Below, piece by piece: positions 1 to 64,000 of a stretch of DNA of 64,000 nt. The translations under genes and the position numbers were made by a program. The stretch is from NCBI GenBank assembly GCA_963797185.1, contig CAWCON010000001.1, positions 7,580 to 71,579 of the forward strand. The letters run 5' to 3'. Numbering within the stretch: position 1 is the first letter of the stretch; every line of letters begins with the position of its first letter. Origin of the DNA: an uncultured Candidatus Saccharibacteria bacterium (GTDB lineage Bacteria; Patescibacteriota; Saccharimonadia; Saccharimonadales; UBA4665). The notes beneath the pieces were generated by a model, which was not told the DNA's origin, did not search any database, and saw nothing but the letters and a program-made list of their open reading frames with translations.

Positions 1-1569
1 ACTGACAAGTGCTCCTGTCTGATCGACAAGAATTGTTCCATGAGGAACTTCATCGCTGACCGTGATAGTGTCGGTCGACAAGGAAATAACTTGTCCGTTC
101 TCGGCATTAACCGTGTTGCCTCTTGGGAAGCCATGCTCAACAGCAATCTCGATATGGCGCTGCTTTGAACGAAAGCTACCATATATGGGAACAAAGAACT
201 TGGGATGCAACATGTCGATCATCTCAGCATATTCGTCCATACTGGCATGTCCGGAGACATGAACAGGTCCACAACCATCAATCTCATGAGTTTCATGACG
301 GAAAACATGTACACCCTTGCGCATAAGATCATCAACCATATCGCCAATAGCAGCATCGTTACCAGTTTCAGGAATAGGTGTACTGGATAGTACGACTGTA
401 TCTTGAGCCTTTAACTTAATATGCTTATGGTCACCTGTAGCCATTCGTTGCAGCGCTGAGCTCGGTTCACCCTGCCCTCCGGTACATACAACAACAACTT
501 CACCATCCTTTAGACCCGCCACGTTGGCAATCGGTATGAAAGTTCCTTTAGGAATCTTCACAAAACCGAGGCGAACCGCCATCTCTAACGTGCTAATCAT
601 GCTTCGGCCGTCCATTGCCACTTTGCGGCCGTGATGAACAGCAGCATTAATAATCATCTGTATTCGGTTAATATTGGTCGAGAAGATGGCGATAAACATG
701 CGACCTGGCGCCCTATCGATTAGTTCGACAAAACTCGGTTCAAGGATACTTTCGCTGGGCGTCCGGCCCGGGCGTTCAGTACTTGTGCTTTCGCTAAGTA
801 GCGCTAAAACACCTTCTTTCCCAAGCTCTTTCAGACGTTCCATATCAGTTCTCTCATGGTCAAGCGGATTGGGATCAAATCGAAAGTCACCACTGTTAAC
901 AATCCGGCCTACCGGTGTATCAAGCACAATTGAGGTGCTACCCGGTATGGAGTGGGTAATCCGAACTAGTTCAACGAAAAACTGACCGACTTTTAGGCGC
1001 TCATGGGTATTTTCGTTCATAACAATTGTCTGAAGTTCAAAACCTTCAGGCATTGGCAGCCCAAAATTTTCAAATATTTCTTCAACTCGGCCGATTGTAA
1101 ATCGGGAACCGTAGATAGGTGCAGGAAATTTTGGGACAATATGGGGCAATCCGCCAATGTGGTCGAGGTGACCGTGGGTAATAATATAGCCCTTAATTTT
1201 CTGGCGAATACTTTCCAAGTAGGTAGTATCAGCGATAGCATAATTAATACCTGGCAAATCAACACCAAGATCATTACCGCAATCTAAAAGAACTGCGTCA
1301 TTCATGTACTCAACAAGGATCATGTTCTTTGATCCTCCACCGTCCATTCCTCCTAGGCCAATAATTTTTAGCCGAGGACTGTCATCAATGAAATTAGCTC
1401 TTCGCTCATGATTAGGTGTTGTTAGAGGTGCAGCAGCGTATTGGTTTGCAACGCGTTGCGCATCCTCCTGGCTGCGTTTTTGAGCTCTCATAGCAGCACT
1501 GCGACTAACACTGCGTCCGTTGTTAGGTCTTGAGCCTTGCCTCTGATTGGGTTTTTGGGGAGAATCCAT
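1..1569 (-). CDS. rnj: Ribonuclease J (metallo-beta-lactamase / beta-CASP RNase); C-terminus runs off the window start
   Basis: Own translation of the minus strand from ATG at 1569 is open to position 1. It is absent from the ORF track because no stop lies in the window. Contains the MBL motif THGHLDHIGG, then GDFRFD and VHVSGHAS, in a typical RNase J layout. Confidence 0.85.
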   Translation of the reverse strand, partial: MDSPQKPNQRQGSRPNNGRSVSRSAAMRAQKRSQEDAQRVANQYAAAPLTTPNHERRANFIDDSPRLKIIGLGGMDGGGSKNMILVEYMNDAVLLDCGNDLGVDLPGINYAIADTTYLESIRQKIKGYIITHGHLDHIGGLPHIVPKFPAPIYGSRFTIGRVEEIFENFGLPMPEGFELQTIVMNENTHERLKVGQFFVELVRITHSIPGSTSIVLDTPVGRIVNSGDFRFDPNPLDHERTDMERLKELGKEGVLALLSESTSTERPGRTPSESILEPSFVELIDRAPGRMFIAIFSTNINRIQMIINAAVHHGRKVAMDGRSMISTLEMAVRLGFVKIPKGTFIPIANVAGLKDGEVVVVCTGGQGEPSSALQRMATGDHKHIKLKAQDTVVLSSTPIPETGNDAAIGDMVDDLMRKGVHVFRHETHEIDGCGPVHVSGHASMDEYAEMIDMLHPKFFVPIYGSFRSKQRHIEIAVEHGFPRGNTVNAENGQVISLSTDTITVSDEVPHGTILVDQTGALVS

Positions 1570-1610
1570 GTGTAGATATCCTTTCGTTTGGTTGGTACTT
1601 ATTTAATGAT

Positions 1611-2198
1611 TTAATGGCTGGGTGATGTTGAAATCTTTCGAAGAACTGCGGGAATGGTGGCAAAATCATCTATCAACGTCTGTCTCATGCCACCGTTATA
1701 AAGTGCAGCCGCAGGATGAAACAGGGGTAGGTAAACCTGCCCACGGAAACGCTTCGGCTGACCGTGACACTGGCTAATCTGTAAATCTGGCATAAAACAA
1801 TTAAGGCTGTGTCGGCCCAGTGTTATTACTATTTTAGGCTTTATAACATCAAGCTGAGCTTGAAGATATGGTAGAAAGGCCGCCTTTTCGTCAGGAAACG
1901 GATCCCGATTGGCTGGAGGACGATATTTCACGATGTTAGTGATATATATATCGCTTCGTTTCAGACCGATGGTTGCTAGCATTTCATTCAAGAATTTACC
2001 AGCTGCCCCCACAAAAGGAATGCCTTGCTCGTCTTCATGTTTACCTGGAGCTTCTCCAATAAAAACAATCTCTGCTGTCGGGCTGCCATCACCAAATACT
2101 AGCTGTGTCGCTGAGCTAGCAAGTTCAGGACAGATATTCTTGGCTAGAATGTCTTCCTTGATCTCATCAAGTTTTTTTTGAGCTACAGAATCAGTCAT
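1611..2198 (-). CDS. Uracil-DNA glycosylase, family 4
   Basis: Track ORF of 195 aa with family-4 UDG motifs GEAPGKHEDEQGIPFVGAAGKFL and LFHPAAALYN. Confidence 0.85.
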   Translation of the reverse strand: MTDSVAQKKLDEIKEDILAKNICPELASSATQLVFGDGSPTAEIVFIGEAPGKHEDEQGIPFVGAAGKFLNEMLATIGLKRSDIYITNIVKYRPPANRDPFPDEKAAFLPYLQAQLDVIKPKIVITLGRHSLNCFMPDLQISQCHGQPKRFRGQVYLPLFHPAAALYNGGMRQTLIDDFATIPAVLRKISTSPSH

Positions 2199-2427
2199 TT
2201 TTTATCCCTGGGATAATTGCATTGAACACTCGGTTAACGCCAAATATCACTAGCACAAAAGCTCCGAGATACTCCCACCAACTGCCGGTATCAAATGCCC
2301 GGGAGCTCACTAGATAGCCGAGGATAAAAGCAACGAGAGCTAAACCAAATGCATTCAGTCTTTTGTTGTACCACTGTTTCGGAACCGACTTTGGTGCAGG
2401 TTTAGTAACTGGTTGTTTAGCTGTCAT
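2191..2427 (-). CDS. Small membrane protein (two predicted TM helices), unknown function
   Basis: Track ORF of 78 aa with hydrophobic stretches LALVAFILGYLV and LGAFVLVIFGV. It overlaps pnp and UDG by a few nt on the same strand, which suggests translational coupling. Confidence 0.55.
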   Translation of the reverse strand: MTAKQPVTKPAPKSVPKQWYNKRLNAFGLALVAFILGYLVSSRAFDTGSWWEYLGAFVLVIFGVNRVFNAIIPGIKND

Positions 2428-4570
2428 GATCCTTGGTTTTCCCTGTTTGTCTTTTAGCGGCTTTCATACTCAGCTGCAGTCGTCCACGATCGTCGATAGC
2501 AATAAGTTTAACGGTTACATGATCACCTTCATGAACAACATCACTTGGCTTATCGATACGCTCCTCTGCCATCTCGCTAACATGAACAAGCCCTTCTTTT
2601 CCAGGTAGAATTTCTACAAAAGCACCGAAATCAAGTACGCTCACGACTCGACAGTTTTCATAGATTTTACCAACTTCAGGTTCGGCAGTAATTGATCGAA
2701 TAATCTTAATAGCACCATCGATTGATTTCTTGTCCGGGCTCGCAATAAATACAGTGCCGTCATCCTTAATATCAATTTCTGCGCCGGTCTCGGCAATAAT
2801 CTTATTGATTGTTTCACCACCCTTGCCAATAACTTCGCGTATCTTCTCAGGATTGATCGTAATTGATTCGACTCTCGGAGCGTAAGGACTAAGATCGGCA
2901 CGTGGTTCAGCGAGGGTTTTAAGCATGTGCGCCAAAATAAATGCCCGTCCCTCTTTGGCCTGGTTCAGTGCTGTTTTCAGGACATCAACCCCTAAACCAT
3001 GAACTTTCATATCCATTTGTAAAGCAGTAACACCCTTCTCGGTACCAGCGACCTTGAAATCCATGTCACCCGCAAAATCTTCTGCATCAGCAATATCGCT
3101 CAATATGGCTGCTTTCTTGCCATCAAGCATCAGACCCATAGCTATTCCACTAACCGGGCGACGAATAGGCACACCGGCATCCATTAATGCTAAGCAGCTG
3201 GAGCACGTAGCCGCCATAGAAGTACTGCCGTGCTGACTCATAATTTCAGTGACGGAACGAATTGTGTAGGGGAAATCCTGCTCAGTTGGCAGAACGCTTA
3301 ACAAAGCACGTTCAGCAAGTGCAGAATGACCGATTTCACGGCGTCCAGGGCTACCAAGTCGACGGATATCACCAGTCGTATAGCCCGGCGCATTATAATG
3401 ATGCATGAAGCGTTTCTCGCCCTCAGTCTCCATCGTATCAATCAGCTGAACATAACTAAGCGGTGCGAGCGTTACGATATTCAACGCCTGCGTCATACCT
3501 CTAGTAAATAGACTTGAACCGTGTGCTCGAGGCAAGATACCTACTTCTGAACTCAGCGCACGGATCTCGTCAAGCGCACGTCCATCTGGTCGGGCTCCAT
3601 CTTTGAGTATACCATTGCGCACGTCTTGGTTAACGGCAGACGACCACGCATCCTCGTAATCCCGCTTCAAGTTGGCGAAGGCCTCTTCTCCTAGCTCATC
3701 TGAAAAATGCTGAAGAAGCTCTTGGCGTAGCTCGTGCATTTTTTCGTGCCTTTCAGGATAACTAGCACGGATTTTAGCCCCTAACTTACCTTCAAGCCAT
3801 TTATCTACTTGTTGTTGGATATCTTTGCTTGGCAAACTAAGACTATAGTCCTGAGGTTTAACACCAACTTCTTTTATCAATTCGCGCTGTAATGTAATAG
3901 CTGGCTGGAGAGACTTATGGGCAATCACAAGCGCATCGGCAATTTGATCTTCACTGACTTCGTTAGCCCCCGCTTCAACCATCATGATAGCCTCTTCGGT
4001 CCCAGCCACCACTAAGTCGAGTCCACCACTTAAGAGTTGCTCCTTCGAAGCAAAAGGTGTTGGCTTCCCATCAACTAAGCCAAGTCGTAAGCCTGCAACA
4101 GGCCCATCAAACGGAGCACCTGTTAGCATAAATGCGGCACTCATCGCAATCATAGCAATAGCATCAGGTCGAAACGTCGGGTCAAGGCTAAGGACGGTTG
4201 CCACTCCTTGTACTTCATTTCTGTAGCCCTTTGGCCACAATGGTCGAATTGGACGATCAATCAAGCGACCAATCAAAACAGCTTCGTCACTCGGTTTACC
4301 CTCCCGTTTTACAAACCGGCTACCGCTGATTTTACCCGCTGCATACATTTTTTCTTCATAATCAATACTGAGCGGAAAGTAGTCAAAACCAGCAACCGCC
4401 TGTTCGCTAACCATTGCCGTTGCCAACACAACAGTGTCACCATATCGGGCGAGCACTGACGCCGTTGACCGAAAGCCAACCCGGCCAACTTCTAAACTTA
4501 ATGTCCGACCACAGAGCTGTGTCTCGACTTTAATAACTTTTTTGCCAAATGGATTGATGGTTTGTCCCAT
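2417..4570 (-). CDS. pnp: Polyribonucleotide nucleotidyltransferase (PNPase)
   Basis: Track ORF of 717 aa with two RNase PH domains, then KH (GKGGETINKI) and an S1 C-terminus. It sits in the conserved rpsO-pnp synteny. Confidence 0.97.
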   Translation of the reverse strand: MGQTINPFGKKVIKVETQLCGRTLSLEVGRVGFRSTASVLARYGDTVVLATAMVSEQAVAGFDYFPLSIDYEEKMYAAGKISGSRFVKREGKPSDEAVLIGRLIDRPIRPLWPKGYRNEVQGVATVLSLDPTFRPDAIAMIAMSAAFMLTGAPFDGPVAGLRLGLVDGKPTPFASKEQLLSGGLDLVVAGTEEAIMMVEAGANEVSEDQIADALVIAHKSLQPAITLQRELIKEVGVKPQDYSLSLPSKDIQQQVDKWLEGKLGAKIRASYPERHEKMHELRQELLQHFSDELGEEAFANLKRDYEDAWSSAVNQDVRNGILKDGARPDGRALDEIRALSSEVGILPRAHGSSLFTRGMTQALNIVTLAPLSYVQLIDTMETEGEKRFMHHYNAPGYTTGDIRRLGSPGRREIGHSALAERALLSVLPTEQDFPYTIRSVTEIMSQHGSTSMAATCSSCLALMDAGVPIRRPVSGIAMGLMLDGKKAAILSDIADAEDFAGDMDFKVAGTEKGVTALQMDMKVHGLGVDVLKTALNQAKEGRAFILAHMLKTLAEPRADLSPYAPRVESITINPEKIREVIGKGGETINKIIAETGAEIDIKDDGTVFIASPDKKSIDGAIKIIRSITAEPEVGKIYENCRVVSVLDFGAFVEILPGKEGLVHVSEMAEERIDKPSDVVHEGDHVTVKLIAIDDRGRLQLSMKAAKRQTGKTKDHDS

Positions 4571-4596
4571 AATTTCCCCGCGCCTTTCTAAAAGTG

Positions 4597-4651
4597 ATAC
4601 GGTACAGGGTTCAGATATACGCGTATCGTATAGCTGTGCTCTGTCCCGTAT
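4597..4651 (-). promoter_or_regulatory. Long imperfect hairpin in the pnp 5' leader (possible processing or autoregulation stem)
   Basis: ATACGGTACAG (4597-4607) pairs with CTGTCCCGTAT (4641-4651) with one mismatch. An inner palindrome TATACG..CGTATA lies between them. The element is 27 nt upstream of the pnp ATG. Confidence 0.3.
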
Positions 4652-4790
4652 GCTTGAACTTACTTAATAATTACCTTTTATCATTTTATTTTAGGGTAGT
4701 TCTGCCCATTGTATCCGCATATCACCGGTGCTCTATGGTTGAGCTTATACGATGAGTCGGATCTTGAAATACCCAAAAGTAAAAGGACAA

Positions 4791-5111
4791 TTAACGACGA
4801 ATGCCTAATTTCTTAATAAGGTCTAGGTACGTTTGACTATCTTGTTTGGCAATATATTGCAATAAACGGCGGCGCTTGCCTACCAACTGCAATAAACCAC
4901 GACGAGCAGCATAATCCTTCTTGTTGATCTTCATATGCTCAGCAAGGTCTTTTATGCGATCTGTCATAATGCCGACTTGTACAGCACTACCACCAGAATC
5001 ATCTTTGTGGCTCTGCAAATCTTTTACCACCGACTGTTGATTTATCACGCTAGAGAGGATTTTACCAGATCGGGAGCCAAAATGCAAGGTGTCTAGTGCC
5101 AAGCTTGGCAC
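4791..5111 (-). CDS. rpsO: 30S ribosomal protein S15 (start codon uncertain)
   Basis: The C-terminal 85 aa match the S15 pattern (SAVQVGIMTDRIKDLAEHMK...RRGLLQLVGKRRRLLQY...LGIRR). The longest ORF starts at GTG 5111; internal TTG/GTG starts are also possible. Confidence 0.9.
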   Translation of the reverse strand: MPSLALDTLHFGSRSGKILSSVINQQSVVKDLQSHKDDSGGSAVQVGIMTDRIKDLAEHMKINKKDYAARRGLLQLVGKRRRLLQYIAKQDSQTYLDLIKKLGIRR

Positions 5112-5806
5112 TAGACTGTTTTGAGGTGTTTTTTGATAGTTGCATAATCAATATCAGAGATAGAAATAGCTTCATCAACATTAAACTGCCCGATGCTTAA
5201 TCGGCGAATACTGTGAGCAAATGCGCCTGTTTGTAATTTTGAGCCAATGTCACTCGCTAGTGATCGAATGTAGGTGCCACTACTGACTCGAGCAACCATA
5301 TCTACATAAGGGTAGTTATAATTATCGACGAGAAGTTCGTGCATGGTAATCGAGCGAGGATCCAATTCAACTGGACGACCCTGACGAGCAGCCAGATACG
5401 CTGGACGACCTTTAACCTTGATAGCCGAAAACTGTGGTGGAATCTGTTCGCTCACTCCCAAGAATGTCTCTGCAACCCGACGAATTGTCGTTAAATCAGG
5501 CTGCGTATCCGATACGGCTGTTTTCTCGCCCTCTTCATCACCAGTCGTGCTCGTTTGCCCAAGCCTCAGGGTAAAAGCGTACGTTTTATCAAGTTTACTA
5601 AAAGACGCTGCTTGCTTGGTATATGTACCGAATACAATTATTAATAGCCCTGTTGCTTCGGGATCAAGCGTGCCGGTATGCCCGACTGGAAAACGCTTTT
5701 TTGAAGTACGGGGTGGCATTGCTTGCTCGACCACAGCTCGTAACTTGTTAACAATATCAAAACTGGTCCAACCTTGTGGTTTGTCAATCAATAAAATTCC
5801 ATTCAC
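5111..5806 (-). CDS. truB: tRNA pseudouridine(55) synthase TruB
   Basis: Track ORF of 231 aa with NGILLIDKPQGWTSFD and the catalytic GHTGTLDPEATG motif. Synteny with rpsO and pnp. Confidence 0.95.
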   Translation of the reverse strand: MNGILLIDKPQGWTSFDIVNKLRAVVEQAMPPRTSKKRFPVGHTGTLDPEATGLLIIVFGTYTKQAASFSKLDKTYAFTLRLGQTSTTGDEEGEKTAVSDTQPDLTTIRRVAETFLGVSEQIPPQFSAIKVKGRPAYLAARQGRPVELDPRSITMHELLVDNYNYPYVDMVARVSSGTYIRSLASDIGSKLQTGAFAHSIRRLSIGQFNVDEAISISDIDYATIKKHLKTV

Positions 5807-5851
5807 ACCGTTATACTAACAGACCGTTGCGAAGATCGATATGGCTACAGT

Positions 5852-7777
5852 CTAGATTGAGACGCCGGGAATAGTACCGTTCAGCCCTTGATCGTTATTG
5901 GCGACAGGTGCCGTTGGCTGAGTTGGCTGGATAAACGTCATCGGAGGTGGAACTGGTGGAGGCGCAAGTGTATTTAAAGGATCGGTGATAGGATTTTTCC
6001 CGAGCGCTTCAGATGGAGGTGGAACGGTTCCAAAGGTAGGAGTTGGCATCGGCATATCCAAAGCATCGATAGGTTCATTCGGTTGGCCCGTAAAATTCTG
6101 CGGAACCCCAGAGGGCTGATCAATATTATAGTCAGTCAAAGGATTCGTATCGGGTACAGGCAAAGCGGTAGCCGGTGATTTGATAATAAGAGCTGGCTCA
6201 CTCGCTTCAGACGGACTTGGGTGAAGACTATCACCAAGCGGCTGGGCGTTCAAGGCGGCAATTGGCTCTAAGGGGCGATCTGTTTGAGTTGCCATGGCTG
6301 CTTCAACGGCGTTACGAGCACTTTCTAGGTCAGGCGACAGGACATCTGATCGGCCCTCGTTATTTGTTCCAGATAGCTCCGGAATTGGCTCTTCTGATGG
6401 AGCTGGTTGAAGATGAGGGCTGTGAACGGCCTGTTCGAGTTGGGCTAATGTCTTGTCTGACTGATTAGGCTGTGCCAGTTCGTTATCTGGCGCACCAGAA
6501 CCCTGGTCAGCAACTGCCGGTGCCGTATTGGGCAGATTAACTGGTGGCAAATTCATAGTAGTACCCGCTGTATCATTTTGGTAAGCCGGCATACTAGTAT
6601 CTGGAGCGGTCGACGCAAGAGGAGCTGGCGTGTTGGTGCTGCTCAAGTTAACGGACGTGCTATCTATGGCTGCTGAGGTATCAATCATTGGCGGTGTCGC
6701 TGGGGGTACTTGGTTGTCAAGATCATGTAACTGCCCTTCATCATCAATATGAATCCCTTGTGTCGGTGTTTCAGGAGCGGGAGGGGGCGTATTGGCCATA
6801 GTGTCAGCACCATCATTATGATTAACCGTGAGCACCCCGTCGTTAGTACTGCTATCCGATGGTGGAGCAGCAGGAGGGTTAGTGCCCGGAGGAGGCTGGG
6901 TTGGCGAAGAAGGCGCTAAGGGGTCGGGTGGTGCCTGAGGAGGAGGCGTATCTAGCTTAGTTGCTACTAGTTGCTGATTAGCCCCTGCCGTCATAAGTCG
7001 AGCACTGATACTCATGGTTTGCGGTGTAGTTTTCGGATTACTGAAACGGTCCGTCTCTGCCACTATCCCGGTTAACAGAGCGGTTGCTATTTGACTGTCA
7101 AGAATATTCTTATCCAATTCATCGCTAAGCTGGACAACCAATTCACTTAGACTGCTTACGCTGGTGTCTTCCCAGTGTATACTTCCAAGTTCGACATTTG
7201 AGGTATTGTTAATACTAATGACTGTGGCATCGTGCAAAATTCGTCCGTGCGCGGTAATGGCCTGATCAAGATCGGTCTGTTGATGCACCCCTAAGCAAAT
7301 AACGGCATCTACATTAAAATCGCCCTGACTAAACTCCAAATCTTTTTCATTAATCGTTGTTTTGTAAGGAGTAATAAAAATCTTGACGACTTTATCTTCA
7401 ACTTTATAGCGAAGTTTATCAGCCTTCGATTTATCGAGCGCAATAATAAAGTCACGCAAACTATCCGTATTTACTTCAAGCGTCTTTTCTGGCTGCAGGA
7501 ATTCAATCGTTGACGGTACCACACCACTAAACACGGCTGTTCCGTGTTTACCTAGCTTATTGAGCATAAGTGTTAACCCTATACACGCAGCTAACTGATC
7601 AACCGAAGGATTACTACTAACGGTCACCAAGACGTTGTTGGCCTGCTTAATCCGCTCTGTTACCTGAAGTTTGGCATTATCCATTTTTTGTTTTTTAACC
7701 CTTAAGTCAAAATTACCATAATCATAGTGTTTTGTCGATAGTTTTCTCAAGGCTGCTGCATGAGGTACTTTACACAT
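5852..7777 (-). CDS. DHH-superfamily-like protein with degenerate catalytic motifs and a roughly 370-aa Pro/Thr/Ser/Ala-rich low-complexity C-terminus
   Basis: The N-terminal 270 aa resemble an NrnA-type DHH/DHHA1 fold at the position usually held by the DHH gene upstream of truB. The expected DxD and DHH motifs read NPSVD and GVHQQ. An alternative start is ATG 7684. Confidence 0.6.
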   Translation of the reverse strand: MCKVPHAAALRKLSTKHYDYGNFDLRVKKQKMDNAKLQVTERIKQANNVLVTVSSNPSVDQLAACIGLTLMLNKLGKHGTAVFSGVVPSTIEFLQPEKTLEVNTDSLRDFIIALDKSKADKLRYKVEDKVVKIFITPYKTTINEKDLEFSQGDFNVDAVICLGVHQQTDLDQAITAHGRILHDATVISINNTSNVELGSIHWEDTSVSSLSELVVQLSDELDKNILDSQIATALLTGIVAETDRFSNPKTTPQTMSISARLMTAGANQQLVATKLDTPPPQAPPDPLAPSSPTQPPPGTNPPAAPPSDSSTNDGVLTVNHNDGADTMANTPPPAPETPTQGIHIDDEGQLHDLDNQVPPATPPMIDTSAAIDSTSVNLSSTNTPAPLASTAPDTSMPAYQNDTAGTTMNLPPVNLPNTAPAVADQGSGAPDNELAQPNQSDKTLAQLEQAVHSPHLQPAPSEEPIPELSGTNNEGRSDVLSPDLESARNAVEAAMATQTDRPLEPIAALNAQPLGDSLHPSPSEASEPALIIKSPATALPVPDTNPLTDYNIDQPSGVPQNFTGQPNEPIDALDMPMPTPTFGTVPPPSEALGKNPITDPLNTLAPPPVPPPMTFIQPTQPTAPVANNDQGLNGTIPGVSI

Positions 7778-7829
7778 CGACTATACCCCTGTATAGTTTG
7801 TCTCAACATTAAAAGATAAAGGTTACGCT

Positions 7830-8180
7830 ATGCCAATCATAAAATCAGCTAAAAAACGCGTACGGGTTGCCCACAAGGCTAGCCTGCGCAATAGTAAATC
7901 AAAACGCTCACTTCGCAGCGCCGTTAAGTCATTCCATAAAGCAGTAACTGGCAAAAATAGCTCTACTGTTACTAAAGCTCACCGTACCGCTCAAAGCGAA
8001 CTAGGTAAAGCAGGTAAGAAAAAAATACTTCACAAAAACAAAGTAGCTCGCAAACAGCGACAACTCTCACGAGCTGCAAAAACGGTGGCTACTGCTAAAG
8101 TTACCCCGAAAGTTAAAAAGAGTCCCGTCAAGAAAACGACAAAGACCACACGAACTCCGAAGAAGAAAACGAAAGCTTAG
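7830..8180 (+). CDS. rpsT: 30S ribosomal protein S20 with a Lys-rich C-terminal extension
   Basis: N-terminus is MPIIKSAKKRVRV...; 116 aa against the usual length of about 88 aa. The tail is KVTPKVKKSPVKKTTKTTRTPKKKTKA. Confidence 0.9.
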   Translation: MPIIKSAKKRVRVAHKASLRNSKSKRSLRSAVKSFHKAVTGKNSSTVTKAHRTAQSELGKAGKKKILHKNKVARKQRQLSRAAKTVATAKVTPKVKKSPVKKTTKTTRTPKKKTKA

Positions 8181-9121
8181 ACTTTCGACAAACTTAACAG
8201 ATAGTACTGCAGTGCTTCATCGGCATCGATGGTTGCTGTTTTAAGCTTAATATCTAACTCCAATAACGTGGTGACGAGTTTCTGTAGCTCAGACATGCCT
8301 AGTCCTCGAGCAATATTGACACCCTTTCGCAGTACGAAAGGGCTTATTGATGCTTGTTTGGCAATTTGCTCGATTGACTTCTGGTTGGCAGCCTTAATAA
8401 GCACAAGGATATGAAGCTGCCAGGCGAGCATGGCAATAATTTGAGGCGGTTCAGCACCCATAACTCTTTGCTCGTTGTATAGATTTATGGTTCGTTCCAC
8501 ATTGCCTGAAAAAGCAGCATCAAGCATGGCAAAAATAGTGCTCTGCGGAGTTGATTCGGTCAATAATTCAATGTTTGCTCTCGAAACAGTTGGTTCATAG
8601 AGCAGTAATTTACCAATCTCGCTCGATAATAACTGCTGATTGCTACCGACACGATCAATCAGAAAACGAGCGTCTTGCAAGGATATGTTCCCGTGATTCT
8701 CTTTGGCGGTCGCAACCAGCCATTTCACTAGTCCCTCTCCGTCGAGTGGCTGAAATTCACGAAAATCAGTCACCTTTTTAAGGAGAGTATGGTAACTGGA
8801 ACGCTTATCTAGCTTTGGTTCAACAATAATAAGCTCCGTTGTTGATGGTAGCTCGGCCAATAACTTTTTAGCTGCCTCGACAAATTGCTTGCTTGCACTC
8901 CCATTTTTTAGAACGATCATCATTTTAGAAGACAAGAAAGGTAGGCTTTGCAACGAAGCTTGTAGCTTTGCAAAATCTGCTTCCTCTCCATCAAGCTGCT
9001 CTAGCGCTAGGTCCCCTTGCTCCCTAATAAACTCAGCAATCAGCTCGGTCAATACTTGTTGCCGAGCAAAATCATTGATGCCTGTTAGTGTTATAGTCAC
9101 AATTATTTCCGTTTCTGGCAA
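8177..9121 (-). CDS. holA: DNA polymerase III delta subunit (HolA-like)
   Basis: Track ORF of 314 aa with a delta-subunit-like helical pattern. It shows the conserved neighbourhood convergent with rpsT; the two stop codons overlap. Confidence 0.75.
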   Translation of the reverse strand: MPETEIIVTITLTGINDFARQQVLTELIAEFIREQGDLALEQLDGEEADFAKLQASLQSLPFLSSKMMIVLKNGSASKQFVEAAKKLLAELPSTTELIIVEPKLDKRSSYHTLLKKVTDFREFQPLDGEGLVKWLVATAKENHGNISLQDARFLIDRVGSNQQLLSSEIGKLLLYEPTVSRANIELLTESTPQSTIFAMLDAAFSGNVERTINLYNEQRVMGAEPPQIIAMLAWQLHILVLIKAANQKSIEQIAKQASISPFVLRKGVNIARGLGMSELQKLVTTLLELDIKLKTATIDADEALQYYLLSLSKV

Positions 9122-9975
9122 TGAGGACAGATGTGCGTACCACGGCCAGCTACCCTCTGTTTAATAATCACTGAACCGCAACGCGGACAGGTCTGCCCTT
9201 CTCGTCTAAAAACTCGCGCAAAGAGTAAGTAACTACCTTTCTTACCTTCAACATTAATATAATTACGGTCAGTTGAACCACCTTTTTCGATTGACAGTCT
9301 TAAGACCGCTCTCAGTTCCTTGTAAAGAGTTTTGATTGCGCTCGCCGGTAGTTGCCCAACAAGCGTTGTCGGGTGAATTTTCGCACCCCACAAACTTTCG
9401 TCAGCATATATATTACCGACTCCGGCAATGACCGTTTGATCAAGCAAAGCTGCTTTAATGTTTGTCTTAGATCGACGCTGCAGTCTTTTAGCGAAATCCT
9501 GCCAAGTGAAATCCTCAGCTAGCGGTTCCGGCCCCACCTTTTTAAAAAAGTCTATGTTCGGTACTTCACTGGTTGGAAATAACTTTACCCAACCAAACTT
9601 TCGTTGATCATTAAAGAACAACGTACTCCCATCGGCGAAAAAAAATATTACTCGAGTCGAGGAGTCAGGCAATTCACCTACTAAACTCTTGTTAGGGTGC
9701 CCAGCTCCAAAATGATTCGTATCATCACGGTAAACAAGCTGCCCTGTCATTTTGAGATGAATGATCAAGCTGTATTTACTATCCAGTTCAATGAGTAAAA
9801 CTTTCGCCCGTCGCTTAATCGATATAATACTAGCACCAAGCAAGAAATTATCGACATCCGCCTGATTATTTGGGAAACTTTTCGTGTTCGTGACTTCAAC
9901 TCGGGCAATCCGTTTCCCGATTATAAATCTTGTGAGACCTATTCTGACTGTCTCAACCTCTGGCAACTCCGGCAT
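9103..9975 (-). CDS. mutM: Formamidopyrimidine-DNA glycosylase (Fpg/MutM)
   Basis: Start trimmed to ATG 9975 so the protein begins MPELPEVE; the catalytic Pro2 must be N-terminal. The C-terminal zinc finger is CPRCGSVIIKQRVAGRGTHICPHCQ. Confidence 0.9.
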   Translation of the reverse strand: MPELPEVETVRIGLTRFIIGKRIARVEVTNTKSFPNNQADVDNFLLGASIISIKRRAKVLLIELDSKYSLIIHLKMTGQLVYRDDTNHFGAGHPNKSLVGELPDSSTRVIFFFADGSTLFFNDQRKFGWVKLFPTSEVPNIDFFKKVGPEPLAEDFTWQDFAKRLQRRSKTNIKAALLDQTVIAGVGNIYADESLWGAKIHPTTLVGQLPASAIKTLYKELRAVLRLSIEKGGSTDRNYINVEGKKGSYLLFARVFRREGQTCPRCGSVIIKQRVAGRGTHICPHCQKRK

Positions 9976-10000
9976 AGTATACTCAATTGTATCAGTTATA

Positions 10001-10249
10001 ATGAACTCTATGGACTCCATCGGTAAGTTGTTACAGCAAAAGAATCTGCAGGAACCCGAGGAAGTAGTCGCAATCAAACAGTTTATCGAGTCAACATTTC
10101 ATACTTCTGCTGCCGTCACAGTCAAGACATCGACAATTATCATTACTGCCAGCAGTGCCTCACTCGCCAACGCACTACAGTTACAAACGGTCGCGATACA
10201 AAGACTGATCCGTGATAAAAAAAAGCTAATATTTCGAATCGGTGGCTAA
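10001..10249 (+). CDS. DUF721 / DciA-like small protein
   Basis: The C-terminal pattern TIIITASSASLANALQLQTVAIQRLI...LIFRIGG resembles DUF721. Start chosen at ATG 10001 (or 10010), because the upstream part of the track ORF overlaps fpg. Confidence 0.55.
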   Translation: MNSMDSIGKLLQQKNLQEPEEVVAIKQFIESTFHTSAAVTVKTSTIIITASSASLANALQLQTVAIQRLIRDKKKLIFRIGG

Positions 10250-10806
10250 ACTTCTAGTAGACGATTAATTGATTGTTCCATCTGTTCAAATGTTTCATAA
10301 GTAACGGTGTGAAAACCGAGTTCAGCGGCAGCGGCCGTATTACTAGCTTTATCATCAATAAAAATGGTTTGATGAGCATTAACGCGTAGCTTCTCTAATA
10401 AGTGCTCAAAGATGCGCCGATCAGGCTTCATCACGCCCAACTTCGAGGATATGACAATTTCATCAAATATATTCGCCAAATCTAGTTTGAGAATCAACGG
10501 CTCTAGGAACTCATGATTAGCGTTAGTAAGTAATGCCGTCTGATAGTGCTCGTGAAGCTGGGCCACAAAAGCGAGAACGCCGGGATGAATACGTTGAGAC
10601 TTGTAAAGTTCGATGATCTCGGACGGCGATTGCCCTGTTTTATCGGCAATACGCTGAATAAAATCCGCCCAATGCATTCTGCCCAAGTTAACATCGCTCG
10701 ATAACTGAGGAAAAGCACCTTGGAGATTTTTGTTATTCTTAACCGACTGCCAGTACTCATCTGAGCAGATAATACCAAAGTAATCAAAAATAACCGCTTT
10801 AATCAT
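10246..10806 (-). CDS. HAD-superfamily hydrolase (atypical motif I)
   Basis: Track ORF of 186 aa with N-terminal VIFDYFGI and motif IV IFIDDKASN. Confidence 0.75.
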   Translation of the reverse strand: MIKAVIFDYFGIICSDEYWQSVKNNKNLQGAFPQLSSDVNLGRMHWADFIQRIADKTGQSPSEIIELYKSQRIHPGVLAFVAQLHEHYQTALLTNANHEFLEPLILKLDLANIFDEIVISSKLGVMKPDRRIFEHLLEKLRVNAHQTIFIDDKASNTAAAAELGFHTVTYETFEQMEQSINRLLEV

Positions 10807-10844
10807 CCTCTTCAGTATAGGCCGCCTCGAGAATTAGCTTTAAT

Positions 10845-11396
10845 TTATAAGCTAACGTTTGAAGTTACTGTGCCGTAATTGGGAATCTGAGCTTGGAATA
10901 AGCTCATAATGAGACCCACATCTCCCTGAAACGTTCCTTGACTTCCACAATTCGTCGCCCAGTAGTTTTGAACCGTGCTTGGACCATTGATTATCTCAAA
11001 GTTATAAGTGTCACCTTGAGCACAAAAACCCCTGTCGTCTGTTAAGTTAGGGTTTGAATTACCGTCAGTAAAGCCTGCCGAGTCAATCGCACGCAGAAAG
11101 ACGGCATAAGCTGACTCATTGTTTTGGTATGTTTGTGTGTTGATAATAGTCCCCTGGTAGCCTTGGATAATGTTTATTTGGTTGGCGGTCTGACCAATGG
11201 TGACTTGTACTTCTTTGTGATTTTGATCAGCTACTACTGGTCCACTAATCGTTATCTGCATAACAGCATTGGTTGTTGCGTAATCGATAAGAGGTTTCTT
11301 GGGGGCAACGTTGGAACTGCTAAAGTTTTTAAGCAGCAGAACAAAGATCAGTACGATTAGCCCTATGCCGATTAAGAAAAGTAGTAAATATCTCAT
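10845..11396 (-). CDS. Membrane-anchored or secreted hypothetical protein
   Basis: Track ORF of 183 aa with N-terminal signal anchor MRYLLLFLIGIGLIVLIFVLLL. No recognisable domain. Confidence 0.6.
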   Translation of the reverse strand: MRYLLLFLIGIGLIVLIFVLLLKNFSSSNVAPKKPLIDYATTNAVMQITISGPVVADQNHKEVQVTIGQTANQINIIQGYQGTIINTQTYQNNESAYAVFLRAIDSAGFTDGNSNPNLTDDRGFCAQGDTYNFEIINGPSTVQNYWATNCGSQGTFQGDVGLIMSLFQAQIPNYGTVTSNVSL

Positions 11397-11426
11397 AAAT
11401 CCTCACACATATATCTTTCGTTTAAT

Positions 11427-11455
11427 ATAATATCACAAATCGTGTACTTTTACAA
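11427..11455 (-). promoter_or_regulatory. Sigma-70-like promoter for the 10845-11396 gene
   Basis: Minus strand reads TTGTAA, a 17-nt spacer, then TATTAT, followed by GTGAGGA before the ATG. Confidence 0.45.
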
Positions 11456-11590
11456 CAGTTTATCGTATATGTTCGCGCCAAGTCATAAGCTTGTTAATGT
11501 TGTCCTAGTAAGACAATTCATGGCTTGCCTATCTCGACAAAAACCCGAATAGATACCCAGAAGTAACTGAGTAGTTCTAGAGCTTCGGTT

Positions 11591-14251
11591 CTACAGCTCT
11601 CCCCAGTCTTGACCGATTGATACATCAACGATCAACATAACGGGGAGTTTGTAAATATTCTCCATTGTTTCCTTTAGTAGTGCACCGATCTGAGTAGCCT
11701 CAGCTTTTGGACATTCAACTAGGATTGAGTCATGAATCTGTAGAAGTAGCTCGGCCTTTGGGTATGCGCTGTGAAGTTTCTGGCTGACGGTTACCATGGC
11801 CATCTTCATCAGATCCGCTTCCGTCCCTTGGATTGGCATATTCATTGCTGCACGCTCAGCGGCCGAGCGAACAGCATAATTACTCGATAGGATATCAGGC
11901 ATAGGACGACGGCGACCAAACAACGTTTCAACGTATCCGTCTTTACGGGCTTGTTCTTTAAGTTTGTTTAAGTAATCCAGAAGTGGTTGCCGAAGTGCAA
12001 AATAATGCTCAATAAAGTGTACTGCCTGTTCCCGAGTCATCCCAGTTGCAACACTTAGACCATGGGGGCTCATACCATAGAGGACTCCAAAGTTAATCAC
12101 CTTAGCGGCCCGTCGCATTTGTTTAGTGACATCCTCCGGTTCCCTGCCATACACCTGAGCGGCAGTGGCAGTATGAATATCGGCACCCTCGTTAAACATT
12201 TCTATCATGTCCGTATCGTTAGCAAGCACTGCTGCCAGGCGTAACTCAAACTGCGAATAATCGGCACTTACTAAAGCTTTATTCTTGCCGGCAACAAATG
12301 CCGTACGAATCCTTTTACCCAGTTCAGTCCGAACAGGAATGTTTTGCAAATTGGGATCAGTTGAGCTAAGCCGCCCAGTCTGAGCAATCGTCAAATTAAA
12401 GGTGGTATGGAGACGCGAGTGTTGGTCAACCAATAATGGGAGTGTGTCAACGTACGTATTTTTTAACTTAGTGACTTCTCGGTACTGAGTAATGAGATCA
12501 ATAATAGGGTGAGCATCTCGTAATTTATCCAACTCACTAGCGGCAGTGCTGAAACCCGTCTTCCCTTTCTTGATTCCGCCTTTTGGCAAATTGAGCTTTG
12601 AGAATAATATCTCAGCAAGCTGCGATGGGCTGCTGATATTAAACTCCTGCTCGGCGTAGCCGTAAATCTGCTGTTCAAGATCTGATATAAGATCATTAAT
12701 TTCTAATGAAAACTTCTTTAAATAAGCGATATTGAGTTCGATGCCCGAACATTCCATCTCTGCCAGAACCGGGATAACCGGCCACTCGATATTTTTGACC
12801 AAATCAGGAAATTGAGGCACCGCTTTCAACATAGTGTCTTGTTGCTCATATAACTTTCGTAAGATCCACGCAATCTCACCTCCCCGCTCGGCAAACTCTT
12901 CATTGGTTAAGTCTTCAAAAACTACTGTCTGATAATTCAAATCAGCAATCGCAAGTTCGGTCAGTGTTTGCTCGCGTCGCAGCGAATTGAGGATAAATGC
13001 TCCTACCAATACATCGTGCTCAACCGATGGCAAGGGCAGTCCAAGTTCTATCAGTACTTTCAAAGTAGCTTTAACATCGTAACCAATCACAGACACTTTA
13101 GGGGTTAATACGCTCCGCAGAAAATCGCGCGTGGTTTCAGTTCCGGTTTTTGTAATATCGATGATGAAAGTAGTTTGTGCATTAGGGCTCAATACGATAA
13201 ACCGGGGATCTTGGCCATGCTTCCCTGCGCAGCGGGAATGAACGATCACGCTACTACTGGCCGGAAAAGGATGCTTCTTAATATCACTCGCCGAATTAAT
13301 CATATGAACCGTGGTGGTTGACTGGGCTTTGCCGGCTATCGGTGGCAAATCTTGCCCAGTTGCCTGCATTGCTTCAGGCAGTTGCCGAGCAAGCGTCCGG
13401 AACTCAAGTTTTTGGAGCAACTCCTGGATTTTCTCTGGATCGACTTTACTGCCATCAACTTCTTCCAAGTTAAGCTTCAATGGAGCATCGGTCCAGATAG
13501 CCCCAAGCTGTTTACTGAGGTACGCCAGCTCTTTTCCCGCTTCAAGTTTTTTTCGCAATGAGTCTTTCACAAGACCTAAGTTGTCATATACCCCATCAAG
13601 ACTATGAAATTGTTTAAGCAATTCGATAGCTGTCTTTTCACCAATACCTGGAACACCCGGAATGTTATCGCTCGCGTCACCTTTCAGAGCTTTAAGGTCT
13701 AAGAACTGTTCAACTTTAATGCCGTACTTGGCTTCAAAAGACTCTGGGCTGTAAAGCTCTATATTTGATAAGCCCTTTTTAAGGGCAAAAACTTTCGTTA
13801 ACGGACCGACGAGTTGCAAAGCATCTAAATCACTGGTTACAAGTAACGTTTCAATCCCTTTCTGGTGAGCCTGAACAGCTAATGTCCCCATGAGGTCGTC
13901 GGCCTCATAATCGTCCATCTCATATAAAGGCCAACCAAAAGCAGCGAGTAGTTCATGCAAAACTGGGATTTGTTCATAAAAATCTGGTGGCGGTGGTTTG
14001 CGACCCGCTTTGTATGCGGGATAAAGCTGTAATCGTTTGCGGATGTTAGTTTTAGGTTTATCCCAAGCAACAGCCACATAGTCCGGTTTCAGTCGTTTAA
14101 TAACTTCAAGTGCCATGGTGGCAAATCCAAAAACACCGCCAGTTGGCGTACCGTCCTTGGTGGCAAGGTTCGGCATTGCATAGTAGCCACGGTAAAAAAC
14201 CGACTTACCATCAATAATCGCCAATCGCTTCGGTGACTTCGCCTCACTCAT
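11591..14251 (-). CDS. polA: DNA polymerase I
   Basis: Track ORF of 886 aa with a 5'-3' exonuclease N-terminus, a central domain and family A polymerase motifs (DYSQFELRLAA, RRAAKVINFGVLYG, QIHDSILVE). Confidence 0.97.
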   Translation of the reverse strand: MSEAKSPKRLAIIDGKSVFYRGYYAMPNLATKDGTPTGGVFGFATMALEVIKRLKPDYVAVAWDKPKTNIRKRLQLYPAYKAGRKPPPPDFYEQIPVLHELLAAFGWPLYEMDDYEADDLMGTLAVQAHQKGIETLLVTSDLDALQLVGPLTKVFALKKGLSNIELYSPESFEAKYGIKVEQFLDLKALKGDASDNIPGVPGIGEKTAIELLKQFHSLDGVYDNLGLVKDSLRKKLEAGKELAYLSKQLGAIWTDAPLKLNLEEVDGSKVDPEKIQELLQKLEFRTLARQLPEAMQATGQDLPPIAGKAQSTTTVHMINSASDIKKHPFPASSSVIVHSRCAGKHGQDPRFIVLSPNAQTTFIIDITKTGTETTRDFLRSVLTPKVSVIGYDVKATLKVLIELGLPLPSVEHDVLVGAFILNSLRREQTLTELAIADLNYQTVVFEDLTNEEFAERGGEIAWILRKLYEQQDTMLKAVPQFPDLVKNIEWPVIPVLAEMECSGIELNIAYLKKFSLEINDLISDLEQQIYGYAEQEFNISSPSQLAEILFSKLNLPKGGIKKGKTGFSTAASELDKLRDAHPIIDLITQYREVTKLKNTYVDTLPLLVDQHSRLHTTFNLTIAQTGRLSSTDPNLQNIPVRTELGKRIRTAFVAGKNKALVSADYSQFELRLAAVLANDTDMIEMFNEGADIHTATAAQVYGREPEDVTKQMRRAAKVINFGVLYGMSPHGLSVATGMTREQAVHFIEHYFALRQPLLDYLNKLKEQARKDGYVETLFGRRRPMPDILSSNYAVRSAAERAAMNMPIQGTEADLMKMAMVTVSQKLHSAYPKAELLLQIHDSILVECPKAEATQIGALLKETMENIYKLPVMLIVDVSIGQDWGEL

Positions 14252-14301
14252 ACGTCACAGTATACCGCAACTGACCGCTCTCTGTAGTAAGGGACCGTTT
14301 C

Positions 14302-14904
14302 TTAGTTTGATTGTACTAGGCCGAGGGCATCAGCAACTTGATCGGAAAAAACCTTTAGGTCGTCGCCCTCATTAGTGATGAAGATATCAGCCTCTTTCTT
14401 GACGTCGGCCATACTGAGAGTCGCAGCGTCTCCGGAATGCTGCATTTCAGCCTTCTCCTCGTCCAAAAACTGTTGGTATGATTTACGGTCTTCAGTAGCC
14501 CTCATCGCACCACGCTCCGAGGTGTGCGCTTGAACACGCTGGTAGCGAATTGCTGGGTCAGCATCGAGCCATAGCACCTTGCCATGCAGTTCATGTACCC
14601 TCATCACTTCACCTGGGTTACGTAGACTTGCTATTGCCAGTCCTAAATAACGGTCGGCTGGTTGCTGTTCATAGATTGCGATCGCCCTATCGATGAGTAC
14701 TCCGAGCCCAGACTGTCTTCGCCACTCGGCACTCAACTGACGAAGATTTTCTCGCTCAATCGGTAGCCCCCGCCGAACTAATTCCTCTCGCAATATATCT
14801 GTTACCGAGATAAATAGGAATTTGTAGTTATCGGCAAGGACTTGACCGACAGTATCCTTACCTGAGCCATTTGTACCAGCAATACCAATAAGTTGCATAT
14901 ACAT
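14302..14904 (-). CDS. P-loop nucleotide kinase-like protein (dNMP/NMP kinase-like)
   Basis: Walker A motif GIAGTNGSGKDT near the N-terminus; 200 aa. The exact substrate cannot be called. Confidence 0.55.
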   Translation of the reverse strand: MYMQLIGIAGTNGSGKDTVGQVLADNYKFLFISVTDILREELVRRGLPIERENLRQLSAEWRRQSGLGVLIDRAIAIYEQQPADRYLGLAIASLRNPGEVMRVHELHGKVLWLDADPAIRYQRVQAHTSERGAMRATEDRKSYQQFLDEEKAEMQHSGDAATLSMADVKKEADIFITNEGDDLKVFSDQVADALGLVQSN

Positions 14905-14918
14905 CTATAAGCTATCGA

Positions 14919-16043
14919 TTATTTGATGTAGTCGTGTAACTTACGAGCGTCCCTGTGTTTACGCAATTTTGCGAGAGCCTTGGCTTCAATCTGCCTAATG
15001 CGCTCTCTGGTAACACTGAACTCTTGCCCGACCTCTTCGAGGGTATGCTGCTTACCATCTTCTAAGCCAAAACGTAGCTTAAGTATTTTCTGTTCACGTT
15101 CTGTTAAAGCAGCTAACATGTCTTTTACTTGTTCTTTGAGAAGTTGGTTAGTAGCTGATTCCTCAGGACTGATAGTGTCTTCGTCCTCAATAAAGTCAGA
15201 CAGAACCGACTCTTCTTCATCGTCACGGATATTGGCATCAAGACTAGAGATATCCTGCTTGATCTTCATGATGTGCTCTACTTTATCAACGTCAATCTCC
15301 ATTGCTTGGGCAATTTCCTCATTGGTTGGTTCACGGTTTAACTCTTGGGTCAGCCGCCTTTGGGTGCGGAGTAGCTTGTTAATCGTTTCTACCATGTGAA
15401 CCGGAATACGAATTGTTCGCGCCTGATCAGCGATAGCTCGAGTAATTGCTTGGCGAATCCACCATGTAGCATAAGTCGAAAACTTAAATCCCTTATCTGG
15501 GTCAAATTTCTCCACGGCTCGCAGTAAACCCGTATTGCCTTCTTGAATCAAATCAAGAAGATCAAGTCCTCGCCCAACATAACGCTTCGCGATTGACACA
15601 ACCAATCGTAGGTTAGCAACCGCCATTTTGTCTTTCGCGTCTTTGTCACCAGCCACAACCCGTTTCGCTAGAGCAAGCTCCTCTTCAGCTGAGAGTAGCG
15701 GAATTTGGCCAATTTCTCTTAGAAATAACCGAACAGAGTCATCGGCAATATCATCAAGATAGGTATGGTCGTCAATTACTACCTCTTCGTTGTCTTCAGC
15801 AGCCCACTCATCCGAAAAATCTTCGGTTGTTGGCTCAAGAGCGATAATATCAACGTTCGTATCAGCCAGCTCCGTGTATAAGCTGTCCAGCAACTCTACA
15901 TTTTCTGGTTTATCAGGGATGGCATCGAGAATTTCACGCTGATCAATATGCCCTTCTCGCTTGGCTTTATCAATTAGTTGCCGTTTTGTCTGTTCTAGAT
16001 CAGCAGCGGCGTTGTTATTATTGGCTATTACATCATCAGCCAT
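14919..16043 (-). CDS. rpoD: RNA polymerase sigma factor RpoD (sigma-70 family)
   Basis: Regions 2-4 are present ([49 protein letters not shown]). It sits in a dnaG-rpoD operon arrangement. Confidence 0.96.
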
Positions 16044-16046
16044 ACT

Positions 16047-17798
16047 TCACGTCTCCTTCGCTTGTTTTAATAATACGTCTAATTTTTTTGCTTGTTTTAA
16101 TAATGTCTGTGTCTCAGACTCGTTGGCCGTTTCTAGTTGTGAGGCCAGTCTATGTTTTTGGATTTTTACGTATTGCTCAATTAGTCGAGCTTGTAACCGC
16201 GCTGCTTCGTATCGAAGTTCCAGAAGGTCTATGCCTTGGTATAACGCTTCATATTGTAACATTAAAATTTTAACATAATCTGATAGTTGACGCAATTCCG
16301 GTATTACGGTAGGATCGCCTGCAAACTCTAGGTTATTTTTTAAGAAAGCCAGCAATTCTTGCCCAGAATCGGTAAAGAGCATTGTTGATTGAAGGTATAA
16401 GGTAAAATCGCGAAGCTTTGGCTGATGCAACATAAGCGTCAAAAAGTGATCCTGTACCTTAATTGACTCCTCCAACTCTTTATTGACAACCATTGCGTTC
16501 GCCGTTTGCCTCTTCCTGAGTTGCGGCGATGCTTCTGGATGTAGTTTAGTTAACAGAGCCGCCCGACTAACGTCGATTATTTTTGAAATTTTTTCAACGT
16601 AATGTTCCTGCTCAACCGGATCACTCAACAATGCCACTACCTTGAGTACAATATCGCTGAATTGTCGCTTTCCGACCGCACTGCTCAAATCAAGCTCTTG
16701 CCGGTAATGATCTATCAGCCAGTCGATTGCATACTGTGGCTTCTCCAGAGTCTTTTCCCAAGCCGCTGGATCATCACGAATCAGCTCGTCCGGATCCTTG
16801 CCGGCCGGCAAATTGATGATGCATAAGCTAACATTCGCTTTGCTAGCAATTGGGATTGCCCGTTCGGTTGCCTTAATACCGGCTTTGTCGGCATCAAAAC
16901 ACAACCTAACATCGGTCGTGAAACGAACGAGCGTTTTCAGGTGCTGCTCCGTCAAAGCCGTACCCGCCGTTGCCACAACTTGCCGAATACCCGCTTGATG
17001 GCTAGCGATAACATCGAGATTGCCTTCAGTTAATACCGCATAGTTTGACTGGCGAATAGCCTCTTTTGCAAAGTGAAGTCCAAAGATATGTCGACTCTTG
17101 TCATACAGAATAGTCTGGGGAGTGTTAATGTACTTCGGTGCATCCGAGTCGTTATTAAGCAGTCTAGCGGTAAAACCGATAACTCGCCCTTGACCGTCAG
17201 CCAGAGGAATCATCAACCGTTCACGAAACATATCGGCACTTCCCTGGTAACGATTGACACTAAGACCGGCTTGCTTGATCTCCTGGTCGGAAAAATTTCG
17301 TTTCCGTAGAAAAGTAACGAGACTGTTGCCGGCTGCAGGGGCATAGCCAAGCTGCCATTGCAGCGCTGTTGCCTTGCTAAAATTCCGTTTTCTCAGGACA
17401 TAATCGAGCGCTGTTTTATTGCGACTGAATTGGACTTGATAGAACTTAGCCGCAAGTTCCAGTACCTCATACAGGCGCTGTTTTTCTTTAGTACGGCTAG
17501 CGCTGCTGCTGGTACGATACTGGGACAAGTCCACCCCGGCTTTTCTGGCAAGAAGTTCGAGCGCATCTTTAAAATCAAGGCCCTCCGTCTCCATAATGAA
17601 ACTGAATACATTGCCGCCCTTACCAGAACTGAAGTCATGCCAAATTTGTTTTTCGGGACTAACAATAAAACTTGGCGTCTTTTCGTTGCTAAACGGACTG
17701 AGACCACGCCAGTTACGTCCAGCTCGTTTCAGTTGGACGTATTCGCCGATGACATCTTCAATGTTCAAACGGCTTTTGACTTCCTCAATCGCATCCAT
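16047..17798 (-). CDS. dnaG: DNA primase DnaG
   Basis: Track ORF of 583 aa with an N-terminal zinc-binding region, a TOPRIM domain (LTEGNLDVIASHQAG ... CFDADKAG) and synteny with rpoD. Confidence 0.95.
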   Translation of the reverse strand: MDAIEEVKSRLNIEDVIGEYVQLKRAGRNWRGLSPFSNEKTPSFIVSPEKQIWHDFSSGKGGNVFSFIMETEGLDFKDALELLARKAGVDLSQYRTSSSASRTKEKQRLYEVLELAAKFYQVQFSRNKTALDYVLRKRNFSKATALQWQLGYAPAAGNSLVTFLRKRNFSDQEIKQAGLSVNRYQGSADMFRERLMIPLADGQGRVIGFTARLLNNDSDAPKYINTPQTILYDKSRHIFGLHFAKEAIRQSNYAVLTEGNLDVIASHQAGIRQVVATAGTALTEQHLKTLVRFTTDVRLCFDADKAGIKATERAIPIASKANVSLCIINLPAGKDPDELIRDDPAAWEKTLEKPQYAIDWLIDHYRQELDLSSAVGKRQFSDIVLKVVALLSDPVEQEHYVEKISKIIDVSRAALLTKLHPEASPQLRKRQTANAMVVNKELEESIKVQDHFLTLMLHQPKLRDFTLYLQSTMLFTDSGQELLAFLKNNLEFAGDPTVIPELRQLSDYVKILMLQYEALYQGIDLLELRYEAARLQARLIEQYVKIQKHRLASQLETANESETQTLLKQAKKLDVLLKQAKET

Positions 17799-17861
17799 TT
17801 ATCTTCATTGTACCTTACTTGCCTCTGGGAGCATGAAGTCTCTTGTGGTTAAATAAGGACT

Positions 17862-18482
17862 ATGCCGAATGATCAGCCACAATCAACAAACCATTATGAT
17901 TTCTTATATGCACCGCCACCAAAACGCCGGATTTTCAGTAACCAAACCTCTTTTAAGCAACGCTTGCTGTTTGTAGTAGGTGGCGGAGTCGGACTTATCA
18001 TCATTGCGATCATCTTCTTTTCGTTAATTGGCGGGAGCAGTAGCGGTTCCACTTCTGGCTTATTAGCATTAGCCCAGCAACAAACTGAGATGATCAGAGT
18101 AGCCACTGAAGCCGAACCCCAAGTTTCACAGCAGACTACGAAAAATTTTGCTGCTACGACTACGCTAGTGCTTACAAGTGATACGCGGCAATTACAAGCC
18201 TATATGAGCAAGAACGGCCAGAAAGTTACCGCAAAGGAACTATCTGCCAAACAAAGCGCAACTACTGATAGTGATTTAGCATCAGCCCTTCAAAACGGTG
18301 ATTATGACGTCATTTTCTTAGAAATTATGTCCGATGAACTCACTCAATACACAACCACGCTGAAAATAACATACAATGCCGACAATTCAGGCAATTTACG
18401 GTTACTGCTTCAGGACATGTATCATAGCGCCAATCTATTAACGACTCAGGCCAGTGACGCTACGACAGCCGTAAAAGGTTAG
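17862..18482 (+). CDS. Membrane-anchored hypothetical protein
   Basis: Track ORF of 206 aa with a single TM helix (LLFVVGGGVGLIIIAIIFFSLIG). No recognisable domain. Confidence 0.6.
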   Translation: MPNDQPQSTNHYDFLYAPPPKRRIFSNQTSFKQRLLFVVGGGVGLIIIAIIFFSLIGGSSSGSTSGLLALAQQQTEMIRVATEAEPQVSQQTTKNFAATTTLVLTSDTRQLQAYMSKNGQKVTAKELSAKQSATTDSDLASALQNGDYDVIFLEIMSDELTQYTTTLKITYNADNSGNLRLLLQDMYHSANLLTTQASDATTAVKG

Positions 18483-18808
18483 TCGTTGCTTGTTTTTGTT
18501 ACTAACTGATAGCTGTGATTAATTAAATCCTGGACTTCTTGCCAGCCTAGCTGACCGGTTAGCGCTAAAGTATTCCAATGTTTTTTATTGAGATGGTAGC
18601 CGGGCATAACACTTTCATAGCGATCACGCAGTGTTTCTGCTAATTGGGGATCACACTTAAGACTTAGACGAAGTGGTTGACTGCCCTCTTCTATCAGTGC
18701 AAACATCTTGCCTTCGGTTTTGTAAACCGCTACTCCTTTACCAAACGGATAATCGAGCTGCGCGTTTGGCATTGATAGAATATATGCTTCAACTGTTTTG
18801 TGATCCAT
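18479..18808 (-). CDS. MmcQ/YjbR-family protein
   Basis: Track ORF of 109 aa whose pattern YPFGKGVAVYKTEGKMFALIEE...HLNKKHWNT is typical of YjbR-like proteins. Confidence 0.65.
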   Translation of the reverse strand: MDHKTVEAYILSMPNAQLDYPFGKGVAVYKTEGKMFALIEEGSQPLRLSLKCDPQLAETLRDRYESVMPGYHLNKKHWNTLALTGQLGWQEVQDLINHSYQLVTKTSND

Positions 18809-19349
18809 GCTGCAACCATTCGAGGTAATACTGAAGCTCTGCTATCGAAGCTTGAATATCGTCAAATGCCCGGTGAACATCCTTCTTTTCATACTCAAGC
18901 GCATACTTTCCCTGCATTAGAACTTTAAAACTGCTAACATCCAGCATTCGGTAATGCAACAGCGCGTCCACTTCTGGCCACCACTGTTTAATAAACGATC
19001 GGTCGTTATGAATTGAGTTACCGGCTAGGATAGCTGGCTCGTCACCAAATTGCGCCTGAATAAAACCAACGAGTTCATGCTTAACATCGCTCTCTGGCCG
19101 ACCACTTGCCCGCACACGTTCAGTCAATCCGCTCTTGGCATGTTGTTGGGCTGCCCATTCGTTCATTTCAACAAGTTTATCTTCCGGCTGAGAGATAATT
19201 GCTTCGTAACTGGCAAGGGTTTTAAATTGAAAATTTGTTACCTCAACCGCTACTTCTATAATGACGTCTTTCGTAGGACTCAGCCCGGTCATCTCCAAAT
19301 CGACCCACAACAGTTTAGTTGGCAACACATGCTTGTCGATATCCGGCAT
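18789..19349 (-). CDS. orn: Oligoribonuclease
   Basis: Track ORF of 186 aa with DEDDh exonuclease motifs LLWVDLEMTGL, NSIHNDRSF and HRAFDD. Confidence 0.9.
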   Translation of the reverse strand: MPDIDKHVLPTKLLWVDLEMTGLSPTKDVIIEVAVEVTNFQFKTLASYEAIISQPEDKLVEMNEWAAQQHAKSGLTERVRASGRPESDVKHELVGFIQAQFGDEPAILAGNSIHNDRSFIKQWWPEVDALLHYRMLDVSSFKVLMQGKYALEYEKKDVHRAFDDIQASIAELQYYLEWLQHGSQNS

Positions 19350-19515
19350 ATATACGTAAACTCCTTAGATCATGGCGTAATCTTCGCTCAGTGATTGGCT
19401 CTATAATACCAAATTGTTGCGTGGCATGTGTCCAGAAGTTATAGGTAATGCTGTTCGACTCAGATAACTTCCCCCAAAAAAGACAGTCTCAGGATAACTC
19501 AATTAAAGAGTTAGA

Positions 19516-20112
19516 CTATGAATTGTCCTTTTCGCGAGCCGTCTTCAGAGCATTCGCATACCAGATAAGTTCTTTTAGAAGATTATCGAGCGCCGTCTGC
19601 GGCCCATGCGGGATTGCCTTGATGTCAGCATTCAGTTCACCATCTTCACTGATTACCTCACCGACACGCCCAGCAACAAATGCGACCGCATCGGGAATAG
19701 GGACTGCTCGTGATTCAGATAAGACTTCTTTGAGAATAACAATAGCTCGAGCACCACCGACGCTGCCGTGAGCAACTAGCGTTACTGGCTTATGATTAAG
19801 TTGCCAGTCAACATAATCAATCGCGTTCTTCAGTACGGCCGACGGTGCGTGGTTGTATTCTGGTGTTACAAAAATTACCGCATCAAAGCCATCAAGTTTC
19901 TTAAGCCACTTTGCAACCGTCTCATCAGGTTTACGGTCGGGATTAAATCGGGGAGAAGCTACCTCGTCAAAAAATGGCATTGGGTAATCAACTAAATCTA
20001 TCAGTTCAGCCTCTACGTCTGGCTGATTTTCAGTGTTACGTAATACCCATTTTGCTAATCGTTCAGTTTTTCGTTCGGGGCGAGTCGCTCCAAGAATAAT
20101 GCCTATTTTCAT
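19516..20112 (-). CDS. NAD(P)H-dependent FMN reductase-family oxidoreductase
   Basis: Track ORF of 198 aa with MKIGIILGATRPERKT and VTPEYNHAPSAVLKNAID, typical of the family. Confidence 0.85.
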   Translation of the reverse strand: MKIGIILGATRPERKTERLAKWVLRNTENQPDVEAELIDLVDYPMPFFDEVASPRFNPDRKPDETVAKWLKKLDGFDAVIFVTPEYNHAPSAVLKNAIDYVDWQLNHKPVTLVAHGSVGGARAIVILKEVLSESRAVPIPDAVAFVAGRVGEVISEDGELNADIKAIPHGPQTALDNLLKELIWYANALKTAREKDNS

Positions 20113-20186
20113 GATAATCCTCCTTTACGTGGTATACTTTGTATAGTAATTAACCAGTATAGATCCTATACTATACTTTGTAAAGT

Positions 20187-20546
20187 ATGAAACCTATCCC
20201 CTCTCACTGCTCTTCAGTTGAACCAACCGATGGATGCGTTGCTAGTGCCATGGAAATTATTGGCAATAAATGGACTGCTCTTATTTTGCGCGATCTAGTA
20301 GATGAACCACGACGATTTGGCGAGTTAGAACAATCCATAAGCGGTATAAGTCCACGGACTTTATCTCAGAGATTGGATGATCTTGAGATGCATTCTATTA
20401 TCAGTAAAAAGAGTTTCGCGGAAGTGCCGCCTCGAATTGAATACAGTCTAACCCCCAAAGGCCGCGACTTAATCCCAATCCTACAACAAATGGGCAACTG
20501 GGGAGCTAAGTATCGCGCCACCAGTGAAGAACACGCTCAGCAGTAG
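20187..20546 (+). CDS. HxlR-family transcriptional regulator
   Basis: Track ORF of 119 aa with CVASAMEIIGNKWTALILRDL...PPRIEYSLTPKG. It is divergent from the FMN reductase, a common pairing. Confidence 0.9.
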   Translation: MKPIPSHCSSVEPTDGCVASAMEIIGNKWTALILRDLVDEPRRFGELEQSISGISPRTLSQRLDDLEMHSIISKKSFAEVPPRIEYSLTPKGRDLIPILQQMGNWGAKYRATSEEHAQQ

Positions 20547-20871
20547 CTTGATCAGTGCTGAGGGCTATCTCACTATAAGGAAAGTCATGGGTCTCAATCG
20601 ATAATACATTTACCGAGCGACGGCGTAAGCCACGTGCACCTCTAAGGTAAAGTAATATCGTTGTTGAGCCTCGAAATATTCCAGCCGATATTATCCCCGG
20701 AATGCTCGTGCCGACAATTCGAATAACACCGTTAGAGCGTTCATAGTGTTCGTGCCACTTTACTCCTGCGATCGATTGTTTAGGAATAATGATTTGGTTG
20801 CGGAGCGCTAAGACTTTTTCCCACCCCGTAAATAGAATCATGAGTGTATCGTCAGTAAAACTAATCTTCAT
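20506..20871 (-). CDS. Hypothetical protein (possibly a bacterial PH-like domain)
   Basis: Start trimmed to ATG 20871 (MKISFTDD...), one nt after the msrB stop. The upstream part of the track ORF overlaps msrB in another frame. Confidence 0.45.
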   Translation of the reverse strand: MKISFTDDTLMILFTGWEKVLALRNQIIIPKQSIAGVKWHEHYERSNGVIRIVGTSIPGIISAGIFRGSTTILLYLRGARGLRRRSVNVLSIETHDFPYSEIALSTDQATAERVLHWWRDT

Positions 20872-20872
20872 A

Positions 20873-21307
20873 TTATCGATCGGAGGTTTTTGGTTTAAAA
20901 TCAAGGGCCGCTGAATTAATACAGTAATGCATCCCGCCAGGTTGTTCGGGCGCATCATCAAATAGGTGGCCGAGATGACTACCGCAATTACTGCAAACCA
21001 CCTCTGTGCGATGCATTCCGAAAGATGTGTCATCCTTAAGTGTCACATTGCCCTTTTTAGCTACATCATAAAAGCTCGGCCATCCATCACGAGTCCCAAA
21101 TTTTGTGTCTGAGCTAAAAAGCGGCTGGCCGCACGCTTGGCAAACATAAGTGCCAGCTTTGGTGTTATAGAGCAGCTTACCGCTAAACGGTGCTTCGGTC
21201 CCCTGCTGACGCAACACACGATACTGTTCGGGCGTCAGCTTTTGACGCCAGTCTTCTTCGCTCATATCAGAAATAGATTTATCCATTTGGCTTATCCAGT
21301 TTATCAA
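20873..21307 (-). CDS. msrB: Peptide-methionine (R)-S-oxide reductase MsrB
   Basis: Two CxxC zinc motifs (CQACGQ, CSNCGS), GHLFDD and the catalytic YCINS. Confidence 0.92.
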   Translation of the reverse strand: MINWISQMDKSISDMSEEDWRQKLTPEQYRVLRQQGTEAPFSGKLLYNTKAGTYVCQACGQPLFSSDTKFGTRDGWPSFYDVAKKGNVTLKDDTSFGMHRTEVVCSNCGSHLGHLFDDAPEQPGGMHYCINSAALDFKPKTSDR

Positions 21308-21677
21308 GTTTAAAGATCTTTATGATAGCGAATAATGTCGCCATTACCGCTATGAAGTCAATGAACGCATATAAAAACGCCCCCCACGTAAAATCTAATG
21401 TTCTGTGCGCAATATGGACGATGGTCTGTTTTTTAGTATAGGACCCACCGTCGCCAATCAGAGCCGATACAATCGGTGTCACAAAACTGGCATTGAGCTG
21501 ATCAACGAGGGCCTTTACCTGAGTACCCAACACCAGTCCAATAGCCAACCCAACAATTGCATGTTGCCTTAAGAATTCGACAAAGTCGTTAACATGGCGA
21601 GGAGCTGTCACTCTTCTTCGAGTGGTAGGTTTGGATTGGGTTGCAGATTTCAATGTCTGTTTAGAGTTAGCTGCCAT
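21279..21677 (-). CDS. mscL: Large-conductance mechanosensitive channel MscL
   Basis: Track ORF of 132 aa with FVEFLRQHAIVGLAIGLVLGTQVKALVDQLNASFVTPIV and a second TM helix. Confidence 0.85.
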   Translation of the reverse strand: MAANSKQTLKSATQSKPTTRRRVTAPRHVNDFVEFLRQHAIVGLAIGLVLGTQVKALVDQLNASFVTPIVSALIGDGGSYTKKQTIVHIAHRTLDFTWGAFLYAFIDFIAVMATLFAIIKIFKLDKLDKPNG

Positions 21678-21691
21678 AGATGTTTTCCTGA

Positions 21692-23404
21692 TTACATTTT
21701 ATCAACAATTGGGATGCCAAGCAGTATTAAGCCAGCCTGCAAGACTTGGGCGTACTGCGTGGCTAGTGCTAGACGAATTGTCTGCCTCTCGTGATTAAGC
21801 ACGCGGTTGTGCTCGTAAAAATAATTAAATGTTTGCGCCAGTTCATAGAGATACGTGCAAATATGATGCGGTAAAAGTTCTCGAGTAGCTTGATCGACAA
21901 TAGCAGGATATTGGCTGAGCTTACGAAGGAGTGTCCGCTCATCAGCTTCCAGCTCTTGGATTGTTTCGGGTTGAGCCTCTGATGGTGCTTTCGACAATAT
22001 ACTCATTGCCCGTACATATGCGTATTGTAGGTAGGGGCCACTATTACCCTTGAGACTAACCGACTCTACCGGATCATAGATAATGTCGCCACCCAACCGC
22101 TGTTTTAAAAATGAATACTTAACCGCGCCAAGCATAATCTTTTCGTTGTCATTCCCGGAAATTGCTTTATTGGCGGAGACGGTAGTATCAAGTACATCAG
22201 TGGCTAGAATAACTTTTCCTTTTCGGCTACTCATTTTAACCCCGCCCTGTAACTTAACAACTCCGTGAGTAAGGTGGGTTGTATTGGCTGCAAGTTTTGC
22301 AATTTCGGGTTCGAACTGTTCAATTGCTTTTAGTACCACTGCCATGTATTGTTGTTGCTCACTACCAGTAATGATAACGGAGCGATTAAAATGATAATCG
22401 TTCCACTTCAGCATAGTAAGGCCAACATCCTTTGTCTCGTAAGTTGGCAGTCCTTGTTGGGTAATAAAGACTCTGGTGTGGAGTCCATACTTCTCACCAT
22501 GAAACACAATTGCACCCTCCGACTCGGCAAACACACTGCCAAGATGCGCTTTAACTGTTTTAACCCCTAACTCCAGAGTAGCGCTCTCGGGGTAGTACTT
22601 TTCAAAATGACAGCCAATGCGGTCATAAAACATCTCAAAATAGTCATAACTCCATTGGCGGCAGGTCCAGTAAATTCGAGCCAACGCCGATTCATGATCA
22701 TCATCTGCGTGCAGTTGATAGATCTGTTTATTCAACTCTGCTATCTTTTGCTTGGTGTTATTCAAGTCCTCTTCGTATGCCGTAGTCCCGAGTTGATAGC
22801 ACTGGGCGAGCCAAGCAGATCGGTCTTCCAGCGAATCATAAGCCCGCTCTTTAATTTCCGAGTTGGCCCGATCAAATTGTGGTAAGTCGCTGGCGGTTCC
22901 TAGATACAAGATTGCCCATAATGTTCTCGCCACATGAAGTCCAACATCTCCTCCGAAATTAACTCTATGAACAACCGCCCCAGCTATTGCAAATAAATTA
23001 GCGATAGCGTCACCAACAACGCTCGTATATAGATGACCGGCGTGTAGTACTTTGAAAGGATTTGGGTCAGAATACTCGACTACCACAATCTGATTACTTA
23101 ACGTTTCGTCGATAGGAGCCCTCGCTGTATCCCAGAGCGCCCGGTCATTGAGCCGAAAGTTGATAAAACCGGGAGCTACCACCGCCACCTCTCTAACAGT
23201 ATCGTGCAATACTGTTCGCAGCTGTTCGGCCAGTTCCTCGGCCACTTCCTGAGGCTTTTTAGCTACCTTTGAAGCTACCTGTAACGCAATGTTGGTTGAG
23301 TAATCACCAAACTCTTCGTCACACCACTCAAGCCTCGGCAAAATCTCGAGCTGATAACGCTCACGCAGGACGGTAGCAATAGTTTGTTCTAATTGCTTTT
23401 GCAT
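21692..23404 (-). CDS. argS: Arginine--tRNA ligase
   Basis: Track ORF of 570 aa with a HIGH-type HAGHL motif, a KMSK-type MSSRKG motif, and a DALR anticodon-binding C-terminus ending in ...DKM. Confidence 0.97.
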   Translation of the reverse strand: MQKQLEQTIATVLRERYQLEILPRLEWCDEEFGDYSTNIALQVASKVAKKPQEVAEELAEQLRTVLHDTVREVAVVAPGFINFRLNDRALWDTARAPIDETLSNQIVVVEYSDPNPFKVLHAGHLYTSVVGDAIANLFAIAGAVVHRVNFGGDVGLHVARTLWAILYLGTASDLPQFDRANSEIKERAYDSLEDRSAWLAQCYQLGTTAYEEDLNNTKQKIAELNKQIYQLHADDDHESALARIYWTCRQWSYDYFEMFYDRIGCHFEKYYPESATLELGVKTVKAHLGSVFAESEGAIVFHGEKYGLHTRVFITQQGLPTYETKDVGLTMLKWNDYHFNRSVIITGSEQQQYMAVVLKAIEQFEPEIAKLAANTTHLTHGVVKLQGGVKMSSRKGKVILATDVLDTTVSANKAISGNDNEKIMLGAVKYSFLKQRLGGDIIYDPVESVSLKGNSGPYLQYAYVRAMSILSKAPSEAQPETIQELEADERTLLRKLSQYPAIVDQATRELLPHHICTYLYELAQTFNYFYEHNRVLNHERQTIRLALATQYAQVLQAGLILLGIPIVDKM

Positions 23405-23488
23405 CAGTCAGAGTATAACAGATTATAGGGTGGGTGAATTGTCTCCAATAAGTTATCCTGCTTCCTGGATAGAATCTCGCAAAAATTA

Positions 23489-24238
23489 TCACACACCAAG
23501 ACGGCCGACAAAATGATCGTTACAGGTATAGTCCTGGTCAAGCTTTGGGGTAAATTGAGTTAGCCAGGTTACTCCACCGGTAAAATTTTGTTGGTTGCAA
23601 TATGCCACAGCTATCGATTGATTGGTGCTGCCGGTAGCTACCCAAGCCGGCAAGTCATTACGCCAGCCGCCAGTTATGGCCTGCCACTGCGCCGGATATG
23701 CGTAGAACCCGATTGTAGCCAGAAAATTATGCTGCTCAAGTGCGTCGACAGCTCCTTGCAAAGAGGCCCTATTAATCATTTGATTATCGGTCCAGCTATT
23801 TTCGGTCTCAACATCAAGCCACCACACCGAACTGGCAATTCCTCGGTTGGCTGCGTAAACCACCGCATTCAAAGTAGCGTTGTAACCGTAGTTATAGGCC
23901 AAGCAGCTGTCGGTACGTTTTGCGCAATCAAGCGGAAAAGTTGCAAATTTCTGACCGTAACTGCGCCCGGGGTAGCCGGTATTAATATAGAGAGCATATT
24001 TAAAGAATTCTCCTGTTTCTTTTACTAGACACGGATTGGCTGTAAAATCGAGACCATCGTTAATACCCACAATGCCGTAATCGGCTTGCAATGGCGGACT
24101 ACTATTACAGTTGGGCCAAGAAATATCAACCACTTTTCGAGATGGTGGCGGCCCCATAGCAGCAACACTCACAATGGCGGCAATCATTATTCCCACTAAA
24201 CCTACGGCAGTAATCAGATTAATGGTGAAGTTTTTCAC
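23489..24238 (-). CDS. Secreted Cys-containing hypothetical protein (possibly a glycoside-hydrolase-like fold)
   Basis: Track ORF of 249 aa with a signal anchor. Motifs DISWPNC, YINTGYPG and WWLDVETENSW recall lysozyme-like TIM-barrel proteins, but I cannot assign a family. Confidence 0.5.
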   Translation of the reverse strand: MKNFTINLITAVGLVGIMIAAIVSVAAMGPPPSRKVVDISWPNCNSSPPLQADYGIVGINDGLDFTANPCLVKETGEFFKYALYINTGYPGRSYGQKFATFPLDCAKRTDSCLAYNYGYNATLNAVVYAANRGIASSVWWLDVETENSWTDNQMINRASLQGAVDALEQHNFLATIGFYAYPAQWQAITGGWRNDLPAWVATGSTNQSIAVAYCNQQNFTGGVTWLTQFTPKLDQDYTCNDHFVGRLGV

Positions 24239-24258
24239 GATAGCGCCGTATCAACCAA

Positions 24259-24945
24259 TTAGCGTAAAGGGTGATATATTGTTTTGACAAGTCGTCGAAT
24301 AATCACATACATACTACCGATAAGAACAAAAAACATCAGAGTAATCGTAAACGCTTGACCGTGCCCTGCCGGCTGTATGAAAGGATTCGATATCGCAAAC
24401 AGAACTCCGGCCGGATTGAGTAAAATATCCCACGAACTCCATCGTAGATCCCGACCAATATAGATAGCAAAACTGCATACCAAAAAGGTTAAACCGATCA
24501 AGCCAGCTGCCCACCGAGGGCTAACCCGCCGTCTTAGTTGTTGATGGATTAAATATATACTGATGTATCCCAAGAGAAGACCATTAAAAATAAACGATTC
24601 GTACATCACACTCTCGTACAACAGGTTACTGGTAGCAATATTGGTAAGGTGAATAAGATCACTAACAAGATAAAAGCTGTTGGGTAATAAACTTAACCAG
24701 AGAGCCGTTAGAATCATCGGACGCCAGTTAAGCCACGGATAACTCTGTAAGACCGACAGCAGCCAGCCAACTGCCAATAACGGCAACCACGCCAATAATA
24801 GATTGCCGACCAGGAATGCATCCGCTAAGGTACGGTTATTGATAGCACTGACTGCAAAAAACCCAATACTCACAAGACTCGACAGGCCAAGTGCCACTAG
24901 CAATTCAGCTTGGCGAGGATACGTTTTCCACCGCATGAAGTCCAT
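24259..24945 (-). CDS. Polytopic membrane protein (DUF1361-like)
   Basis: Track ORF of 228 aa with about 6 hydrophobic helices. The family assignment is tentative. Confidence 0.5.
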   Translation of the reverse strand: MDFMRWKTYPRQAELLVALGLSSLVSIGFFAVSAINNRTLADAFLVGNLLLAWLPLLAVGWLLSVLQSYPWLNWRPMILTALWLSLLPNSFYLVSDLIHLTNIATSNLLYESVMYESFIFNGLLLGYISIYLIHQQLRRRVSPRWAAGLIGLTFLVCSFAIYIGRDLRWSSWDILLNPAGVLFAISNPFIQPAGHGQAFTITLMFFVLIGSMYVIIRRLVKTIYHPLR

Positions 24946-24961
24946 TATATCAACTATTGCA

Positions 24962-26095
24962 CTATTGTGAGGTTGTTGACCGTTTGACAGACGTAAGACT
25001 AATCACGAATTGAGCGCCACCACTCGGGTAATTACGTCCTGCGATATCACCACGATTCGCGGCAGTAATTTGCTTCGCAAGCGATAACCCTAGGCCATAC
25101 CCATGAGTTTTGGCGGTGCGGGATTTATCGCCCCTGTAGAGACGATCAAAGATGTAGGGCAGATCTGTTTCAGTAATACCTGGCCCTTCGTCTCGAATGC
25201 TGATATGATAGCGGCCCCCGTTTTTAACACCATCGATATGAACGGTAGTATGATCAGGACTATATTTTATGGCGTTATCAAGAATAATGCTGAGCAACTC
25301 AACCAAACTATCAAAATCACCCTGCACTAACCCGCTCGGTGTTTGTCGAGCAAGAGTAATGTGACGACTATCGGCTAATTTAGTGATACGTTTTACTGAC
25401 TCTGCGGCAATTGATGAAATATCCACCGGGCCTAACGTTAAGGAAGTTTTTTGATACTGAGTAAGCGCCAGCAAACTACCAGCAAGATTTTCAAGACGCT
25501 GTACTTCTTCGAGATTACTTTCAATCAATGCTCGGGCCTCGGGTTTACTGAAATCTCTCTGACGTAGAAAGACCTCATTCTCAACCTTCAGATTTGCTAG
25601 CGGTGTACGAAGTTCGTGGCTCGCATCGGTCGCAAAACGAGTTTGGGTTTCGTGGGCATCCTCAATCGGTTTTAAGGCGCGTCCGGCATACCAGTAACTT
25701 AACAAGCCACCGCCCAGCAGAACAAGCAAGTTGATAAGTATTACATCGTGATCGAGGTCGCGACGAAGATTGGCATTTTGAGTCGATTGAAAATGCGTAA
25801 AATCTTTACTCGAGGTCGGTGGCACCGAATAAATGCCATATAAAAGCTGATGAACCATGCCACGCTGGGCCAAACCGGCATCATCAAATTCACGCTGGGC
25901 CAATGTCTGAATACTAATTGTCAGTACGAGGCTAATAACAAGCAGTATGATAAGGTAAAAACCTGTCAATTTCACTCTTGCCGAATGAAATAGCGTCGGC
26001 GGTTTTGTCTGAATACTTTCTTTCCAGTTGCTGACTTTTGTGGCGATTGCCGTCTGCTTTAATCGATTGTATAAGTCGTAGGATTTATTACTCAT
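24962..26095 (-). CDS. Membrane sensor histidine kinase
   Basis: Two TM segments, the HisKA H-box SHELRTPL and an HATPase_c domain (DNAIKY, RDEGPGI, GYGLGLS). Confidence 0.92.
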   Translation of the reverse strand: MSNKSYDLYNRLKQTAIATKVSNWKESIQTKPPTLFHSARVKLTGFYLIILLVISLVLTISIQTLAQREFDDAGLAQRGMVHQLLYGIYSVPPTSSKDFTHFQSTQNANLRRDLDHDVILINLLVLLGGGLLSYWYAGRALKPIEDAHETQTRFATDASHELRTPLANLKVENEVFLRQRDFSKPEARALIESNLEEVQRLENLAGSLLALTQYQKTSLTLGPVDISSIAAESVKRITKLADSRHITLARQTPSGLVQGDFDSLVELLSIILDNAIKYSPDHTTVHIDGVKNGGRYHISIRDEGPGITETDLPYIFDRLYRGDKSRTAKTHGYGLGLSLAKQITAANRGDIAGRNYPSGGAQFVISLTSVKRSTTSQ

Positions 26096-26099
26096 TGGA

Positions 26100-26762
26100 C
26101 TAAGTTATCTTGTACCCATAGCCACGAATGGTCTTAATAACACGCTCACCTGGCCCGATCTTCTTTCTAACGTTTGCAACAAACGTCTCAACCGTATTAT
26201 GTTGAACCCGAGATTCATCAGCCCAGACGTGATCGAGCAAACGGTCTTTACTTAACACTTCTCCTTTGTGTCGTAGCAAATACTCAACCAAACGAAACTC
26301 CTGAGCTGTTAAGTGTACCGGTTGATTGCGGTAAACCACATTTTTTGCCACAACATCAAGCTCAAGCGAACTGGTTTTCAAAACATTGTCGCCATGAGCT
26401 TTTGGGCGTCGTAACAGTGCCCGGATACGAGCCAGCAATTCGTCATAGGAGAAAGGTTTGGGTAAATAGTCATCAGCTCCAACATCTAACCCTTGGACTC
26501 GATCACCAATTGTTGTACGAGCAGTTAACATTAGGATTGGCATCTGTTCATGACGTGTCCGCCATAATTTAATAAGAGCCGGGCCGTCATACTTCCCAGG
26601 GATCATCCAATCCAAGATGACTAAATCATAACTACCAGCCTGCACGAGTGTTTCTGCCATATCACCATCAATAGCTACGTCGATAATATAGCCTTCAGCA
26701 CTGAGGCCTTTCTGTAAGCTACGAGCTATTTTTTCTTCGTCTTCAACTATCAATATCTTCAT
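26100..26762 (-). CDS. OmpR/PhoB-family response regulator
   Basis: Receiver domain (MKILIVEDEE ... LVILDWMIP) plus a winged-helix C-terminus (LTAQEFRLVEYL ... IKTIRGYGYKI). Confidence 0.94.
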   Translation of the reverse strand: MKILIVEDEEKIARSLQKGLSAEGYIIDVAIDGDMAETLVQAGSYDLVILDWMIPGKYDGPALIKLWRTRHEQMPILMLTARTTIGDRVQGLDVGADDYLPKPFSYDELLARIRALLRRPKAHGDNVLKTSSLELDVVAKNVVYRNQPVHLTAQEFRLVEYLLRHKGEVLSKDRLLDHVWADESRVQHNTVETFVANVRKKIGPGERVIKTIRGYGYKIT

Positions 26763-26833
26763 CGTGCATCCCGTTAATACCTGTCATTATCTCTCTTCTA
26801 ACTGGAAACTGCCTGCAAAAATAAGAATCTATG

Positions 26834-27865
26834 TTAATTCAAAGCTTTTTTGAATTTCTCAATTAACTCAACTGGGGTTGGATTAATATTGCTCAGCAGA
26901 GCCAAATAGAGACTAACAAAGTCGCCGAGCGCAATTGTCCATAGAAGTTGTTGGAGCGGTGTTTCACCTTCCGCTTGAATAACTATCGGGGTTGGACGCA
27001 TGCCGGATAAGACCTGTTCGGTAATCTCAAAACGCTTTTGAACTCGAGGATTTTCAAGATTACTGCGTAAATCAATGACAGCGTACGGTTTATCGACTGG
27101 CTGTTTTGTCCATCCCAGCATTTCATTGTGATTAAACTCTGGTAACTGATTGACCCAGGCAATATATTTCGAGCTTTCGTTAAAACTGATTTTCCACTTG
27201 TAAGCTGCTGGGTACAAAAGTGGCCCACCGTAGACTACCACCGACTTGCCAACCAGTTCTTGAGCTGTTGATTTCGCAAGATTGGTCTTTGTCGGAATGT
27301 TAACTTCCCAGGCCTTAATCTTATCCTGCAACCAGGTAGCGGTCGTCTCTAGTACTTGAGGCCCGCATGGAACCGCCAGAACCCCAAGCCCAGAGAATAG
27401 TTCAAGTAAGGCTGCCAAACTATACAAAACCGCCATACGAGGCTGTAAGCCCCCAGGCAAGAGATATAACGGGTAGTTCTTTTCCTTGGCACGTTCCACC
27501 AAGGCACCCCCAGATGATAAGACAACAATCTGACACTGTCGAGACTCGGCTTCAGTCAGTGCGGCAAGCGTTTCTTCCGTATTTCCCGAGTAGCTGGAAG
27601 CAATAAAAACCGTACCTGGGCCCACGTAAGCTGGCAATGAGTATTGACGAACTATCTCGTACGGAACCGTTAATCGCGGCCATGATTGAATAACCAAAGC
27701 TGCCAAGGCCGATCCCCCCATACCAGCCAACACTACTGAACTAACAGCTTGAGTTGGTTCCCATTTAACCTGAAAATCATGCTGTAATTGTTGCCATTGA
27801 TTTTGCGCGACACCAAGCGCATCTTGTCCGTCCCGCTCGTGAATATATTTAAGGTCATCCAACAT
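26834..27865 (-). CDS. Bifunctional phosphoglucose/phosphomannose isomerase (SIS domain)
   Basis: Track ORF of 343 aa with SIS motifs (GMGGSALAA, SYSGNTEET) and the characteristic C-terminal PGI/PMI domain. Confidence 0.8.
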   Translation of the reverse strand: MLDDLKYIHERDGQDALGVAQNQWQQLQHDFQVKWEPTQAVSSVVLAGMGGSALAALVIQSWPRLTVPYEIVRQYSLPAYVGPGTVFIASSYSGNTEETLAALTEAESRQCQIVVLSSGGALVERAKEKNYPLYLLPGGLQPRMAVLYSLAALLELFSGLGVLAVPCGPQVLETTATWLQDKIKAWEVNIPTKTNLAKSTAQELVGKSVVVYGGPLLYPAAYKWKISFNESSKYIAWVNQLPEFNHNEMLGWTKQPVDKPYAVIDLRSNLENPRVQKRFEITEQVLSGMRPTPIVIQAEGETPLQQLLWTIALGDFVSLYLALLSNINPTPVELIEKFKKALN

Positions 27866-27948
27866 ACCGCTAAACTCCTTGTGTTATAATCCTGTACATA
27901 TATATACTATTACGTAGTATAAACGAGAGGTTAATCAAAGGGGGACAA

Positions 27949-28467
27949 ATGTTCGGGCACCAAGATGGACAGGATAATAATCAAACTGATCAGACGCTAA
28001 GTGATACTAATGCGCCTTTACTCCAAACCGACACATCAGCGATGCCAGAACCTCCAGCCATGGATCCTCCGCAAGAGCCTGTCACTTCAGACCAACCCGA
28101 CCTACCATTACCCGAGCCAGCTGACGCGCCGGTAATAACTGAGCCTCCGGTTGACCAGAATCAAGCAGACACTACCCCTGATCTTTCAGCTAGCCCAACT
28201 CCAACTCCATCAAGTGATGGCAATAATTTACTCGATATTAAACAGCAAGCTCTCCAGCAACTAAGCCCCCTGATGGGTCATCTTAACCAAACTCCTGAAG
28301 AAAAATTCCGAACCACCATGATGATGATTCAAGCTGCTGATGATCAGTCACTTATTCCCACGGCTTATGAGGCGGCTCAACAGATTACGGATGAAAAAGG
28401 TCGAGCTCAAGCTCTCCTCGACGTCGTCAACGAGATCAATTACTTCACACAACAAAAAGCTAGCTAA
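27949..28467 (+). CDS. Hypothetical protein with an acidic Pro-rich N-terminal half and a helical C-terminal half
   Basis: Track ORF of 172 aa preceded by GGGGGA before the ATG. No recognisable domain. Confidence 0.55.
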   Translation: MFGHQDGQDNNQTDQTLSDTNAPLLQTDTSAMPEPPAMDPPQEPVTSDQPDLPLPEPADAPVITEPPVDQNQADTTPDLSASPTPTPSSDGNNLLDIKQQALQQLSPLMGHLNQTPEEKFRTTMMMIQAADDQSLIPTAYEAAQQITDEKGRAQALLDVVNEINYFTQQKAS

Positions 28468-28535
28468 AATAGCTCAAACAAGATAGTAAGTTAAGTATTA
28501 CTTATAGAGAAAGATGTAGGGCGGTTTATGCCGAC

Positions 28536-30176
28536 CTACATCATGCCCATGCCGCCCATGTCAGGTGGCGCTGCAGCTTCTTTCTTTTCGGGAACGTCAA
28601 CCACAAGCGCACCCATAGTCATTGAGGTACCGGCAATTGAGACTGCGTTCTGTAAAGCTTCTTTCGTAACACGGGTTGGATCAATAATTCCAGCGGTTTT
28701 CATATTCACTAATTTGCCGGGCTCATTGACGTTAACACCGAAACCAGGTTTTGCCTCAAAGATTTTTGGCAACCACTCATCAGGATTGAGGCCTGAGTTA
28801 TACATGAGTTCAAAGAATGGTCGAAGCAAAGCGGACTTCAAGATCAGCATACCGGCTGCAACGCTGTCGGTGCCGGTAACTACGATACTGTTGCTAAGAC
28901 TAATTAACGTAACTCCACCACCAGGGACAATACCCTCATCAAGAGCAGCCTTCACAGCATGTACTGCGTCATCAACACGAAACTTCTTTTCTTCAATCTC
29001 AGTTTCTGTAGCGCCACCAACTTTGATGACGGCAACTTTCCCGCTCAGTGAAGCACGTCGTTTTTCAAGATTCTCTTTATCGTATTCGCTTGTTGCCTGA
29101 TCAGCTTGATTGGCAATCTGTTTGATGCGTGCTTGGACTTCAGTATTTGAACCGCCACCCTCGATGATAGTTGTCTCGTCTTTGGTGACAATTACTTTTC
29201 GGGCTGAACCCAACATATCAAGTTCGGCATTGTCAAAGTTGTAGCCACGATCTTCGGTAATAACCGTTGCGCCAGTTAGCACAGCGATATCGTTCAGAAT
29301 ATCCTTACGACGATCCCCAAAAGCTGGAGCTTTTATAGCAACCGTATTGAAGACTCCTTTTAAGCGGTTCAGTACTAACGTACCAAGCGCCTCACCTTCT
29401 ACGTCTTCAGCTATTAGGACAAGGTCTTTTTTGCCAGCCTGCGCTAGTTTCTCAAGTATCGGTAAGAATTCCTGAATTGAGCTAATTTTTTTGTCAGTAA
29501 TGAGAATTGCCGGCTTATCATAAACCGCTTCCATGCGAGCAGTATCGGTTACCATATAGGCACTAACAAAGCCGCGGTCAAAAGTAAAACCTTCGACTAC
29601 TTCGCTCTCTAAACTGAGCCCCTGCCCTTCCTCTACCGTTACTACACCATCTTTGCCGACTTTATGAATAACATCGGCTATCAAACTACCGATACTAGCA
29701 TCACCGGCTGATATGGTCGCAACTTCGGCCACGCGGGATTTATTGTCTTTTATGTCTTCACTGTAGCTGCCAAGTTTACTGATAACTTCGTGAGCTGCAG
29801 CCTCTAAGCCCTTTCTGAGTAACATTGGATCATGGCCAGCAGCAATTAATTTATTGGCTTCGTTTAAAATTTGATAGGTCAAGACGGTAACGGTCGTCGT
29901 TCCATCTCCCGCCACATCATTCATCTTGCTGGCGGCTTGTTTAATTAATTCGGCACCGACTTTGTAGCCAAGTGTTTCGTCGTCCACATCTGACAACTCT
30001 ACCCCTTTGGCAACAGTGACACCGTCATGAGTAACGGTCGGGTTACCATAGCTCTTACTAATAACTACGTTGCGTCCTTTTGGCCCCATGGTTGTTTTGA
30101 CTGCATCGTATAAAATTTTTGCTCCACCTAGTACGCGGCGGCGAGCATCATCATCATAAAAAACTTTCTTAGCCAT
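28536..30176 (-). CDS. groL: Chaperonin GroEL
   Basis: Track ORF of 546 aa with AGDGTTTVTVL and a C-terminal GGMGMM tail. Confidence 0.98.
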   Translation of the reverse strand: MAKKVFYDDDARRRVLGGAKILYDAVKTTMGPKGRNVVISKSYGNPTVTHDGVTVAKGVELSDVDDETLGYKVGAELIKQAASKMNDVAGDGTTTVTVLTYQILNEANKLIAAGHDPMLLRKGLEAAAHEVISKLGSYSEDIKDNKSRVAEVATISAGDASIGSLIADVIHKVGKDGVVTVEEGQGLSLESEVVEGFTFDRGFVSAYMVTDTARMEAVYDKPAILITDKKISSIQEFLPILEKLAQAGKKDLVLIAEDVEGEALGTLVLNRLKGVFNTVAIKAPAFGDRRKDILNDIAVLTGATVITEDRGYNFDNAELDMLGSARKVIVTKDETTIIEGGGSNTEVQARIKQIANQADQATSEYDKENLEKRRASLSGKVAVIKVGGATETEIEEKKFRVDDAVHAVKAALDEGIVPGGGVTLISLSNSIVVTGTDSVAAGMLILKSALLRPFFELMYNSGLNPDEWLPKIFEAKPGFGVNVNEPGKLVNMKTAGIIDPTRVTKEALQNAVSIAGTSMTMGALVVDVPEKKEAAAPPDMGGMGMM

Positions 30177-30209
30177 CTGTTATATCTCCTCTGTCTTAAC
30201 TATCTAACC

Positions 30210-30476
30210 CTATTTAACTGTTGCAAGAATATCTTCTTCTTTTACAAGAATATACTCATCAGCACCGAGTTTTACTTCTGTCGTGCTATAGCTTTTATAT
30301 ATAATTCTGTCGCCAACTTTAATCTGCTTGGCCGTTTTGCCAACCGCGAGTACTTTTGCTACTTTTGGCTTTTCCTGAGCATTGTCAGGCAAATAAAGGC
30401 CACTGGCAGTTTTTGATTTTGGTTCCTCTGATGCAGCGACTATGTAGTCTGCGAGAGGTTGAATAGGAACGCTCAT
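30210..30476 (-). CDS. groS: Co-chaperonin GroES
   Basis: Track ORF of 88 aa (IQPLADYIVA...SGLYLP...VGDRIIY), directly upstream of groEL. Confidence 0.95.
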   Translation of the reverse strand: MSVPIQPLADYIVAASEEPKSKTASGLYLPDNAQEKPKVAKVLAVGKTAKQIKVGDRIIYKSYSTTEVKLGADEYILVKEEDILATVK

Positions 30477-30508
30477 TGTAGGTTATTCCTCCGATTAAGT
30501 TATTGTCG

Positions 30509-30535
30509 TTAGCACTATATTAGTGTGAGTGCTAA
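30509..30535 (-). promoter_or_regulatory. CIRCE operator (HrcA binding site)
   Basis: TTAGCACTA-N9-GAGTGCTAA against the consensus TTAGCACTC-N9-GAGTGCTAA. It lies 33 nt upstream of the groES ATG. Confidence 0.85.
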
Positions 30536-30548
30536 CGTATCAGCACTC

Positions 30549-30579
30549 ATAATACTCGAGCGCCAATTCGACTGTCAAG
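30549..30579 (-). promoter_or_regulatory. Sigma-70-like promoter of groES-groEL
   Basis: Minus strand reads TTGACA (30579-30574), an 18-19 nt spacer, then TATTAT (30554-30549), immediately upstream of CIRCE. Confidence 0.6.
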
Positions 30580-30631
30580 TATTATCAGAACCCCCCTCTG
30601 GGTCCTATAGTTTTGACTTGGGAAGAAAAGA

Positions 30632-31219
30632 CTACTCTCGATCTTCACGCCTATGGAGCGGGATCGTCTCACCCATCATAAGAAGACCAAGATACGATCT
30701 AATGATGTGCCGATCGTACTGCTCCTCATCCGGTGACGGTATCGGTGCCTCTTCACCATACTCATTAAGATAGTTATTCAGATAGTCGAAATCAGCATAA
30801 TCAATTCTGGTTTCGGACCACCCACTCTTTGCGTGTTTCTGACGATTATTGTGAATAAAGAAATAACTGTTAAGATCACCAGGTTGGATAAGGGGCTCAT
30901 AGGCACCTCCTCGGTTATATACAGATTCGGAGATTGGTACTCTGACTTCGATCACCGACCCCCTATTATGCCTAATAACATCTCTGTAACGGGAAGCAAT
31001 ACCAAAGACAGCGTAACGATTATCGTCATCGGGATCTCGGTCTTCGAGTACGTGTAAGTATGTTCCGTCAACCCTTTGCTTTTTATCATTCTGCAGGGCA
31101 TCTTCAAATCGCACCAAAACCAAACCGATAAGACCGGCAAATTCCCGTTCACGAGGCATGTCCTCAAAGGGTGATCCCAAGTTATACTGGTGCGTTGACA
31201 CTAAGAATAATAAAATCAT
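30632..31219 (-). CDS. Hypothetical protein (orphan)
   Basis: Track ORF of 195 aa with no recognisable motif. An internal start at MPREREF is possible. Confidence 0.5.
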   Translation of the reverse strand: MILLFLVSTHQYNLGSPFEDMPREREFAGLIGLVLVRFEDALQNDKKQRVDGTYLHVLEDRDPDDDNRYAVFGIASRYRDVIRHNRGSVIEVRVPISESVYNRGGAYEPLIQPGDLNSYFFIHNNRQKHAKSGWSETRIDYADFDYLNNYLNEYGEEAPIPSPDEEQYDRHIIRSYLGLLMMGETIPLHRREDRE

Positions 31220-31231
31220 AATTGTGGATAC

Positions 31232-31261
31232 TTGTCAAAATAACTCAAACTTTGCTACAAT
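31232..31261 (+). promoter_or_regulatory. Sigma-70-like promoter for the 31295 gene
   Basis: TTGTCA (31232-31237), an 18-nt spacer, then TACAAT (31256-31261). Confidence 0.5.
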
Positions 31262-31294
31262 GTCCCAGTCCCAATTCCTACGATGGAGGTAATA

Positions 31295-31783
31295 ATGGAT
31301 CAGTCCATTATCGTCCGTTATACGAGTGACCAGTTGGCGACAGTGCAAGAGCAGGATCTCGACACGTTCGGGAAAGTTAGTTGGGTACGATCCACCAAAG
31401 ATTCACCTCCAGATAGCTTGTTTTTCCGGTTTATGCCTCCCAAGGATGCACCTCAAGTGTTTGCTAAGCAGATATTAGCAGCAGTAAGAGCACTTTTGGA
31501 GGGCATGAACCGTGTCGATTCGATCGAAGCCGACAGCAAGACCGGTCTAATCGAGATCAAGCTGGATGTGCAGATGGTTCCCCCCAAGGTCCGTATCAAG
31601 CTGTTTGCCAACCGTCTCGCCGAGGATGCGCTCCGGAAACTTGCAAGAGCCGTTAGGTCCCGTGACCTAGAAATTCTCGTTTACGGCGAAATCACTCAAC
31701 CCATTCCCCACCGGACATTCCCGGCCAAAGCTGGTCCATCTCTAAAACCACCATTCATCAGGCGTCACCCATTTTTAGGGTGA
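31295..31783 (+). CDS. Hypothetical protein (orphan)
   Basis: Track ORF 31283-31783. The start is moved to ATG 31295 because GGAGG (31285-31289) lies 5 nt upstream of it. No recognisable domain. Confidence 0.55.
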   Translation: MDQSIIVRYTSDQLATVQEQDLDTFGKVSWVRSTKDSPPDSLFFRFMPPKDAPQVFAKQILAAVRALLEGMNRVDSIEADSKTGLIEIKLDVQMVPPKVRIKLFANRLAEDALRKLARAVRSRDLEILVYGEITQPIPHRTFPAKAGPSLKPPFIRRHPFLG

Positions 31784-31794
31784 CCTAGGAACAC

Positions 31795-31851
31795 TGGGTT
31801 TCCCAGACAGGGGTGAAGACATACGTCTTCGCACCTGCCTGGGAACCCGGG
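31795..31851 (+). terminator. Long GC-rich imperfect hairpin (terminator-like, weak U tract)
   Basis: GGGTTTCCCAGACAGGGGTGAAGAC-ATAC-GTCTTCGCACCTGCCTGGGAACCCGGG forms about 25 stacked positions with 3 mismatches and 1 G-U, followed by TTTGATTG. Confidence 0.4.
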
Positions 31852-31966
31852 TTTGATTGATCGAGCTATAGTCTCAAGTGGAGTTTTAACTCGCAGGCCT
31901 CAACCGCCTCCCCCACCTATCACTCTCAATCAAACCCGTTTCTTCTTTTGTTATAATCATTGCTTG

Positions 31967-32764
31967 ATGCCTAAATCGATTCTGATGTGTCCTCCCGATT
32001 TCTTTGATATCGAATACGAAATTAATATTTGGATGCATCAAAACAATCAGGTGACTGGTCAAACTGCTCACGAGCAATGGATGGATCTGCGTCACATTTA
32101 TACTGACCAATTGGGGTGGGATGTTCAACTTATTACTCCAACCAAAGGGCTACCCGACCTCGTATTCGCAACTGATTGCTGCCTGATGTTTGATGGGAAG
32201 ATTCTACTCAGTAATTTCCGTTATCCGGAACGGCAGCCAGAAACAGCTCAGTACGAACAATGGTTCCGTGCCCACGACTATAATCAACTCCGTCAAACAA
32301 AACACCGATTTGAAGGTGGAGGAGATCATATCATCTGTGGTGATAAAGTCCTTTCTGGATACGGATTTCGCTCCGACCTTGAGTCACATGATGAAATACG
32401 TGATTACTTTGGACTTGAGGTCATTAGTCTCCATATCGTTGATCCGCAGTTTTATCACTTAGATACCTCGCTGGCAGTCTTAAGCAGCGATACCGTTGCT
32501 TTTTACCCTGGAGCATTAGACGAACCAAGTCAAAGACGCTTAAAAGCAGCCGTGCCTAACGTGATCGAAGCGACATTAGAAGAGGCCAAAGGATTCGGAC
32601 TTAACGCTGTCAGTGATGGTCACACAATCATTACCAGTAACGAATCTGCCAGTTTGCTCCAAAAATACCGCGATGCCGGTTTTGAAGTCATCGGTACACC
32701 GATATTGGAGTTTCGAAAATCCGGTGGTGGCGTTAAATGTCTGACACTTGAGCTTCGCAGCTAA
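31967..32764 (+). CDS. Amidinotransferase-superfamily enzyme (DDAH / arginine deiminase-like fold)
   Basis: Start trimmed to ATG 31967 (MPKSILMCPPDFFDIEYEIN...). The C-terminal catalytic Cys motif is GGGVKCLTLEL. Confidence 0.75.
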   Translation: MPKSILMCPPDFFDIEYEINIWMHQNNQVTGQTAHEQWMDLRHIYTDQLGWDVQLITPTKGLPDLVFATDCCLMFDGKILLSNFRYPERQPETAQYEQWFRAHDYNQLRQTKHRFEGGGDHIICGDKVLSGYGFRSDLESHDEIRDYFGLEVISLHIVDPQFYHLDTSLAVLSSDTVAFYPGALDEPSQRRLKAAVPNVIEATLEEAKGFGLNAVSDGHTIITSNESASLLQKYRDAGFEVIGTPILEFRKSGGGVKCLTLELRS

Positions 32765-32782
32765 GGCCGGACAGAAGGTTTC

Positions 32783-34165
32783 TTAAGAAGCACTCGTCTT
32801 CACAGATGCGCTGTGACGCTTCTTAAGAGCAGCCCGAGCAACGCTGGTGTCATTGTATGAGCGTCGGATCGTATCAGTCGCCTCATTGTATATATGGCCC
32901 GTTGCAGCAACAAAACCGGGCTTATTAGTAATAATCACCTGCTCTTCGCCTTTGCCAAGCAAAAGAACCATATCTCCAGGTTTTGCCAGTTCAATTGCCT
33001 TTTGGACGGCCGTTTCTCGGTCGTGAATCAGTAGCATATCTTTATCTTTTACTTTACCGGCTTTCTCGGCGCCTTCAGCTATTTCTTCAAGGATTGTTAT
33101 ACCATCCTGATCACGATCGTCTTCCTCTGTTAAGATCACAATGCTAGAATGCCGACCAGCAATTTCACCTTGGATGGGCCGTTTAATTTCATCACGCCGA
33201 CCAGCAGAACCAAAGACTGTAATAATACGCCCCTTCACCACCGGTTTGATCGCTTCAAAAACTTTCTGAAAACTATCCGGCGTACAGGCATAATCAACGA
33301 TCACTCCAAAATCTTGGCCCTCGTTAATACTATTCATCCGTCCCTCTACTTTTTGAAAGCTAGCAATACTACGCTCAACCTGTTGACCGGTCAGGCCCAC
33401 CGCCCGGCTAACACCTATAGCAACCAAACAGTTATAAACATTAAACTTACCTGGTAGCCGACAGCTAATATGGTACTGGTCATCACCTACTGTTGCCAGA
33501 AACTGACTGCTGGTTGGTGTAAGTTTTATATCCGTCGCTCGTAAGTTGCCGTTTTCAATACCGTAACTAACTGGATGAGCAATTGCTTTGGCAAATAACG
33601 AGCCGCTTGGGTCATCAGCATTAACAATGCCGGTACGCAGTCCGTGCCGGTTCCGATTACACTGAGTGAAAAGCATCAGCTTTGCTGCCCGATATCTCTC
33701 AAATGTGCCGTGATAATCAACGTTGTCATGGCTGAGGTTCGTAAAGGCTACGACACTGTATGGCACTCCCCACACACGATGTTGGGCAAGCGCATGACTG
33801 GTCGTTTCCAGCACCAGCCACTCTACCTTGGCGGCTTTTATTTTTTTTATCGCCCTGAGAAGTTTCAGGGACCCAAGCGATGTCATGCGTGTCGAGTTGG
33901 ACTGAGCACCACGGCCATCACCGTAATCGATAGATATCGTCGTCATCATAGCCACACGGTAGCCACTCTCTCGCAGCATATGGGTAATAAGTGTCGAGGT
34001 ACTGGTCTTGCCGGCAGTACCAGTAACACCGATAACTTTGAGGCCACGAGCCGGGAAACCGAAATAAATGTTCTCAACAACCGCTTCTAGCCAATGTCCA
34101 TACGGTTCCACTCTTAGAAACAACTCTTTAGGGATAACCTTCTTAACAAGGCTACGAAAACTCAT
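32783..34165 (-). CDS. Mur-ligase-family protein (MurE-like central and C-terminal domains; no MurE-type N-terminal domain)
   Basis: P-loop GVTGTAGKTST already at residue 47, plus SHDNVDYHGTFERYRAAKLMLF and NADD. Confidence 0.7.
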   Translation of the reverse strand: MSFRSLVKKVIPKELFLRVEPYGHWLEAVVENIYFGFPARGLKVIGVTGTAGKTSTSTLITHMLRESGYRVAMMTTISIDYGDGRGAQSNSTRMTSLGSLKLLRAIKKIKAAKVEWLVLETTSHALAQHRVWGVPYSVVAFTNLSHDNVDYHGTFERYRAAKLMLFTQCNRNRHGLRTGIVNADDPSGSLFAKAIAHPVSYGIENGNLRATDIKLTPTSSQFLATVGDDQYHISCRLPGKFNVYNCLVAIGVSRAVGLTGQQVERSIASFQKVEGRMNSINEGQDFGVIVDYACTPDSFQKVFEAIKPVVKGRIITVFGSAGRRDEIKRPIQGEIAGRHSSIVILTEEDDRDQDGITILEEIAEGAEKAGKVKDKDMLLIHDRETAVQKAIELAKPGDMVLLLGKGEEQVIITNKPGFVAATGHIYNEATDTIRRSYNDTSVARAALKKRHSASVKTSAS

Positions 34166-34187
34166 ACCCTCTAGTATACTGTAGGGT

Positions 34188-35249
34188 ATGAAAATTTTGG
34201 GAATTGAGTCAAGTTGTGATGAGACGGCCGCATCGGTTGTTCAAGATGGCAAGATTCTTCTTAGTAATGTTGTAGCCTCGAGTATGGAACTCCATGCTCC
34301 GTACGGAGGCGTCGTCCCAGAAATCGCTGCCCGCAGTCATATTGAGTCTATTATCCCTGTTATTGAACAGGCTCTGTCCGACGCAAAAACAACCTGGAAT
34401 GAAATTGATGCTATAGCAGTGACATATGGTGCCGGCTTAGGAGGCAGTCTGCTTATAGGAGTTCTAACGGCTCGCAGTCTCGCCATCGTTTACCGAAAAC
34501 CCCTGTACGGTATTAACCACGTTGAAGGGCACGTTTATGCAAACTTCTTAACACACTCACCCACTCTCGATTATCACTTCCCTGCTGCGCAGCCTGTTTT
34601 CCCAATACTGGCCCTTATTGTATCGGGTGGCCACAGTCAACTTGCTCTATTCCGCAACCACTTTGATTACACTTTGCTTGGGCAAACACACGACGATGCC
34701 ATCGGAGAAGCATACGATAAAGTTGCTAAAATACTTGGCCTCCCCTACCCTGGTGGACCCAGTATAAGCCGGCAAGCACTCGAAGGAGATCCCTATGCTT
34801 ATGACCTACCTAAAGCAAAATTAAAGGGTAAATACGACTTTTCCTTTTCTGGGCTCAAAACAGCCACTCTAAGGCTTGCCCAGAAAGAAATAGGGGAAAC
34901 ATTCACCTTTCCCTCTACGAAGCTGTCAGAACGGCTTAGCGTGGCTCAGAAGGCCAATATTGCAGCCGTGTTCAATCGTGTTGCCGTAGAGACGGTCGTT
35001 GATAAGACGGTCCTGGCCTTCCATGAGTTTCAACCAGCGAGTGTCGTGCTTGCCGGTGGTGTAGCCGCCAGTCAAGAGTTGCGGCAACAGATTGCCAATC
35101 AGTTACCAATTCCACTTGGCTTCCCCGATATACGACTTTGCACCGATAATGGAGCGATGATTGCTACCCTTGGGTGCTTCAAGCACTCTTTAGGTGCACC
35201 GACCGCCGATCCCTATTCGTTGGAAATTGAACCTAATCTCAGCATGTGA
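34188..35249 (+). CDS. tsaD: tRNA N6-adenosine threonylcarbamoyltransferase TsaD
   Basis: Motifs ILGIESSCDETAASVV, HVEGH and GGVAAS; 353 aa. Confidence 0.95.
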   Translation: MKILGIESSCDETAASVVQDGKILLSNVVASSMELHAPYGGVVPEIAARSHIESIIPVIEQALSDAKTTWNEIDAIAVTYGAGLGGSLLIGVLTARSLAIVYRKPLYGINHVEGHVYANFLTHSPTLDYHFPAAQPVFPILALIVSGGHSQLALFRNHFDYTLLGQTHDDAIGEAYDKVAKILGLPYPGGPSISRQALEGDPYAYDLPKAKLKGKYDFSFSGLKTATLRLAQKEIGETFTFPSTKLSERLSVAQKANIAAVFNRVAVETVVDKTVLAFHEFQPASVVLAGGVAASQELRQQIANQLPIPLGFPDIRLCTDNGAMIATLGCFKHSLGAPTADPYSLEIEPNLSM

Positions 35250-35553
35250 GTCCGTTTAGATAACAGGTATTGCTCAGCGAGCAGCGGTAATTTGGTACCA
35301 GTCTTGATTCGGAAGTTGTTTCGGGTTATGGTTAAAAGTACAAAAACAAAAACGTGGGTGTTATCTCGAAATCCATCGAGGTTGTTCTTCCAAACAAAAG
35401 TTTTAGTCAAATCATGTCGATAAAACAGAGAGCTTTTTAGAAAAGCTTTGTGTTTTGTTGTTTTGTCTTCTTTCACGTGAACGCCATATCTGAGTTGCTA
35501 CTTTTGTGATCTCAGACTAGTAGTGTTGCGGATATTTCTCTATATTAGTTGCT

Positions 35554-38151
35554 ATGAAGTTATCAAAGACTTACGAACCATCAGAGTACGAGCAGGATAT
35601 CTATGCTCTATGGGAAAAGCAACAGGCTTTCGCCCCAGAAGGGGAGGGGCAGAGTTTCAGCCTTGTTCTGCCACCACCAAACGCTAACGGCTCTCTTCAT
35701 CTCGGGCAGGCTCTGACCGTTGGGCTGGAAGATATTGCCGTACGGTATCACCGCTTATTGGGTGAGCGGACTCTGTTTGTGCCCGGTGCTGACCATGCAG
35801 GTTTTGAGACCTGGGTGGTTTACGAGAAGAAGCTGGCGGCAGAAGGGAAGAGTCGTTTCGACTTCAGTCGAGAAGAGCTGTACGGCCAAGTCTGGGATTT
35901 CGTTGCCTCGAACCGTGAAAAGTTTGAAACGCAGCTAAGACGCTTCGGTGCCAGTACTGACTGGCAACACTTTACCTTCACCTTAGATGAAAAAATTGTC
36001 ACCCGAGCCTACGCTACCTTTAAGAAAATGTTCGATGAACATCTAATATACAGGGGTGAGCGATTAGTAAATTTTTGCACTTTTCACGGAACAAGCTTCT
36101 CTGACATAGAAGTAAAGTTCAAAGAAGAGCAGGGTATGCTGTGGTACATTCGATATCCGTTATCAGATCAGAAAGGCGAGATTATTATCGCCACAACAAG
36201 GCCAGAGACAATGCTCGGAGACACTGGTATTGCAGTACATCCAGACGACCCTCGCTACCATGCATTCGTCGGCAAAACGGCCAAATTACCCCTAGTAGGA
36301 CGCGATTTGCCAATTATCGCCGACGAGTTTGTTGATAAAGCTTTTGGAACTGGCGCCGTCAAACTTACCCCGGCTCACGACCCAAATGACTACGACGCTG
36401 CCAAAAAACATCACTTGCCGATGATCACGGTAATCACTCATGACGGTAAAATAGGGGGAGACGTACCGGATAAATATCGAGGATTAAGCGTTCTTGATGC
36501 TCGAAAGAAGATTATTGAAGACCTAACAGCACAAGGACTTGTCGTTAAGCAAGAGGAGATTACTCATAGCGTGGGGCATTGCTACAAATGCGACACCGTT
36601 ATTGAGCCGCTACTGAGCGAACAATGGTTTATAGATATGCAACCGCTGGCTCAGAAGGCAATTGCTGCCCTAGAGAGCAATCAAATTACTTTCTATCCTG
36701 CCACCAAAAAGGCACAACTCATCTCATATATGAAGCAACTGAAAGATTGGAACATTAGCCGGCAGATAGCGTGGGGCATTCCTATTCCGGCCTTTCAAAA
36801 CGTCGACGATCCTGATGACTGGATATATAACGAGCAGGTTGAGCATGAGCTCATAACGATCGGTAATAAAACATACCGTAGGGATCCAGACGTTTTCGAC
36901 ACATGGTTCTCTAGCTCATCATGGCCATATGCTACCCTTAACTTCCCCGACAGCCAGGACTTCAAAGACTTCTTTCCGTTAAGCCTTATGGAAACCGGTG
37001 GTGAAATTTTATATCCATGGGTATCCCGGATGATTATGCTTGGGTTGTACGTAACAGAGAAGGTTCCTTTTGAATCTGTCTATATTCACGGCTATGTGCT
37101 TGCCGAAGACGGCTCAAAAATGAGCAAAAGTATCGGTAATGTAATTGACCCCTTAGAAATTATTACCAAGTTCGGTTCAGATGCCCTCCGCATTGGACTC
37201 ATTAATGGTAGAGTCCCCTCGGTAAACAGAGGCTACGATCCGCGCAAAGTCGAAGAGGGGCGTAACTTCTGCAATAAACTCTGGAATATTGCCCGTTTCA
37301 TAGAAGATAGGGCAGATATCAATTTTAAACAGGCAGAGCATCCAAAAAGCCAAACACCGGCCGATCATTGGATATTGACTAAATTACAACATACTATCAG
37401 CGAAGAAAGTGAAGATCTGGCACATTATCGCTTTAGTGAAGCCTACGAACGTCTCTACCACTTTGTGTGGGATGATTTTGCAGACTGGTATATTGAAGCA
37501 TCAAAGCAGGAACCTAATCTTAGCATCTTGGGCACTTGCCTAGTTGCAATACTCAAGTTAGCTCATCCTTTTGCACCATTTGTGACAGAAACGATCTGGC
37601 AGACACTCGGATGGGAAACCAATTCGTTGCTGGCCACGAGCCGCTGGCCTGAAGTTCCCGGTGGAGATCCGGAACGTTATCAGGAGTTCGAAGAAGTAAA
37701 GAACATTATTACAGAGATGCGATATGTTATTAACACTCTACACCTCAAGAAGACAAAGTTGCACTATATCGCACCCCAGCACGTCAAGGAAAACTCTAAG
37801 CTAATCGAGCGTCTGACCAAGGTTGAAACGGTGACAGAAGTTCAGCTAGGTCCTGGCCTTCGTCTCGTCAATAACCCTTACCAGTGCTGGCTTGATGTTG
37901 ATAGTAAAACCATGAAAGAGTACATTGCTACCTTGGCAAAAAAAGAACAGCTCCAAGAAACGCTTGTCGCGAAGCTACTCGCTCGACTTGCAAATCCAAG
38001 CTATACAGCCAAAGCTCCCCAAGAGGTTATCGAGCAAACCAAAAAAGATATCTCTGATGCTCAGATAGTACTTGAGACTATTAAGCAGGAACACCAGCGG
38101 TTTGTTCCGCAACAGACGGTGAAGCCAACGGAGCCTCAGCCACAGGAGTAA
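35554..38151 (+). CDS. valS: Valine--tRNA ligase
   Basis: Track ORF of 865 aa with a PPPNANGSLHLGQA HIGH region, KMSKSIGN, a CP1 editing domain and a coiled-coil C-terminus. Confidence 0.97.
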   Translation: MKLSKTYEPSEYEQDIYALWEKQQAFAPEGEGQSFSLVLPPPNANGSLHLGQALTVGLEDIAVRYHRLLGERTLFVPGADHAGFETWVVYEKKLAAEGKSRFDFSREELYGQVWDFVASNREKFETQLRRFGASTDWQHFTFTLDEKIVTRAYATFKKMFDEHLIYRGERLVNFCTFHGTSFSDIEVKFKEEQGMLWYIRYPLSDQKGEIIIATTRPETMLGDTGIAVHPDDPRYHAFVGKTAKLPLVGRDLPIIADEFVDKAFGTGAVKLTPAHDPNDYDAAKKHHLPMITVITHDGKIGGDVPDKYRGLSVLDARKKIIEDLTAQGLVVKQEEITHSVGHCYKCDTVIEPLLSEQWFIDMQPLAQKAIAALESNQITFYPATKKAQLISYMKQLKDWNISRQIAWGIPIPAFQNVDDPDDWIYNEQVEHELITIGNKTYRRDPDVFDTWFSSSSWPYATLNFPDSQDFKDFFPLSLMETGGEILYPWVSRMIMLGLYVTEKVPFESVYIHGYVLAEDGSKMSKSIGNVIDPLEIITKFGSDALRIGLINGRVPSVNRGYDPRKVEEGRNFCNKLWNIARFIEDRADINFKQAEHPKSQTPADHWILTKLQHTISEESEDLAHYRFSEAYERLYHFVWDDFADWYIEASKQEPNLSILGTCLVAILKLAHPFAPFVTETIWQTLGWETNSLLATSRWPEVPGGDPERYQEFEEVKNIITEMRYVINTLHLKKTKLHYIAPQHVKENSKLIERLTKVETVTEVQLGPGLRLVNNPYQCWLDVDSKTMKEYIATLAKKEQLQETLVAKLLARLANPSYTAKAPQEVIEQTKKDISDAQIVLETIKQEHQRFVPQQTVKPTEPQPQE

Positions 38152-39016
38152 CTTGTTCTAGTGAAGAGCCTAACGGTTCTAAAACAGCCCGTATTCTGGC
38201 TGCCGATTCGTCCGGGCGATAGTCATCAAACCACAATACGTTCCAGCCGCTTTTTTCGGCTCCCATCAGATTAGCTCTTGAGTCATCAATCAGTAACAGT
38301 TCGCTAGGAGGACAATCGGCCCGCTGAGTAGCGATATCATATATTTTTGCCTCTGGCTTTATGGCATGCACTACCGATGAATCAATAATGGCATCATAGG
38401 CAATATCCGGGATTAGATTGCGCTGTCTCATAACTTCTACGAATCCAGGCATAACATTAGTCAGCAAGCCAACACCGTACAAGTCGCTTACCCAACGGAG
38501 TAGGGCATGCATTTCCGGCATTGGCTCAATAGCTTCAAAATAGTACTTTTGCCAATCAAGAGAGGGTATATTAAGTCTTTTAGCGATGGAGGCGTTAAAC
38601 TCTTCCATGCTCATTTCTCCCCGGCAAATTTGGTCATTATAATGCCAAAAGGCAGTCTCAATCGTATCGGCTAACTGCCCTGAATCTTCAGCTAGTTTTA
38701 CAAAAGCCCGGTGATAGAAACGGACCAAACAGCCATTAATATCAAAATAAACAAAACCTACTCCATTTTTCGAGTGCTGGCGTTGTTTATGAGAGAGTAG
38801 GGAAGGCTGGCCAATTAACTCATCTAAACTTACCTTCAAAGCACTGGCAATACTTTGAATGGTAAAGATTGAGGGTGACCTAATTGCGCCCCGCTCAATT
38901 TTAGCAAGTGTTGAATAGCTTAAATTCGCTTTTTGACAAAGTGTTTGTTGAGTTAACCCAGCTGCCTGACGCGCAACCTGAAGACGATGCCCCAGCCCCT
39001 TTTCATCCATAGCCAT
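38081..39016 (-). CDS. Fusion of an XRE-family HTH domain and a HAD-like hydrolase domain
   Basis: The N-terminal 70 aa are an HTH_XRE domain (LGHRLQVARQAAGLTQQTLCQKANLSYSTLAKIERG). The C-terminus is HAD-like (VYFDINGCL ... LLIDDSRANL). The 3' end overlaps the valS 3' end by 71 nt. Confidence 0.75.
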   Translation of the reverse strand: MAMDEKGLGHRLQVARQAAGLTQQTLCQKANLSYSTLAKIERGAIRSPSIFTIQSIASALKVSLDELIGQPSLLSHKQRQHSKNGVGFVYFDINGCLVRFYHRAFVKLAEDSGQLADTIETAFWHYNDQICRGEMSMEEFNASIAKRLNIPSLDWQKYYFEAIEPMPEMHALLRWVSDLYGVGLLTNVMPGFVEVMRQRNLIPDIAYDAIIDSSVVHAIKPEAKIYDIATQRADCPPSELLLIDDSRANLMGAEKSGWNVLWFDDYRPDESAARIRAVLEPLGSSLEQVTPVAEAPLASPSVAEQTAGVPA

Positions 39017-39066
39017 ATCATACCTGCCAGAGGCCGAAAAGAAAAGCCGAATCTAGTACGAAATGG

Positions 39067-39237
39067 CTACCCTTTCATAAAGAAAGTGTGCGCGGCAGTA
39101 AGAAAAATTATGAAAGCAACTGCGCCGACAATAATTGCAACTATCACGCTTGTTTGCGAACTTTCAGTCCTGTGTCTCATCTTATTAAAAACCCAAGCAC
39201 CTACTCCAACACCGAAAATAAATGAGAAAAAAAGCAT
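39067..39237 (-). CDS. Small two-TM membrane protein (56 aa), below the track cutoff
   Basis: Own translation: MLFFSFIFGVGVGAWVFNKMRHRTESSQTSVIVAIIVGAVAFIIFLTAAHTFFMKG. GAGGA lies 9 nt upstream of the ATG. It is co-directional with, and just downstream of, the HIT gene. Confidence 0.4.
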   Translation of the reverse strand: MLFFSFIFGVGVGAWVFNKMRHRTESSQTSVIVAIIVGAVAFIIFLTAAHTFFMKG

Positions 39238-39251
39238 TACTGATTATCCTC

Positions 39252-39644
39252 TCAGATCGCTATTCTTTTTGCCATAAGAGCCAAACTCGGAAAATCGGGG
39301 TCTGCATCCATATCGGACTGAGTATAAAATTCTTTGGTCGTATTAAATGGTATAAGGTGAACATGGGCATGATCAACATCTAGACCTATAACTTGCACAC
39401 CGACTCTCGCCGTTTTTAACACTGCTCGAAGGCGATCGGCAACTTTCTTACATGTTCTCATGACCGCCTGGTAGTCAGTATCGGGAAGATCCCACAACTG
39501 CACTACCTGTTTCTTCGGAATGACAAGTACGTGACCTGGTTGTTTTGGATGTATATCTAAAAAGGCAACGGTAGATTCGTCTTCGTAAACCTTATACGCT
39601 GGGATTTCGCTATTTATGATCTTTGTAAAAATACTATCTTGCAT
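39252..39644 (-). CDS. HIT-family (histidine triad) protein
   Basis: Track ORF of 130 aa with the histidine triad DHAHVHLIP. Confidence 0.9.
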   Translation of the reverse strand: MQDSIFTKIINSEIPAYKVYEDESTVAFLDIHPKQPGHVLVIPKKQVVQLWDLPDTDYQAVMRTCKKVADRLRAVLKTARVGVQVIGLDVDHAHVHLIPFNTTKEFYTQSDMDADPDFPSLALMAKRIAI

Positions 39645-39745
39645 GTATCTAATTGTATCCTGATTTAGGATAAACAGGAATCTCTTGAAAATAAAAACGA
39701 ACTACGACCACGTACAGTAAACAAAGAACGCTGGGTCAATTTTAT

Positions 39746-39838
39746 TGGCGGAGAGGGAGGGATTCGAACCCTCGATACCGTATAAAGCGGTATACCGCTT
39801 TTCGAGAGCGGCACCTTCAACCACTCGGACACCTCTCC
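39746..39838 (-). tRNA. tRNA-Ser (anticodon CGA), CCA encoded
   Basis: Manual cloverleaf: acceptor GGAGAGG/CCTCTCC, anticodon stem CCGCT/AGCGG with loop CTCGAAA, a long variable arm, a GAGGG-TTCGAATC-CCTC T-arm, and a 3' GCCA. Confidence 0.9.
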
Positions 39839-39920
39839 TTAACGAATCTATTTTAACAGACGACTGCTAGTGACATTGATTTAGATATGATAAAATTAGC
39901 CCCTGTTATACAAGATGTAC

Positions 39921-39996
39921 GCGCCCGTAGTTCAGCGGATAGAATGTCGGCTTGCGGAGCCGGAGGTCGCAGGTTCGAATCCTGCCGGGCGTACCA
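39921..39996 (+). tRNA. tRNA-Arg (anticodon GCG), CCA encoded
   Basis: Manual cloverleaf: acceptor GCGCCCG/CGGGCGT (G1-U72), D arm GTTC..GAAT, anticodon stem TCGGC/GCCGG with loop TTGCGGA, T arm GCAGG-TTCGAAT-CCTGC, and a 3' ACCA. Confidence 0.88.
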
Positions 39997-40018
39997 TTTC
40001 GCTTATACTAAAGGCTCT

Positions 40019-40822
40019 CTATAGAGTCTTTTTCTTTGCAATAGCTAGTGTCATTGCAAAATGTCTTTTTGCAGCTCCATCGAATTGCGTATCAACAAGT
40101 TGCTGTATTGCGTCCAAGAAGCCCCTGCGTTTTTCTTCAGGCAAGGCGATAATTGGCGAGTAGGTACTTAAAAGTCCCGCATATTCAAGCCCGGAGTAGG
40201 TTGCCATATACGGAAAAGAGGTAAAGCTTCGTAGTTCAAAGAGCGACTCATCTATGTCGGGCGGTTTCAGATTACTAATTTTGGGTAAGCGAAACGTGCC
40301 CTCTTTGTTGTCTGGCGCATTACCGGTAGTAAACTTCTCGTAAATCGGCTTGCTTGCAAAAAAGAATTTATCACCTTGTTCGTCAGATACAATCTCACTG
40401 AAAATGATAGCAAGATATCCCTCTGCCTTAAGAACTCTATAGGGTTTTATAAACCTAAATTCCGGGCGTATCCAATGAAGCGCGGTAGCAGAGTATACTA
40501 GGTCGAACCTTGATTCAGGAAGCGGAACGTCTTCGAACGCGCCGGTAATAATTTCTACCTTTTCATAATCTTTTAACACCAAACGAGTTTTGTTGGCTAA
40601 ATCAGTACCTAGCTCAATGCCAGTTATTTGATAGCCGCGCTTTGCCAAGGACTCAGTAGCTTGTCCGGTACCTACCCCTATTTCTAATAGTTGAGCATGT
40701 GGTTCAAGTCGGGTATCTGCAATTAGTTTTTCGAATAACTCTTCGGGATAACGTGGTCGGTAAGCTTGGTATCTGTTGGCATCATCATTAAAAGTAAATC
40801 TGCGTTCTAGGTCATATGCCAT
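40019..40822 (-). CDS. Class I SAM-dependent methyltransferase
   Basis: Track ORF of 267 aa with motif I LLEIGVGTGQAT and post-I ITGIELG. Confidence 0.85.
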   Translation of the reverse strand: MAYDLERRFTFNDDANRYQAYRPRYPEELFEKLIADTRLEPHAQLLEIGVGTGQATESLAKRGYQITGIELGTDLANKTRLVLKDYEKVEIITGAFEDVPLPESRFDLVYSATALHWIRPEFRFIKPYRVLKAEGYLAIIFSEIVSDEQGDKFFFASKPIYEKFTTGNAPDNKEGTFRLPKISNLKPPDIDESLFELRSFTSFPYMATYSGLEYAGLLSTYSPIIALPEEKRRGFLDAIQQLVDTQFDGAAKRHFAMTLAIAKKKTL

Positions 40823-40917
40823 CCCACGATTCTATCATTTGGACACTTATAGATGGTACTAACCTGGTGTGGTGTCCATCTTGAAGCCAATAAAACTTTA
40901 CTAACTTTTATATACTG

Positions 40918-40945
40918 ATCAAGAGCTATTCGAACACCTCTTGAT
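40918..40945 (-). terminator. Hairpin just after the stop of the 958-aa gene
   Basis: ATCAAGAG-N12-CTCTTGAT forms an 8-bp stem 5 nt downstream of the stop at 40951-40953. The minus-strand tail is A/U-rich. Confidence 0.4.
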
Positions 40946-40950
40946 TAAAT

Positions 40951-43827
40951 TTAACCGACACTAAGACGCATTAGCCTTAAGTTCTGACCTCCGCCACCTG
41001 TAGATGATGACGATCCTCCACTTGGGGCTTGGTAAACCTGCCATTCAGCACCCTGAAAAGCCTGATTAGCAGAGTTGAAAGTTGAAGAATTGTTGCCTAT
41101 GGTAGCAGCGGCAGAGTCGGGTTCTCCGGCGAGACTCGTCTGAGTCACTACCAACTTAAGCTTGGTAGCAGCACCGCTCAAAGAGAAGCTACCAGCAAAG
41201 GCTGAGGCATGATCCCACCAGGTAGTGCGCACTGCAGGGTCGACATTGCCGGGCGTTCCCGGAGCAGCCACTGAAACAGCGGTAGCATTTGAATAAGAGT
41301 AAACTGTGGTGTCAGATCCCCCAATAGTAGCAACAATCTCAAAGGCAATCGGTGCCGAGGCGCCATAGTTTTTACCCGACTGGCTCAGTAAACTAGGATT
41401 CCATGGAGGAACACCCTTTAGGGCAAAGATATAGCTACCAGCAGCAACGGTACCGCCAGAGCTGCCAAAGTTTGAGGCAACAACCGAGGCGGGAATTGTA
41501 GCATCGAAATAAGGCGCGCCCGGTGAAGGCGGATCGTTGATATAGTTATGCCCCCAGCTACCGCTTCCTATAGGACTAACTGAAGCTGATGATTCGTTAA
41601 CGAGCGTCTCCGCCGTCTGAACCAGGTTAGCCTGTACGTTTGCCACGCTGATTATATTGGAGCCCGTGTCGACCACAGATACAGTAGTGCTAAGAGGAAG
41701 AAACACAGCGGTTACGAGATCATCTGTTGGCACCGTAATTTGAGTACCGGTGACCGTGACCATGACCGGAGTTCCAAAGCCATTCTGAGCAGTGGCGGCT
41801 GACGCAGCGCCGGAAGATCCGACATTGAGAGTAACAGTGTCGGCAGTGAAGGTGGAAGCCAGAAGTATAACATCTCGTGATAGGGATGAGCTACTGTAGT
41901 GCAGCCCCAAGAAATGGGTATCTCCAGGCGAACTAGCTGAGCCGAAAGACAACTGGGTGGGTTTCGAGGTAGGAGAACAAGTAGTACCCCTTAGTGCCTC
42001 ACTCATAACGTGCATAGCGACAGCACCCGCACGGATACTGCCACCCTCAATAAATCCGGACGGATCAGAGGGATCAGCCCCAACAACAGTGTCAAAGAAG
42101 TATAGATTCTCCTTAGGGAAGCCGTTAAGTTCACGCACCATCGCTAACTTTGTACAGTGAGCAGCATGACGACGCATGTGGTAAACACCATAATAACAGC
42201 CGTAGTTGCCAGTTTCGGTGTCCCAGAAAGTCAGGTGTGGCGAAGAGGAGGCAGCAATGGCGGTGCTGATACCCCCATAATCTTGACGCAATGAAACTAT
42301 ATCCGGTTGATTCTCGTAACTATTCTCATGGTGGCCGCTGGTGCCGTTAAGACTCGTTGCATTAATAACGGCAGTAAATTCTGATGCCGAAGAATTATTA
42401 TAGATTCCGCCCGAGCAGTAGCCAATTAGCTTGGCGCTGGAATCAGCAGCCAAAATTGCAGTTGCGTCGGTGTTAATACCAGAAATGATGTTTGCTTGAC
42501 TCCACCCCTCATCCTCGGGTTCATTGGTTGGCACCTCATACGTCGCGCCACTGAAACCATTTGTTACCATCTGACTGACGAAGGTGCCGTATTGTGCGGC
42601 TGTTGGGCTTTGATATGTTCCTGAGGTACTAGTAGCGAGCCATAAGGTATGGGGTCGTGCTGAGTCGAGACCTGGTCCTTGGAAGTAGGGATCGCTCGCA
42701 TAGTTAGAAGCAATTTGAGAAGCCGATGATTGGGGCCAACTGTACTGACCGCGATCCTGGGCGGTACCCATCCAGGCGCAGAGTGCGAAACTATTGCCAG
42801 TGCTGACGGTATAGCCTTCGGCTACTGGATCAAAGCCTTGGGGAGTCGCTCCAACATAGAAATAGCAACCAATAGGTTGGGGACTAGTAACAAAGCTACC
42901 GGAAGCACCGGCAACGGTAGCATGCTGGAGAACTAATACATTACCTACCGTGTGTGGACTGACGTTAACAACGTACGAAGACGCGCCACTAGAGGAGTTG
43001 CCATTCGTCCACACGCCAACATGAGACATTGAGATCGAGCCAGTACCACTGGCTCCAAGAATAACTCCCGTGGCGTAGCTAACTCCTGCTGATGCCTGCG
43101 AGCAAGTCGGTGAAGTAGTGCCTGAAGAAAGATTAAGATTATAACAAAAGGCAGCTGGATTGGCGCCTGTTCCATTTTGAGGCGTATAGGTATATCCACT
43201 CGTACTGCCAGCGCTTATCGTCGAACCCCCACCTTCGGCACACCCTACATAGAGCTGATTATTAGCGGTAGCTGTAAGGGAAGGGAATGCTACCGTCGTA
43301 CTCGATCCATTTGTGACAACACTACTGTTAATCTGAGCCCAGGTAGGCGAAGATAGACCTGAAGAGAACTCATCTATCTCAGCGCTCCACAACTGAGCGC
43401 CAGGGATACCTGATACATAAAGAGGAATGTTCGATCCCGTAGTAGTGACTTCACCCCACCAAATTTCTTCATCATTCTGACCGCTGGTGGGAGCTGAAGC
43501 TTGGTGCCAAGTAGCAACACCGCCACCTTGTACCGATGGCGCAGATTGGTTAACGACAAACTGATAATCATCGATCCCAACAGAGCCACCACTAACCCAA
43601 ACTCCTGATGTGGCGACAGTAATCTGGCTGACAGTTGTGGCGCATGTACCACTGGCCACTGTTGCTCCACTGCTGTTGTAAACCGTCCAAGATGTGGCGC
43701 CAATCGGGTACAAACCATCAGAAACTCCGCCTTGACCATAGCCATTAATAACAATGGTCGGCGTGTCGGCGTGTCGGTAAATCCCTTCCCACGCGTTGGC
43801 AGTAACGGTGACAGTATAGGCAGACAT
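40951..43827 (-). CDS. Large Ser/Thr/Gly-rich protein with a central clan GH-A-like glycoside hydrolase signature and a discoidin/CBM-like C-terminus; no signal peptide
   Basis: Track ORF of 958 aa. YEVPTNEPEDEGW (aa 430-442) resembles the acid/base NEP motif. FWDTETGNYG (aa 534-543) resembles the nucleophile TE motif, about 100 aa downstream. The C-terminus has AEWQVY. Confidence 0.55.
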   Translation of the reverse strand: MSAYTVTVTANAWEGIYRHADTPTIVINGYGQGGVSDGLYPIGATSWTVYNSSGATVASGTCATTVSQITVATSGVWVSGGSVGIDDYQFVVNQSAPSVQGGGVATWHQASAPTSGQNDEEIWWGEVTTTGSNIPLYVSGIPGAQLWSAEIDEFSSGLSSPTWAQINSSVVTNGSSTTVAFPSLTATANNQLYVGCAEGGGSTISAGSTSGYTYTPQNGTGANPAAFCYNLNLSSGTTSPTCSQASAGVSYATGVILGASGTGSISMSHVGVWTNGNSSSGASSYVVNVSPHTVGNVLVLQHATVAGASGSFVTSPQPIGCYFYVGATPQGFDPVAEGYTVSTGNSFALCAWMGTAQDRGQYSWPQSSASQIASNYASDPYFQGPGLDSARPHTLWLATSTSGTYQSPTAAQYGTFVSQMVTNGFSGATYEVPTNEPEDEGWSQANIISGINTDATAILAADSSAKLIGYCSGGIYNNSSASEFTAVINATSLNGTSGHHENSYENQPDIVSLRQDYGGISTAIAASSSPHLTFWDTETGNYGCYYGVYHMRRHAAHCTKLAMVRELNGFPKENLYFFDTVVGADPSDPSGFIEGGSIRAGAVAMHVMSEALRGTTCSPTSKPTQLSFGSASSPGDTHFLGLHYSSSSLSRDVILLASTFTADTVTLNVGSSGAASAATAQNGFGTPVMVTVTGTQITVPTDDLVTAVFLPLSTTVSVVDTGSNIISVANVQANLVQTAETLVNESSASVSPIGSGSWGHNYINDPPSPGAPYFDATIPASVVASNFGSSGGTVAAGSYIFALKGVPPWNPSLLSQSGKNYGASAPIAFEIVATIGGSDTTVYSYSNATAVSVAAPGTPGNVDPAVRTTWWDHASAFAGSFSLSGAATKLKLVVTQTSLAGEPDSAAATIGNNSSTFNSANQAFQGAEWQVYQAPSGGSSSSTGGGGQNLRLMRLSVG

Positions 43828-43915
43828 TAATGTAGCCCTGTGGACGTAATCAGGTTTGCTGCGCTCATCTTATCAACCCTCACGTAAGCTGTTTTGCTAC
43901 CACAGCGGCTCACCA

Positions 43916-45808
43916 TTAGATATTCTGTCCTCGAATAGAGGCGATCCAATTAGTACCGTCATCACAGTGAAACGTAAAAGAATCCATCTTGTTTGCAGCG
44001 GTCGTAAGCGTTGGGGCAGAGCCACCAGGCCACTTAAGACTACCAAACCATGTAACGGTACGTGAACCAGTACCATCTTGGAGTAAATCAAGATCAAACC
44101 ATACACCAACGCCAGCAGTTGGAGCCGTAAGAGTACAGTTGGCAGTTAGTTCAAGGTAGTTAATTTGCGCCGCCAAGAGTGTTTGGGTTGTCCCAGAGCT
44201 AGCCACTGTATGAACTGTCTGTGTTCCCGTATAAGCAGCTACAACATCCCAAGTATTAGCGGCAGTTTGAACAGCAACTAATGTGCCGTATTGAGACATG
44301 ACGGTCAGAGAACCATGCACAGTAACTCCAGCGCCAGCAGCCACGGTCAGAGAACCAGTGCCAACTTGACGGAAGACCGCCATAGAGCCAACCGGAGCAT
44401 CTACTGAACTGTTTGGTGGGATAGTAACCGTACCCGCAGAGCTAGAGTTGTAATCCCCCTCGGCTCCTATATCAGTTGCAGATAATGTCCAGCCAGATGA
44501 ATAGCTGTTGATAGTAACTGGTGTTTGTGGAATCTGATCCAAGGGAGTGTCATCAGTTAAAACATACCAGATTGCAGATGATGTTGTGTATTGAAGTATG
44601 GCACCTTGATGAAGAAGTTGCAGAGTTAAACTGGTAGCACCTGATACGATATTAAAAACATCACCACCACTAGCGCTAATCGTCAGCGTGTTGCCAAGCG
44701 TGCTCTTAATAATCTTTACCCCGATCTGGGATTTATCAGAAGGAGCATGCGGTAAGGTGACGGTAACGCTTGCACTCGACACATCAACGGGCACAAAATC
44801 TCCAACACTTGCATTATAGGCGCTCGTTTTAACAGCAGTGGGTGCTAGCTCTGAAGCAGCTGAAGGTGTCGCCCAGGTAGCTGCAGAGCTACTACTGGCA
44901 GTAATGACTTGGCCGGAGGATGGAGTACCAGTAACTGCTACTCCATTAACCTTAGCCACTGTAGGAGAAGGCAGAGTACCACTAAGGTCTCCACCAGCTG
45001 TGGAGGAGATGGTAGCGGCTGTTCCTAGTCCTAAGTTTGTTCTGGCAGTGGAAGCTACTGCTACATCAGATAAGTTATTACTGGCTTGTAGAAGTCCAGT
45101 CACTGCACCAGTCATACCATCAACTGAGGATACTGCTCCACCTCCACCTGATGGTGTAGCCCAGGTAGCAGCTGAGGATGAGGAGGCAGTAATAACCTGG
45201 CCGGAGGATGGAGTACCAGTAACTGCTACTCCATTAACCTTAGCAACCGTTGGAGATGGAAGGGTGCCTGAGAGATCTCCACCAGCAGTAGAGGAGATGG
45301 TAGCTGCGCTACCAAGACCGAGGTTTGTGCGGGCAGTAGAAGTACTCGCTAGATCACTTAGGTTGTTAGCCTTCTGAGCTGCTCCAGCTACCGTAGTATT
45401 AGCAGAGATGATAGCCTCTACGTTAGTAGAGTTAGTGATAGTTGGAGTCGTAGCCGTACCAGCAAGATCACCAGCGAGTTGAATTAAGCCTGGGGTACTG
45501 GTAGTAGCATTGTTGACGGTAGTACTGGATACCGTACTCGGTATCCAGCTATTGCTGGAACTGTTATAGGCCAGTACTTGGCCATTACTGGCAGAAGAAG
45601 CGGTGGTGGTATCAGCCAGATTAGTTAGTTTAAGACTGAGGGCTCCACTGGTAGGAGTAAGCGAATTAATACTAGTGATAGCTCCTGCTGATTGGAGGGC
45701 AGTGGTAGAGAGGGTGCCATCAGTGTTTAACGAGACTCCGAGGAAACCATTGAGGATAGATCCCCAAGTGCCATCATCACTACCTGGTATTGGAAGTCGT
45801 TGGGTCAT
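43916..45808 (-). CDS. Phage-tail-fibre-like protein with an internal tandem duplication; no signal peptide
   Basis: Track ORF of 630 aa. The N-terminus LPIPGSDDGTWGSILNGFL and the twice-repeated NNLSD...ARTNLGLG motif are characteristic of tail-fibre and minor-tail proteins. Confidence 0.6.
   Translation of the reverse strand: MTQRLPIPGSDDGTWGSILNGFLGVSLNTDGTLSTTALQSAGAITSINSLTPTSGALSLKLTNLADTTTASSASNGQVLAYNSSSNSWIPSTVSSTTVNNATTSTPGLIQLAGDLAGTATTPTITNSTNVEAIISANTTVAGAAQKANNLSDLASTSTARTNLGLGSAATISSTAGGDLSGTLPSPTVAKVNGVAVTGTPSSGQVITASSSSAATWATPSGGGGAVSSVDGMTGAVTGLLQASNNLSDVAVASTARTNLGLGTAATISSTAGGDLSGTLPSPTVAKVNGVAVTGTPSSGQVITASSSSAATWATPSAASELAPTAVKTSAYNASVGDFVPVDVSSASVTVTLPHAPSDKSQIGVKIIKSTLGNTLTISASGGDVFNIVSGATSLTLQLLHQGAILQYTTSSAIWYVLTDDTPLDQIPQTPVTINSYSSGWTLSATDIGAEGDYNSSSAGTVTIPPNSSVDAPVGSMAVFRQVGTGSLTVAAGAGVTVHGSLTVMSQYGTLVAVQTAANTWDVVAAYTGTQTVHTVASSGTTQTLLAAQINYLELTANCTLTAPTAGVGVWFDLDLLQDGTGSRTVTWFGSLKWPGGSAPTLTTAANKMDSFTFHCDDGTNWIASIRGQNI
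44861..45370 (-). repeat. Intragenic tandem duplication with a 288-nt (96-aa) period inside the fibre-like gene
   Basis: Residues 148-219 and 244-316 differ at 4 positions. A 47-nt stretch is identical at 44910-44956 and 45198-45244, while the flanks are recoded. Confidence 0.9.
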
Positions 45809-45847
45809 GTATACCGTATATAATCTTCTTTGCTTTAAAGATTCCCT

Positions 45848-45874
45848 CTTATGCTGCTTTTAGAATAGCATAAG
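45848..45874 (-). terminator. Hairpin between the 329-aa gene and the fibre-like gene
   Basis: CTTATGCT-N11-AGCATAAG forms an 8-bp stem. There is no clear U tract, so it may be an attenuator or a processing site. Confidence 0.3.
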
Positions 45875-45969
45875 CGAGAGAAGAATGGGTACCAATAAAT
45901 TCGCAAGACGTCGTTAACCACCTAAAGTGGTGTAATAAATATAAATAATGGTAACTACGAAGGATTAAG

Positions 45970-46959
45970 TTAGGTACTTATTTCAAGATGTCGCCGTAAT
46001 GAATCAGCTATTCTTGGATTGCTCATTGCTTCCTGTAAAACACTGACCGTCAATCCAACCTCGATAAGGTGTGCTTGAGCCGTGCGAGCCGCTTGATTAT
46101 CACCAATAACCCGAAATGACCCAATAGATTCACGTAGGTCATCAACTGCCCGTAAATTATTCATCACCGCCATTGTTCCATAATGGGTACTTGTGACATG
46201 GATAATGTTACTACCAGCTAGTCCGAATTCATCTCCGACTACTCCCGGATTATTAACGAGTGCTTGGTACGCATTAAAAACACCTGTCTGCTTTGAGCCA
46301 TCTGATCGTAGTGCTGGCGTCGTTGCCAGAACCACCATTGAAGCTCCGCTAGGATGACGCATGCGCAAAAACGCTGAACCATCAGGCAAAAAACGTACAC
46401 CATAACGATTGCCTGACAATGGTTCGAAACCTTTAACGATTGCAGAGTCAACAAATAGCTCTAATTCGTTAGTGGCTTCTGGCGCAAAGCCCGCTACCGT
46501 CTCACGCTCCTTACTTGACAAAACACGTCGTGGGTCAACGGTTGCTACAATAGGTTGTTCCTCTAAGCCATGAGCTTCAACATAACTAAGGGCTGTTTCT
46601 ATACGCTCCTTATTAGCATTATTGGCTGCACCGACGACATTTAGTAATGTGTTTGGTAAATGCTGCAGGTGAGCTACCTCTTCACGTGCGAAGATAACTG
46701 GTCCACCACCACGCATTTGCAGTTTATCGCTTAAGCCCATTACGTCAGACTCAGCACCTTCTGGCACCTTTAGGGCAGGTATCCCGGTAACGTTAGAGGA
46801 CCAAAGAGCCACCATAGTTGCCGGATTTGCATCATTAGCATCCTCCGGCAGTTTTCCTGCTTGAAGACGCCATCTCTCTACCCGTACACCACTTCTGGCC
46901 ACATCGGGGTGCAATAGTGGTGCGATATTAAAGACATCTTCAGAGGATGCCGCAGCCAT
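45970..46959 (-). CDS. Hypothetical protein (329 aa), first large gene of the fibre cluster
   Basis: Track ORF with no recognisable motif, no signal peptide and no TM helix. Confidence 0.6.
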   Translation of the reverse strand: MAAASSEDVFNIAPLLHPDVARSGVRVERWRLQAGKLPEDANDANPATMVALWSSNVTGIPALKVPEGAESDVMGLSDKLQMRGGGPVIFAREEVAHLQHLPNTLLNVVGAANNANKERIETALSYVEAHGLEEQPIVATVDPRRVLSSKERETVAGFAPEATNELELFVDSAIVKGFEPLSGNRYGVRFLPDGSAFLRMRHPSGASMVVLATTPALRSDGSKQTGVFNAYQALVNNPGVVGDEFGLAGSNIIHVTSTHYGTMAVMNNLRAVDDLRESIGSFRVIGDNQAARTAQAHLIEVGLTVSVLQEAMSNPRIADSLRRHLEIST

Positions 46960-46970
46960 CCGCTCAGTTA

Positions 46971-47099
46971 CTACAGTGTAGAGGATAGACCGGGGTCCTT
47001 TAATTCAATTAAAAGAGGACGAGCAATTTGGCTTGCAACCTCTACGGAAACCTGACAAGCCTCTGGCTGTCCTGCTAATTGTTCAGTACTGCTAATCAT
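46971..47099 (-). CDS. Possible 42-aa leader ORF
   Basis: Own translation: MISSTEQLAGQPEACQVSVEVASQIARPLLIELKDPGLSSTL. It ends 11 nt before the 329-aa ORF start. A TATAAT box lies upstream on the minus strand. Confidence 0.25.
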   Translation of the reverse strand: MISSTEQLAGQPEACQVSVEVASQIARPLLIELKDPGLSSTL

Positions 47100-47192
47100 T
47101 ATTCGCTATACCTTTACTATGGAAATCCATCTGATTAATGAGAATCTACCTAGCATAATTATACCATCAGATAGCTGATCATAGCTATAATA

Positions 47193-47221
47193 TTGACATT
47201 TGAACAAGCTTGTGTTAATAA
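47193..47221 (+). promoter_or_regulatory. Sigma-70-like promoter for the 47251 gene
   Basis: TTGACA (47193-47198), a 17-nt spacer, then TAATAA (47216-47221). Confidence 0.45.
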
Positions 47222-47250
47222 TTACAGGTCCTTTTTTAAAACAAAAAATT

Positions 47251-47610
47251 ATGTCAGCCAACAATCAAGAATCACCACAGTCACAACAACGAATATCGAA
47301 CTCGTTACGCGTAGCGATTAGCATGGCAGCTTTGGCTAGTCTGCAGACACCGAACATAGGAGAAGAATCAGTAATCCAGTCCCAACCAGCTGCTGTTGCT
47401 TCCGCATCTCCCGAACTGACAAGTCTAGACGAAACTGCCTCCATGATTAACTCGTTTCCAGCTGAGGCCCCGAGTGCTGGTGCTTCGGACATGACGCTAA
47501 ACCCTTCTCTGCATATCAACCTTAACTCAACAGGTGAGCTAGCTCACGAGCAATACGTTTCTCCGGGCGACATACCAGCTACAGCTCAAGAGTATATGGA
47601 CAACAACTAA
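47251..47610 (+). CDS. Acidic, low-complexity hypothetical protein
   Basis: Track ORF trimmed to ATG 47251 (MSANNQESPQ...); 119 aa, Ser/Ala/Glu-rich. Confidence 0.45.
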   Translation: MSANNQESPQSQQRISNSLRVAISMAALASLQTPNIGEESVIQSQPAAVASASPELTSLDETASMINSFPAEAPSAGASDMTLNPSLHINLNSTGELAHEQYVSPGDIPATAQEYMDNN

Positions 47611-47758
47611 AGTTGCCTATAAAGCGGTTGTTAATGACGGCAAACTCCAGTTTGTACCCGAGAACAACTCAAGCCAAAACCCTAGTTCATAACGACAAGA
47701 TCCTTCAGCTTTATTCAGCCTATCAAGGTTCAAATGTACGTGTAATATACTGCTCTCT

Positions 47759-49124
47759 TTAATATCGAGGTTGATGTAATGACGGTACGGGAGCGACCGG
47801 TCGCGCGGGACGAATAACCATCGTTGGGAATTGTGGGTTTGCATTATTCAGCTGGCCTGGAAGCGGCGGGTAGTTACTATAATTTGTAGTCTGGACAATA
47901 GACGGTTGGTTTTGTAAATCATAATCTAACCTGTCGTTAGCTGCCAGTCTCTTTTTCGTCAACATTCGTGCCACAAAGGAGCCAATTATTATCAGCAAAA
48001 GAAAGCTTGAGAAACTAATACCAGCTACATAAAAAGCTGTTTTCTTCGAGTTTAGTGGTTTTGTGGGCTGCACCTTTAAGGTCTGGATTGGTGCAACGGT
48101 TACAGGAGTTGTCGTAGTGGCTTGGGGGCTTACGATGGGCTGCGAAGTCGGGGCTGGAGTTGAAGTCGGGGCAGTAGTCTTAGTGGTCGATGCCGGTGGA
48201 GTGGTGTGTGTTGGAGTAGTTGCAACCGGCGTAACAGGAGGTTGATTGATATTCTGCCATAAATATCCGGCCGAATGACAGCGGGGCGTCGAACCCCCAA
48301 TGACAAAATCCACATAGCCACCAGGACTCTCGGCATAGATATCAGAATTCGGCATTGTCGAATAACTGCTGACGGCACTATTCGGTACAAGGCCACCATT
48401 GGCAGTTATCTCTAAATTAACGTGCCACAGCGGTACCGGATAGAGAGTATCGCCATTATTATCCCAGAATTCCGTCCATGATCCCGCCGCCATCGTGGAA
48501 ACTGGCAGGGACGCTGGCGTTAGCTCGCGGGAATCGTATGCTGCCGATATACTGCTCAGCTTGACCGGGGAAAGTTATATAGTAAGCAAACCAATCGCCC
48601 GTTCCGTCATAGTTGGTTCGCACCATCCTGACTCCATACTGTCCAGTAGGAAGATCGCCAAAGTTGTGTCTGAGGCTGATGAATTGGGACCCCGTCTCTG
48701 TGCCGTTTGTTTCGGTCGATCCGGGTCCAAGTTCGATGTTGCTCAAATCAGACGTGTTCCACTGCGAGAATATGGCCATTCCAGTAGTTTGCAGTCCAAA
48801 ATACTGTCCAGTGTTATCAATATTAGCGTCATACAGCTGCAAGTATTCATCGCTAGTACTGCCGGGATCGTTTAGTATATTAATCTTATACTGCAAAGAG
48901 GAAATACTTTGCGAAGTGTCAAAATCCCAGTTAGTGTATGTCATACCACCGACAGGCGGTGGCGGGTAGTTTGTCGGAGACACACAAGCACTGGCATCGA
49001 GGCTGTCGCTAATGTGAACAACTTTAATCGACAATGCAGAGAATACTAGAACCCCTATACCTAAACCAAACAGTGTGAGGTTGGCAATTGTAGTAATCTC
49101 GTGTTTTAGATTTTTTATTTTCAT
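47759..49124 (-). pseudogene. DUF3472-like surface protein split by a 1-nt frameshift (paralog of 49221-50300)
   Basis: Track ORFs 48459-49133 and 47759-48493 overlap in different frames. Homology to the neighbouring paralog continues across the junction. Removing one G from GGCGGCGGG (48483-48491) restores ...PASFHDGGGSWTEFWDNNGD... Confidence 0.55.
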
Positions 49125-49220
49125 TACTAACAAGCCTACTATACCATTACCGTTCTGAATTTTCTCCCTTAGACAAAGTCAATTTTTTCCTACTACGTAC
49201 TGGCTAGCGAGGATACCTTG

Positions 49221-50300
49221 CTAATATTTTTTTCGTCGGTATACGCTCAATCCCCAACGACAATCCATATATAAGGCAACCGCTGCAATAATGATCAAAG
49301 AGTACACGGTAATACGCTCAGTTTGAGACACTCTTTTTGTATTCTTCAATTGAATGGTCTCGGGCTTGCTGACACTTTGAGCGCTCATTGGGGATTTAAT
49401 TGGCGTAGGTGATGGTGTCGATACTGCCGGGCTAGGCGTGGTAACGACGGGCGTTGTGATGGTTGGAGCGGGTGATGGCGTTGGTTTCGGGCTAGCAGGG
49501 AGTGACGGTATCGCAGCGGCCGGGAATTGACCACCGATAATAGTCTCTATACCACCGGCTATGTCTCTCGTAGCAAAGTCAGCAGCACACGCCGAGTTAG
49601 TTGGCGCCACATTACTATGCGAAGAGGGAGTTACTGCCCCATTATTCGCCGTTAGGTTTGTGAACTTTACCTCCGACAAAATCAAACTTCCGCAACTGCT
49701 TGTATCACCGGCGTACCGTTCGTGAAATGTATAGGATTGATCGAGTAAATTACCCATACTAGTGGGAGTAACGATATTACCGACCAGCGATTGCACACCG
49801 CTTGTTTGATCTATGACGGTAGCGGTCCAGGTGTTACCGCCAGAGGATTGGCTTGTTAAAGCTATTCGGATGTCGTAGGTGTTATTAACTGTCCATGGGT
49901 AGGAGATTCGGGACGTATAGTATGTCGCTCCAACCTCAGTTCCTGAGGCGTTATAGCCGGGCCCACTAGAAGAGGTAGCTCCCCAGATAGAGAAGACAGC
50001 AATTTTACCGGTAGGATTATCGCCTTCGGTTTGCAAACCCATATAGCCGCCATACCCCTGTGGGTCACCCGTGAACCAAAAACCTGAAGAGAAATAATAG
50101 CCATCAGGTGATCCATCGGCTTCAGGAGTTATATCGGTATCCAACTGCGTGTAACCACTTGGAGCGTTGGGCCACGTCCAGTAGGTATCATCAAAATGGG
50201 TTGGGTCCGTAAGCGGGTCAGCATATACCGGTAAGCGGAGGCCTGCGCTTGTTAGTAGTGCCAAGAACAAAATAAGAATACAACGTTTTAGAATAGTCAT
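49221..50300 (-). CDS. Surface protein: signal peptide, DUF3472-like domain, Pro/Thr linker and C-terminal TM anchor
   Basis: Track ORF of 359 aa. Signal peptide MTILKRCILILFLALLTSAGLRLPVYA; DUF3472-like motifs GGYMGLQTEG..KIAVFSIWGA and YTFHERYAG; linker PKPTPSPAPTITTPVVTTPSP; TM helix VYSLIIIAAVALY followed by RRKKY. Confidence 0.7.
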   Translation of the reverse strand: MTILKRCILILFLALLTSAGLRLPVYADPLTDPTHFDDTYWTWPNAPSGYTQLDTDITPEADGSPDGYYFSSGFWFTGDPQGYGGYMGLQTEGDNPTGKIAVFSIWGATSSSGPGYNASGTEVGATYYTSRISYPWTVNNTYDIRIALTSQSSGGNTWTATVIDQTSGVQSLVGNIVTPTSMGNLLDQSYTFHERYAGDTSSCGSLILSEVKFTNLTANNGAVTPSSHSNVAPTNSACAADFATRDIAGGIETIIGGQFPAAAIPSLPASPKPTPSPAPTITTPVVTTPSPAVSTPSPTPIKSPMSAQSVSKPETIQLKNTKRVSQTERITVYSLIIIAAVALYMDCRWGLSVYRRKKY

Positions 50301-50406
50301 TATTGATTTTATACGCTAGTGATGCTTTTGATTATACAGTTATGTATACAGATGGATATATGTTTTGGCTGTGGGCTCATGACTGAGGTCGGTTGTCACG
50401 GGCTTT

Positions 50407-50463
50407 AATCTTTTTCGCTGTTTACAGCTCATCAGCACCGCTTATATGATCGGTGGAAAGATC
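50407..50463 (-). ncRNA. Type III hammerhead ribozyme motif
   Basis: Minus-strand RNA: AGAUCUUUC/CACCG-AUCAUAUAAG-CGGUG-CUGAUGA-GCUG-UAAA-CAGC-GAA-AAAGAUU. The canonical core (CUGAUGA, GAA, A15.1-U16.1, C17) is present with all three stems. Folded by hand. Confidence 0.65.
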
Positions 50464-50593
50464 TTCCGGAAAGGCAGGTTTGGCATACGATGCCAACGCC
50501 TACCCTACCGGGCGACACCAGAGTTACCTGGTATCTAGACCTTAAACAACTCAAGTACATTTGCTCTGAATAGCACCTTAGACGGGCACTTGA

Positions 50594-52228
50594 TTAGTGC
50601 TGGTCGAAAACACGAGCCTCGGCATCCGGCATCCATGCTAAAGTAGTCCCTCGACTTCGACAGACTACCTTAACCTCGGTATCGGCCTTGGAGACTTTTT
50701 CAGGCGTCGAAGTATAGGTTGCCTGAATTAAGCCAAGACCAGTATCGGCTAACACCATGGGGGCATCGGGCTTCACGAAGAAGCTATCGCTTGACGCAAC
50801 GCCATTTCGCAAGTCATGACCATGCGCCTTTGCCTTATCAACGGCATAGATGCAGGCAGTTACCCGCGATTGTTGGCCGGCACTATTACCGACTAGCTGT
50901 CCTTCGTTAACCAAGGTAATGGTATTGCTATTACTGGTGGCACAGATAGCCGAAGCCATCACGACGTCCAGCTGTTGCTGCTCCGTTAACAGCTCGCCGA
51001 TAACTTCCAGCCGATCCAATGGCAACACAAAGGTGTTGGCCGGCTGCATTAGGAAATCACCACCCACAAGCTCTCGTCTTACCATGCGGCGGTCAAGCGT
51101 TTCCATCGACAAATTTGCTAAAGCGGGGTTGACCGTCATAACGTATTTGCCGTCACGGCGGGCTGCGATCGCCTGGGCAATTGGTTCAATGTCCGGCGCA
51201 CATATGCCGTCAAAAATCCTGGGGGGATCACCTTTCGGCACGCCGTAGTAGCGCAAGACTTTCGCAAGCTCCTCGTCAATCGGGAAGTTTGTCATCAGGA
51301 TCGACCCGAATACGGATTGCGGGTCGCCCATGACCGTCTTTTGCAAAACACTAACCGGATCGCTGCCAAAGGCCGCCCCACAGGCATTGCCATGCTTAAC
51401 GGCCACCGCCATTAGCGGAACCGTACCGAAATTGTAGTCATGACCTGCAGCCATTCTGGTGATGGTCCGGATAACTCGGTTCATATCCGTATAGTTGATA
51501 TAGCTTGGCTGCCGACCGTCCACGAGCCTAAAGTTCGTAACTGCAAGTGGATAAGTGTTATTCGGATTGCGGAACAAGTAAGCAGGTGTCTGATAGCGAT
51601 TCTCGCCATAGTCACAAACCGCCACTCGCTCTCCGAACGAAGCCACTAACTCACCGGACGACAGGAATTCCGCTGAGACCATCCCATATTGCGCCACCGT
51701 AAACTCACCGTAAGCTGCCAGTTGACGAAGAAATTCTTCAGTTATTTCTTCGCCTGAGCGCAATTTTGCAACGACGCTCTCGAATTGCGCGTCATTCGTC
51801 ACGACAATTCGTCGGCCCTTAGCGCCTGAACGAATCATGGCAGGCCCGCCGATATCGGTTTTAGCAGTCACTGATTCTTCAGTAGCCTTAGGATTGGCGA
51901 TCTCTTCAGCGAGAGGATAGGGATCCACATATACCAAGTCGATATACGGTGCTCCCATTCCCTCAAGCGCCCGAAGGTCGGCCTCAATAGTAGCTCGAGA
52001 CAGTAGTCCGCCATGGATTTCACGAGACAAGGTTGAAACGCGACCGTCCATAACCTTTTCGCCAACGATGGTTTGGATATCTACAACGGCTATCCCAGCT
52101 GCCTCTAACTCCTTTGCCGTTCCTCCTGATGCATACAGTCGCCAACCGAAGTTAAACAATGTTCGGGCACCAGCAAAAAACTTATCGGTCTTGTGATAAA
52201 CCGACAGCAATGCATTCTTTTGAGTCAT
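50594..52228 (-). CDS. purH: Bifunctional AICAR transformylase / IMP cyclohydrolase-like protein (divergent PurH)
   Basis: Track ORF of 544 aa. N-terminal MGS-like domain (ALLSVYHKTDK...SGGTAKEL...GRVSTLSREIHGG...DIGGPAMIRSGAKG). AICARFT motifs YGENRYQ, VKHGNACG, SNSNTI and AGQQSRV. Confidence 0.88.
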   Translation of the reverse strand: MTQKNALLSVYHKTDKFFAGARTLFNFGWRLYASGGTAKELEAAGIAVVDIQTIVGEKVMDGRVSTLSREIHGGLLSRATIEADLRALEGMGAPYIDLVYVDPYPLAEEIANPKATEESVTAKTDIGGPAMIRSGAKGRRIVVTNDAQFESVVAKLRSGEEITEEFLRQLAAYGEFTVAQYGMVSAEFLSSGELVASFGERVAVCDYGENRYQTPAYLFRNPNNTYPLAVTNFRLVDGRQPSYINYTDMNRVIRTITRMAAGHDYNFGTVPLMAVAVKHGNACGAAFGSDPVSVLQKTVMGDPQSVFGSILMTNFPIDEELAKVLRYYGVPKGDPPRIFDGICAPDIEPIAQAIAARRDGKYVMTVNPALANLSMETLDRRMVRRELVGGDFLMQPANTFVLPLDRLEVIGELLTEQQQLDVVMASAICATSNSNTITLVNEGQLVGNSAGQQSRVTACIYAVDKAKAHGHDLRNGVASSDSFFVKPDAPMVLADTGLGLIQATYTSTPEKVSKADTEVKVVCRSRGTTLAWMPDAEARVFDQH

Positions 52229-52356
52229 TTAAGGTACTCCCACCTCTTTGGTATCGGGATCTCCGATAGAGCAATTCTCTCAGCTATACCTGGAAGGAGC
52301 AAGCATGAGCAATTAAGATAAACAACCAACATCTGCAGGCAAGGGCAGATCTACGT

Positions 52357-54612
52357 TTAAGAGATATGGCGGAGTAGTGCGGATACCCGCGCTAGTAACG
52401 TACCGAGGAACACCCGAATGTTGGCAATATAAAACACCACAACCAAGAGCAGACCAATAATCATTAAACCAGCCGCCTCAAGCACGCCTGGCGGCAAGAA
52501 GTTAAAACGTACTATGTAGCTTCCTTTTGGTAATACCACCGACTGGAAGAGGGAACCAGACTGTTTGATAGCAAGCCGCTTCCCGGCAGCGGATGCACTC
52601 CAGCCTGGCATAAATAGCTCGCGCCTGAGCAATAGTCCCGGTTGTCTGCAATCTACCGCAACCGTTGCTTTGTTAACAGTTTTGATGGTGCAGTCTCCTT
52701 TAAGCATCTCAAAGTAAGGGCTTGGGTTGGCAATGGCAAATATGGCAGTCGATTGACTGCTCAATACTAGTGTTAAGTTGTTAATCTGAGCTTCGGACGT
52801 CGTTATCAGATTTTTTGGAGCCACGATATATTTCACCCCGAGATAGCGATATCCACTCATATATTTAAAAAGTGCCTCTTTGTTACTTAAACCACCAGGA
52901 TTAGTTTGATAGGTTCCTGAAAAAATAACCGGGTTAGTATTAGGGTTGAGCTGCTGGGTTATATATTGTATCCAATTCGCTGGCAACGGCAGATTGTTGG
53001 TATCAATTGAGGCAATATTATAAAAAGTACCGTAGTTGGGCGCAATTGGCCCTAGCGTATAGAAACGCGAACTACCGAGGTGAGTCTGTAGGAAAGTTAC
53101 GGGTTTTGTATCAAGTTGGGCGCTATGAAATGCCGACAAGTTTGGTACGACAAACATCAGTAATGCGTCTAACGCTATGACAGCTGAATACATAAATTTT
53201 TTATACTGTAGCGAGCTGCGGGCGCAGATTACTATTATCACGACGCTGACAAGTCCCCAGCCAATCGATCCGATGAGCGCAATCCAGTGATGCGGTGCGC
53301 TCGAGATTAGCTTTTGGAAGTGGAGAGCCATGATAACCGCCACAGTGACGATAGCCGACAGCACTCCTCCGATCCCAATTATTTGATGTTTAGATAATTT
53401 TTTACCCTTCCATAGATGATCCAGACCAAAAGCTGCCAGTATAACTACCGCTAATTCAAAAGACGGCTGTACGTATCGATAGACTGCTGTCGCCGACATG
53501 CCAGGCAGAAGATCGATAATACGATAAAGCTCCGGGAAACCATAAACACGAGCCACCATCAATACCACCCAACCAGCTAAGAAGACTTTTAAATAGCGGT
53601 TACCTTTGACCGCCAGCCCAACCAACGCCAGAAACACAAGAGAAAGCGTAATATAACCACCGACATTCGACCACCAGGCGGCAATGGTTCCGCTGCCATC
53701 AAAGCGCATAGCGGCAAAAATCGGACCATACAGATACGGAAACACCAGGGCAGGCAAGCTTGCGAACGGTAAACCCGTATTACCGACCGCTCCGGCATGA
53801 ATGCCAACAAATCCGTGATGATAATAGTCAAAGAAAGCCGTCAGGATCGGAGTGGCCAATAGCAACCCCGTCCCCATCCCGAATACAAATTTACCCAGGA
53901 ACTGCTTCCATTCCCGGTGCCGAAGTTGCAATAAGCGAACTATTGCCCAGCCACAGCCAAAGAGCGTGTCAAGATAAGCGGTTTCAGGAAACCCCGCATA
54001 TAATGACAACGCCAGTGCTATAGCAATCAAAAACCAACCACGTTTTTGTTGACTAAGAACTTTGTTATAGGCAACTTCTACCCCCAACAGCAGAAGTGGT
54101 AAAAAGGCTATCGGGTTAAAGGCTGCATTTCCTAGCCATGCAAAAGTACCATTAACCGCAAACAACATACCGCCAATCATTGAAGCTGCCCGGCCACATT
54201 TTAATCTTCGTAACAAGTAATACGTCGCCAAGCCCGCTATTATTTCCAAGGCAATATGAAAATACAGAACACCATCACCAAAGGCCAACAGAGGTGTTAG
54301 GGGGAATAGGGCAGCCGACTGCATATCTCCAGCGAGTGGCGCACCAACTTGTTCGTTATAATTCCACCACGGCAAGTGGCCATGCAAAAGCGACTCTGCT
54401 GCAGCATGGCCAAGAGCCTGAGTCGAGAATCCTTCATTGGGGTCTATAGTCTCCAGCCCTCCCACCAATCGTGATGACTGTACTAAAAGGCCTGATTCAC
54501 GATTAATCGGGTTCTGCTGAAATATGCCGGTGAGGTACAACGAATTGGCAAGTACTATAAACAGAACGATGATAAGCGGACTAAAGAATCTAGAATGTAG
54601 AAAGTTTTTCAT
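52357..54612 (-). CDS. Large polytopic membrane protein, YfhO-like / GT-C-type glycosyltransferase-like
   Basis: Track ORF trimmed to ATG 54612 (MKNFLHS...). More than 12 TM helices and the motif LPWWNYNEQVGAPLAGDMQSAALFPL, with a C-terminal extracytoplasmic domain and a final TM helix. Confidence 0.55.
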   Translation of the reverse strand: MKNFLHSRFFSPLIIVLFIVLANSLYLTGIFQQNPINRESGLLVQSSRLVGGLETIDPNEGFSTQALGHAAAESLLHGHLPWWNYNEQVGAPLAGDMQSAALFPLTPLLAFGDGVLYFHIALEIIAGLATYYLLRRLKCGRAASMIGGMLFAVNGTFAWLGNAAFNPIAFLPLLLLGVEVAYNKVLSQQKRGWFLIAIALALSLYAGFPETAYLDTLFGCGWAIVRLLQLRHREWKQFLGKFVFGMGTGLLLATPILTAFFDYYHHGFVGIHAGAVGNTGLPFASLPALVFPYLYGPIFAAMRFDGSGTIAAWWSNVGGYITLSLVFLALVGLAVKGNRYLKVFLAGWVVLMVARVYGFPELYRIIDLLPGMSATAVYRYVQPSFELAVVILAAFGLDHLWKGKKLSKHQIIGIGGVLSAIVTVAVIMALHFQKLISSAPHHWIALIGSIGWGLVSVVIIVICARSSLQYKKFMYSAVIALDALLMFVVPNLSAFHSAQLDTKPVTFLQTHLGSSRFYTLGPIAPNYGTFYNIASIDTNNLPLPANWIQYITQQLNPNTNPVIFSGTYQTNPGGLSNKEALFKYMSGYRYLGVKYIVAPKNLITTSEAQINNLTLVLSSQSTAIFAIANPSPYFEMLKGDCTIKTVNKATVAVDCRQPGLLLRRELFMPGWSASAAGKRLAIKQSGSLFQSVVLPKGSYIVRFNFLPPGVLEAAGLMIIGLLLVVVFYIANIRVFLGTLLARVSALLRHIS

Positions 54613-54803
54613 CGTACAAAAAATATGTCCCGCTTCCCTCAAGCCCTTCGATACCTAAAGTATAGCTGGCCATACACTAAATTCGAAGATTATGATAAAT
54701 TATCTACTCCGTAGCGGCTCCAAAGTAGATAGACTATAGTAATGCTATAATTTTGAGATAAACATTGCTCAATAAGCATAAATGTGATAGAATAATACAT
54801 ACT

Positions 54804-55496
54804 ATGTCATCCTCTCAATTATTTGAAGCGAACCCAGAACCACAACCAATTGATGACCCTTTCGCAAGACTGGATACTATCCAGCGAACAGTCGGTTTTC
54901 TAGCCACGGATCAAAGAGAGCTTAATGAAACACTTTCACTCCTGGCTTTTCCTGAAGCAGCCGGCGGCAGCGCTCGACACCTTAACGAAATATTGCTGCA
55001 TCAACAAAAAGCCCGTAATAAGAATCCGGCAAGAGTTGAGGATCCAGCCAGAGCAGTACGACACGTAACAAGAGATTATGCCCGTTATTTTCAATCGTCT
55101 CTTCTAAATCTGACACACCTCAGACTACTTAATGAAGAAGTTGAGCAAACTGACAACCCATTCCTCAATCTTAAAGAAGCATTGGGACCAGATGTAGCCG
55201 GTTTCGGAGCACTGGTTCGGTTTATTGATCTTCAAAAAGCAGCCAAGCAAGGTGTTGTTGAGGGTGAAATAAATCCTCTACGAAATGAATACACCCCCAA
55301 CCCGAGTCCTGAGATGATTGAGTATATTAGCAAACGTTCCCAAGAACTGTCGATTGGGAGTATTCGAGATGTTGTACCTTTATCGATACAAGATCAGGAG
55401 AAACGCGGTCAGTTTTGGCAACAGCGTTTGAATGAGTCGCGAAGACATGCATTGGCACAACCGATCGCAACCGCTGCACTTGCTAAGCTAGCCTAA
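54804..55496 (+). CDS. Hypothetical protein
   Basis: Track ORF trimmed to ATG 54804 (MSSSQLFEANPEP...). No recognisable domain. Confidence 0.55.
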   Translation: MSSSQLFEANPEPQPIDDPFARLDTIQRTVGFLATDQRELNETLSLLAFPEAAGGSARHLNEILLHQQKARNKNPARVEDPARAVRHVTRDYARYFQSSLLNLTHLRLLNEEVEQTDNPFLNLKEALGPDVAGFGALVRFIDLQKAAKQGVVEGEINPLRNEYTPNPSPEMIEYISKRSQELSIGSIRDVVPLSIQDQEKRGQFWQQRLNESRRHALAQPIATAALAKLA

Positions 55497-55554
55497 GACA
55501 TACCCTTTAATGTTGATGTTACAATACCTTTATTAACCTAAGGGGGAGTTACGC

Positions 55555-55974
55555 ATGGACGTTCACGTTTCAATTACTGGCGTATTGGTAGCAGCGTTAT
55601 CAGCAATGGTTATCGGTGCTGTCTGGTACAGTCCGGCTTTATTTGGCAAGCCTTGGATGAACGCAATCGGGCTTACAGACAAGGAAATGAAGAAGAAAAT
55701 GGGTTCTGTCATGATTGCATTAATAATTGTTTCGCTTGTTACGGCCTATGTACTATCGCTATTTATTTCATACGTACACAACGCAACCGGCGACAGCTGG
55801 ATGAAAGCTGCTCTCCACACGTCATTATTAGCCTGGATCGGCATCGCGACAACAACAATTTTCGCCCATGGTCTCTTTGAACCTAAAGACAAGAAAGTTC
55901 TCTACATTAATACCGGCAACCGATTCGTGACACTACTGGTAATGGGCTTGATCCTCAGCGCATTCCTAAAGTAA
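55555..55974 (+). CDS. DUF1761-family membrane protein
   Basis: Track ORF of 139 aa with AVWYSPALFGKPWMNAIG, typical of DUF1761. GGGGGAG lies upstream of the ATG. Confidence 0.7.
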   Translation: MDVHVSITGVLVAALSAMVIGAVWYSPALFGKPWMNAIGLTDKEMKKKMGSVMIALIIVSLVTAYVLSLFISYVHNATGDSWMKAALHTSLLAWIGIATTTIFAHGLFEPKDKKVLYINTGNRFVTLLVMGLILSAFLK

Positions 55975-56006
55975 TCCTTCTTCTACTAGTAGCTCTTCTG
56001 CCAGAC

Positions 56007-57485
56007 CTACTTGGAAGCTAAGACTTTCGCTCTACTATCCTTACTGAGAGTAACCGGTACTTCCGTTGGATAGATGCCCGTCATGCAGCTCATACACAAC
56101 GCTCCGATATGCTGTTCTGATTTGTCGTTTTGACTTTCAATACCTTCGATAACGCGTTCGAGGCTTAAAAATTCTAGGGAATCGGCTCCAATGTATTCAC
56201 GTATTTCTTCGATGCTTTTTTTGTGGGCAATCAGCTGTCCAACGTCATGTGTATCCATCCCAAAGTAGCAGGGCCAAGCATAGGGTGGTGAAGGAATGCG
56301 TACATGTACTTCCGCAGCTCCCATATCCCTGACCGACGACACTAACTGCTTCGTTGTAGTGCCTCGTACGATCGAATCGTCAACCAGCACAATACGTTTA
56401 CCGTCAATCATGCTGCGGTTTGGCTGGTGCTTCAGCCGGACTGACTGCACGCGAGTCATCTGATTTCCTTCAATAAAGGTGCGGTTAATATATGGGTTCT
56501 TAGTGATCGCCAATTCCTCAGGAATACCAGTTTGATGAGAATACCCACGCGCATACAGCGCACCTGAGTTTTGAACCCCGACTACCATATCAGCCTCTAC
56601 GGGATGATCAGCACCCAAGAGCCTTCCTAACTGTTCTCTGACTTTATAAACGTTTCTGCCAAGTAGTAAACTATTTGGGTGAGAAAAATAGATGTACTCA
56701 AACATACAAAAACTTTCTTGAGGCTCTGCCGATAGCTTTTCCGAGCGCAACCCATCTTGCTCAACTATAATAATTTCTCCCGGCTCAACATCTCGTATAA
56801 ACTCAGCCCCTACCACATCAAAAGCAATCGTTTCTGAAGCCAGCATGGTACCGCCATTTGGCAGCTTACCGATTGACAAAGGCCGATAGCCTCGGGGATC
56901 CCGCACGCCGATTAAGCGGTTAGGTTCGTTAATAACCAGATTAAATGCACCCTCCAGCGTCGGTAATAATACGTGTATTGCTTCAACAAGATCGCCTCGT
57001 TCCTGGTACATTTCATCAAGCAAATGAGTAAGAGATTCACTGTCACTTTCGCAGTCGCTGACATCGAATCCTAGCCTTTTGGCTGTTTCGCCGATACCTT
57101 CCATATGACCATTATGCCCGAGTGCAAATCTCCCGCTTGGTGCCGGAAAAGGTTGCGCGAGTCGAGCATTTTCCTTTGAAGATGTTTTACCTGAGGTACT
57201 ATAGCGATCATGACCGATAAGTGCCGGACCTGTTGCCTGATACATCAACACCCGTAAGTTTTCATCCTTTAAGGCCTCCGTCACAAGACCGCTATTCTTC
57301 TCTATGTGAAGATCGGCTCCATTAAATACAGCCATGCCCGCACCAGTTTGGCCGCGGTGCTGTAGAGCCTGCATCCCATCAAAAACCGTATGAACAGTAT
57401 CATTGAGTGCGTATATACCGATTAGTCCGCAAGCTTCGCCGGGTTTATCAGACTCAATAGATGATAGTTGTTCCAGGTCTGTTAT
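56007..57485 (-). CDS. purF: Amidophosphoribosyltransferase (Fe-S type with propeptide); non-canonical start inferred
   Basis: The track ORF begins at ATG 57374 (MQALQHRGQ). The in-frame upstream sequence encodes ...GEA-CGLIGIYALNDTVHTVFDG-, i.e. the catalytic N-terminal Cys. GGAGGG lies 6 nt before ATA 57485. Fe-S ligand motifs are WPCYFGMDT and CMSCMTGIYP. Confidence 0.85.
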   Translation of the reverse strand: MTDLEQLSSIESDKPGEACGLIGIYALNDTVHTVFDGMQALQHRGQTGAGMAVFNGADLHIEKNSGLVTEALKDENLRVLMYQATGPALIGHDRYSTSGKTSSKENARLAQPFPAPSGRFALGHNGHMEGIGETAKRLGFDVSDCESDSESLTHLLDEMYQERGDLVEAIHVLLPTLEGAFNLVINEPNRLIGVRDPRGYRPLSIGKLPNGGTMLASETIAFDVVGAEFIRDVEPGEIIIVEQDGLRSEKLSAEPQESFCMFEYIYFSHPNSLLLGRNVYKVREQLGRLLGADHPVEADMVVGVQNSGALYARGYSHQTGIPEELAITKNPYINRTFIEGNQMTRVQSVRLKHQPNRSMIDGKRIVLVDDSIVRGTTTKQLVSSVRDMGAAEVHVRIPSPPYAWPCYFGMDTHDVGQLIAHKKSIEEIREYIGADSLEFLSLERVIEGIESQNDKSEQHIGALCMSCMTGIYPTEVPVTLSKDSRAKVLASK

Positions 57486-57684
57486 GATTTTCCCTCCACT
57501 GACTCAAATGACCTTTTTGTCTAGGTCATGAATTTATTGTGTATATGCTATTGCATAATACATGGAGTGGTTTGTTGCGACAACCAATTTAGCTCGTACT
57601 TGTACCTGAGAAGGGTTTATCCAACAGCATACCGTCAGTGAAGATGTGTTCTCAACCAAGCTACTGCTTGGTCTCAATTCTCAA

Positions 57685-57855
57685 TTAAAATGAGAACGAT
57701 TTATTATGTTTGGTAAGCGCTCGTTGACGACGCTTGTTTTTCAGCTGATCGTAATGAAGCTTGCTCTCAGCCTTTCGTAGAAATTGCTGCCGCCTCATAA
57801 ATTTTCGCGATGTAATATCCTCAAACTGTTGAACAAAATATTCTTTTCCGAACAT
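57685..57855 (-). CDS. Small basic protein, sORF family member 1 (56 aa), below the track cutoff
   Basis: Own translation: MFGKEYFVQQFEDITSRKFMRRQQFLRKAESKLHYDQLKNKRRQRALTKHNKSFSF. AAGGAGA lies 7 nt upstream of the ATG. Confidence 0.5.
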   Translation of the reverse strand: MFGKEYFVQQFEDITSRKFMRRQQFLRKAESKLHYDQLKNKRRQRALTKHNKSFSF

Positions 57856-58043
57856 TGTATTCTCCTTTCTATTTAGAGCTTACTATTACAGCATAATCCG
57901 CCCTTCTGAAGACAAGCTTAAGAGTCGTGATGGAAGACAATCTTACCAGCGAATCTTCAGTTTGTAATACCGGCACTACTGGTTGGTGACTTGCTATTTT
58001 TAATTTTCATCTCGTAATTTGTGTTCTGCTAGCATAAACTTAT

Positions 58044-58733
58044 GTGAAGATGGATGTCCAGGTCGCCCACAAGTGGTCAGCTTTCCTTCAAGAACTCAGA
58101 GTCTTGATGTTTAAGAAAGGAGAAATGATTCTCTTTCAAGGAGAAGCTCCAAAATTTTCGTATGTCGTTAAGCGCGGCATTATTAAAACATACAATCTAA
58201 GCAGTCAGGGTGACGAACAGCTAATGCACCTCAATACCGCTTTTGATATTTTCCCGTTTGCATGGTTAATGGGGCAGGGGCCAAGCGCTCTTTATTACTA
58301 TGAGGCGTTAACTGATTGCGAACTCTACTGTATGCCGAGAGAACAATATTTGAATTTCATCAAGAACGATCCCGTGGTTTTATACCAAGAACTAGAGAAG
58401 TCTGCACGCCGCGATGTTAGCGAAACATTGCGGCTAAACGCACTGCTGCAGCCTAAAGCAAGCGCAAAACTTATTAATACCCTCTATTACCTCGCAAAAA
58501 CTCACGGCACCGTATTAAAAAATAAGCATGTCCGGCTTGACATCATCTTAACCCAACAGGACCTTGCAAATCTAACGGGTCTGACACGTGAGACGGTAGC
58601 AATCGAACTCAATAACCTGAAACGACAAGGTGTTATTAACTACCGTCCGCACAGTCCTTACGAACTTGATATTACAAAAACAAAGAAACGCTTAGCCGAT
58701 CAATTCCTAGCAGAAGCCAAACTTAGAGCTTAG
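58044..58733 (+). CDS. Crp/Fnr-family transcriptional regulator
   Basis: Track ORF of 229 aa with a cNMP-binding beta-barrel (FKKGEMILFQGEAPKFSYVVKRGIIKTY) and a C-terminal HTH (TQQDLANLTGLTRETVAIELNNLKRQGVI). GTG start. Confidence 0.88.
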   Translation: MKMDVQVAHKWSAFLQELRVLMFKKGEMILFQGEAPKFSYVVKRGIIKTYNLSSQGDEQLMHLNTAFDIFPFAWLMGQGPSALYYYEALTDCELYCMPREQYLNFIKNDPVVLYQELEKSARRDVSETLRLNALLQPKASAKLINTLYYLAKTHGTVLKNKHVRLDIILTQQDLANLTGLTRETVAIELNNLKRQGVINYRPHSPYELDITKTKKRLADQFLAEAKLRA

Positions 58734-59124
58734 ATTTTTTGCGAGCCGGTGGTTTTGCCGGCTTCAACACATCAGTGACAACTTTCACTAAACCTTGAGG
58801 GGCTGTCCATGCTTTTATGACGCATTTATCGGCTCCTAGCCGGAAGGCTTCATTAATCTCAGGAGAGTTCTCTAGGTTCGTAAAAACAAGGATTTTAGCC
58901 TTGGCGTTACTGTAAGCTTTGTTGTATTCACGCAAGAAATCGACACCGGATTTTATCGGCATAAGTAAATCGAGTAATATCAGGTCGGGTTTAAAACTCC
59001 GAAGTTCATCTAACGCTTGCTTGCCGTTATAGGCAGTTATGACTTTGTGGCCGTCAGCCTGTAAAATCAACCGATAAGCGTTATTTAAGTCCTGATCATC
59101 CTCAACAACTAAAATATCAGACAT
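58723..59124 (-). CDS. Stand-alone receiver-domain response regulator (CheY-like) with a Lys-rich tail
   Basis: Track ORF of 133 aa with ILVVEDDQD, DLILLDLLMP and KCVIKAW. Confidence 0.9.
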   Translation of the reverse strand: MSDILVVEDDQDLNNAYRLILQADGHKVITAYNGKQALDELRSFKPDLILLDLLMPIKSGVDFLREYNKAYSNAKAKILVFTNLENSPEINEAFRLGADKCVIKAWTAPQGLVKVVTDVLKPAKPPARKKSKL

Positions 59125-59288
59125 GTCACACTCAAATATACCACATGGGGATTATGGTTATCTGCGCCCTGTGTCGCAGTGGGAAATATTACACATATGT
59201 CTTATTCCATCCTGTAAAAAAGTTTCTTATTGTTTACGTCTTGCCAGAAAATAATTCAAATGCTTTTATAGCAGACCAAAATAGGCCG

Positions 59289-60467
59289 TTAGACTTCAAG
59301 AGTAAATTTTCCGGATTTTTTTTCTGTCCCTTCAAGGGGCAATGACACATAGAAGGTGGTGCCGTGATTCTTTCGACTATTAAACCAAATCTCACCGTCC
59401 ACGCTCTCGACAAGATTCTTGGTAAGGTAAAGACCAAGTCCGGTGCCACTTACGTCCTTCTCTAGAATATTTGATGATCGGAAAAATTTTGTAAAGATAT
59501 AAGGCTGATCCTTTTGGGGAATACCATAGCCCGTATCTTCAATCTTAAAGATGACATCATTAACCCGAGCGTACAGCGAAATGTGGACCGTCCCTCCTTT
59601 GCCCGTATATTTCAGTGCATTGGACAACAGGCTTGCAAATATTTCCCTCACGAGTAGCCGGTCAGACTTTATCCTCAGCGAATCCGAGGGAATATCAAAT
59701 TCAAGCTTAATATTATTTTGCTCAGCGATAAGTGCCGATTCATGAATAATTTCTTTGACAATTGCAGCGAGCGGTATAAGTCGCGACTCAACCTTAATAT
59801 TCCCAGCCTCGATACGAGTAATATTCAGCAGCGTACTAATGAGGTCGTTCATTCGACCAGCCGCATCAATGACAACATCAATAAATGACATCTGACTTTC
59901 ATTAATAGTCCCCGCATAACCTTCTTTGAGCATCTGAGAGTAAGTACTGACTGCGGTCAACGGTGTTCGTAGTTGATGAGAGGCTATGCCGATAAATTCA
60001 CTCATCAGTTTCTCGGCTCTGACTTCATCGGTAATATCCCTAAATACTTGTATGGCGCCGACCGGTCTTTTTCGGAGCAATACTGGCGAGACAACTAGAG
60101 CCACTGGAATAGTTTGACCAGATTTGGTTTTATAGTAAGACTTTGCACTCATCGTTTTACCTGTCATAAAAGCTTTCATGACAGGCCGAGTGGCCGGGTT
60201 CACTAGTGAACCGTCCTCATGAACGGCGATAATAACATCAGGGAACCATTTACCTAAGATATCATCACGATGATACCCAAGAATATTGAGTGTCGATTGA
60301 TTCACTCGAATAATAGTACCTTTAACATCTGTCACAATAATGCCTTGGCCAATGCTGGCAAAAAGAGCTTCGGCGTTGGCCTTCTCCTCAAGAGCCAAAG
60401 CCGCCTGAATTCGCAGTCGTTTTACTAATTCTTTGGTATCCACCTTCGGACTGACGTTAGTTGCCAT
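59289..60467 (-). CDS. Soluble PAS-domain sensor histidine kinase
   Basis: Track ORF of 392 aa with no TM helix. PAS region (GIIVTDVKGTIIRVNQSTLNILGY), H-box ASHQLRTPL, and HATPase_c (NALKYT, EDTGYGI, GTGLGLY). Confidence 0.92.
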   Translation of the reverse strand: MATNVSPKVDTKELVKRLRIQAALALEEKANAEALFASIGQGIIVTDVKGTIIRVNQSTLNILGYHRDDILGKWFPDVIIAVHEDGSLVNPATRPVMKAFMTGKTMSAKSYYKTKSGQTIPVALVVSPVLLRKRPVGAIQVFRDITDEVRAEKLMSEFIGIASHQLRTPLTAVSTYSQMLKEGYAGTINESQMSFIDVVIDAAGRMNDLISTLLNITRIEAGNIKVESRLIPLAAIVKEIIHESALIAEQNNIKLEFDIPSDSLRIKSDRLLVREIFASLLSNALKYTGKGGTVHISLYARVNDVIFKIEDTGYGIPQKDQPYIFTKFFRSSNILEKDVSGTGLGLYLTKNLVESVDGEIWFNSRKNHGTTFYVSLPLEGTEKKSGKFTLEV

Positions 60468-60724
60468 TAGCGTCGATGATCCCTCGTTAAGGATTCTAAG
60501 CTGTTGATGTAGCTCTTTATAAGGCGATGATCATTAGTGAGAAATGCCATTGCGATCTCGATCCAGTCTATCAACTCGGCAAGGTCTCCTTCCGCCAACT
60601 GCTCGGGGTTCTTTTTAAGATGACCGGTAATCTGCCGAGCAACAAATCGGTTGGCAGCCGGCCCTAAGTATTTATTACTAATCCCAAGCACTCGGACGTA
60701 TAATATTTTATCGTTCGCAACCAT
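60467..60724 (-). CDS. Hypothetical 85-aa protein, translationally coupled to the PAS kinase
   Basis: Track ORF. Its TAA stop overlaps the kinase ATG (TAATG), and it starts 5 nt after the upstream membrane-protein gene. Confidence 0.6.
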   Translation of the reverse strand: MVANDKILYVRVLGISNKYLGPAANRFVARQITGHLKKNPEQLAEGDLAELIDWIEIAMAFLTNDHRLIKSYINSLESLTRDHRR

Positions 60725-60729
60725 GACGT

Positions 60730-61656
60730 TTAAGCTTCTTCAATCTTTTGTAACCGTTTCGCCCCGATGGCAACGAGTATGTATCCAATTGATATAAGGA
60801 TCAACAATCCATACACTAGCAGCAACACGTTGTTTATCTTCAAGTGATTAATATGCCCAGTTAGTGTCGTTATGAACTGAAAAACTACCGATAGCATAAT
60901 GATGTAACCCAACCCAAGAGAAACCAAGTGCAACCCTTTACGATATAAGATACCTGGGACGCTCTTGTTGTAAAGATGAAGTTCGTAGGCCGCCAGTAAG
61001 CCGATAAACCACATAAAGATATAGGGGACAACAATCGTTATAAAGAGTAGCCAGTTCGGCAGATAATAGATCGGTGTTTTATGGCCAGTGGTAGCAAGTA
61101 TCCATGTATTACTGAATATCGCGTGACAGTAGCTTGCACCGATTGTGATTAAGATGATGGCGAAGAGGTAAATTGAGCGTTGTGACGGACGTTGCTTAAT
61201 CAGCTCTGTTAGTCCTCGAGCCCCATGACTTATATATAGGAGGCCGACCAAAGGAAGTAGCAGGCTTACATAATCTTCAATAATGGTCGCTGATGGGAGC
61301 AAATCCGGATGAAGACGAGCGGCGTAGTTGAGAAGGGTTGACACTAACGAGCTCACTGGCAGACTAAATGCCAACCAGCCAAGACCGGTAGTTAATTTGG
61401 CAACTTGTTTACCATCCTTATTTTTTTTAATTGGCGTGCTGTAGCGTTTTAGGTGAGTATATCCAAAGAAAGCCGCATACCATATTAGTACAAGAGGAAT
61501 AACGACCGACAGCTCAATCATCCGATATGACGTTGGTGTCAGATGATATTGTTGTAGAGTTGTTGGTTTAGGCGGCAATCCCATCGCTAAGCCTATGTAT
61601 AGGGCGGCAAAAAGAATAAGGAAGTAGTATGTAAACGTTTTGTGATGTTTTTCCAT
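60730..61656 (-). CDS. Polytopic membrane protein (about 8 TM helices), first gene of the kinase operon
   Basis: Track ORF of 308 aa, strongly hydrophobic, with no recognisable family. Confidence 0.7.
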   Translation of the reverse strand: MEKHHKTFTYYFLILFAALYIGLAMGLPPKPTTLQQYHLTPTSYRMIELSVVIPLVLIWYAAFFGYTHLKRYSTPIKKNKDGKQVAKLTTGLGWLAFSLPVSSLVSTLLNYAARLHPDLLPSATIIEDYVSLLLPLVGLLYISHGARGLTELIKQRPSQRSIYLFAIILITIGASYCHAIFSNTWILATTGHKTPIYYLPNWLLFITIVVPYIFMWFIGLLAAYELHLYNKSVPGILYRKGLHLVSLGLGYIIMLSVVFQFITTLTGHINHLKINNVLLLVYGLLILISIGYILVAIGAKRLQKIEEA

Positions 61657-61976
61657 GAACCGCTTACTCCAAAACCGTTAATGTATACACACAGTATAGC
61701 CCAACTTTACGGCATGTTAAGCCAGTGATTGACAGGCTGGTACACAGCGGTATTGTAGGCACAACTTTAGGCATTGTAAGTTATATAATTCACGGACCAT
61801 GAAGCGTTTCCGGCCAGACTCGCCTAAAGCCATTTATTATTGACACGCTGAAGTACAAAGTGATATATAACTACATAAGCACTACTGTAATTAAAAGCGA
61901 CAAATATTATGAAAAAAATTGTGACACCAAAAAAGATCTTAAACTCTTTTGCGCTGCATTTCTTCCAACTAGTACG

Positions 61977-62111
61977 TTAACTCCTGCTAGGATTCTGGTT
62001 AAGTCGTTTGATTCTTAGTTTATTCTCTTTGTGCCGCATAAATTTGTTACGCCTTTTAGACTTTTCCTGTGATATACCTGGGAATTGGTTTGTAAAAAAT
62101 TGTTCAGACAT
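61977..62111 (-). CDS. Small basic protein, sORF family member 2 (44 aa), below the track cutoff
   Basis: Own translation: MSEQFFTNQFPGISQEKSKRRNKFMRHKENKLRIKRLNQNPSRS. AAGGAGA lies 7 nt upstream of the ATG. It aligns without gaps to member 1. Confidence 0.45.
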   Translation of the reverse strand: MSEQFFTNQFPGISQEKSKRRNKFMRHKENKLRIKRLNQNPSRS

Positions 62112-62232
62112 GCGAATTTCTCCTTGCTATGCTAATGAATGCACTTATAATTCTTAAGCATAAGCACGGATCTGTCTGTAAATTTTTCAACGTTCATGCA
62201 CCGCAACTGCATCATACAAAGGAGTAAATAGG

Positions 62233-63150
62233 GTGATAAAAAAGATCGTCAGGTGGCTTAATAGATACCAACAATCACATTCTCCACTGAACGTTATATA
62301 TGCTGTCCTTAAAAAATCTGGCGACGATCAAGTTTCTTATCAGGCGGCTCTTATTACGTATTACGGTTTTCTTTCTTTATTTCCGTTGCTTATCGTGATG
62401 ACCTCAGTCCTGCAACTTACCTTAAAACGCGACGTCGGATTGCAGCATCGGGTAATCGCCGGTATCGCACACTACTTTCCGGCTATGAGTACCGAGTTAG
62501 AGGCTAACATCCACGGACTGCACCGAACGGGATTGGCGTTAGTGGCTGGTATCCTTATTACTTTGTATGGATCATTAGGCGTTGCCGGCGCCTGGATGAA
62601 TACCCTCAACCACATATGGCTCGTCCCGCGAAGACGGCGGCTATCCCAGCCCCGCAGCACGTTACAGGCACTTAAGCTCATGGTGGTAGGAGGCATTGGA
62701 TTGTTGTTGGCAGCTATTCTATCCAGTCTAGCGGCTAGTCTCGGTCATAGCCAACTATTCAGATTCGCTGCCATCCTGGTAAGCACAGTGGTGTTATTCG
62801 CAACCTTACTCTATGTTTTCAAAGCTGGAACCGTTTCAAAAATAGTATCGATAAAATCTGTTTGGAAAACCGCCATCACTTCCGCTATTGTCCTGCAAAT
62901 TATAGAATCATTGGGCGGTTACGTTATGACACATGAGCTAAAGAACTTTAGTCCGCTATATGGAGCATTCGCCGTTGCTCTTGGGCTTATATTTTGGATC
63001 TATCTACAGATACAAGCCGTTCTGTGGATCCTCGAAGTAGTTGTCGTTCGACAACTACGGCTATACCCAAGAAGCATAGACTCACGAGCCCAAACTCCAC
63101 AGGACCAAAAAGCATATGATCTTTACGCGCTACGCGACAGACTACCCTAG
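62233..63150 (+). CDS. YihY/BrkB-family membrane protein
   Basis: Track ORF of 305 aa with QAALITYYGFLSLFPLLIV and six TM helices. GTG start preceded by AAAGGAG. Confidence 0.85.
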   Translation: MIKKIVRWLNRYQQSHSPLNVIYAVLKKSGDDQVSYQAALITYYGFLSLFPLLIVMTSVLQLTLKRDVGLQHRVIAGIAHYFPAMSTELEANIHGLHRTGLALVAGILITLYGSLGVAGAWMNTLNHIWLVPRRRRLSQPRSTLQALKLMVVGGIGLLLAAILSSLAASLGHSQLFRFAAILVSTVVLFATLLYVFKAGTVSKIVSIKSVWKTAITSAIVLQIIESLGGYVMTHELKNFSPLYGAFAVALGLIFWIYLQIQAVLWILEVVVVRQLRLYPRSIDSRAQTPQDQKAYDLYALRDRLP

Positions 63151-63180
63151 ACAATACATTCTGGCAGGAATTCGACAACC

Positions 63181-63363
63181 TTAAGTGAGAATGCGTTCAT
63201 GTCGGACTCGTACAAGCTTACTGAGCAGACGCGGGTTGTGAATATCGTTATGTAAAGCTTGTTTTATTTCAAGCTTACGTTCCATGCGATCAATAAAAGC
63301 GTGTCGAGCAGAATCATCAACGTAATGGGTTCTAGTAATCTCTTCTATAATATCTTTAGACAT
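63181..63363 (-). CDS. Small protein, sORF family member 3 (60 aa)
   Basis: Track ORF with GGGAGG 6 nt upstream of the ATG. It shares the EEIT and F-I-D-R-M-E-R-K-L-E-I-K-Q motifs with members 1 and 2. Confidence 0.5.
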   Translation of the reverse strand: MSKDIIEEITRTHYVDDSARHAFIDRMERKLEIKQALHNDIHNPRLLSKLVRVRHERILT

Positions 63364-63426
63364 AGGTTCCTCCCTCTTATTTAGACTAACAATGATTATG
63401 GTTATGTTGTCAAAATACTTCTATAT

Positions 63427-63454
63427 AAAATCTCACAGCTTAGCTGCTGTGAGA
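63427..63454 (-). terminator. Rho-independent terminator downstream of the 63504 gene
   Basis: Minus strand reads UCUCACAGC-AGCUAA-GCUGUGAGA, a 9-bp stem, followed by UUUUAUAUAG. Confidence 0.6.
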
Positions 63455-63503
63455 GAGAAAGCTTTTCTTTCCTATTACGCCATTAGAGGAGCAATGACTA
63501 CAA

Positions 63504-64000
63504 CTAGTAACGGATTTTTCGGAAAAAATTATCGACGAGATCGTTTCTGAGTTCCTCAAGTGGCAGTCTATCTGCCAAGGCGGCTTTTATTTTTATCTCA
63601 TCTTCATCGGAATAGTATAAAGACAGCTCCGGCATAAAACGTTTTAGGGGCATAAGTACAATACTTGATAGCGCATTCCTGGTATCAATGGAGAATGACT
63701 TGAACATATCATAGCTATAAAATTTCTCTCCGACGTGCAAACCGGCATCGTCTAGGCTATAGCGCAAAACTCTTGGTTGGCGAATAGAGTATCCTCCAAG
63801 CAACAGTGCGGCGAAGACAATAACCACCATCGACACTTTGTCGCGCGTAATGAGAAACACGATAGCCGCCAAGGCTACCGTGCTGATTCCGAGCAATATG
63901 TACCAAACCGCTGATTTCTTGTGGGCTATAAACTCTGGCGCATTCCAACTAACAGAAACTACAGATTTTGCGGATAGTACATGACTGTCATCTGGGGTTA
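63504..64000 (-). CDS. Membrane protein with two TM helices and a PH-like C-terminal domain; N-terminus probably beyond the window end
   Basis: The track ORF starts at TTG 63896. The frame stays open upstream to position 64000 (…SVSWNAPEFIAHKKSAVWYILLG…), so the true start is likely outside the window. Confidence 0.6.
   Translation of the reverse strand, partial: TPDDSHVLSAKSVVSVSWNAPEFIAHKKSAVWYILLGISTVALAAIVFLITRDKVSMVVIVFAALLLGGYSIRQPRVLRYSLDDAGLHVGEKFYSYDMFKSFSIDTRNALSSIVLMPLKRFMPELSLYYSDEDEIKIKAALADRLPLEELRNDLVDNFFRKIRY

Follow-up and report, generated by a model that had tools for sequence, protein, structure and literature searches.

Two adjacent genes in the chromosome of a Candidatus Saccharibacteria bacterium with a small genome, probably one of the Saccharimonadales (Patescibacteria), one encoding a 630-aa protein organised like a phage fibre or adaptor and the other a 958-aa glycosidase, are best explained as a receptor-binding cassette derived from phage tail parts, a reading to which we assign a probability of roughly 0.5. 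The fibre is a member of a multi-copy family found mainly in Saccharimonadales genomes and outside recognisable prophages. A first-pass annotation of this DNA had proposed a domesticated phage adhesin and depolymerase pair; given the occurrence of the multi-copy family in non-phage Saccharimonadales contexts and the recurring pairing of fibre and glycosidase genes, this idea is consistent with the data but not demonstrated. Both ORFs and every motif quoted in that annotation proved to be real, at the spacing it reported.

The pair lies on the minus strand of the window, by which we mean the whole 64-kb stretch of DNA that was analysed, part of a 479-kb contig. Its features, in window coordinates, are as follows:

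43916-45808, minus: gene of the 630-aa fibre-like protein (ORF call), the upstream gene of the pair
45689-45808, minus: N-terminal module (aa 1-40), MTQRLPxPGxDxGxWGxILNxFLxVS..DGTL, a putative adaptor docking the fibre onto a carrier
44813-45388, minus: tandem shaft repeats, 2 × 96 aa (aa 141-236 and 237-332), DUF5907-type, each with NNLSD...ARTNLGLG
44549-44851, minus: C1 beta-module (aa about 320-420), phrog_4302, pLDDT 92-97
44219-44518, minus: C2 'minor tail protein' module (aa 431-530), phrog_8780 and phrog_21510
43919-44218, minus: C3 tail fibre tip module (aa 531-630), phrog_9017, phrog_24774 and phrog_7760, pLDDT 86-91
43828-43915, minus: intergenic gap of 88 bp between the two genes
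40951-43827, minus: gene of the 958-aa modular glycosidase (ORF call), the downstream gene of the pair
43549-43827, minus: beta segment at the N-terminus (aa 1-93), which every class of the glycosidase family conserves
42868-43548, minus: inserted beta-module (aa 94-320), fold family unassigned, shuffled among other proteins
41908-42867, minus: clan GH-A (beta/alpha)8 barrel (aa about 321-640), from model, Foldseek and GH39 profile match
42520-42525, minus: codons of N435-E436 (NEP motif), predicted acid/base, invariant in 40 sequences
42214-42216, minus: codon of E538, predicted nucleophile at the end of beta7, invariant in 40 sequences
41023-41907, minus: beta-sandwich domains at the C-terminus (aa 641-935), with AEWQVY at their end, from the model; family consensus end ...LAEFQVYQ

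The two genes may be co-transcribed; in the 88-bp gap between them no convincing promoter or terminator was found, such sites being no commoner than in shuffled sequence. As had been noted at first pass, neither product has a transmembrane anchor (Kyte-Doolittle maximum of 1.2-1.4 with a 19-residue window) or, on inspection of the N-termini by eye, anything resembling a signal peptide.

Modules and relatives of the fibre-like protein

The 630-aa protein is built from an N-terminal module, shaft repeats and three C-terminal beta-modules. Within the shaft, NNLSD occurs at aa 148 and 244 and ARTNLGLG at aa 159 and 255. Pfam recognised DUF5907 (PF19264) at aa 100-174 with 29.8 bits (gathering cutoff of 27), and the repeats match those of the short tail fibre gp92 (PDB 9zd7) and were also matched in seven viral contigs. 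PHROG tail fibre and minor tail families cover aa 320-627 of the protein, C3 reaching 4.7e-11 against phrog_9017 and also carrying the precomputed family PF26209, named Phage_phiTE_241_C. A total of 184 phage genomes match the protein, mostly through genes annotated as 'minor tail protein'; 168 of them belong to Gordonia phages, an excess which may partly stem from phage sampling.

At the sequence level, the three C-terminal modules are homologous to modules of actinophage minor tail and tail fibre proteins. C2 is 35-49% identical to minor tail proteins of Gordonia phages, and the C-terminal modules show the same range over 85-160 residues against actinobacteriophage (mainly Gordonia) minor tail proteins and PHROG tail fibre families 9017, 8780 and 7760. 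However, only single modules are shared with these proteins, none of which covers more than 41% of the 630-aa query, and the gene resides in a cellular chromosome of about 45% GC, whereas Gordonia-type phages infect high-GC Actinobacteria. C1 is common to the fibres of four related loci (L013, L038, L040 and L042; 40-56% identity).

Fold matches of the 630-aa protein included a baseplate chain of phage KP1 (1.6e-10), the N-terminal domains of CBA120 TSP4 (3e-4), and T4 gp9 and gp10; the monomer model had a pTM of 0.34. At least some of the C-terminal modules have a gp10-like fold. The earlier description of the protein as tail-fibre-like is thus borne out: DUF5907, the PHROG families, the gp92 repeats and the baseplate fold matches show an assembly of phage tail fibre and baseplate modules. 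Among the individual 'phage hallmarks' it had named, the repeats held good (DUF5907, gp92) but the N-terminal sequence LPIPGSDDGTWGSILN is not one that databases recognise, as this motif matched no PHROG family and none of 50,697 phage genomes.

The N-terminal module starts from Met1 in 85 of 119 family members and has eleven invariant columns in the family alignment. Among 2.9 million viral contigs, its motif was found on one tailspike, at the start of a 1309-aa protein encoded next to tail fibre and endolysin genes in contig L024. The putative role of the module is that of an adaptor through which the fibre is attached to a carrier structure.

The 958-aa glycosidase and its pairing with fibres

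The AlphaFold2 model of the 958-aa protein (pLDDT 84.3, pTM 0.81) contains eight beta-alpha units at aa about 320-620, and Foldseek matched it with a probability of 1.00 to enzymes of families GH30 (4e-11), GH39 (2e-10), GH79, GH51 and GH86; PslG was another match (4e-8). Its top viral fold matches were phage GH5 proteins. The clan GH-A TIM barrel that had been proposed from motifs is therefore supported by a model with a pLDDT of 84 and by the fold matches to GH30, GH39 and GH79. TNEPE is located at aa 434 and WDTETG at aa 535, 101 residues further. In the model, N435 and E436 follow strand 429-431 (beta4) and align to the NEP of GH39, while E538, which falls within strand 533-540, has its counterpart in the TE(W) motif of GH39. 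E431, N435, E436, H499 and E538 are all invariant in 40 sequences, and the two Glu residues suggested at first pass as acid/base and nucleophile coincide with the GH39 catalytic pair. Alignment and model together identify the protein as a clan GH-A glycosidase, predicted to be of the retaining type, with E436 the predicted acid/base and E538 the predicted nucleophile.

An exhaustive HMMER search yielded 198 homologs of the protein, compared with two proteins from a profile search of an indexed protein database with the same family. The family profile matched GH39 beta-xylosidases at 3.9e-8, over beta4 to beta7 only. Pfam gave no match to the 958-aa protein at E <= 1, hence the threshold of GH39 (PF01229) was not reached, and on sequence criteria the protein is best treated as belonging to an apparently unclassified family within clan GH-A. 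No sequence homolog was detectable in the phage genome collection.

The barrel is flanked by beta-structured regions on both sides. In the model, aa 1-93 are probably part of a beta-sandwich packed on the barrel. Relatives of the inserted module (aa 94-320) were found in fibres, in phage tail proteins and as stand-alone proteins of about 220 aa, and a PDB profile search with this module returned no significant match. One such relative, P0003, is encoded beside a tape-measure-sized gene in phage contig L001; another forms the C-terminus of fibre paralog P0018, which, on sequence similarity, is a domain exchange between the fibre and glycosidase families. The C-terminal beta-sandwiches of the model, with AEWQVY at aa 927, are possibly carbohydrate-binding. 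Pfam searches with isolated C-termini gave no match for the 958-aa protein or for eight of nine homologs tested, the ninth, P0002, showing a weak F5_F8_type_C_2 match below cutoff (E = 0.007); the 'discoidin-like' label given at first pass was thus not confirmed for the 958-aa protein. Five or six of 40 full-length homologs match F5/8 type C or related Pfam families somewhere along their length, and one viral F5/8 type C protein matches the 958-aa protein by fold (4.4e-4).

The arrangement of the pair recurs elsewhere. A gene with a C2 module adjoins a leaderless glycosidase homolog in L026, L034, L035 and L036, so that, with the window included, a fibre-type gene stands beside a leaderless glycosidase homolog in five independent contigs. 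Pairing with C2 is specific to this leaderless class. The contigs L034-L036 are short and high in GC, and could be phage fragments.

Surroundings of the pair and of related loci

Apart from the pair itself, the window has a cellular appearance. About 45 ORFs across the 64 kb gave either housekeeping families or no match with Pfam, and no phage structural, integrase or lysis gene was found among them, in line with the earlier statement that the window holds no other phage genes. Genes for tRNA-Ser and tRNA-Arg are located about 1 kb from the pair; att sites at these tRNAs were considered and ruled out, there being no att-like direct repeat flanking them, and the check for an intact prophage was accordingly negative within the window. 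None of the findings that the first-pass annotation had named as refuting its idea turned up there. The pair does not form a GC island (0.47-0.50, window range 0.42-0.51).

Searches with the fibre recovered 1054 homologs, and eight of the 11 genome matches of the family were from Saccharimonadales, Saccharibacteria or Patescibacteria. Two paralogs (P0016 and P0040) share the 479-kb contig with the pair, and six are present on a related 546-kb contig. Several copies may occur within one locus (four in L015, three each in L008 and L042, two each in L007 and L013). Neighbours of the paralogs were cellular: a type IV secretion system (T4SS) cluster in L038, a type IV pilus operon and recA in L041, and two-component systems and tRNA synthetases in L013 and L015. 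Around seven other family members, 20 kb of sequence each held no phage structural, packaging, lysis or integration genes. In locus L042, unannotated genes run in a single direction over 15 kb. Fibre-related loci also encode GH113 and pectate-lyase-fold proteins, and one protein that weakly matches GH39, malectin and PA14. Comparison between loci of the genes lying immediately downstream of fibres showed no homology among them, which ruled out a docking region shared by their products. Two further candidates were considered: a 961-aa protein of L013 with a weak GH39 match bears no similarity to the 958-aa protein, and a 529-aa protein of L042, guessed from its N-terminus to be GH5-like, lacks an NEP motif and shows no more than a weak match to mannanases (E = 0.005), so that its likeness to GH5 is tentative.

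These surroundings bear directly on whether the two proteins are instead parts of a virion or tailocin, with the particle encoded elsewhere in the genome, fibres and tailspike enzymes scattered over it, and release by lysis. We regard this as unlikely, though deserving of serious consideration. Both proteins lack a recognisable export signal, which is expected of virion proteins released by lysis and not of surface proteins, and their whole architecture is phage-like. The N-terminal module heads a tailspike beside tail fibre and endolysin genes in the phage-like contig L024, making a phage or tailocin carrier plausible, and the gene of P0003, the homolog of the inserted N-module, comes after one of tape-measure size in a phage contig. 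One N-terminus on many paralogs would also fit alternative fibres of a single baseplate, and the co-directional run of L042 could be an unrecognised tail module. Nevertheless, structural, packaging, lysis and integration genes are absent from the 64-kb window and equally from the seven other 20-kb neighbourhoods; three to six or more paralogs are present in genomes with largest contigs of about 0.5 Mb; and the N-terminal motif occurs in just one of 2.9 million viral contigs and in none of the 50,697 phage genomes.

The glycosidase homologs that are more remote have Tat-type signals, and their genes are found in Wzy-type polysaccharide loci of high-GC bacteria. The homologs of L030 and L032 start with TRRQxLxGAG signals, which are followed by the same beta segment as aa 1-93; L030 encodes a pyruvyl transferase and a sugar methyltransferase. 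L032 had been guessed from protein sizes (1067, 343 and 438 aa) to be a siphophage tail module, which was rejected as the neighbours are GT1 glycosyltransferases, Wzy, Wzz/BY-kinase and LMW-PTP. As these Wzy-dependent biosynthesis loci hold the nearest cellular relatives with a clear context, the enzyme might trim or remodel the surface or extracellular polysaccharide of its own cell in the manner of PslG, itself among the top fold matches, with the fibre-like protein serving that cell as a structural protein of its surface; genes for YfhO and DUF3472 proteins lie within 10 kb upstream of the pair. This appears improbable, since no polysaccharide biosynthesis locus surrounds the pair in the window, the locus homologs are Tat-signalled and lack the inserted N-module whereas the 958-aa protein is leaderless and possesses it, and the partner gene is a phage-type fibre, with C2 pairing specific to the leaderless class. 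Nutrient scavenging, in which the fibre-like protein would be a carbohydrate-binding scaffold and the enzyme would digest environmental polysaccharide, is very improbable: many xylanases, mannanases and glucuronidases belong to clan GH-A, and related loci encode the GH113, pectate-lyase-fold and weak GH39/malectin/PA14 proteins listed above, but no sugar transporter or catabolic genes adjoin the pair, secretion signals are absent, and the fibre modules have their homologs among virion proteins, not among known scaffoldins or CBM arrays.

Proposed role and comparison with known systems

Under the favoured reading of a phage-derived, chromosomally encoded cassette, the fibre would trimerise and be docked by its N-terminal module on a shared carrier at either the cell surface or a particle. 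Its distal modules would bind an envelope glycan of a partner or host bacterium, plausibly an actinobacterium, and the glycosidase, recruited by the fibre or acting alongside it, would cut surface or extracellular polysaccharide and so provide access to the cell wall. On this view the pair would be used against the host envelope. Since type IV secretion or pilus machinery adjoins some fibre paralogs, it is a candidate export route for both leaderless proteins, although the window itself holds no T4SS or pilus genes. The lack of homology among genes downstream of fibres and the monomer pTM of 0.34 were counted against this explanation, as regards contact between fibre and enzyme. A bolder version is possible but doubtful: Saccharimonadales may have domesticated a phage host-recognition apparatus, in which interchangeable leaderless fibres and tailspike-like enzymes would be mounted through one N-terminal adaptor on a machine at the cell surface (for instance a pilus, a type IV secretion system or one as yet undescribed), while distal modules exchanged with phages of the same hosts would set which bacteria are bound and breached.

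The 630-aa modules resemble in fold the N-terminal domains of CBA120 TSP4, T4 gp9 and gp10, and the KP1 baseplate chain. The branched receptor-binding complex of CBA120 comprises TSP2 and TSP4 with gp10-like XD domains. In CBA120- and T4-type phages such modules carry further enzymatic tailspikes, and the adjacent glycosidase gene parallels those carried in CBA120-type complexes. Unlike these systems, the pair has no virion genes nearby, its N-terminal module is of another kind and almost restricted to Saccharimonadales, and its enzyme is a TIM barrel instead of a beta-helix tailspike. Phage depolymerase receptor-binding proteins show the same gene order, with the fibre or adaptor first and the polysaccharide-cleaving enzyme after it; here, however, the enzyme has no detectable sequence homolog in the phage genome collection and its surroundings are those of a cell. 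Tailocins and contractile injection systems have phage-derived chromosomal fibres with exchangeable distal ends, but those fibres adjoin sheath, tube and baseplate genes, none of which were seen here or in the seven related neighbourhoods.

With GH39-type enzymes including PslG, and with GH30 and GH79, the 958-aa protein has in common a (beta/alpha)8 barrel with a beta-sandwich, an NEP acid/base and a TE nucleophile, and its distant homologs are situated in polysaccharide loci, as is pslG. It differs from GH39/PslG in having no Pfam GH match, no leader, an insert of about 230 aa, extra C-terminal domains and a fibre partner, and from PslG-like exported enzymes in having neither a signal nor a polysaccharide locus, both of which are present for the L030 and L032 homologs.

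By what means ultrasmall CPR episymbionts find specific host bacteria and attach to them is largely an open question. If the favoured reading is true, multi-copy phage-type receptor-binding proteins and glycosidases become testable candidates for host-range determinants, and the pair offers an example of an episymbiont and phages sharing one pool of host-binding modules. Newly defined here are the apparently unclassified clan GH-A family and the conserved 40-residue N-terminal module, which may point to a novel way of docking or exporting proteins that lack a leader. Cultivated Saccharibacteria are described as growing on Actinobacteria (PMC10633639), and one Saccharimonadia relative as parasitising Gordonia amarae (PMC11880426). 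The known players in host attachment of CPR episymbionts are type IV pili and a T4SS, along with a few adhesins (PMC10633639, PMC12206443). According to a passing mention in one preprint, a tail fibre-like gene consistently adjoins the pam pilus operon in CPR genomes (bioRxiv 10.64898/2026.03.03.709456); unlike that case, the window is devoid of pilus genes, but one fibre paralog likewise adjoins a type IV pilus operon.

The gene pair and the fibre modules

On a cellular chromosome and with no local prophage, a phage-type fibre gene is followed by the gene of a predicted clan GH-A enzyme; the two are co-oriented and 88 bp apart, at these window positions:

43916-45808, minus strand: gene for the 630-aa fibre-like protein (ORF listing)
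40951-43827, minus strand: gene for the 958-aa glycosidase, downstream of the former (ORF listing)

The motifs reported in the first-pass annotation were recovered, namely NNLSD (aa 148 and 244) and ARTNLGLG (aa 159 and 255) in the 630-aa protein, and TNEPE (aa 434), WDTETG (aa 535) and AEWQVY (aa 927) in the 958-aa protein. Its statement that both products lack export features also held: neither N-terminus was of signal peptide type by inspection, and no hydrophobic segment suited to a TM anchor was seen in either protein (maximal 19-residue Kyte-Doolittle mean 1.2-1.4). Promoter and terminator scans at the pair gave counts not above shuffled expectation, so co-transcription of the two genes is something we can only infer.

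The 630-aa protein is assembled from phage fibre modules. DUF5907 was detected above the Pfam threshold, aa 320-627 matched PHROG tail families (among them tail fibre phrog_9017, 4.7e-11, and minor tail phrog_8780, 4e-9), and the repeats resembled those of ‘short tail fibre gp92’ (PDB 9zd7) and were also matched by seven IMG/VR contigs. Alignment to 50,697 phage genomes by tblastn returned 184 records, 168 of them from Gordonia phages, with most matches annotated as ‘minor tail protein’; these were confined to aa ~365-630 or the repeats, and the N-terminus was matched in no record. Overall confidence of the AlphaFold2 monomer was low (pTM 0.34), as expected for a fibre, with confident modules at aa 320-420 and aa 540-625. 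Significant Foldseek matches were to phage baseplate and fibre structures only, including a phage KP1 baseplate chain (1.6e-10), 6o38 (2e-6), the N-terminal domains of CBA120 tailspike TSP4 (3e-4), and T4 gp9 and gp10. In CBA120-type phages, gp10-like domains are the docking site of further tailspikes.

The NNLSD...ARTNLGLG units form a tandem 96-aa duplication (window 44813-45388, minus strand). The core of the units is identical at 61 of 62 residues as protein, while nucleotide identity is 68%, and 33 of the 71 codons for identical residues differ synonymously. To account for this divergence, the units may have duplicated long ago with the protein almost absolutely constrained, identical DNA may have been selected against, or one unit may have been acquired from a paralog.

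A lineage-wide, multi-copy fibre family

The fibre is a member of a lineage-wide multi-copy family. The search for homologs of the 630-aa protein yielded 1054; two paralogs are located on the window’s own 479-kb contig, and a related 546-kb contig carries six. An N-terminal motif of ~40 residues starting at Met1, MTQRLPxPGxDxGxWGxILNxFLxVS..DGTL, was present in 85/119 among the matches listed. Eight of the 11 loci in GTDB representative genomes belonged to Saccharimonadales, Saccharibacteria or Patescibacteria, all eight matching via the fibre N-terminus. Copies were clustered at several loci (four at L015, three each at L008 and L042, two each at L007 and L013). A degenerate DNA pattern of the invariant motif gave one match among 2.9 million viral contigs, at the start of a 1309-aa tailspike adjoined by tail fibre and endolysin genes on a contig of 62% GC. 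Given this single viral match and the chromosomal copies, the N-terminal module occurs on a phage, yet is overwhelmingly chromosomal in the Saccharimonadales lineage.

The neighbourhoods of family members are cellular in kind, and no recognised capsid, portal, terminase or tail tube genes were found near the fibres of the following loci:

L013: two-component system, exosortase, pyruvyl transferase, pectate-lyase-fold paralog, and a protein with weak GH39, malectin and PA14 matches
L015: ArsP, histidine kinase, tRNA synthetase
L038, 127-11752: apparently complete type IV secretion cluster, with the fibre gene ~2 kb downstream of it
L040: GH113, transporters, and a VirD4-like gene 7 kb distant
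L041, 4928-14576: fibre gene divergent from an adjoining type IV pilus operon (PilB, PilC, pilin, PilM)
L042, 113-15450: 15-kb co-directional island with three fibre paralogs

The L038 cluster comprises TrbC pilin, TrbL, a VirB4-like ATPase, CHAP and a VirD4-like protein, and two unannotated proteins (576 and 918 aa) are encoded after the fibre gene; this arrangement recurs on at least 22 contigs. At L041, a 233-aa gene, a pectate-lyase-fold protein and recA come after the fibre gene, in that order. We treat the type IV secretion and pilus neighbours of some paralogs as a lead towards an export route, not as evidence of one. The L042 island, flanked by TatA, PBP and LigA, also carries three glycine-rich paralogs of ~260 aa (…SGTYTVPxGVTxLxxxxxGGGGGGGG…), a weakly mannanase-like 529-aa protein and an fn3/PKD protein. 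No Pfam match was obtained in it, so that either a fibre island or a CPR prophage tail module that escaped recognition may be present.

The 958-aa protein, its relatives and a shuffled module

Alone, the 958-aa protein had no Pfam, PHROG or PDB sequence match, and none in phage genomes or viral contigs. An indexed search retrieved two weak relatives only; exhaustive HMMER retrieved 198 homologs and revealed a modular build, in which a module (aa 94-320) is inserted ahead of the catalytic remainder (C-module). The first-pass annotation had proposed a clan GH-A pair of catalytic glutamates. E431, N435, E436, H499 and E538 were invariant across 40 aligned C-module homologs, and the profile built from these matched GH39 beta-xylosidases (3.9e-8), whose acid/base NEP and nucleophile TE(W) aligned to its NEP and TE. 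The AlphaFold2 model (pLDDT 84.3, pTM 0.81) displayed eight beta-alpha units, with N435/E436 after strand 4, H499 in strand 6 and E538 in strand 7. Foldseek matched it to GH30 (4e-11), GH39 (2e-10) and PslG (4e-8), also to GH79, GH51 and GH86, and phage GH5 proteins matched in a viral structure library. Conservation, profile alignment, model and Foldseek matches thus bear out the proposed glutamate pair: both residues are invariant and align with the GH39 catalytic pair, and the protein is predicted to be a clan GH-A glycosidase. Because GH39 membership was not reached at Pfam thresholds, it looks like a member of an unclassified family inside the clan. The ‘discoidin-like’ character ascribed to its end found no confirmation.

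Some homologs of the enzyme are linked to the surface polysaccharides of bacteria. Class (a) homologs (~739 aa, high-GC at 65%, twin-arginine-type start TRRQxLxGAG, without the inserted module) are located inside Wzy-dependent polysaccharide loci, such as L032 (Wzy polymerase, GT1 enzymes, Wzz/BY-kinase, LMW-PTP) and L030 (pyruvyl transferase, sugar C-methyltransferase, epimerase). L032 had at first been taken for a phage tail module, wrongly. Class (b) homologs are leaderless with an N-terminal coiled coil (P0128, P0132, P0137, P0140), and class (c) homologs are leaderless and of the window protein’s type. The fibre and glycosidase pairing is recurrent, class (c) adjoining a gene with C2 (the fibre’s C-terminal beta-module at aa 431-530) in four further independent contigs (L026, L034, L035, L036). 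At L026, the gene next to the glycosidase homolog, separated from it by 4 bp, encodes a 651-aa fibre whose N-terminus differs and is of classical fibre type.

The fibre and glycosidase families swap domains. The inserted module (window 42868-43548), a beta-module of ~170-230 aa with the pattern SGGGVxTW…ELYxG…GSTxGFTY, recurs in other protein settings, in >100 proteins, and had no PDB sequence match. It forms the C-terminal end (aa 528-682) of the fibre paralog P0018 and is carried on a phage contig by P0003 (L001 11162-11650), directly after a 1045-aa tape-measure-sized gene. Elsewhere, it constitutes the distal C-terminal tip of many giant proteins or stands alone in ~220-aa proteins, and this frequent distal position suggests a putative binding domain.

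Chromosomal setting and possible role

The earlier observation that the 64 kb contain no other phage genes was upheld by Pfam searches of ~45 ORFs, which returned no match or housekeeping families (UDG, PNPase, TruB, HolA, Fpg, PolA, RpoD, DnaG, ArgRS, two-component systems, PGI, GroEL, Mur ligase, TsaD, ValRS, HIT, methyltransferase, DUF3472, PurH, YfhO, PurF, Crp, BrkB). GC at the pair (0.47-0.50) lies inside the window range (0.42-0.51). About 1 kb downstream of the pair, divergent tRNA-Ser(CGA) and tRNA-Arg(GCG) genes (window 39746-39996, 82 bp apart) directly adjoin the methyltransferase gene neighbouring it, and a search for an att-like repeat or integration scar at this couple found none. 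The main rival explanation is that the pair may be components of a phage or tailocin encoded elsewhere, which would explain the absent export signals of both proteins.

As a chromosomal fibre and glycosidase, the pair could act as follows: a shared carrier would hold the fibre by its N-terminus, the distal modules of the fibre would bind the envelope of a partner, and the glycosidase would cut a surface glycan. The link to an actinobacterial host is circumstantial: the nearest phage modules come from Gordonia phages, the polysaccharide-locus homologs are high-GC, and passages in two publications name Actinobacteria as hosts of cultivated Saccharibacteria (PMC10633639) and describe Gordonia as parasitised by one Saccharimonadia relative (PMC11880426).

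No paper describing the fibre family was found, a literature search on DUF5907 was likewise empty, and tail fibres go unmentioned in a Patescibacteria genetics paper. A passing remark in a preprint places a ‘tail fibre-like protein’ beside the pam pilus operon across CPR (bioRxiv 10.64898/2026.03.03.709456). Phage receptor-binding modules kept in a cellular genome are a known kind, of which the present pair is a variant not described in the literature found.

Upstream of the pair, window 45970-50300 holds a series of sparsely annotated minus-strand genes, which may encode surface proteins connected with the pair’s function; they are listed with two purine genes:

within 45970-50300, minus strand: 329-aa protein of no family
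within 45970-50300, minus strand: 244-aa Pro/Thr-rich protein with one hydrophobic segment
within 45970-50300, minus strand: 224-aa protein with a hydrophobic segment at the N-terminus
within 45970-50300, minus strand: DUF3472 protein (Pfam)
50594-52228: PurH (Pfam)
56007-57374: PurF (Pfam)

De novo purine synthesis genes are unusual in the reduced, host-dependent Saccharibacteria described to date; given PurH and PurF, either the window’s lineage is less reduced, or its inferred taxonomic placement may not hold. In the ORF listing, the ValRS gene (plus strand) converges with a gene for an HTH-HAD fusion (minus strand), and their 3' ends share 71 bp (window 38081-38151).

Follow-up and report, generated by a model that had tools for sequence, protein, structure and literature searches.

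A hairpin and type III hammerhead ribozyme that may form the 3′ end of purH mRNA in a Saccharibacteria-like bacterium

The spacer that follows the purH gene in the 64,000-nucleotide stretch of DNA analyzed here (hereafter "the window") almost certainly carries a true, selectively maintained type III hammerhead ribozyme. A long, conserved hairpin directly precedes it. By analogy with the established behavior of hammerheads, we propose that the two elements act as one module that would form the 3′ end of the purH mRNA and uncouple the downstream transcript without a terminator, and we give this reading about an even chance of being correct. The features of the locus, all on the minus strand, are listed below from the upstream gene to the downstream gene.

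50594–52228, minus strand: purH, coding for AICAR formyltransferase / IMP cyclohydrolase (544 aa; AICARFT/IMPCHase and MGS domains, Pfam PF01808 and PF02142), the co-oriented upstream gene
50514–50535, minus strand: short hairpin GAUACCAGG-UAAC-UCUGGUGUC, upstream of the long hairpin and predicted in every fold of the region
50466–50511, minus strand: long imperfect hairpin CCGG-UAGGGUAGG..UUGGCAU-CGU-AUGCCAA..CCUGCCUUU-CCGG, ending 2 nt before the ribozyme, from folding and conservation
50407–50463, minus strand: type III hammerhead ribozyme, 57 nt, from sequence, Rfam family RF00008, covariance model R1 and the minimum free energy (MFE) fold
50457–50463, minus strand: 5′ strand of stem III, GAUCUUU, pairing with 50413–50407 and identical in the orthologous copy at locus L013
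50456, minus strand: cleavage nucleotide C17, from its position relative to the core
50436–50455, minus strand: stem I, CACCG/CGGUG, with the 10-nt loop AUCAUAUAAG, from sequence and covariation
50429–50435, minus strand: core nucleotides C3-U4-G5-A6-U7-G8-A9 (CUGAUGA), from sequence
50417–50428, minus strand: stem II, GCUG/CAGC, with a UAAA loop, closed by G10.1-C11.1, from sequence
50414–50416, minus strand: core nucleotides G12-A13-A14 (GAA), from sequence and invariant in all relatives
50407–50413, minus strand: 3′ strand of stem III, AAAGAUU, opened by A15.1, from sequence
49221–50300, minus strand: gene for a DUF3472 protein (359 aa, hydrophobic N-terminus; Pfam PF11958), the co-oriented downstream gene

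Read base by base, the minus strand from 50463 to 50407 is GAUCUUUC-CACCG-AUCAUAUAAG-CGGUG-CUGAUGA-GCUG-UAAA-CAGC-GAA-AAAGAUU. The core shows no deviation from the hammerhead consensus, all three closing pairs (G10.1-C11.1, C1.1-G2.1, and A15.1-U16.1) are in place, and H17 is a C rather than a G. Stems I, II, and III comprise 5, 4, and 7 bp, respectively, the last with six Watson–Crick pairs and one G-U pair. Stems I and II are capped by loops and stem III is open, which is the type III topology. Disruption of invariant nucleotides or closing pairs was the ground on which Perreault et al. 2011 (PLoS Comput Biol 7:e1002031; PMC3088659) rejected candidates. Loop 1 begins with AU and ends with AG, as is typical of the subfamily described below, and inspection by eye reveals no evident Watson–Crick pseudoknot between loops I and II. 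From the established hammerhead mechanism, we infer that scission would occur between 50456 and 50455.

A complete type III hammerhead at this site had been claimed in an earlier note on this DNA, and the claim is borne out by the sequence, by a covariance model from which the window copy was left out (68 bits), by covariation in 16 relatives, and by an orthologue located after the nearest purH homologue found. The motif coordinates given there (50463–50407, minus strand) are all correct, and the only error concerns the A that opens the quoted string, which is 50464 rather than 50463.

When a descriptor requiring the core, the GAA, three helices, and a cleavage nucleotide other than G is applied to the 19 CUGAUGA heptamers in the window, only the 50463–50407 site passes. 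Among 1000 dinucleotide shuffles of the window, searched on both strands, one match was found when stems of 4/4/4 bp or longer were required and 20 when 3/3/3 sufficed, compared to 5/4/7 for the real element. The chance expectation is ~0.001 per window. The MFE fold of the isolated 57-mer is exactly the three-way junction, and its z-score is only −1.4.

Hammerhead_3 (RF00008) aligns to the element at full length in a permissive search of 321 nt (50300–50620), with a score of 34.4 bits (E = 6.5e-6) that lies below the gathering cut-off of 48.5 bits. The earlier note had named a covariance-model score below threshold as a result that would refute the motif, and taken formally this is what was obtained. 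However, 16 Hammerhead_3 matches from related loci of phages and metagenomes were scored as well, and all 16 are below the cut-off (27.6–46.9 bits). Because the cut-off is too strict for this group of hammerheads, the low score is not evidence against the motif. The 48.5-bit value serves annotation and does not define the ribozyme class, and the sub-threshold score is a property of the RF00008 model rather than of the window sequence. An Rfam search of the whole window at gathering thresholds returns two tRNAs only and does not list the hammerhead. With permissive settings, the whole-window search misses it as well, and the match appears only when a short stretch is searched, presumably due to speed filters that are stricter on longer input.

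Relatives were collected by scanning IMG/VR and a metagenome collection with the pattern CTGATGAGNNNTAAANNNCGAAA, which stands for the core followed by a UAAA-capped stem II of 4 bp whose sequence is free. The pattern occurs at 67 loci in IMG/VR and at least 120 in the metagenome collection, such that the 4-bp stem II with its UAAA loop recurs in at least ~190 phage and metagenome matches, with covariation in the stem. Approximately four-fifths of the matches listed form a complete hammerhead of either type I or type III. Among the matches listed, one group of type III RNAs is mostly phage-borne and has a 7-bp stem I (NNNNGAU-GUGU-AUCNNNN) and a stem II of the form NNC-UAAA-GNN. The second group, which includes the window copy, has a 5-bp stem I, a stem II of the form GNNG-UAAA-CNNC, and a loop 1 of 8–13 nt with AU at its start and A(A/G) at its end. 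The AU start and the second-to-last A of loop 1, along with the UAAA of loop 2, are the same in every member of this subfamily. A pattern specific for its loop 1 (ATCATATAAGNNNNNCTGATGAG) gave no matches in viral contigs.

Sixteen distinct members of the second group, all metagenomic, were aligned with the window copy left out. This alignment (A2) replaced a MAFFT alignment (A1) in which members with a long loop 1 were misaligned. In A2, 94.5% of cells are paired, a percentage that is partly ascertained because the relatives came from a search with the core and loop II pattern and had to show stems I and III to be kept, whereas the diversity of pair types is not. Double changes occur at 13 of 16 pairs, including all five pairs of stem I, and stems I–III all covary. 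None of 500 shuffles reaches these values, and slid controls are paired in 22–50% of cells. At position 17, the 16 aligned relatives have C, U, or A but never G.

With a covariance model built from these 16 relatives (R1), the window copy reaches 68.0 bits (E = 5.4e-17), compared to 67–72 bits for the re-scored training members and 16 bits for the next-best match in the window. The weak matches at 43048–43111 and 36684–36740 (~16 bits, E about 0.04) were rejected as hammerheads; in the alignment of the former, the one inspected, both the core and stem II are broken. It might be argued, given the Rfam score under the gathering cut-off and the modest z-score of the isolated 57-mer, that the element is a chance occurrence or an inactive fossil. 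This we find hardly credible, since chance is expected to produce ~0.001 such elements per window, the leave-one-out E value is 5e-17, the core matches the consensus fully, and an orthologue is conserved with compensatory changes (see below).

The ribozyme begins 130 nt past the purH stop codon (50594) and ends 106 nt ahead of the DUF3472 ATG (50300), spacings that had been reported correctly, and it is on the same strand as both genes. Neither strand of 50200–50700 shows a terminator-like site, and the minus strand of the spacer shows no promoter-like site. A TATAAT box is present at 50336–50331, between the ribozyme and the DUF3472 ATG, and may provide the DUF3472 gene with its own promoter or transcription start. 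The window is otherwise ordinary chromosome, with genes for PNPase, DNA polymerase I, primase, RpoD, ArgRS, GroEL, MurE, ValRS, and two-component systems. Its ValRS is 63–65% identical to Candidatus Saccharimonadales proteins and 71% identical to its best match outside these. Its purH product lacks close relatives, the best match being 53% identical and the rest ~46% and mostly from Patescibacteria MAGs. Judged from these protein matches, the host is a divergent Saccharibacteria-like (TM7/CPR) bacterium, and a single contig of 479 kb represents it in the protein collection. From the ribozyme to a tRNA pair near 39.8 kb there is a run of minus-strand genes, mostly without a family match. A protein encoded 4.6 kb downstream of the ribozyme has tail-fibre-like C-terminal domains.

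The hammerheads reported by Perreault et al. 2011 (PMC3088659) resemble the window copy in being intergenic and co-oriented with flanking genes, but those RNAs typically lie near integrases or prophages and often in gene-flanking clusters, whereas the window copy stands alone, in a Saccharibacteria-like chromosome and behind a housekeeping gene. The earlier note had remarked that bacterial hammerheads cluster with mobile or phage-derived DNA. One might suppose that the ribozyme is a remnant or passenger of such DNA with no role for a host gene. Bacterial hammerheads frequently lie close to integrases and prophages (PMC3088659), type III relatives with a UAAA loop are abundant in IMG/VR phage contigs, and the tail-fibre-like domains are encoded nearby. 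Set against this are the core chromosomal location with housekeeping neighbors, the presence of only one copy in 64 kb, and the orthologous position after purH at 53% purH identity. No flanking repeats or integrase were seen around the locus, where no repeat of at least 14 nt occurs. Other members of the subfamily also neighbor ordinary cellular genes, namely glpX, xanthine/uracil permease, alcohol dehydrogenase, SprT-like, Zincin_1, and rarA-region genes.

The "tRNA-Arg-like repeat" that had been noted near the motif does not hold up as support for a mobile origin. Its best local match to the tRNA-Arg at 39921–39996 extends over only 10 of 11 nt, a value equalled by 48 of 500 shuffles, and neither ARAGORN nor Rfam calls a tRNA at that place, which is occupied instead by the conserved hairpin. 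A mobile or phage origin without a host role is, in our judgment, quite improbable.

The purH homologue closest to that of the window among those found (53% identical) is at locus L013, on a 650-kb JGI contig, and it too is followed by a hammerhead. R1 detects this copy with 45.6 bits (E = 6.4e-10), on the same strand as purH and past both this gene and an intervening 72-aa ORF. Its sequence is GAUCUUUC-CACUG-AGUAAUGAG-CAGUG-CUGACGA-GCUG-UACGGG-CAGC-GAA-AAAGAUC. Relative to the window copy, stem I carries a compensatory change of a C-G to a U-A pair (CACUG/CAGUG), the G-U pair at the end of stem III has become G-C, and the sole core difference is a U to C change at N7, the one free core position. 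Both loops differ as well. The earlier note had suggested looking for compensatory changes at orthologous loci, and stem I shows one.

The two loci are 81% identical in the ribozyme, 74.5% in the hairpin, 66% in the purH coding sequence, and 60% in the 60-nt flanks on either side, the last being about the level of unrelated sequences with the alignment scheme used. The loci have purH alone in common; their downstream genes are unrelated, and a DUF3472 homologue is absent from L013. Conservation of ribozyme and hairpin after purH over such deep divergence is evidence that the elements are selected for a function in the host rather than for the benefit of a mobile element.

A third purH locus, L203 (49% identical), carries a small zinc-ribbon ORF and a hairpin, but has neither a hammerhead nor an R1 match. 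There are no R1 matches at the four loci of ValRS relatives (0 of 4), and 11 purH loci in GTDB species representatives from Patescibacteria and other groups, all no more than 46% identical, yielded no hammerhead with the descriptor, or with R1 where this was searched. The purH-like locus P0028 shows no synteny and no match.

The 60 nt directly 5′ of the ribozyme, which include the long hairpin, fold with −28.2 kcal/mol (z = −3.1), and the hairpin is retained at L013 (6851–6897, corresponding to 50511–50466 in the window) with compensatory substitutions and a re-made apical helix. At the position of the short hairpin, L013 forms a different small hairpin. The possibility that the long hairpin is an intrinsic terminator was rejected, given that there is no U tract, that AAGAUCUUUCC comes after the hairpin, and that the terminator scan was empty.

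Hairpins in this position are not peculiar to purH. Folding statistics were collected for UAAA-loop-II hammerheads only, as set by the search pattern, among the matches listed, using non-redundant copies that still include near-identical ones. On this basis, the 60 nt upstream and the 60 nt downstream of the ribozyme have mean z-scores of −3.2 and −1.25, respectively, in the type III subfamily of the window (n = 22), −2.4 and −0.8 in the phage type III subfamily (n = 53), and 0.0 and −0.3 in type I RNAs (n = 30). In many type III members the gap between the end of the hairpin and stem III is 0–5 nt. The upstream hairpin is a recurrent trait of type III members and is part of the module.

This asymmetry between types makes mechanistic sense. 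Cleavage of a type I ribozyme leaves its 5′ product with a terminal hairpin, namely stem III of the ribozyme itself, which would account for the lack of an upstream-hairpin bias. Cleavage of a type III ribozyme leaves the 5′ product with a short single-stranded end, except where an additional hairpin lies ahead of it. The positions of the copies, from crude ORF calls, are in accord with this explanation. Type I copies start a median of 1 nt past a co-oriented stop codon and phage type III copies a median of 49 nt past one, which leaves enough space for a hairpin.

In context, the ribozyme fold is accessible. At the window locus it lies within 0.5–3.5 kcal/mol of the MFE, and at L013 it is the MFE structure. 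A complication is that, when all 293 nt of the spacer are folded, the 5′ strand of stem III pairs instead with 50543–50537 in the MFE structure. As modeled, this alternative pairing could slow, delay, gate, or regulate cleavage.

One could also imagine that the two hairpins at 50535–50466 are themselves the functional product, and that the ribozyme serves to set the 3′ end of a small structured RNA. The compensatory changes in the long hairpin would be expected in this case, the hairpin of the second copy at a metagenomic locus with two hammerheads (L137) is visibly similar in sequence, and some members, such as those at L176 and L200, are antisense to both neighboring ORFs, as would be the case for independent small transcription units. 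Yet the hairpin sequences are unrelated in most members and match no Rfam family, and there is no promoter-like site upstream on the minus strand. We therefore consider a small-RNA role to be improbable.

We prefer the view that the hairpin and ribozyme together provide the purH mRNA with its 3′ end. A polymerase reading past purH would first produce the hairpins at 50535–50514 and 50511–50466 and then the ribozyme, which would fold into its three-way junction and cut itself after C17 (50456/50455). The upstream product would be a purH mRNA that ends in a stable hairpin followed by ~10 single-stranded nucleotides and a 2′,3′-cyclic phosphate, and this hairpin-ended terminus should resist 3′ exonucleases. 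The downstream product would start with a 5′-OH, carry the rest of the ribozyme, and be physically separate from purH. Self-cleavage in vivo, and its effects on the 3′ end and on RNA stability, are expected here from the established chemistry of the hammerhead class.

Two roles had been suggested in the earlier note, namely severing purH read-through transcripts or giving the mRNA of the surface-protein gene a defined 5′-OH end. The former fits better because ribozyme and hairpin remain beside purH even where another gene lies downstream. In its fuller form, the second suggestion would have the ribozyme provide the DUF3472 surface-protein mRNA with a defined 5′-OH and a structured leader, insulated from purH as is done with synthetic insulators. 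The ribozyme is indeed co-oriented with the DUF3472 gene and 106 nt before its ATG, and the spacer lacks a terminator-like site on both strands and a promoter-like site on the minus strand. Moreover, of the two hammerheads at L137, which are 1 kb apart at a locus assigned to Saccharimonadales via its RarA protein (82–84% identity), one is 25 nt ahead of a Zincin_1 gene and the other just ahead of a DNA glycosylase gene.

However, purH is conserved between the two orthologous loci and the downstream gene is not, and the TATAAT box at 50336–50331 may give the DUF3472 gene its own transcription start. In addition, 8 of the 14 called downstream neighbors in the subfamily are on the opposite strand (the other six are co-oriented), based on crude ORF calls. 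For these reasons a role for the downstream gene seems unlikely. Upstream neighbors from the same calls are co-oriented in seven cases and opposite in five, and with orientations this mixed, a function at the 3′ end of the preceding gene is not shared by the whole subfamily.

The arrangement can be compared with several known systems. The ribozyme has the identical core and three helices of RF00008 (clan CL00010), with the 5-bp stem I and 4-bp stem II of the consensus, and differs in its longer loop 1 (10 nt), its UAAA loop 2, and the conserved accessory hairpin directly upstream. Like the phage type III subfamily (IMG/VR loci L017–L082), it is of type III topology, has a 4-bp stem II capped by UAAA, and is preceded by a hairpin. 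The phage RNAs have another architecture of stem I and loop 1, a C-G rather than a G-C pair adjacent to the UAAA, and a phage context. An intrinsic (Rho-independent) terminator likewise places a strong hairpin soon after the stop codon and leaves it at the mRNA 3′ end, but the window hairpin lacks a U tract, and its 3′ end would be generated by RNA self-cleavage rather than by polymerase release.

Synthetic insulators of the RiboJ type combine a plant virus satellite RNA hammerhead of type III with an added hairpin, and uncouple adjacent transcript parts. The RiboJ hairpin is downstream and serves the downstream gene, whereas the window hairpin is upstream and would stay with the upstream product.

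The window ribozyme is a canonical type III hammerhead, and all three hammerhead topologies are already well known in bacteria and phages. Less ordinary are its Saccharibacteria-like host, a housekeeping context that is kept over deep divergence, and the accessory upstream hairpin. Searches of full-text literature found nothing relevant that links hammerheads with Patescibacteria, CPR, or Saccharibacteria, and searches on hammerheads with hairpins and terminators did not find the association with an upstream hairpin. A practical consequence concerns annotation, since the RF00008 cut-off misses every tested member of these natural subfamilies.

To our knowledge, the function of bacterial hammerheads has been unclear since their discovery in 2010–2011. 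Hammerheads are the most common self-cleaving RNAs, and their role in bacteria is still described as unclear; a proposed role of those in bacteria and phages is to divide polycistronic transcripts into mRNAs of gene length (Perreault et al. 2011; PMC3088659). We speculate, more tentatively than for the purH locus itself and with considerable doubt, that hairpins and hammerheads provide general ribozyme-made mRNA 3′ ends in Saccharibacteria and phages, as an alternative to transcription terminators. Under this scheme, a type I ribozyme at a stop codon would leave its own stem III hairpin on the message, and a type III ribozyme, which would otherwise leave a bare tail, would carry an accessory hairpin upstream.

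The presence of the hairpin with type III but not type I copies suggests such protected 3′ ends, and the idea is testable. Should the hairpin rule also hold for an unbiased set of hammerheads, its value would rise considerably. The setting next to purH hints at what hammerheads do in bacteria, and the general 3′-end reading, if true, would provide a concrete biological function for bacterial hammerheads.

In the spacer between purH and the DUF3472 gene, an upstream segment, AAGGUCU (window 50537-50543, minus strand), can pair with AGAUCUU (50458-50464, minus strand), a stretch that shares bases with the stem III 5′ strand of the window ribozyme. When the full spacer is folded to its free-energy minimum, this pairing closes a multiloop that encloses both of the hairpins preceding the ribozyme. 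The pairing may act as a competing structure or gate for the ribozyme.

Hairpins also precede hammerheads elsewhere. Among the listed IMG/VR and metagenome matches at loci L016-L202, which share the hammerhead core and a 4-bp stem II capped by a UAAA loop II, type I hammerheads start a median of 1 nt past the stop codon of the co-oriented upstream ORF and phage type III copies start a median of 49 nt past it, as estimated from crude ORF calls and with counts inflated by near-identical copies. The stop-to-ribozyme gap of these phage type III copies is usually filled by a small G+C-rich hairpin.

Several contigs (L137, L148, L017, and L019) carry at least two hammerheads within 0.5-3 kb, and such neighboring hammerheads bracket one or two small genes. 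Two of these pairs are located as follows.

L137 (Saccharimonadales locus), 8290-8347 and 9333-9403: hammerheads bracketing Zincin_1 and a 128-aa ORF
L148, 9149-9203 and 9601-9655: hammerheads

The second L137 copy is preceded by a hairpin similar in sequence to the window hairpin (GGTAGGG...TATGCCAAAACCT.GCCT). A database protein, P0241, is identical to the L137 RarA query across the aligned 94%, and its source in the NCBI record is "Verrucomicrobiae bacterium." Because the remaining named matches, at 82-84% identity, all come from Candidatus Saccharimonadales or Saccharibacteria, the P0241 source is probably a mis-binned or mislabeled MAG contig.

Downstream of the window ribozyme, a perfect TATAAT box (50336-50331, minus strand) lies 31 nt before the DUF3472 ATG; it lacks a good -35 element, and the box was not called by the promoter scan. 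Co-oriented genes then run across 40951-50300 (minus strand), most without a family match, including those for a 958-aa protein and for a 630-aa protein with a DUF5907 repeat and tail-fiber-like C-terminal domains. Within the gene for the latter, a 184-nt segment is directly repeated (44897-45080 and 45185-45368, 80% identical), and window G+C climbs to ~0.50-0.52 across 41-44 kb. The window also carries a divergent tRNA pair.

39746-39838, minus strand: tRNA-Ser(CGA)
39921-39996, plus strand: tRNA-Arg(GCG)

The weak Rfam matches Plastid-psbl-rps4 and sX4 overlap tRNA-Ser(CGA) and are probably artifacts of it.

Directly 3′ of purH, the loci of the two nearest relatives carry a small, conserved zinc-ribbon-like ORF (72-78 aa; C..CGNLTRF...TCRWC) that is absent from the window.

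L013, 6598-6816: zinc-ribbon-like ORF
L203, 1797-2033: zinc-ribbon-like ORF

The nearest named relatives of the window purH are from other Patescibacteria (~46% identity). To our knowledge, de novo purine synthesis is usually absent from the Saccharibacteria-like group; this Saccharibacteria-like genome encodes, within the window, both purH (50594-52228) and a purF-like amidophosphoribosyltransferase (GATase_6/7; 56007-57374).
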